Shown here piece by piece: positions 1-64,000 of a stretch of DNA of 64,000 bases. Position 1 is the first letter of the stretch. Each line of letters starts with the position of its first letter. Position numbers and translations under genes: made by a program. Where the stretch lies: contig CM097886.1 of assembly GCA_044892525.1 (NCBI GenBank), positions 111,042,001-111,106,000 of the forward strand, written 5' to 3'. The notes under the pieces are model-generated. The model was not told the origin of the DNA and did no database searches. It was given only the letters and a program-made list of their open reading frames with translations. Source of the stretch: Schmidtea polychroa. Lineage: Eukaryota.

Positions 1-2407
1 CCCATTCGGTCAGCCATATGTCGATAGCTCGGATGAGACATGAAAAACTTTCGTTCAGAGGCTAATGCTAATTTTATGTCTTTTTTCCCATCGATATCCT
101 TTTGGCTACGATTTACAACTCCAATATATCCTAATATATCTTTCATTTTATGTTGCTTTAAACGAATAAGCTAACCTCTTCTTAAAGGAAGTAATTTATT
201 TTCTAGAATCTCTCTTGCGTCAGTTCCTTCATCCATTAAGTCTAATTTAGTTATAACTCCGATTGTTCTCAGACCTTGAGGGTCGACTTCTTTTGCAAGT
301 TTCAAAGCATCTGAGTTGGCAATATCTGAATTCGCTGGAGACACTGCGAGAATCAAGCAATTTTCCAAGGTAATAAATTCCATTATCATTGACCGAATTT
401 GCCTTTCAATATCAGGAGGTTGATCTCCAACTGCAACTTTCGTGAGTCCCGGTAAGTCAATCAAAGTTAGATTTAGAACTGAAATTTTAAGAGAAATTTT
501 TAATTAAATATGTTGTTATTCATTTATTTTTTAGAAACTCCAAATAAATTTCCTGGGTTTATTAGTTATTAAAAGTTTGCACAAAGGTTCTGATGGCCTT
601 ATGTTCTCCTAGCATCTTTTTATCTTCAACAGACTTTTCTAGATAAAGGAGAATCATAATTTATCTCTATTATAAAGTTGATCGAAAAATATCACTTCCA
701 AAGAGAGATCAACAAAATAACTAAAGAGACCATATAAGATTGTCTGTCAAGGGAGTTAGATATTTAATGCAAGGGGTGCAACATCTTACCGATATCATTC
801 ATGAGAGTTTTTGTATCATAATATTCTACTCTCAATTATAAAATTGCTAATAGCAAAATGGAATGAGTATAAATGTTAATGTAAGTGTAAATAAATAGGA
901 ACAATGAATGTATGTAAAGAGATTGTCTAGAATATAGAGGGAAATGCTTATTCCTAGGGCTGACTTTCTACACCTGTTTCAATAGCTTCACAAATATACT
1001 CAAGTATTTCACATTTCTCAATGAATTTACTACCAATTGTTTTATGAAATAACAATTCTTTCTGACAATCGACGTTGACCTCAGTACAAATTTNNNNNNN
1101 NNNNNNNNNNNNNNNNNNNNNNNNNNNNNNNNNNNNNNNNNNNNNNNNNNNNNNNNNNNNNNNNNNNNNNNNNNNNNNNNNNNNNNNNNNNNNNNNNNNN
1201 NNNNNNNNNNNNNNNNNNNNNNNNNNNNNNNNNNNNNNNNNNNNNNNNNNNNNNNNNNNNNNNNNNNNNNNNNNNNNNNNNNNNNNNNNNNNNNNNNNNN
1301 NNNNNNNNNNNNNNNNNNNNNNNNNNNNNNNNNNNNNNNNNNNNNNNNNNNNNNNNNNNNNNNNNNNNNNNNNNNNNNNNNNNNNNNNNNNNNNNNNNAC
1401 ATGCACACATAAAGTTGTGAGCACAAAAAGGAATTTATGAGTAGTGTGCATGTAAAAAATGATTTGAAATGATACGTGGTAAACAAATGAGTAAAATGAT
1501 ATGAATACTTTAATATTGAATGTTGGGATTTTTAACATTAGGATGTTAAATTCAGTGTATGTGATGTTTTGTTATAAATTATTTAACTGATTGAATTGTT
1601 ATGTTTAAGTGTAGAGTATAAAATTTAATTAAAAAGTTTTTATTTAAATTTAAAATTTTCAATTGTTTAATTTTGAATGTGTTTAGAATAAATATTTAAT
1701 TTTTTGAAAAATTAGTTTTTAAAAATAATTATATATATTTCATTTATGACTTAATAAGATTTTTTATAATGTGTTTATGTAAGCATTTAAAATTTATACA
1801 GTTCTTTCTTATCTAACTGTTGATAACAGTGAACCTGTCGAAATGTATTGTATAAGAGATGTTCGAGTGGTGATTTTAAATAATATTATTTTTTATCATT
1901 GAGTAAACTAACCATGAGGTGAGTACACTCGCAAGTTAATAGGGACACTAGAAATCCCCTTGTTGCTACCAGTTAGTCTATCAGTTTCCGCCTCGATTTC
2001 CTTTCTTACTTCATCAAAATCTGTAAACTTTTTATTTTTGCAATGAATAAATTCGGCATATTCTAAATGTTGAGTGGGAAAGATAAATAATCAAAGATAG
2101 ACGAATGAAATGCCAACCAGAATTGGAAAAATTCAATTGCAAAACCAGCGGCCGACGAGTTACTATTCCACTGCCTCGAGGCAAAAAGTCTCTGTGAAAT
2201 TATCATAGAATATCTGTTCAAAGAAATTCGAATTCAAGTTTACCTTCCAACAAAATTCTCTAAAACGCTACTTTTGCCAGCGCTCTGGCTGCCAACGACA
2301 GCAATTTGTGGTAAATCCAAATTTATTGGAATGCCGATTGATGAAAACGCATCCTGCAATTTATTCACAATTGGAATCAACATTTCCATTCCAGAATTTC
2401 CTTCCAT
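1..2407 (-). CDS. DNM1: Classical dynamin GTPase, 5' part (exons 2407-2244, 2191-2118, 2062-1913, 478-176, 130-<1); continues beyond the window
   Basis: Spliced translation [21 protein letters not shown]...[23 protein letters not shown]|[15 protein letters not shown]...|EYAEF...YSPH|[11 protein letters not shown]...TKLD...PLRRG|[14 protein letters not shown]...[12 protein letters not shown]. All four introns are GT..AG with consistent phase. DNM1/2/3 cannot be distinguished (shibire-like orthologue). Confidence 0.97.
1094..1398. other. Assembly gap (N run)
   Basis: Run of n. Confidence 1.
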
Positions 2408-2846
2408 CGCTAATTTATTATCAGATATCTATTTCGAAATTCAGCAATTCAAAAATGAAACAATAAACATTTAAATGATTCAGATAAACAAATTATAAAT
2501 AAGCAATTTTTAAAGTATTACAAAATAAAAACCACTAGAATAAAATTTGATAAATCTACAATTTAAATTTTTGAATTTTTAAGTATATGAATTTAAATTT
2601 TATAGTTAATTTTAAAGTAGTAATAGTAATTGTAAATTATAAAAAGAATTTTTCATCTTTTGTGCAAAAACTAAAGCGACCTTGAATTTGTTTGGTGGTA
2701 CTGATCATACAGCGACATGCCTCCGATAAATGTCGATTTTAAACACCAGTTTAAACTATATTAAAAAATATGACTGATAGGAAAATAATTTAACAGATTT
2801 TAACTAAAAATGATACAGAAAATACGAAAGTTTATCACGAAATTAA

Positions 2847-3067
2847 CCCTTTCCCATATCCACTTTAATTCTTGCCAATTTTTTTGGCTTAACACTCATG
2901 GCAAGAATACCTCGACACCAACTTCACTTCTTTCCAATGTGTGGTTCCTGAGATAGGTGGACCAAATCATTACAAATTCCCACAAAGATTCTTGTAATTC
3001 CACAAAATTATCTAAATTAAATATTAGTAGAAGATAAAAAAGGGGAAATTAAGGTGAATTGAAAGGG
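2847..3067. mobile_element. Possible degenerate piggyBac-type MITE
   Basis: TTAA|CCCTTTC at the left and GAAAGGG|TTGA at the right; only a 7-bp TIR and an imperfect TSD. Confidence 0.3.
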
Positions 3068-3934
3068 TTGAAATGTTAAACAAGATATGCACGGGGAAAA
3101 TAAAATATTAACGACTTCCTCGAATCATTATTAGCATGGAAAAATCATTAAGTTTAAAAATCATGATTCCAAAATCAGCAGAAAATAAACCATTATAAAT
3201 TATTGAAAATATAATATTGCAATTTGTCAATTTGTTTTAACACGTCAAGAAAAGTTATATATCAATTAAAAGTCATATTTAAAATTAACTTATGAAAATA
3301 ATTTACGAAAATGATTCCATAAAAATTGAAAGATTTGAAAGAAATAGCGTAACAAAGTTATTTAATAACTCATTAAAACTTCTACTACATATGGTGGGTT
3401 ACGTGTGGTGAGAATCTTTCACTTATGAATGATTACCTATTCCACACTTTCGCTATATTATATTCGCTATATTATTTACCCATTGCAACCGCGTATAAAC
3501 TAAACGTCACTTGAACCACTTGAACCAGATAATAATTTTAAGGATATACATTGGCAATTCACTCATACTAGGACTTTAAACTCGAATGGTATGGAAGGCC
3601 AGAATGGTCGATGCAACTAAGGTATATATCCCACGGGCAAGGTGCATCAATGTGGATCCAACAAAAAAACATGATATAGTCCACTACATTACTAAAATCT
3701 TAATATAGTAGAACAAACTAGCTTGCGAACCTAACATAAAATCAATTCCAAAATTTCCCAGTTCTACCCCAACAATTTAGATAACATTCACTGTTTTTTT
3801 TTATATGATTTTTATATTTTTATTTGTGTTTTAATTTTTTTGTCATTATTTATAAAAATATTTTTATTGTAATTTGTTATTCCTATTTTTATTTTCATTA
3901 TGTATTGATTAATTGAAATAATAGATGTAAATAA

Positions 3935-4870
3935 TGTTGGGTTATTGCGTTGGTGACAATATTTGTAAATTCAAACTTTTTCCCCATAGCGTGTTTTATT
4001 AATTCACGAATTAAATATCCCGAACAAGATAAGCTTTATTAATATTCACAATAGATTGCACAAGTTACAACCAATTAACCGCACCGAGCTTATTGCGACA
4101 CTACTACAACAACAATAATCACTAGCCGTTAACCAACTCAATTACAGGGTACGTTGATCAATTGTTCTATTTTCTTTGACCACAAATTTACTCACTCCAA
4201 TTCCACTTTATATTCAATTCTACAAAAGATTCTCGTCACTTTCCCAACCAATTAGGTATTATCAACAGTTCTCTTCTGTCACTCAGGGTTTACTCTGTTT
4301 TTGACTCGGTTTAATTCTCTTTTTAATTACTCATTTTAATTCTCCCTTTGATTTTCCTTTTAACTCTCGTTAATTTTCCCGTTAATTCTAATATTCTAAC
4401 TCTCTTCTGTGTTTCTAACTTCTGTGCCTCCCTTTTATAGTTGCCCCATTTGTGGTACTTGAGATAATGTTGTTTTCCATTTTCCTTTTCCTCTCTATTC
4501 CCCAATATTTCAGCCTTATCTCTGACAAATGTAAAGATATGTCCTGTTTTTTCCTTTTCGTGTTGTGCCGACTTTCCTGCCATTTCGCTAACTTTGGCAA
4601 GATACGGCTTTTTCCCATATTTTTGTTTTTCTGGAATTTGAAATTCCTCCTCCGTTTGTACTTCTTAATTAACAATGACCTTTGTTTTAATTTCTTGTTT
4701 GTTTGTTTTATTTGATTTATCTTTCTCATTTTTCATTTCTTTTTACTTCCGCTTTCTTCTCCGAGTTCTTCTAAATCGTCCCATTTGTCATGACGATTTC
4801 CCCCACGTAATTTACTTATTTATTATATAATTGATTATATAATATCCCCTTTAAAAAATTCGTCCTCGAA
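3935..4870 (-). mobile_element. Probable 3' LTR plus PPT of a minus-strand Ty3/Gypsy element
   Basis: Minus strand reads TTCGAGGACGAATTTTTTAAAGGGGATA (same motif and PPT as at 58052-58088), then about 0.9 kb ending AACCCAACA (same end as the LTR at 56989). The LTR starts TT rather than TG. Confidence 0.5.
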
Positions 4871-5320
4871 TTAAATTAAAATTTTAAATTTAGTTTTTTG
4901 TCTCTAATGTAATATAGCCTGATTATAAATTTCCCCATATTTATTGGAGGTTCTCGCTACGTAGCTGTATTAGTTATCTCCAAATTGCATATGTTTTGTG
5001 ATAATACTAAATAAAATAGTGACTCCCCCATGAAAACTACTTTGGTGATAAAATTTGGGTTAATCTAACTACATCCATTATCGCCATTATTATTTTACGA
5101 CAATAACAATTACTACTAACACTATCAAAAACGGATAACAATACTCCAATAATAGTGATAATAACAATTAACCATATCAATAATAATAATAGTGCCATGC
5201 GCGTACGCAGGGGGGTTACTGAGGGTTTAACCCCCCCCCCCCATGATTCCAACAACAATTTAAAAAACTATAATTAATAAATATATAAACTTAAAACAAT
5301 TTAAGAAATATTCCGAATGC

Positions 5321-5322
<2 letters not shown>

Positions 5323-5392
<70 letters not shown>
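5323..5392. repeat. (AT)n microsatellite
   Basis: Continuous atatat run of about 70 bp. Confidence 0.95.
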
Positions 5393-5399
<7 letters not shown>

Positions 5400-5729
5400 A
5401 TAGTAATAATGTACATTCTATTACTAATAATAATAATTGCAGGACCCAAACAGTCGCGGTTTTAAATTTTCAAACGTGTAGTTTTTTAAAAAAAATTCAC
5501 ACAGTAGTGTTGCTTTGTTCAATTTACTTTGATTTTTGTTTTCTCTTGAACTAGAAGTCTAATTTTTGTTCTTACTGTTCATTTTAAAATTTGTTTTCTG
5601 TTGAGAAAGTCTAATTTCTGTTTAATGTTAATTTTAAAATTTGTTAATTCTAAATAATATTTTGTGAAGATGAATAACTAAAAAAGAAAATTAAAAAATT
5701 CTACTTTAACAAATTATTTTGTTAAAAAA

Positions 5730-7155
5730 TCTAAAACAAGTGATTTAGAAAGAACAGCTGATCAGGTTGCTCCTGTTCCTAGTGAAAATGATAGTGCTGC
5801 AGCTTCAGTAAGTGGATGTGAATGTGAGTCTCCATCAGGATCAGATTCAAATGTAATTATTAATGATATTAGTAATTTTATTGGAAAAGACCAATATGAC
5901 GATGAAAAAAGATTATTTTTGTTGAAAAACGTTTGGTATCCTGACGACAAATTTGTATTCCCAGTTAGTGGAAAACGTAATTTAAAGTTTCAATACAGCT
6001 GGTTTAGCAGGTGGAAATGGTCCATTGTGGAGATGAAATACTTAAAAATCATCTAGAGGTCTCAGGAAAAAATGCAACTTATTTGAGTCCAAGAATTCAA
6101 AACGAAATTATAAGTGCATGCAACATAATAGTTGTTCGTTCAATTGTTGCTAAAATAAATAGTGCGAAATCATTTTCGATTTTGGTTGATGAAACTAGTG
6201 ATATAGCTGGTATTGAACAATTTTCATTATGCTTTCGTTATGTAAATTCTGATTCGAATAACATCAGAGAAGATTTTTTACAGTTTGTACCTGTTACTGA
6301 TGTGACTGGTAAGGGTTTTGAATCTTGCAAATGTTTTAATGCAGACTATGCGTAATCTAGAAATAGATTCAAAATTCATGATTGAACAGGGTTACGATGG
6401 AGCTTCAGCAATGAGTGGACGATTTCAAGGGGCACAAAAATATGTTAGTGATGAAAATAAGCTAGCTTTATATGTACACTTGCATCTCATAGTTTAAACC
6501 TCGCTATTTATGATGCTTGTGAAATTTCATTTATACGAAATTGTATAGGATCACTCGGAAGTGTGTACAATTTTTTAACACCCCAAAGCGCCAAGCCGTG
6601 CTAAAAAATTGTATAGACCAAATGGAATCTGAATCAACAGCAACGCGACTAAAACAAATATGTCCCACACGATGGATTTAACGCCACGAGTCTGTCCTAG
6701 TATTTATGGAGCTTCAAAAAGCTGCAATTTCTGCAATGGAAATTATTTCTGAATGGGATGACAAAACAACTTCTTCTGCAATTCAGCTTCTATCTGTTAT
6801 TAGGAGTACAGAATTTCAAGTATCGCTTCATGTTCTTGCCAAGGTTTTTGCTATAACCCTACCGCTAAGTCGATTACTACAAACAATAAATCTTGATCTG
6901 GCCGCTGCAATGGGACTGGCAGAAAATGTTGAAGAGGTGCTAGATGAAACACGACGCAAAATAGAAAAGCAATTTAATACCATTTTCAGTGACGTCAAGA
7001 AAATATGTGACGAACTTAATGTAGAAATACGAGTTCCTCGTCTAACCGGAAGACAAGTTCATCGCTGCAACATTGTAGTTGAAAATCCTGAAGAGTATTA
7101 TCGTATTGCCATTTATATCGCTTTTTATATGCTTTTTATTTTTTTCAGAAAATAG
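5730..7155 (+). pseudogene. hAT transposase (ZMYM1/PRKRIR-like) with frameshifts, stops and deletions
   Basis: NATYLSPRIQNEII, FSILVDETSDIAGIEQFSLCFRYV, EQGYDGASAMSG, RVPRLTGRQVHR...EEYYR; split across several frames and lacking the dimerisation domain. Confidence 0.9.
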
Positions 7156-8573
7156 TCCTTTTGCTGAATATGCAATTTTTATTCTATTTTATAAGAAAAC
7201 AATACATAATTTTTAATATATGTATTGAGTTTTCTTATACAAAGATATTCATCATATGTCTAATTTTCTATTAATTTTTCTTGCTTAATTTTTTATTAAT
7301 TTTCTATAAAAAAGTTGAGAGAAAAATATACCTATAGATAATTGTTTTTATATTGAAATAAAGTGAAATATAATTTGAATATAATTTGGTAAATAGTGCT
7401 AGCTATTACGTGAAAAAATAAAAATACATATACAAAATATGTTTTCTGAACCCCCCCCCCATGGATTCATCCTGCGTACGCGCCTGAATAGTGCTATTAT
7501 TTTAATAATAATACTTATGATAATAATGATATTTTAATAATGACAAAAATAATACTGATTGTTAGACACAGTTAAATTCAAATCTTCTTCAAGCTTTTAT
7601 TTTTTATAACAACTTCAAAAACTGTGTCGTTTACTAGCGTATTTAAACACCGAGGCGTGCTAATTATTAATATTAATGTAATTACTGGTCATACCTTTAA
7701 TTGATATAATTTAATATAATTTAATATAATATGATATAATTTAATATAGAATTTAAATATAAAAATTTAACAGAAATAATTATTTCTACTAACTGATCTC
7801 ACTTCTACCATTTAACCATAATAATTTTATATAGGGGTTTACTAACTCCTTACGCTGATAATAATAATTATACCAATAATTGTAATAACAATAATCATAC
7901 TCACAACCAATACAGTAATAATAATATTAATAATATTATTATTAATACTTATCACAATAGTAATAATTGGTGTTTTATATGTTTTTGATTTTAATTAAAC
8001 TGTGTACCGACACATTTCAGCCACGAACTTAGCTTTTGGGTCTAGAACTCATTACTAACCCAACATAAAACACTCGGGCCCATAAAATTGCGATCCGCAA
8101 TTTAATCAACAGTTATGCAGAATTGGTTGCAATTTATTACAAGTGCCTTCATGCAATTTGGTTCACGAGCTACAGGGTCGTGACATCAATACCCACATAC
8201 ATAAAATTTTTCTACTGATACGCTACATGCTACAGATGGGTTTAAAGATAGAGAGAAAGAAGACCGTGGTCGGTCCAACCAAAATTAAGTCAATTAGTAA
8301 TGTTTTGATTATGTCAGTGTAATATTTTTTTTGAATCACAACAGTAGACAAATACGTTTCGATCATGGTCAAGTCATATCATTGTCGAATCACTGTCATT
8401 TAATCACATCACGATCGTTGTCGATAAAGATCATTGTCAGATTATATCAGGATCATTGTTAGTTTAAGATTAACAAAACTCGGTTGTTCGGGATCACATA
8501 TCAATACTGTCTGCTTTTTGTTGCCAAATCGTTTTAATAATAACGCTCACTACTCATCAATATAACAGTTTTG

Positions 8574-9871
8574 TTATGTCTTTTTCGCTGAATGAGATGT
8601 GTTTGTGATTTGTCTGTGTTTCAGTTCGTTCTTGTGTTTTGTATTTTGGGTGGTTGTTTTAGGGTTTTGGTTGTGGTGATCGTTGAATGTGGGTGTTTTG
8701 TTTTCGTGATATGGTTTTAATCTGAGTATGTTTATTTTGATTTGTTTATTGTCTTTTATGATTGTACCGACGTTTTTGTACATATTTAATAGTTTGTACG
8801 GGCCTTCGCACTTTGTTTCAAATCTGCTGGTGAAAGGTTTCTTTACTATGACCATGTCTATTATTAATTCTGTTTGGTTTTGTGTTTGTTGAAGGTTTCT
8901 GTTTTTCAGAATGCTTTTTTGTTTGGGTATTTGTGGTTCGTTATCGTTAGTTTTTATTGTGTTTTCGTTTTCGTCTTTTAAGTTTGGTAGGTTTGTATTG
9001 TGTCAGAAAACTGATTGGCTAGGACTTTTATTGTTTAAGCTTGAAGGGTTGTTTCGTAATCATATTAGTATTTCTGGAAATTTTTCTAACCAGTTGTTGT
9101 TATTGTTCGTTTTTGTTCTGATTGCTTGTTTTATTGATCAGTGTAATCTCTCAGCTTTTCCATTTGATTGTGGATTGTATGCCGTTGTTCTGATTTTGGT
9201 GATGTTATATTTGTTGCAAAGTCCTTTGAAAATGTTGGATTCGAACTGTCTACCCTTATCGCTGTTTATTGTTTTTGGGCAGCCATACTGTGCGAACCAG
9301 TTTAGTTCAAATTTACTGCATATATTTGCCTGCTGATATTTCTTTCATGGACATGTCTTCAAACTAATTTGTTTTCGGTCTATTATAGATTATAAATACT
9401 TATGTTTGTTATTTGGGGTTAAAGGACCGACTATGTCAATATGTATCGTTTCTAAGTGTTCTGAACTTGGAAATTCTATTTCTGTTGATTTGAATTGTTT
9501 GGTTGTTATTTTGTTCTTTTGCCACTGTGGGCAGTTTTTTACGAACGTTTTTACGTCCCTTCTAGTATATAAGGCCAAACGACTTTGAAATGCAGGAGTT
9601 CGTATGTGGCTCTATATGTTGTGATATTTCTGGAGGTAATGATCACGGAGTTCTGGTGGTACTATGATCATTTTGTTGTTTTCGTTTGAAGTGTCATACC
9701 AGATGCCGTCTATTTCTTCCCGTTGGAGTGATTTCAACTTTGGAATCTCGGTTATTAATTGTTTTTGTTTAGCTTTTAAATTTTCCAACTCTATGATTGG
9801 TGGTATGTTAAGTGCATTGAAATTGGTTTCTATTCTTGAAATTGCATCTGCACTTATGTTAGCTGAATCTG

Positions 9872-9943
<72 letters not shown>

Positions 9944-10035
9944 TTATATATATATATTTTAATAAACGCAATGAACATTAAAAACCCTTCACTGAGACAA
10001 ATAAGACAACTAAACTATATCTCACAATTTAATTG

Positions 10036-10091
<56 letters not shown>

Positions 10092-11450
10092 CAATTAAAT
10101 TGTGAGATATAGTTTAGTTGTCTTATTTGTCTCAGTGAAGGGTTTTGAATGTTCATTGCGTTTATTAAGGGTTTATGATCACTTCAAACTCTTTTCCTTC
10201 CAATAGGTATTGGAAGTGTCTGATTACATCATGTAACGCTAATAACTCCTTGTCAAATGTGGAGTTTCTCACTTATTGCGTTTTTAATTTCTTTGAAAAG
10301 AAATCTGTTGGTGGTTTTTCGTTGTTTTGTTCTTGTAATATTGTTCCGCCCATTGCTAATCCCAAACAGTGTGTGTTGACGATGTATGGTAATTCTTGGT
10401 TGGGATAGCTTGGAATACTTGCGTTTTTCAGGCTTTCTTTTGCCTGTTCGAAAGCTGTTATTAGTTTTTCATTCCAATTTAGTTTAATGTTTCTCTTTAT
10501 TTTGTTCAGTTCGTTGAGAGGGGCTAGCATTTCACTATATTTTGGTATGTTTTGTGATAGAAGTTGATCTTGCCAACAAAGCGTCTTAACTCTTTTGTTG
10601 TTTTGGGTAAAGGATAGTTTTTGATGACTTTAATTTTGTCATTTAATGGTTTTGTTTCGGCTTCGTTTAACAGATGTCCCAGAAATTTTATTTCTGTTTA
10701 CAAAAATTCTCATTTTTTATGTTAATTTTTAGTTCATGTTTGTTTAGTATTTCGAAATTTTTTTTAATGTTTTGTATGTGTTCTGTTTTGTTTGTTGATG
10801 CTATCAAGATGTCATCTAGATATGCGACTGTGTTTTGTTGATTTCGAAATATTTGGTCCATGAAGCGTTGAAAGTGGTTGCTGAGTTTTTTAATCCAAAA
10901 TGCATTGTGTTATATTCGAAAAGATCTTTTGGTGTGGTAATGAGTGTGTGTTTGCATTGTTGGTGTTTGGGTTGTAATGGTAGTTAATGTTTTGCGATGT
11001 ATGAGCATTTTCGTAATTATTAGGTATCTAGGTAGTGTTTGTCGGGTTTTGTTGATTTAATGCCATTTCGTTTTATTGTTTTTTTATATTGTTTGCTGTG
11101 ATAAAAAAATAGTTTATTTGAAGGATATGGCCTACTGTGTTTCGTCCAAAAGTGTCACTAACCTTTATAGTTCTATAATAACTGCGCTAAAAGGTTTCGT
11201 GATTGAAAAACAAATGCCGAATGCGGGTATGTTGTTGTGTTTATTTCTGACACCAGTTGTTAATGTATAATCTAATTCTATAGTATTATCTTATTAACTT
11301 ATTAAATTGTTGACTTGCTGTTGAACCGAACCGAGCCACCTGTAAAAATTACTGTCTTGTGACAGTTGAAGTGCTTGTATGTATGATAAATAGTACAAAA
11401 GTAAATAACAATAACAATATCCAATTACTTAATTAACAAAATTACTTACA
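8574..11450 (-). mobile_element. Degenerate Ty3/Gypsy element, relative of 23507-29598, with a large gag-PR-RT deletion
   Basis: Minus strand: LTR end CATTAACA, PBS TGGTGTCAGAA (about 11245-11255), leader similar to 24230-24330, then RT (AYLDDILI), RNase H, integrase (IHIDIVGP, YNPQSNGKAERLH) and the KKPFTSRFETKCEGPYKLL tail; many frameshifts. Confidence 0.9.
9959..10168. repeat. Fold-back inverted duplication (arms of about 80 bp around an (AT)n core)
   Basis: 9959-10040 is the reverse complement of 10087-10168 (1 mismatch); a second (AT)n tract lies at 9873-9941. Confidence 0.95.
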
Positions 11451-12000
11451 ATGGTTTAAATTCAGTTCAAAATCATAATACATGATAAAAATACCGAATA
11501 GGTATAAAATAATCTCCTTTAAAGTTTTTTAAATTTCGCTAGTGATTATCAACTGTACGATTTTCTGTTGAAGTTACTTGGTACTTTTCTGATTCTTTCT
11601 TATTTGCTTTGTATTGACTTTTTTAATTCAATTTTTTATTTTATCAATTTTTCTACCTGGGTAAATTATCACTATATAATTTTTTTAAAATTTAAACCCC
11701 GCACGTACACGCGATTATAACAATAGAAACTGGCTACAAATTCTAATATTGTTTAAGAAAAATAATATAATTACAAGTGAATAATCAGGGGAAGTGCTAT
11801 AGCGCCATTTAGAAGACAAAATAAAACTTTCTGATACTTAATCAACGAAACATTAATGCGCTTTATATGGTATGACATTCCTCGCAAGTCCAATCAACTA
11901 AGTGAGAAGCCCAGACTAAGAATTCCCTATTTATGTATTAAACAAGGAAAATATGGGAACCAACAGACGATATTCTTCCCGGAATATCAATTGAAATTAT

Positions 12001-13244
12001 TCAACAATTAAGAGATTCAAATAGATCGTCACTATTCGTAAATAAAATACAGTGAAACACAACCAGTCGGTGTCCAACATGTTTCGTAAACAAATTCACG
12101 ACTATTTTATTTACGTCTAAATCTGCATTTTTAAGTTCATCCACGACATTTTGGCATATTTCTGCACCCGTTGTTGTTCCAGATAATTTGGTTAGTTTTA
12201 TTAGTTCTTCGCGCATTTCGTTTTCTTTCGGATATCTAGCAATGATGGATAATCGAGCAGACGATGTTACATCAGTACTCTCGTCCGGCAAATAGAGAAG
12301 GCCTGACATAACTTGATGTCTTCTTTTAATTGATTCCCAATATTTGAATTCAAGTTAATTATTCTCTCTTTTACTGTATTTCGACTAATTGGCAGATATT
12401 TTATTCGCTCAAAAATTTGTCTTTATTTGGAAAATCCTCAAACCAATACGGTGCACATTCTAGCCAAAAATCTTTGATGTAATCACCATCACTGAAAGAC
12501 TTTCCATGCTTAGCTATTATTTCGGAAACTTCAAAACTTGCAGACACTCAGTTAACTTTTAACGAACTTTACAAACGAACAGGATTGTAAATTTGCATTT
12601 TTTAACTGACGCAATATATATTCTTTTTGTTCATCTTCGCTTTTCCCAAGAAGCCACTTGTGATTACTTTCATAGTGACGTTTAACTGAAGATGTTCGAC
12701 AAACAACGCTTTCAGAACACAAGACACACAAGGCCTTACTTTGTTTGTTGATTACTCCATATCGTTCAGTCCACCAATCTTGGAATTCCCTGCCACTATC
12801 TTCTTCTGAAAGTTTTATTATTTTTGCTTTGAACACGACATTTTATTTAGCAAAATTTCTATTTTTAAATTATTAAATATTTACAAATCGAATTAAATCT
12901 TTCACAAATGATAATATCAACATGATGTCTGCGTCATCAAATTCGTGCGCATCTTAACTTGTTTATTTTTACTTGTTAAAACAAATGCGGAATATACAAA
13001 AAATGATAGAAAATAATTTATAGATTTAATCATAAGAAATATATATTCTGCCATCTAAAAATGACCTATTGTTCGATTCCTAGTGAAAGGTTTCTAAAAT
13101 ATTTGCACAATTAAATCATGCTGAAGTGTTAAATTGCGATTTCAATGATTTTATACTACTAAAATTTACACAAATTTGTTTTGATCTTAAAGGTTTGGCG
13201 TGCCACACGAAATCGTCTCAAGTGCCATAGGTTCTCCAGCGCTG
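12001..13244 (-). mobile_element. hAT (Buster/SPIN, GTF2IRD2-like) 5' half with transposase pseudogene
   Basis: 5' terminus CAGCGCTGGAGAACCTATGGCAC on the minus strand at 13244; BED-like CVLCSESV...KRHYESNH; DESTDVTSSARLSIIARY and GTTTGAEI; no 3' end found. Confidence 0.88.
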
Positions 13245-13749
13245 TTCTAGTAGAATAAAACTAGCAATTTTTATTCATTTTTTAACCCACTATGTGTGAC
13301 AATCCCATGAGTCGAACTAATTCAAGATAATCAAACATTAGGTAAAACACATGGATGAACTACAAAGAAATTATTTAACTTGAGATAGACACCAGATGAC
13401 CTGATAACCAAAAACCATATTCTATGATAAATGATCAATTAGCAAAGTTAAACATTGGAAATACAACAGGAACTACAAAGACATTTTCCAAACAGACAAT
13501 CAGCAGAAGATAGAAGCTTAATCACAAAATAAAGAATCCAAAGTTAAAATGTAAAGTTTCACATAAATTCCGAGGAAAACCGATTAAGAAGAGAATAAGT
13601 CAAAAATGACGATGAGAAAACGAATTGTTATACCTAATCTAGTGATGTTTTAGAATTTGGAGGCAGTTAGATAAAAATGTCATCAATCGACGCTGATTAC
13701 CGATAATTTCAAATTCGCCAAAACACCGTTATGCAACAATAATCTTTAA

Positions 13750-14104
13750 CCCTTTCCTGGCTGAATTAAGAGTTGAAGAAAAAATAATCATAAAACATGT
13801 TTTTTAAGTACATATGGTATACAAAAAATGGTTTTTATGATTATATTTTCCATACAAAAAATTTCAAAGTTGAGGATTCTCATGTACTGCAATGGTAATT
13901 TTTTTTTCAAAATGGTTCATATCTTCTTCGTCATCCGAAAATTCTATTTCAGAAAGTAAAAGGCGGGATTAAATGATTTTACATTAAAAGTATAGATCTT
14001 CCTTATCGAACTTAAATAAAAATATTATACCTACGAGTCCATAGATGTCTATACCTATATGAAATATATCATGATTCCGTATGATATCATTATCCAGGAA
14101 AGGG
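13750..14104. mobile_element. piggyBac-type MITE
   Basis: TTAA|CCCTTTCCTGG ... CCAGGAAAGGG|TTAA; perfect 11-bp TIR and TTAA TSD. Confidence 0.88.
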
Positions 14105-14442
14105 TTAATTCTTCAATTGTATTGCATTATCTACTAAATCATTTGTATCCAAACTCGATTAAGCTTTTAAAATAAATAAAATTTTATATTTTAAAATATT
14201 TTCTGTAAATCTGTTTAACACATATCACTTAATTTATTTTCTATATTTCAATAAATAATTTTGAAAACATATTAAGAAAATATGACTGAGCATATTTTCT
14301 TAAGTGTTTTTTAATTTTTATTTTGAATGAAGAGACAAACATATTAACGAGTTTTTACAATTCAATTCTGTATTAATTATATTTTTAATTTTATAAATCT
14401 GTGTTTTAATAATAAGTTTATGCGTAAACTTCAAACATTTAA

Positions 14443-15230
14443 ATGACTACTAGAAATTTGACAGAAAGTTTTGTTCTTCTGCGAAATAATTCCATACAAA
14501 ATTGCCAATATTCTTTTGATGATGTTAGTTAATTATCGTTTATATATTATTGTAAATTACGCTTCCGTAAAGAACAATTCAGATAAAACCGCTTTGCTTT
14601 CACAAAAATCAAAAGACTTTGACATTGAAAGAAGTTGAAATGATGATATTACAATATTTAAATATAATCATATTTTTCCATAAAATTATTTAGTACCAAT
14701 GTAACAACTTCTTTTCAGACAGATTTCGTAAGAATTCAAGATAAAAGTTTAAATAGTGATTTTGAATTCAAATTAATTTGAGGTTTTCGTGGATATTTAG
14801 AGTGAAAGCTTTAATTTGATTGCATCATCGACATATAAATAGAGCTTGTTTGAATGATAATATTGACGAAGTTCGTATTATTGAATCTCTAACTAAAGAA
14901 TTACCACAGGTATTTATTGATGTTCGTCGAAAATTGTCACAGTTGGTGTCATCGGGGAGAAAATTACACTTGAGGGAGTGGTAAAGCTGCGATATCGAAT
15001 AATATCCAGTCAAATCTTGCTAGACCATTACAAGATCTCTCAGTCGCATTCAGAAAAGCTCAAAGTCAATATTTAGCTAGTAAATAAAAATGGAATTTGA
15101 AATAAATTGACTGAAATTTTTGTAAAATTAAAATCTTACGACGATTGATCGGTTTTTTTGAGATTCCTCAAGATCTTTCTGGATTCTGAGGAAGATTCGG
15201 ACGGCTTGGTGGAATATTACAAATCTCGGG
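14443..15230 (+). pseudogene. STX16: Syntaxin-16 unprocessed pseudogene (N-terminal/Habc half only)
   Basis: Exons read MTTRNLTESFVLLRNNSIQN (STX16 N-peptide MATRRLTDAFLLLRNNS), NNSDKTALLS, QTDFVRIQDK|MKALI*LHHRHINRA, NIQSNLARPLQDLSVAFRKAQSQYLA|KLKSYDD*S. Lesions: TGA 14817-19, +1 frameshift near 14979, AG>AA acceptor near 15124, TGA 15146-48. Confidence 0.85.
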
Positions 15231-15300
15231 TTAATTAATTATTTTTATTAATGTAACTGGAATTTTATGGTGTATTTAGCTCCAATAATTTTCCAAATAA

Positions 15301-17142
15301 GGGGTCATTGCATAATTACTTCACGCCAAAAATGACCATTTTTGGGCAACCCATACACCCTGTCACGCTTGATCACATTTCCATAGACCCACCCCCAATC
15401 GTGACGTCATTTTATTGTTCACGAAAGGGGGTAGCCCAATGGTACGCTAATACAATGCCAATTACAAATTTACAGACAGTTGTATTATTTTAAACAGTTT
15501 AAAAACAATTTAATGCTTCAAACAAAAAGTAAAATGAAATTTATATAAGGATTTTTAAATTGTTTCAAGCACTCTAATTAAGATGCTTAAATTAACCATG
15601 AATCCGTTTTAAAATGTTTAAAAATCATAATAGTACACCAAGTAAAATTAATTTAATCAACTGGTTCTTCGAGGTCAGGAATCCATGGAGAATTACCACG
15701 TTGTTCCGAAGGTAAAATTAAAAAAGATCCAAAAAGTTGGCCCAGTGTTCGATATCCCAGTTGCCTTGTCGCCAACAATGTCATCGTTGATAATTAGGAA
15801 TGCGTACACTGAAGGTATCAATTTATGTTTCTCGGTTACCACCCCATCGTGATCTGGCAATTTTACTCTGTACTCATCATAATTGGCTGCTCTTTACTTG
15901 CTGCTGCAATTCCAAGAGCTATTCTAGCTTTATCGTCTGGCGAAAATAGCATTGTGTTTTGTAGACCAATAAGTGTGCATAGTTCCATAACGAGCCTGAT
16001 AGCAGCCAAACCAAACTGGGCATCTTCATTTTTCTTCCGAGCATTGAATTGGGCTTTGACAAGTTTTACCGGAACCGTTTGCCTTCATTTGTATTCCAGC
16101 GACGTGGTATCAGACGTCTGTATACATCAGTTCTTTCAATATTGTAACCTTTTTCATTGAGCATTAGTGTCAGATCATCTAAAGTTTTCGGATATTGCAA
16201 TAATTCAAATCGAGTTCCCAAATCACATTGAGAAGATCTGGATGTTTCTGCTCCTTTCTGGGACGCCCAGATTTTTCAAGAAATGTTTTACCTGCAACTG
16301 CGGATAATTTTTGGTATTTTTCTTTTTTTCTAGCGAGATTTCTGTGCTCGAGAACGGTTAAGTTGAAGAGTTTGAATAGATTGTTGAATTTTCTTTTTGC
16401 TAGTCTCCAAGTTCTTCAATTCCTTTCCTACAGCTTGTGAATCACCTAAACCTTTCTGTTGCTTTAATACAAGGAATGATATGTTGGCATTTACTTCATC
16501 CAAACGTTTTTGTTCTCGTATTTCTGCTGGTGTATGACGTTTTATATCTTCCAACACATTCTGCTTTTCAACCTCATTTATACTCGATTCACTAGTTATG
16601 ATTTTCGATTCGTCGCGACTGAAGTATGTCTGATTGTTTTATCCATAACTGTCGGAAATAACAGTTCACCAGCAAATGATTCAACAGATGGAACCTCCTG
16701 CAATAATGTTTTCTTTGCTGGAATGTTTGTCCAATAACTCAGATTCTTTGCTTTTCGTTTTGCTACAACCATTCTTAACATGTTCAGTTTCATTTGACAT
16801 GTAGATGGTTCTGATTTTAATTCATTCCATAAAGCCTGCGCCTCTGTCAGCTGATCGTGCTTCGATTTGTCCGGATGTGCAAAAGCATACGTATTCACTA
16901 GATCTTGGTATAGATCTGGCATTTTGTTAACTTTACTTTTCTTGAACATGTCTATAGTCATCCAATATTAAAAAGTTTTCTTTAATATTCTAATTTAATG
17001 ATTTATTTATATTAAAATATAAACTAATAAATACAACTAGCGTGACGACATGTTCAGCTCAACTCACCCACCCACCCACGTCACGTTTCGTCATTTTTTA
17101 AGGAACCCACCCACCCATCTTCAAGCGTGACGTAATGACCCC
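15301..17142 (-). mobile_element. Zator DNA transposon with decayed transposase
   Basis: TAA|GGGGTCATT...AATGACCCC|TAA (3-bp TWA TSD, GG termini). Minus-strand motifs: GRPRKEQKHPDLL, RRLIPRRWNTNEGKR, PVKLVKAQ, SPDDKARIALG, PDHDGVVTEKHKLIPSVYA, GPT. Confidence 0.85.
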
Positions 17143-17577
17143 TAATGTTAAGAATTAATTCTGTCGGAATTCTTTAAATTTTAATTAAATTATTTTTAAA
17201 AATTTTAAATTAATTAATTTTATTTTTTCACTTGTTAAAAAATTAATTAAAATAAAAACTAATAAAATAATAATAATAATAACATATATTTAAATTAAAA
17301 TAACGTTGCAAATAATATTAAATAAAATAATAATAACATTAATATAAATAAGAAAATGATAAATAAAATAGCAAATATATAAAATAAAAATGATAATTGT
17401 TGAAAATAAATAGTATAAATAAATATCCATCTTCTAAAATTAAAAGGGAACAAAGATTAGAACAACCTGGATACAGTACTGTATGGCTGGTTAGAGATGT
17501 GCCCATGTTTAATTAGTAGGGGTACTTGCATATTCTCGAGCCGACTCCTTCCTAAACGCCCTCAATGATTATTGTCT

Positions 17578-18030
17578 TTATACAGGTGGCACTTGTGTCG
17601 GAATATGAGGCACATGGATTCTTAGCTGATGCCTCTTGAGGCCAGTGAAAGTAAAGGATCTATTGCATACTATGCACTGAACCTTCACTCTCTTGTTGAA
17701 ATTTGAGATATAGAGGCCATGGTCGATGTTGAATGCGACTGCTTCTCTCCCTAACAGTTGCAACATCTTATGCAACCATGGGCTCTTGCTGCATTTCTTT
17801 TTTTCACCTTTTGGTATATATAATAATACAAACACTTTTTTAAACTATTTTTACAAAAATTAAAATTTTTAATATCAAACGTGAAATTTAAATTAAATAT
17901 TTTTCTTGCAATGATAAAATTATTTATTATGAAATTAATAAATTTAAACCTATAATTCTGGGATAATTTACTATTCATTACACGGCACCTAACTGGACGG
18001 CTAAATGCTTTAGAAAGACGAACCTTGTAC
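17578..18030 (-). repeat. Dispersed zinc-finger cassette, copy 1 (conserved upstream ~300 bp plus C2H2-like ORF remnant)
   Basis: Similar by inspection to 36830-37200 and 37860-38520; encodes CIVCNRSFTFTGLKRHQLRIH. Confidence 0.85.
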
Positions 18031-19774
18031 CCTATATAGTGTTGGTTACTTAGGGGAATAAATGTATACTCCGTTTAATCCCCTAGGTTTCCTTCACGAT
18101 TTGACATGGATCTCCCATACGTGTGCCCATGATGATGTATCATGTTGGTGATTGGAACTTGCAAGTAGGTGATAGCCTGTGTTAGGACTACTTCTTGCAA
18201 CATTCACGGTACAGGTTCTTGAGTGCCGTTAGAAGGACTTACCTCCTCTTTCATACACTGATCTGGTACGTCTCTGGTCCAAAGAGACGACTCTACAAAT
18301 TTCTAATGACTGATATTCAAATATTTTTACCTATGATATCCATTTCCATACAATCCCTCACACACAGACATGAACACAAGACTATTCAATAAATTCTATT
18401 ATACACTGATTATTAAACACTATCATTGAATCACATGAATGTACATCAAATATATCGTTAGGTCTACTACACAACGTTTAATCCAGTTCGACTGAGCATA
18501 TTATGTCCACCATTTAGTTGGGTGTTAAATCTGTTACATTGCTTCCCCTCTCGGTTAACAGGGCATCGATATCGACCTGCAACCATTGATCATCTTGGAA
18601 GGAACATGCCGTGGAAGAGATTATTCGATAAGGGCTGGGTTGTATAGCGAGACTGGCTTTGGGATTCGTGGCACTCGTTGTCTGAACGGCGAATGACGAG
18701 GCTTCTAATGCCGCGATCTCATTTCGTCGTTTCTGATTTCGTTCGGCGCGAGACAGGCGCTTTCTTTTCATCGGGCTGATTTTTGTCGATTCCTCAGATT
18801 GAATCATTGGTGGAATATGAGACGACCCGTTAGGTACTGGTTCAGAAGAAAGATGACTGCTAGATGTCCCGTTCAAGACCGGTGCGAAAATAGGCGGTAA
18901 TTCAGGTCCGTGCCCCGCACAATTCGATAAAGAAGAGGCATTAAATGCTCGATGGCGTAGCGGGAAGACATTCGTCCCATCTTTTATTGGGTATTCTCTG
19001 CCATTCTTCCATTCACAGCTGCGACTTCTCCTTACAAGCTTCCAACCGCTCCTTGCGAAGCTATTAACTGTATTAATACACAAATAATACAGAAAACAAA
19101 CATGATGTTATTAGAAATTTTAAAGAAAACAGAACATCACATTGAACGGCTGTTGTATTAATAATAACAAACAACACACGAGGCTCAACAGAGGCATGTG
19201 GGATAAAGACGCCCCATTATTGACCCGAATCAATTGACAAGTCTTGATCAATTACCATTTCTGATTCTGAGTATATTTGATGCAGCGCCTCTGATTGGGC
19301 TTTTAATGTCAGTCGTTGACAACGACTTTCTTCCTGGAGTCTGTCCCGGCAATGTTCTAGCCTCAGGACCTTCATTTTTCCCTCCTTCATCTGTGGCGGG
19401 GAGAACCACGTGTGCTCTTACGTCTCAATACGTATTTTCAGAACCCCGATGTGTTCATGTAGTTTTTTGAGGTCAGCGTTCTTATCGACGCACGAAAAAC
19501 AAGGTTTCGGGCCGCACTGAGGCAAGTTTGGTTTAGACATTACTAAATGCTATGATTACGATAAGACTTCGATAAGACTATGATAAGACTTCATTAACCC
19601 TTTGACGCTCATAAGCGTTGCCGGCATTTTTATCGCTTGAAATATTAATCAATCGACAGATTTTAGTCCATTAGTGAGTATTATTTTCAAAAAATAATTT
19701 ATTCTTTATTTTTTAGACACTACCTGGGGTGGTACATAAATACACCACTAAGCGATAATATGCAAAATATCCAA

Positions 19775-22350
19775 TCAGTCAATTATATGATAAAGTGAAT
19801 AACACTGACGTTGAGCATTCAGACAGAGGTGAACATCACATGAACTGCATTTAATGTTGCTGCGGCAATCATGTCTTCGGGTGCTGCAGTATGTGCATCG
19901 CTTTCTGTCTTCTGTGAATACTGGTAAATGTTGTGGTGTAGGACAAGCAGCATTACTCGGTCGAATTTTCTTTGAAGGAGGATTGGCGGATGTCGCTCTC
20001 TGACGACTACTGTAACGACCAGTGAGAGATAGCGCCACAGATCTGCGAAAGTCAAGAGCCTTCATTAGGTTGCTCTCATTTAGTTTCTTGAAAATGACAT
20101 AGGAATTACACACACCAATATCCAGTAGGTCAAAGAAAATGCGTAAGTAGAACTTCACTTTTGACCTTTAAGTAAAAAAATCAAAACAAACAATGTATGT
20201 AGAGTTATAATGTGCACAGAGGCTGTAAATTTTTGCTTACCTTCGGTCGATTCCATATGCCTCTTTTCGTTGATCTGCAATGTCAACACCTCCCATAATT
20301 GAATTATACGTCGAAACCATTTTTGGAACAGTTTTAGGCATTTTACCAGCCGTACCTCTTCGTCTTCTCATAACGGTCGTGGTTTCAAAAGGAGTCTCAT
20401 AATTGGATAGAATAGTGACAGGACGTTTGTCCATCCACTTTATTGATGAGATACTGCCATTAGTGCTAACGTAAGAGTAAATATCACCCTCTTTCATACG
20501 CTTGTTAGCACGTACATCATCTGCAGGGCCGGATTTAAGCATTTGTTGGCCCTAGGCAAAGGAGCTTTTTGGGGCCCTCAAAATTAATTAGTATATTTCA
20601 AGGAAATTATGTAGGTTATTTTATTTGCTAAAAGTATTTAAGAAATAATTATTTACTACCTATTTATATTTTGAAATATATTTATTAAATAATTCCGTTT
20701 AAAAATAAGATACATATGTCATGTCAAAAATATAATTTTACAAAACTTTCTTTCTAAATTTTTCTAGAGCATATTGATCAATCAATGAATCAAAATCAAT
20801 AGCTTTCAATTTATCAATGTTACAAGATAATAAGGCCAAATTATTCAAAATTTTTTGACTCATCGTTGACCTCAAAAAATTTTAATCAGCTTCAATTTTG
20901 AGAAACTTCTTTCGCCAGTGCAATTAGCAATCATTAGACACAAAAAATTCTTAAAATTGTTTCCAAATTTGGAAAAGCAATTTCCAAAATTTTTCCTTAA
21001 TTATCTTGTAGAAACTCAAATGATTTGGATGATCATTTGGCCAATCGTTCGATTTTGGGGCCCCCAAAACTGGGGGCCCCTAGGCAGTGCCTAGTCTGCC
21101 TATAGGTGAATCCGGGCCTGATCATCTGGCAAGTGTTTTCGTGATGTTATGATAGTACCAATAGCTTGAACACTGTTTTCACGTAAATAGAAAAACAGCT
21201 TTACCGAGGAGAAGAAATTATCCATTGCCAGGATACAGTTTGTGTTGTGAAGACTCTTTGCCAAATGCATTACCACACTTCCACCTAGACCAAATTGGCG
21301 ACCTTCATTATAAACTTTGCCTTGATACATGTCAAGTTCATGAACATATCCAGAGTGTGATGATGCTCGGACCCACATTTTGAATCCCCAGGGTATGGGT
21401 TTTCCTTTGACGTACTGTTTCATTGCACTTTTCCCAGTGAACTTAATCATGTGTTCATCAATTGACATTTCATTTTCCATTTCCATTGCAGCTTGAAACG
21501 CTTTGTTGAAATGGTTTATTAGTGGACGTACTTTGTACGCTCTGTCGTATTCCGGATTGTCTTTATGTGGCTGAAGAGCATTATCACTAAAGTGCAAATT
21601 CTTTAGGATAAATTCAAATCTTTTCACTGTCATCACATCGGCAATTGCATCTACATGGAGATCTCTGTCAGTTGACCAATAGTCACGGAGATTTGGTAAT
21701 CTGTTATAACCCATAATTATGCATATACCCAGAAATGCTTTTATCTCTTCACTTGTTACATCGAATATAATTCCCTGTTGTTCAATAATGAGTGTTACAA
21801 GATCTTCAAAATTTGTTGTGATTTCAAATGAAGAGTAGGCAGTTGCAGGTTCAATATCCACTTTCACTTTTCCGAAATCTACTAGTTTTGTAGGTGTAGG
21901 GAATTCCAACAATCTCCGTTTTTTCTTTTGCCATTTTATATTTAAAGCCGTTGAATGCAACACATCTGAATCACGTTCTGAAATGGCAACAGAAACAAAT
22001 ATACGAATTCGATTGAAATATATTAGGAAATCGAAATAATGTACCTGACTCATCAGATAAGTCTTTAGATTCCTCATCAACATCTATGTCTAAAAACATA
22101 AAAATAAAACTTTGGTCACCATAAATGGTGATTTTAATTTGTAGCTAGCTTATATACCTTCTATTATTGTTTCGTCGATACCCATTTCAATGTCATTTTC
22201 AATCAGGGTAACATCTTCCTCATCAAGGTTTTCCATTTCGTCCTCAGAATTATCCGCCCATAAAAGTGAAATTGCTTTTTGAGCACAGGCTCTTCTTGAG
22301 TGAACAATTCTTTTTCTTTTGACATATCCTATAATAAAAATCATAAAAAT
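19775..22350 (-). pseudogene. Intron-containing piggyBac transposase disrupted by a hAT MITE
   Basis: DDD triad SIDEHMIKF / AMDNFFSS / MGGVDIADQ; C-terminal CRD RKRCTYC..C..CDVHLC..C; GT-AG introns 22157-22090, 22044-21978 and 20240-20166 restore the frame. Confidence 0.92.
20524..21120 (-). mobile_element. Non-autonomous hAT deletion derivative inserted in the piggyBac transposase
   Basis: TIR CAGGGCCGGATT / AATCCGGGCCTG; exact 8-bp TSD ATCATCTG; internal minus-strand remnant of the hAT dimerisation domain (FPNLETILRI...GERSFSKLKLIKNFLRSTMSQ). Confidence 0.93.
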
Positions 22351-22457
22351 AAATTGCAAGTGCTAAAATATGTATTTTCATTTTAATTATATTTCTGTGC
22401 TATCACTAAGTACTATCAATTTAGTAATTTAATAATGAACTATATAATACGCTAAAT

Positions 22458-22642
22458 NNNNNNNNNNNNNNNNNNNNNNNNNNNNNNNNNNNNNNNNNNN
22501 NNNNNNNNNNNNNNNNNNNNNNNNNNNNNNNNNNNNNNNNNNNNNNNNNNNNNNNNNNNNNNNNNNNNNNNNNNNNNNNNNNNNNNNNNNNNNNNNNNNN
22601 NNNNNNNNNNNNNNNNNNNNNNNNNNNNNNNNNNNNNNNNNN
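22458..22642. other. Assembly gap (N run)
   Basis: Run of n. Confidence 1.
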
Positions 22643-23506
22643 CTGAAGTACAAAAAAATAGTATTTAAGTTATTTTAATAGTCATTATGTTAGTTAAATC
22701 ATTGTGAAATAATATAATATGAAAAACGTTTTCAAAAACAAATGATTACCTAAAATAATCTGAGTAGAAGATAATGTCTCAAAATTCTGAAAATTTCAAA
22801 TATTTAACGAGATCGTATTAACTAAAACAATGTTTTTATAGACACCAAAGATTCCAATGATAATCATTAGGCATATGAGAGTATTTTTATCAAAGGGCGA
22901 AACCAAATTATGTTTATTTATTGGTGAACTATTTTGTTGAAGACGTGGTACATATATATATACCACAGAACGTCAAAGGGTTAATGCATTTCAAAATCAA
23001 ACGCCACTCGCATTACTCACTCGATCTCCTCCTCGAAGTTACGTTTAAATTCAGTGATTTTAGTAAACCTCACCTTCTTGAATGGGTGTGTACGTGTCTC
23101 ATTAATGTTATCAAAGGTAGGATTTGATCGAAATCATTGTAAGTTTAGGAAAACTTATATTAGAAATTACTAATTTATAAATCAATAAAAGCGATTCAGG
23201 ATTATTTTATAGAAGGAGTAAACGGTTGATGTTTCGCTGATTTACCATGATTCACGCCGACATAGGAAATCCCTTTAATCATTAATCGTTATCCGCAGTT
23301 TTAACCAAACCAAAAAAATGTTTTATTCCCCCAATTTCAATTAATTTCATCTTGGTAATCCAATCATTAAATTTTAATACATATTTATTATATAAATCAT
23401 CATAATTCGAGTTTCCGCTCTACCACTAAATCTAGTAAACAATTTGTGTGATATCTATAGTGTGATTTCAACTTGGTAAATCATGTTTATAATTATGCTT
23501 GATGGA

Positions 23507-24141
23507 TGTAATGTACAGTTATTTTTGTTAATATTTTAGTATTCACAATTAGGAATTGTGTATACTAAGATATAAAATACAACCATCTGGGAAATATAGT
23601 AAATGACAAAAAAATTTTAAAAAAAAAATCAATGTCGAGTTGGAAATAGAAAATTAAAAATTGAGAATTAACAAATCTTATTTGAATTTTACTGCAAAAC
23701 AGATTGTGAGTATTGTGAAGAAAGGAGAAAGAAGTTTTCAGAAAACGCAGATACTGTTTCATCAATCAGTTGTTTTTAATCGAACTATATTTGTACTTGA
23801 ATCATATTTCTCGATATATAAATCTCCTAAATAGGTTATAATGCAGAGAAAATCAAAGAAAATATTTTGAACTACAATTTACGAAAATCCAAGATTAACA
23901 CGAGGTTTTATTTCTTTGTTATAATAAAGTTTAAAAGATGTAACATTTTATTATTGTTTTGCGTTATATTCGTAACTTTATATTGTTTGTAATTATTATA
24001 TTTTGAACATAGCACGCACCCCGATTGTCCCGCTACAAGTTTTAACGGCGACTCTTTCGGGCTCTACAAAATCTTCAACAAAATAACATAAATTAACAAT
24101 AATTAACAATAATAACGATTCAAACTACAACTTCCATTACA
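23507..24141 (+). repeat. 5' LTR (635 bp)
   Basis: Near-identical to 28900-29598 apart from a 55-bp indel, an A-run indel and a few substitutions. Confidence 0.96.
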
Positions 24142-24143
24142 AC

Positions 24144-24155
24144 TGGTGTCAGAAG
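24144..24155 (+). promoter_or_regulatory. Primer-binding site TGGTGTCAGAAG (tRNA-Leu-type, inferred)
   Basis: Starts 2 nt after the LTR end; complementary to a tRNA 3' end ...CUUCUGACACCA. Confidence 0.8.
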
Positions 24156-24281
24156 AAAAAATATACACAACACGACACTCGCATTCGACGATTTTTTTTC
24201 AATCACTACGCCTTTCAGCATACTTTTTATAGAAGTATAAAGGATAGTGACTCTTTTGGCTGAACACAGTAAGCCATATCC

Positions 24282-25517
24282 TTGAACAATCTCATTTTTT
24301 GTAACACAACAAGCAATAAAAAAACATCAACAAACCAATTAATGGCATCAAACCAAACAAATCCAACAAACATTTCACAACCCCTCAATAATACTGAAAA
24401 CACACACATGATGGAAAATACGAATTACTACTATAACCCAAACACTAGCAAAGATAATACACACACCATAAACTCAGTAATTAACCCAGGAACAAACATC
24501 CCAAACTACTTTAGTGACGAAAATGGGACACCCCAAAAATGGCTTGAATTTGCTAAATTAACCCTAACCATATCGGGAATAAAGTCAACGAAAACGCTAT
24601 GTTCAAACATTATCGCTGCTCTCCCAAGTAGAAAATTGAACGAAATAGCTGACCAAATTGAGGAAATTTCAAAGAGCGAAGACCCGTTCAACAAGCTTTG
24701 CAACGTCCTAACAAACAAAAACAAAATCAACAGGAGGCAAATGCTGGAATCATGTCTCAACAACACACAACTTGGCGACAATAAACCAACAGATTTCCTT
24801 CGCCAACTAAAACAAAAATTGGAGTACCTCCAACCAAACATCACTAATTCGGGATCAAACGAATTAGTAAAAGAATTTTTCATGCGAGCAATGCCGCCCG
24901 AAATAAGACGTATCCGCGCAGCCAGTAGCAATTCGGACGTAGAAACGCTAGCAGACATAGCAGATAAAATCAATGAAGAAATTTATCCTACTATATGCAG
25001 CACACAAAACTACAACAGAAATAAAACTAATTACAACACCCAACCAACCAACAAAAACACAGAACCAAATGAAACAACAAATCGATAAATAAACACTTTG
25101 ATCAGCAAATTCGACGAAATAATTGTCGAAAACAGACAAATAAAAGCGGAACTAGCCGAAATAAAAGAGAAATACAACAGGCAAAACTTCAATCCAAACG
25201 AAAACAGAGACCCATTCAACAGAAACAATTTCAACACAGACCAACTATCATACAATCATAACAGACAAAACTACGACCGACCACCCAACGAAAACAATAG
25301 ACAGAACTACAGCCACAGACAATTCCCAAACGGTCACTACAGAAACCGATCAAACTCACCAAATCGATACAACAATTACCGAAATAGCAGCCCAGAAAGG
25401 AATTCAAGAAAAGATTTCCTAAACAAAAACCACTGCTACTTTCATAACAAATTCGGCGACAAAGCATATAAATGCATAAAACCCTGCGAATTCCACAAAA
25501 CAGAGCAGGAAAACTAA
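24282..25517 (+). CDS. gag, interrupted by one in-frame TAA (25086-88)
   Basis: Two ORFs in the same frame; LGDNKPTDFL...FFMRAMP capsid-like region; C-terminal CYFHNKFGDKAYKCIKPC knuckle. Confidence 0.9.
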
Positions 25518-28500
25518 AAATGTCACCATTGATAGCACCCACATTTGGTGACAACAATAATACTTTCACGGTGCATTCAAACAATACAGATTTTCTAATC
25601 GACATCGGTTCCGTGATCTCCCTATTACCACACTACTTATACACAAATGCAAAAAACTACAGAAAAGTCACTAACCGCTACCAATGGCTCCAAAATTAAA
25701 ACATTTGGCCAATATACAATAACACTCACAATAAATTCAAAAAAATACAGTTGGCCATTCACAATCGCAGAAGTACAACAGTCAATAATCTGGGCCGATT
25801 TCTTTGCAAATTACAACCTAATAGTGGACTGTCGAAACAAGAAAATAGTCGAAAACAACAAAACAGACAAAGAAACAGCCAGGAACACAACTTCAAACTC
25901 TTCGAAAGTAGACATCGGCGTGATTCAAACAAGTAGACCAACTATCAAAACAATTAAAACTATTGAACATGTACCAGAAATAGTCACACTACTGGCAAAA
26001 TACAATAAACTCTGCGAACCAGTAACTTTCGATGGAAATTCAAACCACACTACTGAACACGCAATACTGACAAACGGAAACCCAGTCCACTCAAAAGTAA
26101 GACCACTGGATCCAAAAAAAATAGAAATCACAAAAAATATATTTAACGAACTGTTGGAAAATAATATAGTAAAACATTCAAACTCAGAATGGTCTTCAGC
26201 ACTGATGCTAAAACAAAAAGCTAACGGGGAATGGAGAGCTTGTGGCGATTACAGACTCCTGAACAAAATAACAGAGCCCGACGGCTATCCATTACCGATA
26301 ATAAAAGACATAATAAATCGACTAAACGGCGCAAAATATTTTTCAAAAATTGACCTACAAAAAGCATATCATCAGATCCCAATTAGAAAAGAGGACATTA
26401 AAAAGACAGCAATAACAACACCGATCGGCATGTTCGAATACAACCGAATGCCTTTCGGTCTACGAAACGCCGCAGCAACTTTCCAACGATTCATGGATCA
26501 AACAATGAAAAACAACAAAAACACAATCGCTTATCTGGACGACATCCTAATAACAAGCCCAGACAAAGAAACACATCTAAAGGACGTGGAAAAAGTGTTC
26601 AAAACGCTGGACAATACAAAACTAAAAATAAACACTCAAAAGTGCGAATTTATGAAAACGGAAATAAATTCCCTTGGTCACACGCTAAACGACAAAGGAA
26701 CACAACCAATAGAAAACAAAATAAACAATATAAAAAACTACAAACTGCCGACAAACACAAGAGAGTTGGGGAGATTTCTAGGAATGGTAAACTTTTATCA
26801 TTCTTACATCCCAAATTGCAGCAACCTACTGGCACCACTAAACGACATCATCAAAACCAAACGAAACGTAACAATAAACTGGACACAACAAACAACCGAC
26901 ACATTCAATAAAGCCAAAGAAAGCCTATCAACGGCAACTCTACTCGGTTACCCAGATCCAGAACTAGAGTATCAACTAACTACAGACTGTTCTGGTTTTG
27001 CAATGGGCGCAACAATTTTCCAAGAAAATAAATTCGGCAAACTACCACTGGGATTTTTCTCGAAAAAACTAAAATCACATCAAACAAGATACTCAACATT
27101 CGACAGAGAACTCCTAGCAATACACGAAGCAATCAAACACTTTCAACATTTACTCGAAGGACGAACATTCAAAATATTCACAGACCACAAACCGCTAACA
27201 AACGCAATAGAAATGAAAAACCCTTCACCAAGGCAGATCAGACAAATCAATTTCATTTCACAGATCAACTGCACAATAAACTACGTAGCAGGAAAATCAA
27301 ACATAGCAGCAGATGCTCTATCCAGAATTGAAAGTGACATAAACGCCCTAGAATTCGGAGAAATAATTGAATTGGATCAAATCAAATCCAGACAAACCGA
27401 TACATTAAGCAAACTGCCTACTAAACACAGCCTGAAACTACAGGAACTCGACGGAATATGGCACGATGTCTCCAACGAAAGCAACAAACGAATCCTACTA
27501 CCCGAAGAACTCCGACAAGACTGCATAAAAAAGATACATACTATCAATCATCCGGGAAACAAAATAACATTCGAGTTAATACATAACAAATATGTATGGC
27601 CTCACATGCGGGAAGACATCAAAAATTACGTCAAAAGTTGCCACAGCTGCCAATTAAATAAAACAACAAAAAAACCTAAAACACAAAAAGTAAACTTCCC
27701 AAGCAGTGAAGCGTTTGAAACAATACACACATACGTAGTAGGACCACTACCACCAAACGACAACTACAAATATCTACTAACAATTATAGACAGAAAAACC
27801 AATTGGTTCGAAGCGATCCCAATAAAAGAAATCACAGCAAAAAATATCTGCGAAATGATCAAACTAAACTGGATAGCTCGTTACGGCCAACCGAAAACAA
27901 TCATAACTGATCAAGGCAGACAATTCGAATCAGAAATGTTCAAAATACTGTGCAATAAATACAATATCAAAAGAAATCGAACAACAGCTTACAACCCACA
28001 ATCAAATGGGAAAATCGAACGGTTCCACAGAACATTAAAAGAAAGCATCAGGACAAAAGCCAATGACCAAAACTGGTTAAACCAACTTCCAACAATATTA
28101 ATCGGACTAAGAAATAGCCTAAATTCAACAGATAATGAAAGTCCAGCATACAAAATTTTAGGAAAAGCAACAAACTTGCCATCACTTAAATCAGATAATA
28201 ACAAAAACACCGAAAACAGCAAACAAATAACAAACAAAAATAGCGAAACCACCGAACAGAAACCAAAAGGAATTTTAAAAAGAAGACCGGACTCCGAATT
28301 AGACGGAAAAATAGTATTAACAACAGATTTCATCCTAATAAAAAAACCATTCACAAAAGGATTCGAATCCAAATACGAGGGTCCATTCAAACTCCTAGAA
28401 GTTAACAAAAACGTCGCCACAATAATCAAAAACAACAACAAAATGAAAATAAACATAAGACGAATAAAACCCTATCACCAAAACAAAAACCCACCAAACA

Positions 28501-28658
28501 ACTCACCGCAAGACAAAACACAAACCCAAACACAAACAAAAAAACAACCAATTCACAAAAACATCACATTCAACCACAAAAATTCAATCAAAATATTCGA
28601 CAAAGACACAATACTGGCTCCACTATACAAAAAACGCTACAGCGAATGCTTTAAATAA
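25472..28658 (+). CDS. pol (protease-RT-RNase H-integrase), in the -1 frame to gag, with one frameshift near 25645
   Basis: FLIDIGSVISLLP, WRACGDYRLLN, YLDDILI, LTTDCSGFAMGA, HHCC zinc finger, ITDQGRQFES, NGKIERFHRTLK. Confidence 0.95.
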
Positions 28659-28885
28659 AAACACAAACATACACAAACAAACACACGCAAACAGCGTTAA
28701 TTGTACAGTTTTTATTTTTCTTGTAAATACAAAACAAAATGTAAATTTTTAATTTTATTGAAGTTGTAGATACAAGGAAACAGAAACAAAATACACAAAA
28801 ACATATAAAACATACGAAAAAAAAGGTTATTGAATGTAATTTTTTTTACGTTACTTTTTATTGATTCATGTTAACCTCCGGTTTT

Positions 28886-28896
28886 AAAGGGGGAAG
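28886..28896 (+). promoter_or_regulatory. Polypurine tract AAAGGGGGAAG
   Basis: Lies 3 nt upstream of the 3' LTR. Confidence 0.9.
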
Positions 28897-28899
28897 TTA

Positions 28900-29598
28900 T
28901 GTAATGTACAGTTATTTTTGTTAATATTTTAGTATTCACAATTAGGAATTGTGTATACTAAGATATAAAATACAACCATCTGGGAAATCCAGATTTTTAA
29001 TAAAAATCTATATAGCGATAATTTACTATAGTAAATTATCGCTATAGTAAATGACAAAAAAATTTTAAAAAATCAAAAAAAAAAATCAATGTCGAGTTGG
29101 AAATAGAAAATTAAAAATTGAGAATTAACAAATCTTATTTGAATTTTACTGCAAAACAGATTGTGAGTATTGTGAAGAAAGGAGAAAGAAGTTTTCAGAA
29201 AACGCAGATACTGTTTCATCAATCAGTTGTTTTTAATCGAACTATATTTGTACTTGAATCATATTTCTCGATATATAAATCTCCTAAATAGGTTATAGTG
29301 CAGAGAAAATCAAAGAAAATATTTTGAACTACAATTTACGAAAATCCAAGATTAACACGAGGTTTTATTTCTTTGTTATAATAAAGTTTAAAAGATGTAA
29401 CATTTTATTATTGTTTTGCGTTATATTCGTAACTTTATATTGTTTGTAATTATTATATTTTGAACATAGCACGCACCCCGATTGTCCCGCTACAAATTTT
29501 AACGGCGACTCTTTCGGGCTCTACAAAATCTTCAACAAAATAACATAAATTAACAATAATTAACAATAATAACGATAAAAACTACAACCTCCATTACA
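28900..29598 (+). repeat. 3' LTR (699 bp) containing a perfect 36-bp palindrome at 29011-29046
   Basis: Direct repeat of 23507-24141. Confidence 0.96.
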
Positions 29599-31098
29599 AT
29601 GGACATCTAGTATTACTGTGAAAATCTACTTATGTTGGCATTTTACTACTATATGGAGTTTGTGCTGATAGGGGCGGACGGATAAGCAAAACGACTAATC
29701 CTCGAATAATAGGAATTATTAACAAAAGCATCTATTATCATCAACAATTCGTAATTTTGTTTATCTGATCGAACTAAACTAATTTCCTGCAAATCGATGC
29801 CGATGAATATTGTGTGATTGTTTAATCAATAGTTATTTATGTCGACAATTCGATGATGTCTGTTTGACCGGATGTTTCATACTGAGGGCTATGCACTAGA
29901 AATTGATAAAACTACGACCTGGAAAAATCCGAAACCTACATGGACGTTATCGATCTTTGTTCCTATAGACAATTTGTATACTGATCAAGAGAACGTGGAT
30001 GTACTTTTAGAAGTCGAAACTAGCGATCTTGAAATGTAATCGAATTTCTTACTGAACGATGCGAAAGTACTCTAATCACCAAATGGAAAATTTAATAACA
30101 GACTCGGCTTCGATGTTGAACTTTTGGAAAATAAAACGCAGTCTCTGAAGGTCGTCTATCTCATGGAAATTTTCTCTATTCGAAATGTTGGAATTATAAT
30201 TCAATTGTCCTACAGTAACTCTTTCAACTGGAATATCTAGCCGTGCTGCCACTCGATGACGATACCCTGTCGGTTTCGATCAATCGTTCCATAATCATAA
30301 GGACTCCTGGTCTCGCAACTTATCACTATTCACCCAGCGACCACCGGCACAAGTGCCGACTATCTCCAGACCACCACGATAGACGGGTCAACCCATATTC
30401 ATTTTTAATAAAACACAAAAATTGATAATAATCCCGGAAAACTTAATAATAATCAATTAAAGTTATAAATGGAATTTAAATTATTTGTATCAAACTTACC
30501 CATCGACCATACCCCTTGGTTCTGAATATGATACTCTTGATTCTACTATTACTCAGTGTCATGACCTACAACTCTCTATGTACAATTCGTCGGAAATCTC
30601 ATTCAACTGACATTCTGTGTTCACGCTATCTCTACATCATCATATATACACCATTTATCTTCATCTTACATTCAGCATTTCATGCATATTCAATTCGAAC
30701 GTTACCATTTCCCTCATCGTCATCATCCAAATCGATCATGGTTATCATACTCAGAATCTGCAAGCGGTATATTCGCTGGATACGTGAAGAGAGAAGACAT
30801 AATGTGGTGGTTTTTAGATAATATTTTTCTCCATGACAATTACAATAATATTTATTAGTAGGTAGTTAGGAGCTCCCTGCCGCAATTACCCCCTGGGGGG
30901 GGGGTCTGCGGCAACTTTTTATTAAGCAATTGCGGCAACTCAAATTTTTTTGCTTTCAGGGAATTTTGGTCCAAATTGTTTTTTATCAGACTATAGCGAG
31001 GGGGTCTCGATGGTCCTGGGATTTTCAATACAAAATTTTTTTTTTCAATAGAAAAAGCTGGTCTTCAATAAAAAAGCATGGAATTTATCAGACTAGAG

Positions 31099-31680
31099 CA
31101 AGGGTGGGCACGCATGGGTTCAATAAGAGCCATTTTCCGAAAATTTATTTTTTACAGAGCCACCATAGTAAAGTACATATTTTTTTTTATTTCATTAATT
31201 TGATTAAAGAGACTTAAACGCTATTAAAAAAAAACAAAATAATTATTTCAAACATTAAGTAACAAACATAAAAATCCATTAATAAAAAGTAATAAAATTT
31301 CTTGAATTAACGAAGACTTTTGGTCAAATCTTTGAAATTTGGTGTATACTTTGTTAAAGCTGTTCGCAGCAATTCTGTAAGATGCTGATTGGTCAACTGT
31401 GAACGATATTTCGACTTTACGAACTTCATTGTGGAGTACAAAGATTCACAACAATATGTTGTACCAAAAATTGAAATTAGACGGCAAGCAGCTTGTTTTA
31501 AGTGTGGATATTTTGCCTCTGGTACGAGTTTCCAAAATTCAACTATAGAAGTAGATTTATGGTGCATTTGCAAAGCCTGGTCCTCTTTCATATCTAATAA
31601 CTCCAATTCCCCAACCGCTTTTTTAACAAGTATTACTTCAGAAATTGGAAATCCATCTTCAATAATATCACAAATAGTCA
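31099..31680 (-). mobile_element. 3' fragment of a Buster-type hAT inserted in the left TIR
   Basis: Terminus CAAGGGTGGGCA after GACTAGAG; dimerisation domain FWKLVPEAKYPHLKQAACRLISIFGTTYCCESLYSTMKFVKSKYRSQLT; absent from the right TIR. Confidence 0.88.
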
Positions 31681-31859
31681 CTATAGTGAGGTGGGTCTCC
31701 TTGGTCCTGGGATTTTCAATACAAAAAAAATTTTTTCAATACAAAAACGATGGTCCTGGGATTTTCAATACAAAAATCCGACTACCAGTAAAAAAGCATG
31801 GAATTTTCAGACTATAGTGAGGGGGTCTCGATGGTCCTGAGAAAAAGGTGGTCTACTCT

Positions 31860-32400
31860 AAAAAACGTGGTAAATTTTTTCAATTAAAGTAACTAATGGT
31901 TCTAAAAAATTAAATTACAGTAAATTATGGTCAAAAATTTTAAATTAAAGTAAATTATGGCTCAAATTTTTAAATTAAAGTAAATTATGGCTCAAATTTT
32001 TAAATTAAAGTAAATTATGGTCCTAAAAAATTAAATTACAGTAAATAATGGTCAAAAATTTTAAATTAAAGTAAATTATGGCTCAAATTTTTAAATTAAA
32101 GTAAATTATGGTCCTAAAAAATTATGGTCAAAAATTTTGAATTACAGTAAATTATGGTCCAAATTTTTCAATTACAGTAAATAATGGTTCTAAAAAATTA
32201 AATTACAGTAAATTATGGTCAAAAATTTTGAATTACAGTAAATTATGGTCCAAATTTTTCAATTACAGTAATCAATGGTTCTAAAAAAATTAAATTACAG
32301 CAAATTATGGTCCAAATTTTAAAATTAAGTATTCAATGGTAAAAATTTAAATAAGTAAATTAAAGTAATAATTTTTAAATAAGTAATGTAATAAGTAAAT
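31860..32400 (+). repeat. ~21-bp minisatellite (AAATTACAGTAAATTATGGTC-type)
   Basis: Tandem variants; inverted counterpart at 34403-35330, further copies at 50880-51180 and 56780-56880. Confidence 0.95.
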
Positions 32401-32629
32401 TAAAGTAAGATTTTAAAATTTATTAACAAATAATAGAAGGTGTTTGAGAATTGAAATTTTTTAATGAAAATTTTTATGAAATAATTTTTTAAGTAATTTT
32501 TAATAGAAATTTTAATGAAATATTTTTCAATGGTAACTTTTAATGGAAATTTTTATGGAATAATTTTTTAAGTTAATTTTTAATGGAAATTTTTATGAAA
32601 TATTTTTCAAAGACAAATTTTAATAATAA

Positions 32630-33270
32630 TTCAACAACAAACCAACAACTTAGTACCAACAACCAGTAACTTACGAACATGTATTAACAACCAGATACCT
32701 ACAACCAGTTACCTGATACCAAGTACCAACAACCAAAAACATGCAACCAACTAGGTACCAAGTACTAACAATCAAAAACATGCAACCAACTAGGTACCAG
32801 ATACTAACAATCAACTAACAACCAGGTACTAAGCATTATCAACCAACTACTAAGTACTAAAAACCAACAACAACCAGCTAACAACCAGGTACCACCTACC
32901 AAGTACTCACAACCGTCAACAACCAGGTACTAGATACCAAGTACTAACAATCAAAAACATGCAACCAACTAGATACCAGATACTAAAAATCAACTAACAA
33001 CCAGGTACTAAGCATTATCAACCAACTACTAAGTACTAACAACAAACCAACAACTTAGTACCAGCAACCAGTAACTTACGAACATGTATTAACAACCAGA
33101 TACCTACAACCAGTTACCTGATACCAAGTACTTACAACTAGTTACTAACAACCAGATACTTACAACTAGATACTAACAACTAGTTACCTGATAGCAACCA
33201 ACTAGGTACCACCTACCAAGTACACACAACAAACATCAACCAGATACCTACAACTAGTTACTAACAACCA
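32630..33270 (+). repeat. Strand-asymmetric complex repeat (CAACAACCAG/TACTAA modules)
   Basis: A/C-rich tandem modules; reverse-complement family at 49500-50730. Confidence 0.92.
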
Positions 33271-34084
33271 GTGTTGTTCCTAATTCTAAGCTGTAGGAAT
33301 TGTAGTCTATGATCGATTTGTCTCTTTCATCCGTTGAGTGTCCACTTTCATCTTCTGAGAGACTCTTTTCATTTTCGTGGATTTCATATATTTCTTCTGG
33401 GACATTTTTATTGTCCAAGTCCACTTCTTGTTCGTTTTCATTCCAATCAGGATCTGGTTTTTCTTGTGTTGTCTTTTTGGCTTCTGTTTCTTGATCTGCC
33501 TCATTATTTGGGGGACTTGTTATATGTTTGCCGAGTTTGAAGGATCTAGGTACTCCAACAATTGATTTATTCATCATGAAGTTGAAGAATTTTATTGTGA
33601 TTCTTTGATCTCGTATGTCATCGAATTCATATGTACTGAGTACTTTTTCTATTGAATTGATAAGCTTTTCATCCTCTTCCCTGAGTATTGGTTTGATCCT
33701 TTTTGTCCATTCTTCTGGAATTGTGTAATTTTTGAGGACTTCACGCCAGTTTATATTGCTGAGAGATTTGCACGCCTTTCTGATGATAAAATCTGTTAGA
33801 ATTATTGATGTATTCATATCTTTGAGTGTCTCACCCTTGTAGATGGTATTTATGGTGAAGAATTTCCGTGCTATGTTGAAGTCAGTTTTTGTGGTTTGTG
33901 ACTTTGTGATTCTGTTATAATTTTCCCTCGTAAACCATGGCAAGGTTTTTTCTCTTTTCTTATTTGCAATTTTCTGATTTAAGTCTTTAATAAACTTTGT
34001 TGCTCGGACATTATTCTCCTTGTGAGCCAATGACCTGCCCCCCGTATGGGGGCAATCTTGTAAGATTTTAAAATTTATTAACAA
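33254..34084 (-). CDS. Orphan ORF fragment (276 aa) carried inside the long-TIR element
   Basis: Stop-free in AT-rich DNA, with an acidic C-terminus; both ends run into element repeats; no recognised motif. Confidence 0.5.
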   Translation of the reverse strand: MLINFKILQDCPHTGGRSLAHKENNVRATKFIKDLNQKIANKKREKTLPWFTRENYNRITKSQTTKTDFNIARKFFTINTIYKGETLKDMNTSIILTDFIIRKACKSLSNINWREVLKNYTIPEEWTKRIKPILREEDEKLINSIEKVLSTYEFDDIRDQRITIKFFNFMMNKSIVGVPRSFKLGKHITSPPNNEADQETEAKKTTQEKPDPDWNENEQEVDLDNKNVPEEIYEIHENEKSLSEDESGHSTDERDKSIIDYNSYSLELGTTLVVSN

Positions 34085-36589
34085 ATAATAGAAGGTGTTT
34101 GAGAATTGAAATTTTTTAATGAAAATTTTTATGAAATAATTTTTTAAGTAATTTTTAATAGAAATTTTAATGAAATATTTTTCAATGGTAATTTTTAATG
34201 GAAATTTTTAAAAAATTAAATTACAGTAAATTATGGTCAAAATTTTTGAATTACAGTAAATTATGGTCCAAATTTTTCAATTACAGTAATCAATGGTTCT
34301 AAAAAAATTAAATTACAGTAAATTATGGTCCAAATTTTAAAATTAAGTAATCAATGGTAAAAATTTAAATAAGTAAATTAAAGTAATAATTTTTAAATAA
34401 GTAAATTATTACTTTAATTTACTTATTTAAATTTTTACCATTGATTACTTAATTTTAAAATTTGGACCATAATTTACTGTAATTTAATTTTTTTAGAACC
34501 ATTGATTACTGTAATTGAAAAATTTGGACCATAATTTACTGTAATTCAAAATTTTTGACCATAATTTACTGTAATTTAATTTTTTAGAACCATTATTTAC
34601 TGTAAATGAAAAATTTGGACCATAATTTACTGTAATTCAAAATTTTTGACCATAATTTACTGTAATTTAAATTTTTAGGACCATAATTTACTTTAATTTA
34701 AAAATTTGAGCCATAATTTACTTTAATTTAAAAATTTGAGCCATAATTTACTTTAATTTAAAATTTTTGACCATTATTTACTGTAATTCAATTTTTTAGG
34801 ACCATAATTTACTGTAATTGAAAAATTTGGACCATTATTTACTGTAATTCAAAATTTTTGACCATAATTTACTGTAATTCAAAATTTTTGACCATAATTT
34901 ACTGTAATTCAAAATTTTTGACCATAATTTACTGTAATTTAATTTTTTAGAACCATTATTTACTGTAATTGAAAAATTTGGACCATAATTTACTGTAATT
35001 CAAAATTTTTGACCATAATTTACTGTAATTTAAATTTTTAGGACCATAATTTACTTTAATTTAAAACTTTGAGCCATAATTTACTTTAATTTAAAAATTT
35101 GAGCCATAATTTACTTTAATTTAAAATTTTTGACCATTATTTACTGTAATTCAATTTTTTAGGACCATAATTTACTGTAATTGAAAAATTTGGATCATTA
35201 TTTACTGTAATTCAAAATTTTTGACCATAATTTACTGTAATTCAAATTTTTTGACCATAATTTACTGTAATTTAATTTTTTAGAACCATTAGTTACTTTA
35301 ATTGAAAAAATTTACCACGTTTTTTAGTGTAGACCACCTTTTTCTCAGGACCATCGAGACCCCCTCACTATAGTCTGAAAATTCCATGCTTTTTTACTGG
35401 TAGTCGGATTTTTGTATTGAAAATCCCAGGACCATCGTTTTTGTATTGAAAAAATTTTTTTTGTATTGAAAATCCCAGGACCAAGGAGACCCACCTCACT
35501 ATAGTCTGATAAATTCCATGCTTTTTTATTGAAGACCAGCTTTTTCTATTGAAAAAAAAAATTTTGTATTGAAAATCCCAGGACCATCGAGACCCCCTCG
35601 CTATAGTCTGATAAAAAAAAATTTGGACCAAAAATCCCTGAAAGCAAAAAAATTTGAGTTGCCGCAATTGCGTAATAAAAGTTGCCGCAGACCCCCGGGG
35701 GGGGGTAATGGCGGCAGGGAGCTCCTAACTACCTACTTTTATTCATATATAATAAAATAAAGATAAAAATAAAATTCAAATTTTACTCTTCTCCGTTTGA
35801 TGATTTCTCTAGTTTCAAAATTGTACTGGATTTGGTAGGCTGTATTAGAGTTTTTTCGGAGTTAAAATTATAGTTTTTAAGATTTCCTGTTTAATAAATT
35901 TTTCGGAGTTGCTAAATCGTACCTGTTCAAAATTTTTAGAAGTTAAGGAAATCAACCAAGTGTCTCTCTTATATAGAAATTTTCGTCCAATCAGTACTTA
36001 GTTCGTGTGTATTTTAATATTTTTTCTTATTTTTGTGTTTTTAATTGCTTTTCTTGTGTTATTTAATTGTTTTTCTTTTGTTAATTTATTAATTAATTTA
36101 ATTTATTTATTTTTCCTTATTTTTGTTAATTTCTGTTGGCTATTTTGTTTGCAATTTGCTGTTTTACTTTTTCCCTGTTTTTATTTGTTTTCAATGATTA
36201 ATTTTTATTTTCTTGTTTATATTTTACTCTTAGTATTTATTTTTATTCTGATTATTTATTTTCTTTTGTTTGTTAGTTATGGTTGGGTGTTTTTCCTATT
36301 TGTGGTTTATTTGTTATTGTTCGTATTTTCAATGATTTTGTTTTAATTGTTCTCTTCTTTTATTACCTATTTTTCCTACATTTGTTTGATTCACTCAATT
36401 TTATTTAGTACAGGATTTTTTTCTTTATAATTAATTTATTAAAAAGGGGAATTTTAGCGATTGGTTATTATTTTAATTTTTATAACTTCCAGACCAACAA
36501 ATCCATCCAACAATAGTCTGACTGAATCTCTTAATATTTTGAATATCACTGGTTTTGAATTTTTTTGTTCGTTCTCATTATGAATGGTC

Positions 36590-37200
36590 TATTGGGGATG
36601 ATCAAGTAGATCCAGTCTCCCCTCAACAGCTGACATTCTTATATTAAATTCTCCTTCCAGAGCTGCCATTCGCCAATTCACAGCTGCGACTTCTTTTTCC
36701 GCAGCTGTCACTGTTATATATTAAATTCTGCGACTTTTACCTACAAGCCTCCCACCGTTCCTTGCAAAGCTATTAGCTGTCACAATATTTGTGCCTGTAT
36801 AGGGTCAACTGGTGGCACACCTAGATGAACAGGTGGCACTTGTGTCGGAATATGAGGTACATGGGTTCTTAGCTGGTGCCTCTTGAGGTCAGTGAAGTGA
36901 AGGATCTATTGCATACTATGCACTGAACCTTCACTCTCTTGCTGAAATTTGAGATATCGAGGCCATGATCGATGTTGCATGCGACTGCTCCTCTCCCTCA
37001 CAGTTGCAATATCTTATGCAACCATGGGCTTTTGCTGCATTTCTTTTTTTCACCTTTTGGTATATATAATAATACAAACACTTTTTTAAACTATTTTTAC
37101 AAAAATTAAAATTTTCAATATTATACGTATAATTTAAATTAAATATTTTTCTTGCAATGATAAAATTATTTATTATGAAATCAATATATTTTAACGTATA
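36590..37200 (-). pseudogene. Zinc-finger/Pro-rich/coiled-coil cassette, copy 2
   Basis: ...DLKRHQLRTHVPHIPTQVPPV...AAEKEVAAVNWRMAALEGEFNIRMSAVEGRLDLLDHPQ*, with stops and a frameshift. Confidence 0.7.
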
Positions 37201-37319
37201 TTTAAAACACTAAATATATTTGCAACAATATTCAAGTCATATAGGTAATTCTAACAATGCTGAATTGAGCGAGCTGATAATTATGAGTATTTCTTTTTTG
37301 GCTGAGGATCTACTGGGGA

Positions 37320-37740
37320 TGCTCCAGTGCATCGACCCTCGCCTCAACCGCCTCAATCCTTTGTATTATTGTTGCATGGCCAACTGCCATATCAGCTCCC
37401 ATTTGTTGTTGCAGCTGTAATTTATCTGCTGCCATTGTTTGTTATATTTCTTGCAGCAGCTGCATTATTGCTGCATTATCAACTGGTTCATTTTGCGTAT
37501 CACCTAGTGCTGATTGCAGATTACCGACATTCACCACCACTTCGGCAACTGGGAGATTACTTTGTGCAGGTACCACCACCTCCCCAGCTACAATCACTTC
37601 TTGTATTACCACCACTTCGGCAACTGGAAGATGATCTGGGAGCGGCTCATTCACCTCTGGTGGTATGGGATGTTTATTTTTCATATGCCGCGCCAGCCCA
37701 GTGGCTCGTACATACCTGGGACACAGGTGACAATGCACCT
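37320..37740 (-). pseudogene. Diverged zinc-finger/coiled-coil paralogue
   Basis: MHCHLCPRYVRATGLARHMKNKH (C2H2-like); after a frameshift ends RIEAVEARVDALEHPQ*, similar to the copy 2 end. Confidence 0.65.
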
Positions 37741-37769
37741 TAGTATTAAAAAAATATTTTTTAATACTC

Positions 37770-38520
37770 TATTATCTTTTTGGCAATTGCCACCGGCTTG
37801 GTTGCAGCAGGTAATGCAACCTCCAGCTATTGCTTGTAGAAGGTCTGGAATCACCTGGAAGAACAGGTGGCACTTGTGTCGGAATATGAGGTACATGGGT
37901 TCTTAGCTGGTGCCTCTTGAGGTCAGTGAAAGTGAAGGATCTATTGCATACTATGCACTGAACCTTCACTCTCTTGTTGAAATTCTTGGTACATCTTGAG
38001 GACCTATTGGCACACCTGGAGAAACATTGGAACTTGTGTCGGAATATGAGGCACATGGGTTCTTATCTGGTGCCTCTTGAGGCCAGTGAAAGTGAAGGAT
38101 CTATTGCATACTAAGCACTGAAACTTCACTCTCTTGTTGATATTTGAGATATCGAGCCTATGGTCGATGTTGTATGCGACTGCTCCTCTCTCTCACAGTT
38201 GCAACATTTTTTTTGCAACATCTTAAGCAACCATGGTCTCTTGCTGCATTTTTTTCACTTTTTGATATATCACGTTTTGGTATATCATCTTTTGGTATAA
38301 TACAAACACTTTTTTAAACTATTTTTACAAAAATTAAAATTTCTAATATCATACGTGAAATTTAAATTAAATATTTTTCTGCCAAGGATAAAATTATTTA
38401 ATATGAAATCAATAAATTTAAACGTATAATTCTGGGATCATTTACTATTCATTACGCGACATCTAAATGAACAGCAAAATGCTTTACGAAGACGACCCTC
38501 GTACCCAATGTAGTCTGGCT
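37770..38520 (-). repeat. Zinc-finger cassette, copies 3 and 4 (tandem)
   Basis: Two tandem ~170-bp finger-coding segments (37860-37990, 38030-38150) followed by the shared upstream region. Confidence 0.85.
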
Positions 38521-38590
38521 GAATCTTTAATATTTTGAATATTACTGGTTTTGAATTTTTTTTGTTCGTTCTCATAATAATGCTCTACTG

Positions 38591-38785
38591 CAGTGTTTCT
38601 CAAACTATGGGTCGCGAAAGAATTTTTGGTGGGTCGCGATGACTTATGGAAAGATCTACAAATATAAATTTTGGAAGTTTAAGCCTTTTAAATTTATTTA
38701 ATCTTTGTCATGTGGGTCGCAATAAAATTTTTGGCATGAAATGTCAAAAATTTGGGTCGTGATCAAAAATGTTTGAAAACCACTG
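38591..38785. mobile_element. hAT (Charlie/Buster-type) MITE
   Basis: TIR CAGTGTTTCTCAAAC / GTTTGAAAACCACTG; exact 8-bp TSD CTCTACTG with central TA. Confidence 0.92.
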
Positions 38786-38829
38786 CTCTACTGGGTATGG
38801 CGTAAATAAAATATGGCATAAATAATTTC

Positions 38830-39360
38830 CCTCACTGGAGTTTGAGTTGCATTCAGACAATATCTCAGAAATTTCTTACTCTTATTGCACATTGTAAGCA
38901 AATAAAGATCAAATTCATTGATTTATAACAGTTTGTAAATGAATCTTTGGATAATGCAGTAAAAACAATAAATAGTTTACCAATAACAAATGCAGCATTT
39001 ACGGGAACATTACATGATTCAAAAAATATTTTTCCATACAATTTTACCACAAAGCTTGAACTTCTACGAGAAACCAGAAAATTGCCATTAATTTTGGAAG
39101 GAGTGACACAAGCCGCATATGATAAAACAGTCAACAAATGGTCTGAAACCGGATGTGAAACCCTTTTAGATTATATGATAATATATCTGAAGTTGATGTT
39201 ATGATGATATATATGTTGGCAGATTATTTTCAACAATTCAGAACTAAAGCATTAGCTCATAATGGATCGGAACCTTTGAATTTTTTCGGAATTCCAGGAA
39301 TAACATGGTCATCGGCATTAATGTCATTGGATAGACCCATAGACGTAGATCGTTCGAAGA
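38830..39360 (+). pseudogene. Protein-primed family B DNA polymerase remnant (Polinton/Maverick/adintovirus-type)
   Basis: IKFIDL*QFVNESLDNAVK, KNIFPYNF, CETLLDYMIIYLKL, MLADYFQQFR, EPLNFFGIPGITWSSAL. These parallel the pPolB motifs RFIDS..FM.SSL..LV, KGIFPY, TLGDY.DLYLK.DV.LLADVFENFR and LDPAHYYTAPGLSWDAML. Confidence 0.8.
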
Positions 39361-39379
39361 TGGCAATAGAAGAACGTAA

Positions 39380-41170
39380 TGCACAGCAGAAAATTCATGA
39401 GACAATATGACCCGGATCTTGGTAGAGATAATGGAATTTTGGCTAGGGATCGTGTGGCAATCTCAGAAGATTTGATCGAAGTGGGAAAAAAGTAAAATAT
39501 CCGTTTAGTCGAAGATTCATAAATCGAGAGATTTGAGAAGAGTGGGAACAGTTGGGAATGATCCATGACTAAGATGCACGGATGTGATGGGAGCTAGAAA
39601 TGAGTTGAGATCAATTTGAGGGATAGAACGAAGATGATCGGTTTGCAGAATGGTAATGTAGCTAGCTTTATGGAATGTGGATATGCAGGATCCGGAGAGA
39701 TAGGATATGAAAAATGGAGCTTTATGGCAGAACTTATAATTTGGCATGAATAGTTGTGGTAGAGTCAACCGGATATTGGTCATGAGGTTGCGGCAGCATA
39801 AGACTGTGAGGAGAGGAATGAACGAAAACTTGCCATCCGAACGATCTACGAATTATTTATCATGAATGAAAAGATTATTATTTTAATTACCTTTGATATT
39901 TTATTGATGATGAGAGGTGAGCTGATTAGCCGGGAGGACGTCTGGAACTGTTGATACCCGTATCGATAGGGCACAGATCGTCTTGCTGGATGATTAGTCA
40001 CGGGTATTTGAGCGAAATTATGAGCAAATATGAATGAAGAGGGATGGGTTCTCTGGCTCAGCAATCACAATGGTTCTTCGATTTCACATTCTAGTGTAGT
40101 GTAGAGACACAAACTTCTTCCTTTTCCGATTTATTCATCTTGTGAGAGGAATAGCTTCCGAGACGTGTGACAGAGTGATAAAATCCAATTTTCTTGCTTC
40201 ACAAGTTTATACTTTTAACGGTTTGATCGCTAACCAGTAGATACCGGTAGTCGCAAAATAATATAACCATCTTCTTGGAGAAGCTCGTGGGAAATCTGAT
40301 CTCGTTCACTGATAAATAATCCTTGCAAAATTTTCAGACAGTAAATATCCGATAAGAAATTGACGTTGACAGAGAGTGCCGATGTATCCACGATAAACAT
40401 TCCTTTTATGATTATTAGATTACTGTGGAAATATGCGACGTCTGAAGTAAATAGGCATTAGGAGATCCTGATAAATATCTAGATAATCTAACTCATTATG
40501 ACATAAATCGCACGGCATAAAACAATCTTCACAAAAATCGAATAAACATTCAAGTGCCTATGAGGTCATCCATCATCGATAGGTATGGCAGGTGTTTATC
40601 TCCCGAAATTCTTCGTCTCGATTAAATTTCCCTCGAGATAAATAAGATCAGACACGTTAAAAAAAAATCAAAGTTTTATTATTAATTACATACGGCCAGT
40701 TAAGGCATAAGGGGAGAACTTCTCAACCATTCATAATAAACAGTTTTTATAGTACAATCATAGGTCGCTGAGACGATGTCCCAAGCGACAAACATGGGTC
40801 CGATAGTTCCATAGCTACTATGGAGTAGGCTCTCCGCGGGCCGGCTATAGTAAGGTAATAAGGTATAAATATTGAAATGCATTGAGTACGTAGTATAAAT
40901 AAGTCCAGCATACATGTCCGGGAATAGTGTGCCTGGGACAAAAGCTGAACTCCTCTTTAAGTATAGGAGGTTATATAGATGAGTGTTATCAAATATCCAG
41001 GATGCGGGTTTTGTTTGCATCAGGTCGGAGGTTGCAGGATCATTGTTATTGAGAGATAAAGCAGGATCAATGTTAGCAGTGAGATGATATCAGGATCAAT
41101 GTTGATAAATGTAGCACAAGTCAAATTAGATGGTATCAGGATCAATGTTGATAAAAATAACACAAGTCAA
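39380..41170 (-). mobile_element. Possible second, strongly degraded non-LTR element 5' region
   Basis: Base composition like 43-48 kb, broken minus-strand frames, a Cys cluster FCEDCFMPCDLCH; no RT seen. Confidence 0.3.
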
Positions 41171-41177
41171 ATTAGTT

Positions 41178-42156
41178 GATTTCAGGAGCAGTGTTGATAA
41201 ATATGACATAAGGCAAGGCACAAATTGATTTCCAGGGGTTCATTGCAGGAGCAGATGCTTTCAGGCATTCTCATTGGCAGTGCCAGCTCGTGTCCTAGGC
41301 AGATTTCCAGGTGCCGGTGTGGGAGTTTGCAAGGGCCTGTTGACGGGTCGATCCTGGAGGCACGCATCTCGATCCAAGGGCATCCATGTCCATGGCAGAT
41401 CAGCAGGCGAAGTCCAGATCTAGCGAGGTCATTCCATTGTATGTGGGTAGTAGTTCTATGAAAATATATGGGGCATGGCATATCAGCCAAAGGGACAGGG
41501 CAATATGTATNNNNNNNNNNNNNNNNNNNNNNNNNNNNNNNNNNNNNNNNNNNNNNNNNNNNNNNNNNNNNNNNNNNNNNNNNNNNNNNNNNNNNNNNNN
41601 NNNNNNNNNNNNNNNNNNNNNNNNNNNNNNNNNNNNNNNNNNNNNNNNNNNNNNNNNNNNNNNNNNNNNNNNNNNNNNNNNNNNNNNNNNNNNNNNNNNN
41701 NNNNNNNNNNNNNNNNNNNNNNNNNNNNNNNNNNNNNNNNNNNNNNNNNNNNNNNNNNNNNNNNNNNNNNNNNNNNNNNNNNNNNNNNNNNNNNNNNNNN
41801 NNNNNNNNNNNNNNNNNNNNNNNNGATTTCAGGAGCAGTGTTGATAAATATGACATAAGGCAAGGCACAAATTGATTTCCAGGGGATCATTGCCGGAGCA
41901 GATGCTTTCAGGCATTCTCATTGGCAGTGCCAGCTCGTGTCCAGGTAGATTTCCAGGTGCCGGTGTGTGAGTTTGCGAGGGCCTGTTGACGGGCCGATCC
42001 TGGAGGCACGCATCTCGATCCAAGGGCATCCATGTCCATGGCAGATCAGCAGGCGAAGTCCAGATCTAGCGAGGTCATTCCATTGTATGTGGGTAGTAGT
42101 TCTATGAAAATATATGGGGCATGGCATATCAGCCAAAGGGACAGGGCAATATGTAT
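41178..42156. repeat. Two near-identical ~332-bp units (41178-41510, 41825-42156), each ending at an N gap
   Basis: Direct repeat with few mismatches; gaps at 41511-41824 and 42157-42588. Confidence 0.9.
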
Positions 42157-42791
42157 NNNNNNNNNNNNNNNNNNNNNNNNNNNNNNNNNNNNNNNNNNNN
42201 NNNNNNNNNNNNNNNNNNNNNNNNNNNNNNNNNNNNNNNNNNNNNNNNNNNNNNNNNNNNNNNNNNNNNNNNNNNNNNNNNNNNNNNNNNNNNNNNNNNN
42301 NNNNNNNNNNNNNNNNNNNNNNNNNNNNNNNNNNNNNNNNNNNNNNNNNNNNNNNNNNNNNNNNNNNNNNNNNNNNNNNNNNNNNNNNNNNNNNNNNNNN
42401 NNNNNNNNNNNNNNNNNNNNNNNNNNNNNNNNNNNNNNNNNNNNNNNNNNNNNNNNNNNNNNNNNNNNNNNNNNNNNNNNNNNNNNNNNNNNNNNNNNNN
42501 NNNNNNNNNNNNNNNNNNNNNNNNNNNNNNNNNNNNNNNNNNNNNNNNNNNNNNNNNNNNNNNNNNNNNNNNNNNNNNNNNNNNNNNNTAGTATAAGGGG
42601 TAATAGTGTTAGTAATACTAATAACGCCAATAAAAACAGCAACAACAGAAACAGCAATGGTAGCACTAGGAGTAATGGTATTAATGATGCAAGTAAGGGC
42701 AATAGTGCTAGGGATAATACCAGATATCAAAGTATACGATATATAGGGAGAAGGTAGCATGAGACGTAGGGTAGAACGAAATAAAGAGGAA

Positions 42792-45700
42792 TTATGGGTC
42801 CTTATAAGTGTGCTCTATATATATATGGTAGCTACTCTGTATTGCAGCCGTGCATGCTATCTTTGCAAGGGCGTTGGTTTCAGATTTAGAAAGGCCTTTC
42901 GTTTTTAGGATAGAGTCATTTAGGTTGTCCCAAGTTCCAAGAGTTCCTATGACAAGGGCAGACAGAGTAATCTTACATTTATGGAGGTGACCTAACTCTA
43001 TGGCCAGGTTTTTATATTTGTCGAAGTTATCAGATTTAGCTCTTTTGAAATTGTCCTTAGATTCATATGGTACTTTGATATCTAGGATGTGTATTAGAGT
43101 TTCTCTCAGATCTTATTAGGAGGTCAGGTCTCAGAGTAGTTACAATACCTATTGGTGGGCATTCGATATCAAATTTGAAGTTTAAACAGGTCAGGTAGTC
43201 AGAGATGGATCGTAGTACATTATTGTGCTTATTTCGCCTGGCGTTAATTTTGGCTGGGCAATGATTAAAGATATGTGCCTGTGTCTCAGGATGTGCATGA
43301 CAGTGCCTACAGAGGATAGATTTCTTATTTTTAAGGCGTTCTGGGGAGTAGTTGAGTTTAAGAAGGTTATTTCTTGCACGGATAAGGAAGAGGTATTGGG
43401 GATCAGTCAGTTTATCTGTTTTAATGAAGAACGCAGCGGTGCTACTGTCACTAATAGTCTTAGAGATAAAACCTTGACATTTCAATTCAAACAATTTCTC
43501 GGCATGGTAGAGTCCTATGAGGGAATGCAGTTCAGATGACGTTTCATGGATATTATCTCTACTAAAGTAATTTATTCTGTTTTTATATTTAACCTCAAGC
43601 TTTAGGATATCATCTACAATTTTTATTTTGGCAGTTATCCCATACTTAAGTAAGAGTCTATTTGAAAATTTTCTGAATTTAGAAAAGAGGGAGAAAGTTG
43701 GGTAGTTGTTTGTAATATCACCATTTAACCAGGCAATTGCTGCTTCCAGGAGGCCTTTTCCTCTAGCTTCTGTTAGCTCAGATATAACCATATGTCGGAA
43801 ACCTAGGTCGTCAGAGTTGAGTATCCTAATAAGATGCACTATACTTTGTATTAGGTATTCGTCTATGGCAGATGTGAGACCAATACCCCCTAGCTTAATG
43901 GAGGCGTATAGAAAGTTGTTGTTAAGTTGCATAATTTTGTCCCCCATTGCGACTCTAAAGATCTCTTTTAATTTCTGGTCATATCCAAGGTGGAGTAATT
44001 TGCCTCTTTGTTGCCTTTTCGAGTCAAGTGTCATGTGGTTGATTACACAGTTTCTAAGAGTGAAGATAAGTCTAGAGTGTATAAAGATTTTGTAAGAGGA
44101 GATTTTTTGAGCCGGATGTAGGTGAGATTCAAAGATTTTAACTGTGTCACTTAACGCAAGATTAAGTCGTTCCTCAATGTTGTGGCGATTCTTAGAAGAG
44201 AAGTCTACACCAAGATATCTATATAGGTTATCCTCATCAATAATTGGGATCGATTCATTATATAGTTTTATTGGAGGGGGTTTTTCGCTGGTTTATAAAG
44301 AAGTAGCCAGATTTAGAGGGTTTGAATTTCAGGTTGACGTTTCCGGCGAGTTCGACAGTTTCAGCTAGTGCATTAGAGATGGATGTGTAGGAGCTAGATA
44401 TAAGGACGATATCATCCGCATAGGCTACCTATATTATGTTCATGGAGGAAAAGGGGTGGTTAATCAAGATGCGTTTAAGTATAAAGTCAATACATAGGCA
44501 GAAGAGGGTCATGGAGAGGGGCATCCTTGTTTTACCCCCTTATGGATGGGTACTGATTGTGATTTTTCTCCTTCACATTCAAAGATTGTACGGACATTAG
44601 AGTACATGTCTTTGATAAGATTTATAGTTTTATCATGTAGTCCCATTTGGATAAGTGAGTGCCATATAAGATCATGGGGAATAGATCCGAAAGCATCGGT
44701 GATGTCTAGCCATATGATATGGAGTTCACTTTTGTTCCTATGTGAGTAATCTTTAATCAAGTGTAGGACTACATTATGTTCGGCACAACCATCGGGTGCA
44801 CCTCTGGCTTTCTGGTTAGGGGATATCAGGTGGCCTTCACTAATCCACTGGAGGATACGATTATTTAGGAGAGAAGAGATATAGGTCTCCAGGAACCTGC
44901 TTCATGACTAGATTCATTTTTACCGTTTTTTAAGATCAGCTTAGTTCTAAAGGTTTTCCAGCTTACAGGACATAAAGAGGATTCAAGAATGCTATTAAAG
45001 ATGGCCTGTATTAGTGTAAGGTCAGGGCTTATACGTATCCAATCAGACAGAGTAATTTTATCAATTCCAGGTGCAGTACTATCAAGCGAATTAATGGTCA
45101 GCCGAATATCTTCAAGAGTGGTATGGGCAGAGGTTGGAAGGAGAGACCTAGCAAGTTGGACGTTGGCGAGCTTTTACCACTAAAAAGGTTAAGGATATTA
45201 TTCATAGTAGGCCTATGTATACTTTGTGTATCATTTATTATCTTAAGTATTTCATCTTTAGGTTTTATTTTAAAACGGAATCTTTTAACAGATAGGAGTT
45301 CTCTCTCATTTTTTATTTTTTGTTGGTGGCATCTGCTGGCTTGGGAATTTGGTATTTATGAGGGTTAATGTTGCCATTTATCTTTTCTATCTCAAGTAGG
45401 GCAGATTGGGCATCTATTAGGTTCTGTGTAAGCTGCTCAGTTAAATTAATTAAAAAGGCTTTGTATTTTCTAATGTCACTCGTGTCAGATCTGTCCTCAA
45501 TAAAATGTCTTATAATACGTTTGATTTCAGTGGTCATTTCGGTTTTGTTCGGTATAGTAAGTGGGATGTGGGTGTTTAAGCATGAGATGAGGTGAGTCAC
45601 ATATATCGCAGAATCAGAGTGTGAGTAGCATCTAGGGTATTCAATGTTTGATAAAGAGAAGGATATAGGTGATACAATATTTTGTAGATGCAGTATTGTA

Positions 45701-48700
45701 TCAAGAAGGTTAGAGGCTAGGTCAAGGTGAGTGTTGAGACTATCGTCAATAAGTGGGTCAATTATTACTGCTAATTTCCGTCTTTTGTCTAGGAAAAAGA
45801 AGGACCACGAGGCTTTCCCTGAGGACATGGGCATAATTATCTCATTCCACTCTGCGAAGTCTTTGAAGAGAAAGTTGTTGAAGAAAGTCTTAAAGTTGTG
45901 CTGTATAAGTGAGTTACCTATAAAGGGATCTACAAAGATTGTAGATTTTCTCATCGAATTCTGGTATATATATGCTTTTATTGTATGTTGGGACCATCAT
46001 GCACATTCCTTATCTATGTTGTTAGAAAAGAGGATATTCTCAGGGAGCGGTGTTATCTGCAATGTTATCAATGTTATCTGCAGAGGATATTTCTTCCCCA
46101 GTGAATACTATGGGTTTCATCACATCATTAATGCATAGAATGGGGTTAGTGTCAGTTTCCGTTATTTGCAGTTGTGAATTTTGTATAGGAATATGGTTAA
46201 TAGAGGGATGGGCCTGATCAACGTGTGCTTTAACTTGGAGGAAGGGAATCCATGAGCCACAAATACAGTATATATCATCATATGAGTCAAAGATGTAAGT
46301 CCTATGGTAGTCTCTCATATGATCGTTAATGACTGTGATGGAGGAGTCGATGGGGAAGGTGGAAAGGCATTTATGACAGTTTTTGTTGAGGTATTTACAT
46401 GAGAAACGGTTTGATGGTGTAATTCTTATTGTTACTCGTTTAAGGAATTTCTGGTCCACCTGGGCGTCATGTTTATAGTGCTCAATGTGGTTAAAAAGGT
46501 CCCTGTATTTAACTAAGTTGAGGGTAGATCTGGGGTTTTCTCCACCTTTATTACATTGATGGCAGTCTATCTCGGTGTCGTCACAGATGTAGACATTATG
46601 TACTTCCATTGCGTGCGCTATGAAAGTGGCTCTATCGTGTATGCATAGTACTGTGCATATTGGGGTTTCAATATTGCATCTAAGTTTGCCCCTACTATTT
46701 AGATGGAAAAAATTCTGGATCAGTTGTGGGTCCTTCACTTTATTTGCAGAGTTTAGGGTTATTTTAGGGATTCTCTTCGGTGGCGGTGGGGGGGGGGAGT
46801 TAGGAAGGGTGGGGTGTTTTGTGGGATGCTATTGGTTTTAACTTTTATTGATTTGCCTCGTACTCTTATCTGTGAATCTACTGCAATGAGGTCGTGGCAT
46901 CTATTAATTTCATTGTCAGTTAGGTTACCAGGGTTGGATATCAGGGGTGTTGGTTCGAGAGTGGGTTCGGTATAGTTGTTAGTGGTTCCTTCATTTGGAA
47001 GTGGTAGACAGGAGATAGTATAGATGGAAGTATTTGTGCTATCTGATAGTACGACGTCGTCTATGTCGTGTAAAGGTATGGAATTGGTAATAGGTGGGTT
47101 TGGAAAGATGTCTAGATCAACATTGTTTGTTATGATGATGTTGGTATGGGGTAGGTTGTTGCTGGGTTTGTGGGTAGCAAGAGAGTGGTCCCTATCAGGT
47201 ATGCTATAGCAAGAGGTAATAGAGTCTTCAAGCGGTGAAGGTCTGGTTCGTGGTGGTATGATAAGGGAGTCTTTAGGGTGGTACTCTCTATCTATGATGG
47301 GTTCATGGGTTGTGTAGGGAGTGTTAGGGGAAGTAAGCTTTGTGGAATTAGGGTTGGGAGGTTGTCTATAGTCTATGGTGTTGGGTATATAGTCAATTGG
47401 GAAAAGTTTAATAAATTTATTCAATGTTTTCTCGAGGTCGTCTAATCTTTTGTTAGCGTTGTGTCTAATGTTATATCTATATCTATTACTATGCTTATTT
47501 TTTGTACATATTGATCTTCATATCGGGCTTTGCCTTAACTTGTTCATATACACTTCGTTCAGAGCTGCTATCCGATGCATCTGTGTGTGAAAAAGTTGTT
47601 GTGATTCATCAGTTATTCTTTCTGGTTGATGGAATTGTGGGGGAATGTTAGATTCATTTGATTCATTGTCAGAGGGTTCAGGTTGATGGAATTGTGGGGG
47701 TAGATTTAGATCATCTGCAGGTGGTGTGGGAGATAGTTGTATCTCAACAATGTCACAGGGTAGGTTAGGAGTGGTTGATGTGCTGTGGTTGGTCCAGCGT
47801 TGCTGTATTTTTGTTATTTGTGAGGTTAATAGAGTAAGTGTTTTTTGTGTATTAGATTGTTGTTGTTGTTGTAGTATGAAATTGTGTTGCAGGTCTTTTG
47901 TGGTTTTTCGTATCTTGTGGATAATTGCTGATTGTTGCTGTTGATTAGTCTGTGAATTTCTTGTATGAGGTGTTTATCCCTTTTGTTGTATGTGGTGTTT
48001 GTGTTTTGAGTAGAAGAAGAGTGTAGTGGGGTTTCTGTGTTATCATTGTTGGATTTCGGCGTGGTAATGTAATTGGATGTTTGGCTAGTTGATTGGATTG
48101 TGTATGTTTGGGGATTTTCGAGTGAGGAGGGCTGGTTTTCTATTTGTTGGGTATGGGGGATGATGGGGCTTCTGATGGTATTGTGGACATTGTTGTTGAT
48201 GGATGTGGGTATCTTTATATTGGGTTGTGGAGGTGGGTTTGAGATTGTAATATTGTCATGAGTTGTATCAGTAGCTAGTGTGGTTAAAATGTGGAATCTG
48301 TTATTATTAAGATTTGGTGAGGCTTGATTGTTGAGAGTGTTATCTGAGGATGTGTGGGATAGTATACGTTCTGAAGTGTTAGTTTGGGGAAAGGTGGGGT
48401 GATTGTGGGAATCATTAGTGTTAATTGGGTGTGGTTGGTTGCTGTTGTTGTTGTTGGATATGTCATTATTATATTCTTTTATAATATTTATATAGGAGGG
48501 GTCTTTGTGGAACATGGTCTAAAAGTGTTTAAAGAGTTCTCTTATTTCCCTCCGAAAAGTATTATTGGATATTTTTGTTTTGGCAGTGTGGAGTGAAACT
48601 GTATTAGTATTGTTGGTGGGAGTTTGTGTTTGTTGAGTGGCAGTGGTGGTCGGTATATCGTTCAATGTGAGTGGCGTCACTGTCATCATCTGTTTGGTGG

Positions 48701-48720
48701 GGGCCGGCGAATCGGCATTT
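42792..48720 (-). mobile_element. RLE-type non-LTR retrotransposon (NeSL/R5/LIN-like), frameshifted
   Basis: N-terminal P/T/N-rich region, several CCHH fingers (46040-46738), Ulp1-like segment (45313-45954), RT (QGCP, YADD at 44411-22), CCHC knuckle CRHCHAHPETQAHIFNHC, and endonuclease LRPDLLI...ILDIKVPYE...KYKNL...LVIGTLGTW. Confidence 0.92.
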
Positions 48721-48909
48721 TTCTCTCAGATCTTATTAGGAGGTCAGGTCTCAGAGTAGTTACAATACCTATTGGTGGGCATTCGATATCAAATTTGAAG
48801 TTTAAACAGGTCAGGTAGTCAGAGATGGATCGTAGTACATTATTGTGCTTATTTCGCCTGGCGTTAATTTTGGCTGGGCAATGATTAAAGATATGTGCCT
48901 GTGTCTCAG
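48720..48909 (-). repeat. Exact 190-bp duplicate of 43100-43289 (knuckle/RLE region) at the 5' end of the same element
   Basis: Base-by-base identity on inspection. Confidence 0.95.
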
Positions 48910-48910
48910 A

Positions 48911-49467
48911 GTTTTTCCGACATTTTTTAAAAAAGGAATTTGTTTAGTAATTTTAAACAAGCAATTAATTTTTTCTTTTAATATATTGTTAGTTTCATTA
49001 ATTTCTTTTCTTATTTGTAAAAGGTTAATATCAATTTCGTTTCTATCTTTTTCATTATAATTTTCAGGATTAAAATTTTTTTCATTGTTAGAATTATTAT
49101 AATTAAATTCAGCATTATGGTAATTTTTATAATTATAATTACAATTAAATCCTTTAGTATAAAAATTTTTGTTATTGTCATTTTTTACTTTATTATTTAA
49201 ATAGTTTTTACTATTATAATTTTCAGGATTAAAATTCATTTCATTTTGAGCATTATTATAATTAAATTCATCATTATGGCAATTTCTATAATTATAATAA
49301 TTTCCCCCATTTTTCTTATTTTCAGGATTAAGATTTATTTCATTTTTAGCATTATTATAATTAAATTCATCATTAAGGTAATTCCTAGAATTATAATAAT
49401 TTCCAACATTTTTACTTTGTTTAGATATTGTGCTATTTTTATTAATATTAATTTCAGAAATAGGCAT
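48911..49467 (-). CDS. Asn/Tyr-rich internally repeated ORF of unknown function
   Basis: About 185 stop-free codons in very AT-rich DNA; NY.N..EFNYNN..NE.N.NPEN unit repeated about 3 times. Confidence 0.4.
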
Positions 49468-49499
49468 ATTATTATAATGAGTACTTTTATGGCGATCGT

Positions 49500-60607: not shown

Positions 60608-62807
60608 TTATTTAAAAAAATCGAATTTTGTTAATTGACACAGTGTATACCTTGAAGTTTATTATTGTCATAATTTATATTATCATAATAATAATTTTTG
60701 ATTGTCATAATTTGTATTATCATAATAATAATTTTAGTCACCATTTCATTTTGATTATTGATAAATCAGTAGTGATTTTATTTGCTGAATGACTTATTGA
60801 CAGTATAACTATTTTATTATTAGTCACAATCATATATTATTCATTCACTCTGGTCCCAACGTATTAAATAATTTATTTATTTAGTCATTGTGGTCCTCAC
60901 ATAATGAAATTGCAATTTTCTTAACTATTGAAATTTGTTTGATTGTTTTATTGATGCATGCTTTTTTAAAATTACTTAACCGATACCTTTTAATTGTTAC
61001 TAGCATGGCAAAAATATTCACAACTTTTTCTATTTCTAATTTATTTATTATGTCATTACCATACCGACCGATTCCCAGAGCTTCTATATCCCTTTGTTTT
61101 CTCAACTTGATAAGCACTAGCGGTATCAACAATCCTTTTTGTCGGTGTTTCAGAAGCCCATATGCCACTTCTATCTTTCTGTCTGATAAAGTTGACAAGT
61201 GTTCATACAGGCCTATCTGCGATAATCATTAATATTTCGGATATCTAGTTGAAATGTTTTATAATTAATTACCCTGCTTTTTATCAATGTACTCCGTTTA
61301 GATTATAATACTAATAAGCGCTCTATATAAGTTTCTTTATTGCCACTTCTCATTAGTTTGGCTTTTTCAATCTTCAAGTAAGAATTTTATATTTTATTTT
61401 TGTATTAATTTTTTTTTCAGTAATATTATCTTTCAATAATATGGACGTAAGTGATTCTTTTGAATTTTTACCATGCTGTCCTCAATTATTAGTTATTCGT
61501 ATTGTATTCCCTCATACCAACCGAACATTTGCAATCGCTGTCCAGGGTAGTCAAACCCCGATGATTGCAAATGCTCGTGTTGTTTATTAAACAAAATTAT
61601 TTACTTTTAACTTATTTAATTTATTATTTTGCTTATGTAACTGCCTATACTACACTCATGTTTTGGGGTATTTATTTTCAATTTTCCATTTTGTATTTAT
61701 TTATACAATAAGAGCAAACCTTTATTTACACCTAGCCTATATTTGTTAATGATTGCGCTTGCATTTTTCCTAACAATTTTAGCCGTATTTATACTTAGGT
61801 ATTTTCAACTAATTGAACTTTTGTTTTAATTTTTTTTTCGGGTAATATGAATTTTGTTTTAATTTAGTATTATGTATTTCTTTAAGATCTACTTTCTGGT
61901 TGTTCACACTATGATATACTATTTCTCTGCAACTAATTATATATCGGGGGCGCCATGGTACGGACTTTTATATAGGCTTTACTTTATTTCATCTTTCAAC
62001 TATTACTAATTTAGGTTGTTACGGCACCCAAATTTGAATAACTGGATGTTGTGAAATGGTTACTTTCTAACAGGTTATATTCTAACAGGTTTTTATTTTC
62101 ATTTTTCAGGGTCCCTTTACCACCGCGTCGACAGGGCCTAAAGCGCACCTTCGCCTGCGTGGATACGTCCAGCAGGTTCGAGAGACGCCCACCGTGCAAT
62201 GTGCGCAAGAAATTGGACTGCGGTGTCCAAAGTCCTATTTTGCTGGACTCTGATGACGAATACTAAAAAATACTCTAATGAATAAAGTATTCAGCATACA
62301 TTTGTTTTTGTTTTGGATAATATTTCTATTGGGATAGTCGGTCTACCTCCCTCAATTTGTGCTAGGAGTATTAGAAAGGGTGGGATATTTGTAATCCTCG
62401 TCGTGATTAGCCTTTGTTCCTACTGGGAATTGTAGCTACTATGAAACTATTACTTACTTACTAATATTTATTGGTTATAATTTTATTCTCTCGCCCCAGT
62501 AGGTTACCCATGGTCATTTAGTTATGTTAATTTATTTATCAATTACTAGTCAGTCATTTATTTATTACTTTATTTATCAATTGGCAGTCATTTATTTATA
62601 ACATTTATTTTATTTATTTATTTTCTTTTTTATTTTATTTGCTCATTTTACTTTATTTATTTGCTGAATTACTCAATTATTTATTCATTTATTTGTCTTT
62701 TTAAGTTATTTAATTCATCTATTTGTTCGTTTATTTATTTACTTATACATTACCTTTCTATTTTCCGAGGACGAAAAATAAAACAGGGGTCCGTTCACAT
62801 AATTTAT

Positions 62808-63056
62808 TTAATCCAATTGATTGAGCTCACCCTCATCCTCCGATTCCTCCGACACTCCTTCTACCTTCATCCGAAACATTATGAAATCCGCTTCATGTTG
62901 AAATAGTAAATTCTCCATGCGATCCAACCGCTTTCTCAGATGGAAGTTTTCTTCCTCCAAATCCGTTATCCTACCATGCATACTTTGAAACTTCCGCTTC
63001 AAATCTTGTGTATTCGTTTTGCATTCTTTGCACGACATTTCCGAGGCTTTTTGCAT
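62808..63056 (-). CDS. Small CxxC plus coiled-coil ORF (hypothetical)
   Basis: SCKECK followed by heptad-like ITDLEEENFHLRKRLDRMENLL and an acidic tail. Confidence 0.35.
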   Translation of the reverse strand: MQKASEMSCKECKTNTQDLKRKFQSMHGRITDLEEENFHLRKRLDRMENLLFQHEADFIMFRMKVEGVSEESEDEGELNQLD

Positions 63057-63598
63057 TCTCTGAAATTAAATGATAATCAGTTTTATGTATTACTCTTCAT
63101 TCGCAAAGCATCAACACCTTGCCTTGAATCCTATCAAACAAATCGCACACCTCATACTATGATACTTATATAACATGCACTCTGTCTATATAATGCAATA
63201 TATTTATACATTATTTATAGCATGCAGATCACAAATTTATAGTCTTGTTTCATAATATGAATGTGATGGTGGTTGAAGGATAGTTAGTTGTCTCTTTTTC
63301 ACACATATGAAGATAGTGATGGTTATGAATATTACTGACAAGATGAGAAAACCTGTTATTAAAATGTAAATGAGATATTCACAATAGTTGACTGTCAAAT
63401 CCAAATTTGTCATCATTAGTTTATTTGTGTTAATAAAAGGTTTTGTCGTTCTTTGGGTTGGTTATTGGAAAGGTGATGTGGTCGTATATGACGTTCGTTT
63501 CGATTCGTTGATCGCCTTGACTTCCACGAAAATTGTTTGCCATCTGCCTGGTTCGGTCATCCATCGCTGATATTTAACTGTTATTTCCCATACCGTCT

Positions 63599-64000
63599 CT
63601 AAATCAGAAGTGTAAAGTGTAAAAAATGATTACCGGCATCTAATATAGTCAGGGTTCTCTGTTTGTAGTTAATAACAACTCTTTCATCATTTCCTGATTT
63701 TCTATATATTGTTACCGATCTATTTCCAACACTCAAGGTTATACGATTTGGCTCGTTTCTGAGAAAGATGAACTGGGTCTCACTCTTAAACCGTGACCAT
63801 TGGTTTCTCGCTACCATTCCAATTTCGAGGCATATGTTCTCGTAGTAGTTTGCACTAATTGAATAATTTTGATTCATTTTCAATTTCTCATAACGGACAA
63901 ATGATTTTCGCGAGTTGAGGGTGTCGACATTTAATCCTTGAAAAGTGATTTGCACTTTCACCAAATCCAGTGGCTTCCAATATATATTGATTCCATCCAT
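63599..64000 (-). CDS. Hypothetical protein; may extend beyond the window
   Basis: 133 stop-free codons of globular, beta-rich-looking composition; no motif recognised. Confidence 0.4.
   Translation of the reverse strand: MDGINIYWKPLDLVKVQITFQGLNVDTLNSRKSFVRYEKLKMNQNYSISANYYENICLEIGMVARNQWSRFKSETQFIFLRNEPNRITLSVGNRSVTIYRKSGNDERVVINYKQRTLTILDAGNHFLHFTLLI

What the first reader, a model, noticed from the sequence alone, without database searches (positions are those of the whole stretch)
30857..35737. Candidate non-autonomous Polinton/Maverick with modular TIRs longer than 1.3 kb
Seen: exact inverted termini starting AGTAGG, identical TTTATT flanks, and arms with a fixed hierarchy (unique ~130-bp end, ~60-120-bp units, ~21-bp array, then an AT spacer and a strand-asymmetric repeat on the left). 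There is no transposase. Two more arm copies (49500-51548, 56452-56988) keep the same module order. Knowledge: 5'-AG(T) termini with 6-bp TSDs are the Polinton signature, whereas Foldback/MULE elements usually make 9-bp TSDs. Inference: a mini-Polinton family whose expanded terminal arrays may act as replication or binding origins, and which carries different cargo ORFs.
Basis: partly seen in the sequence, partly recalled or inferred. Interest (0 to 1): 0.8.

Follow-up and report, generated by a model that had tools for sequence, protein, structure and literature searches.

The report
Gene-less Polinton/Maverick remnant with modular ends
This 4.9-kb stretch is most likely a gutted copy of a Polinton (Maverick), a virus-like mobile element of animals: it kept its long repeat-filled ends but lost its core genes, a known kind of remnant with unusually elaborate ends.

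Summary
The ends are real: inverted termini 5'-AGTAGG...CCTACT-3' at 30857/35737 with a 6-bp duplication TTTATT; the arms match at 918 of 935 aligned bases. AGTAGG//CCTACT is a catalogued Maverick end pair. A broken Polinton pPolB fragment lies 3.1 kb outside the element; by hand it is 49/95 and 29/43 identical to planarian POLB-2_SM. So Polinton ancestry is well supported, although nothing ties that polymerase to these ends.

Corrections: the main array has a 30-bp period, not ~21; a hAT transposase remnant sits in the left arm; the inner right arm is a snap-back copy; copy 3 has its own diverged terminus at 56329, sharing a subterminal stem with one compensatory change.

Not shown: an amplifying 'mini-Polinton family with cargo'. 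Only one two-ended copy is present, the three interiors are unrelated, and the 262-codon inner frame has no detectable homolog. The array-as-origin idea is untested. Verdict: a new member of a known kind, moderate interest.

The parts
30851..30856 (+). Left target-site duplication TTTATT
   Evidence: chance 0.0005-0.003
30857..30980 (+). Left terminal module: AGTAGG end; heptamer TGCCGCA at +22 with inverted partners TGCGGCA at +51 and +75; inner C5/G10 stem
30981..31870 (+). ~80-105-bp units of the left arm, interrupted by the hAT remnant
31092..31679 (-). Nested hAT transposase remnant (C-terminal dimerisation domain), absent from the right arm
   Evidence: PF05699 E 6.3e-10; 588-bp gap in arm alignment
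31870..32380 (+). 30-bp array (61/91/121 higher-order), about 17 units
32400..32630 (+). AT spacer, 13% GC, 13/40/80-bp periods
32630..33270 (+). Strand-asymmetric 7/14-bp-period repeat (C 183, G 56)
33257..34059 (-). Open frame of 262 codons within the unique interior; runs into the asymmetric repeat; no homolog found
   Evidence: longer than 2000 of 2000 shuffles; blank; AF2 pLDDT 35
34060..34402 (+). Rearranged block: direct copy of the AT spacer (34060-34210) plus a snap-back inverted copy of the right-arm inner end (34206-34392)
   Evidence: right-arm allele at 2 of 2 diagnostic sites
34403..35737 (-). Right arm: 30-bp array (~30 units), units, terminal module ending CCTACT
35738..35743 (+). 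Right target-site duplication TTTATT
38806..39359 (+). Broken Polinton pPolB fragment OUTSIDE the element (internal stop, one frameshift, truncated at both ends), planarian type
   Evidence: translations; by-eye match to POLB-1_SM/2_SM in PMC3671162 supplement 3; no database score obtained
49500..51551 (-). Arm copy 2: lacks outer ~50-55 bp; 1.2-kb asymmetric repeat; 91-93% identical to copy 1 in the modules compared
48913..49467 (-). Asn-rich 99-bp-repeat frame reading inward from copy 2's arm (first ATG 49467), cut by a non-LTR fragment
56329..56985 (+). Arm copy 3: diverged subfamily (77-86% in the modules compared) with its own terminus AGTAGA and heptamers TGCAGCA/TGCTGCA

Best explanation
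An internally deleted, rearranged copy of a Polinton/Maverick family, probably of the planarian Polinton-1/2_SM type. SHOWN: Maverick-type ends, a 6-bp TSD, long modular arms, a mosaic interior without core genes, and a Polinton polymerase remnant in the same window. INFERRED mechanism: a Polinton retroviral-like integrase recognised the AGTAG ends and made the 6-bp duplication. The parent is copied from those ends by protein-primed strand-displacement synthesis. The repeat-filled arms let a single strand fold back and switch template, which gave the snap-back block and the loss of the core genes. I cannot tell whether this happened before integration (a defective genome inserted in trans) or afterwards by break repair in the chromosome, and put it at about even odds. 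The hAT piece entered one arm later. The first ~14 bases would be the polymerase/integrase site; the heptamer stem and the TGGTC arrays would be auxiliary protein-binding sites. The inner frames are most simply leftovers of the parent's terminal accessory genes.
For: TSD exactly 6 bp at the TIR boundary. Both end hexamers seen here occur in the vertebrate Maverick table: AGTAGG 37 and CCTACT 41 times (paired in Sphenodon rows), AGTAGA 28 and TCTACT 23 times (paired in Crotalus rows), against AGTAGT 713 and AGAGAG 339 (counts are whole-file occurrences, 5 rows per term seen). AGTAG occurs at 0.00085 of positions in the window. Polinton TSD is 6 bp, while IS3EU/GingerRoot have TA/TG ends. pPolB remnant 49/95 and 29/43 identical to POLB-2_SM by hand. 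Planarian genomes are rich in Mavericks. TIRs up to 1,447 bp and ~2 kb are reported. The inner copy carries right-arm alleles at 2 of 2 sites.
Against: The ends are not the canonical (AGT)2 or (AG)3. No integrase or pPolB lies between the arms, and the pPolB remnant is outside with no link to these ends. The pPolB identification rests on a by-eye comparison: Pfam, PHROGs, NCBIfam, PDB, phage tblastn and the homolog search gave no significant hit. Only one TSD is available. Repeat-filled TIRs of variable length are also typical of Galileo/Foldback. The assembly has 4 N gaps and an exact 190-bp duplication, so the interior could be mis-assembled.
Confidence: 0.8

Rival explanations
1. The ends are Polinton ends but the 4.9-kb interior is an assembly collapse; the true insertion is longer, perhaps a full-length element.
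For: Four N gaps in the window; an exact 190-bp duplication 43100-43289 = 48720-48909 and near-identical duplications beside gaps; the inner block is made of exact 132- and 149-bp copies of arm sequence.
Against: No N gap inside 30857-35737; the inner copy has 2 private differences in 187 bp and skips a 40-bp unit; the arms differ at 17 of 935 sites, so they were not collapsed.
Confidence: 0.12
2. A Foldback/Galileo/MULE-type cut-and-paste element whose tandem repeats are secondary transposase sites.
For: Galileo has long, internally repetitive TIRs with independent repeat numbers in the two arms and secondary binding sites, the same architecture.
Against: Galileo TSD is 7 bp and 7-12 bp fail here. 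The MuDR-related group spans 4-10 bp, so length alone does not exclude it, but the AGTAG ends match Mavericks in two subfamilies. No MULE or P transposase among 175 of 213 frames scanned.
Confidence: 0.05
3. IS3EU/GingerRoot non-autonomous element (also 6-bp TSD).
For: 6-bp TSD.
Against: Their termini are TA..TA or TG..CA; here AG..CT. The one-base outward shift gives TA on the left only, with a 4-bp match.
Confidence: 0.02
4. A hAT derivative mobilised by the transposase whose remnant it contains.
For: The only recognisable transposase piece inside is hAT.
Against: It interrupts one arm only; no 8-bp TSD, whereas a small hAT-like element at 38591-38785 has an 8-bp direct flank (the 8-bp rule for hAT is recalled).
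Confidence: 0.01

Closest known systems
Vertebrate Mavericks with AGTAGG//CCTACT (Sphenodon) or AGTAGA//TCTACT (Crotalus) ends (Barreat & Katzourakis 2021, PMC8097293; passages, section 7, supplement table rows seen)
   Same: End hexamers, 6-bp TSD, long TIRs
   Different: No core genes here; 4.9 kb against 12.7-24.6 kb for intact elements; arms of about 1.8-2.1 kb if the asymmetric repeat belongs to the TIR, against a reported maximum of 1,447 bp
Planarian Polinton-1_SM / Polinton-2_SM (pPolB rows in Yutin et al. 2013, PMC3671162, supplement 3 passages; reading SM as Schmidtea mediterranea is recalled)
   Same: The pPolB remnant at 38806-39359 is visibly closer to these rows than to the fly and beetle rows shown beside them
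polB-lacking, cargo-carrying polintons of Pieris (Pannagram preprint 10.1101/2025.02.07.637071; passages and section 13)
   Same: TIR-flanked polinton derivatives without polymerase, carrying other TE sequence; ~2-kb TIRs in related elements
   Different: Those keep several viral genes, their TIRs are coding, and amplification is shown; here there is no core gene and one copy
Galileo / Foldback (PMC3573991, passages)
   Same: Long TIRs with internal tandem repeats of unequal number in the two arms
   Different: P-superfamily transposase, 7-bp TSD
Repbase non-autonomous Polinton families (recalled, from no call)
   Same: Polinton ends without core genes
   Different: Could not be compared; a search for family names found 0 papers

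Membership tests
Polinton/Maverick | 6-bp target-site duplication | tested here: met
   TTTATT on both sides, 7-12 fail; one insertion only
Polinton/Maverick | 5'-AG..CT-3' ends within the known end-motif range | tested here: met
   AGTAGG//CCTACT and AGTAGA are in the published table
Polinton/Maverick | Canonical perfect (AGT)2 or (AG)3 terminal repeat | tested here: not met
   Sixth base is G or A; a minority but documented variant
Polinton/Maverick | TIRs of 100-1,500 bp | tested here: met
   935 bp aligned at 98.2%, right arm 1,335 bp; range
Polinton/Maverick (autonomous) | Encodes pPolB and retroviral-like integrase (by definition) | tested here: not met
   None inside 30857-35737; so it is a derivative, not an autonomous Polinton
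Polinton/Maverick (autonomous) | ATPase, protease and capsid genes; 13-25 kb | tested here: not met
   4,881 bp; none detected. Pfam also missed the pPolB fragment, so its sensitivity to scraps is low
Non-autonomous Polinton family | Ends shared with an autonomous Polinton in the same genome | not testable with these tools
   No host genome or eukaryotic DNA collection available; the pPolB remnant shows presence only
Non-autonomous Polinton family | Several copies with the same interior and independent TSDs | tested here: inconclusive
   1 of 3 copies in the window is two-ended; interiors unrelated; rest of genome unseen
Galileo/Foldback | 7-bp TSD (Galileo); 9-bp for Foldback (recalled) | tested here: not met
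IS3EU/GingerRoot | TA..TA or TG..CA termini | tested here: not met
hAT | 8-bp TSD (recalled) | tested here: not met

The most novel reading that the evidence does not exclude
A family of Polinton defective or satellite genomes that amplifies in trans. Its ~2-kb ends form a modular origin: a 14-bp core, a subterminal heptamer stem conserved by concerted change between subfamilies, and polar 30-bp TGGTC arrays working like iterons. The snap-back interior would be a fossil of strand-displacement replication, as in defective adenovirus/AAV genomes (recalled analogy). This would be sequence evidence for how Polintons replicate and a natural minimal substrate for mapping their cis requirements.
Probability: 0.2. 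Interest if true: 0.7.

Novelty: new member of a known kind. Interest (0 to 1): 0.42.

Why it matters
[quoted passage not shown] A gene-less copy with intact ends, plus a diverged sister end, points to which terminal bases and motifs are conserved. If the short form proves to have spread in trans it defines the minimal cis element, and such arms would be a source of satellite-like repeats in a genome of the kind where Mavericks drive size expansion. If it is a single decayed copy it is ordinary TE debris with a curious arm.

Tried and rejected
Inner 262-codon frame. Pfam 0. Word-seeded search of longer proteins 0 of 2206 candidates (near-length proteins were not searched with that tool). ESM Atlas no usable hit. 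phmmer of the 182-aa core against 1.84 billion representatives 0 at E<=0.001. PHROGs best E 0.04, NCBIfam 0. Single-sequence AlphaFold pLDDT 34.9, so no fold search was run. Three short motifs from it were absent from the Yutin alignments.
pPolB fragment. No significant hit. The one GTDB locus (20 residues, seeded by the query pattern) is treated as chance. No Atlas result was obtained. A virophage record was not in the collections. Motif searches in supplements of PMC10748475 and PMC8502044 found nothing.
Host. The RING gene gave one weak hit, so a planarian host is only an inference from the polymerase.
A 20.7-kb element from 30857 to 51551 was rejected: copy 2 is only 91-93% identical to copy 1 and the TSD closes at 35737. 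No further termini were found in the window by nhmmer.
Literature. Phrases for non-autonomous or mini Polinton/Maverick were in 1 paper, about Tlr1; Repbase family names in 0; Polinton_SM names in 1 listing, not read. No paper describing tandem-array Polinton TIRs was seen (listings; passages read only for the papers cited). Repbase, subscription papers and bioRxiv supplements were not visible and may already describe this family. Viral and metagenome contig collections stayed unchecked.
Full report
Observation. The element runs from 30857 (AGTAGG) to 35737 (CCTACT) and is flanked on both sides by TTTATT; lengths 7-12 do not match. Among 24 symmetric boundary shifts only this one combines a perfect terminal match with a duplication. 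The chance of the 6-bp match is 0.0005 (47 of 87,025 flank pairs) to 0.003 (local composition). The arms align over 935 bases with 918 identical; the gaps are a 588-bp left-arm insertion and 121, 272 and 15 extra bases in the right array.

Arm anatomy. From the end inward: a ~125-bp terminal module, ~80-105-bp units, a 30-bp array with 61/91/121 higher-order periods (not ~21), an AT spacer of 13% GC, and a 7/14-periodic strand-asymmetric repeat. TGGTC occurs 19, 26, 7 and 2 times pointing inward in the four arms and 0, 0, 0 and 1 times reversed, against about 0.56 per kb on each strand elsewhere. Most of these come from tandem amplification, so they are not independent. The left-arm insertion (31092-31679) encodes a hAT dimerisation domain (E 6e-10), so a transposase remnant is present, but it is nested and one-sided.

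Interior. A stop-free frame of 262 codons fills 33271-34059, longer than any of 2000 shuffles (maximum 210). It runs into the asymmetric repeat and has no detected homolog. Next comes 34060-34402: an exact 132-bp direct copy of the left AT spacer, then an inverted copy of the right arm's inner end that carries the right-arm base at 2 of 2 diagnostic sites. This is what fold-back with template switching would leave; mis-assembly is the alternative, since the window has four N gaps, none inside the element.

Other copies. Copy 2 (49500-51551) is 91-93% identical in the modules compared and lacks its outer ~50-55 bp. An Asn-rich frame starts about 35 bp inside its asymmetric repeat and is cut by a non-LTR fragment. 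Copy 3 begins at 56329 with AGTAGATCGTTAG. It beats 1000 of 1000 shuffles and all windows outside the known arms, though nhmmer alone gives E 0.62. Both subfamilies have a heptamer at +22 and two inverted partners: TGCCGCA/TGCGGCA in copy 1, TGCAGCA/TGCTGCA in copy 3. The stem folds with z -5.0 in copy 3 but only -1.9 and -1.3 in copy 1's arms read in the same orientation, and the right arm breaks one pair. This is one compensatory change between two lineages: suggestive only. The three interiors are unrelated to each other.

What it is. In the supplement table of Barreat and Katzourakis (PMC8097293) AGTAGG occurs 37 times and CCTACT 41 times, paired in Sphenodon Mavericks; AGTAGA and TCTACT occur 28 and 23 times, paired in Crotalus; canonical AGTAGT occurs 713 times. 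Polintons make 6-bp TSDs; the other 6-bp superfamilies, IS3EU and GingerRoot, end in TA or TG (PMC10045372 passages). Independently, 38806-39359 (+) holds a broken polymerase fragment. By hand against the untrimmed row corresponding to POLB-2_SM in the supplement of PMC3671162 (the row name was not in the passage and was matched through the named trimmed row) it is identical at 49 of 95 ungapped positions in the first piece and 29 of 43 in the second. No profile or homolog search recovered it, so there is no E-value. It lies 3.1 kb outside the element and is not linked to these ends, but it shows that this genome hosts Polintons of the planarian type. An 18S rRNA fragment confirms a eukaryote; a planarian host is an inference. 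Dugesia genomes show Maverick expansion (preprint passages) and Schmidtea Polintons are piRNA targets (PMC8532177 passages). Pfam found no other Polinton gene in 175 of 213 frames of 62 aa or more (the 38 left out were mostly alternative frames over identified genes); the two rve hits belong to Gypsy pol.

How it works. Shown: ends, TSD, mosaic interior. From knowledge of Polintons: integration by a retroviral-like integrase and synthesis by a protein-primed polymerase. Inferred: the repeat-rich arms promoted snap-back and template switching that removed the core genes, either in an extrachromosomal intermediate later integrated in trans or by repair in place, at about even odds. The one-sided hAT piece and the unequal arrays suggest that the copy has changed since its arms were last homogenised. 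The opposite orientations of the frames in copies 1 and 2 fit the end of a last gene and the start of a first gene of the parent, which would put the asymmetric repeat inside a TIR of about 1.8-2.1 kb; this is untested.

Comparison and novelty. It works like a Polinton-ended passive element. It is not an autonomous Polinton, since pPolB and integrase are absent, and membership of an amplifying non-autonomous family is unproven. Long TIRs (to 1,447 bp; ~2 kb), TIR remnants and polB-less cargo carriers are in print, and repeat-filled TIRs are known from Galileo. I saw no description of array-filled Polinton TIRs in my searches, but Repbase and non-open papers were out of reach. Papers were seen as passages, single sections or supplement excerpts, none in full. 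Verdict: new member of a known kind; interest 0.42; the bold reading (a satellite family with a modular origin) has probability 0.2.

Noticed in passing
window 30890-30905 and 35691-35704: The inner C/G stem reads C5-T-G10 in the left arm but C9-G5 in the right arm (same orientation), like a flip/flop micro-inversion of a small hairpin.
   Followed up: partly
window 34036-34054: A small perfect hairpin TGCCCCC-n5-GGGGGCA sits at the 5' junction of the inner frame and resembles the terminal stem.
   Followed up: no
window 43063-48518 (-): Degenerate non-LTR retrotransposon with a Ulp1 protease domain, RT and C-terminal zinc motif (NeSL-like by recall); 190 bp of its 3' part is exactly repeated at 48720-48909.
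   Followed up: partly
window 54937-55786: Pif1 2B-domain fragment joined to 18S rRNA fragments; possibly Helitron debris next to an rDNA pseudogene.
   Followed up: no
window 51826-53220 (-): Uninterrupted 444-aa RING-finger ORF with only one weak relative; part of it is repeated at 53647-53741.
   Followed up: partly
window 23506-29599 and 8574-11265: Gypsy element with LTRs at 23506-24142 and 28899-29599 (89% identical) and a 1013-aa pol; an older inverted relative lies at 8.6-11.3 kb.
   Followed up: no
window 38591-38785: Small TIR element with an 8-bp direct flank CTCTACTG, directly left of the pPolB remnant.
   Followed up: partly
window 20237-22083, 60123-60611, 6008-7155, 12555-12842, 171-2428: piggyBac-type, Tc1-type DDE_3, DUF4371 and Spin-doc zinc-finger fragments; dynamin exons on the minus strand.
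   Followed up: no
window 36813-38590 and 17582-18040: An unidentified ~400-500-bp repeat in three copies with a 160-bp tandem part and a weak C2H2 hit.
   Followed up: no
window 34405-35310: AATT in the 30-bp unit recurs with a weak 10-bp sub-period (autocorrelation 0.19); possibly bent DNA.
   Followed up: partly
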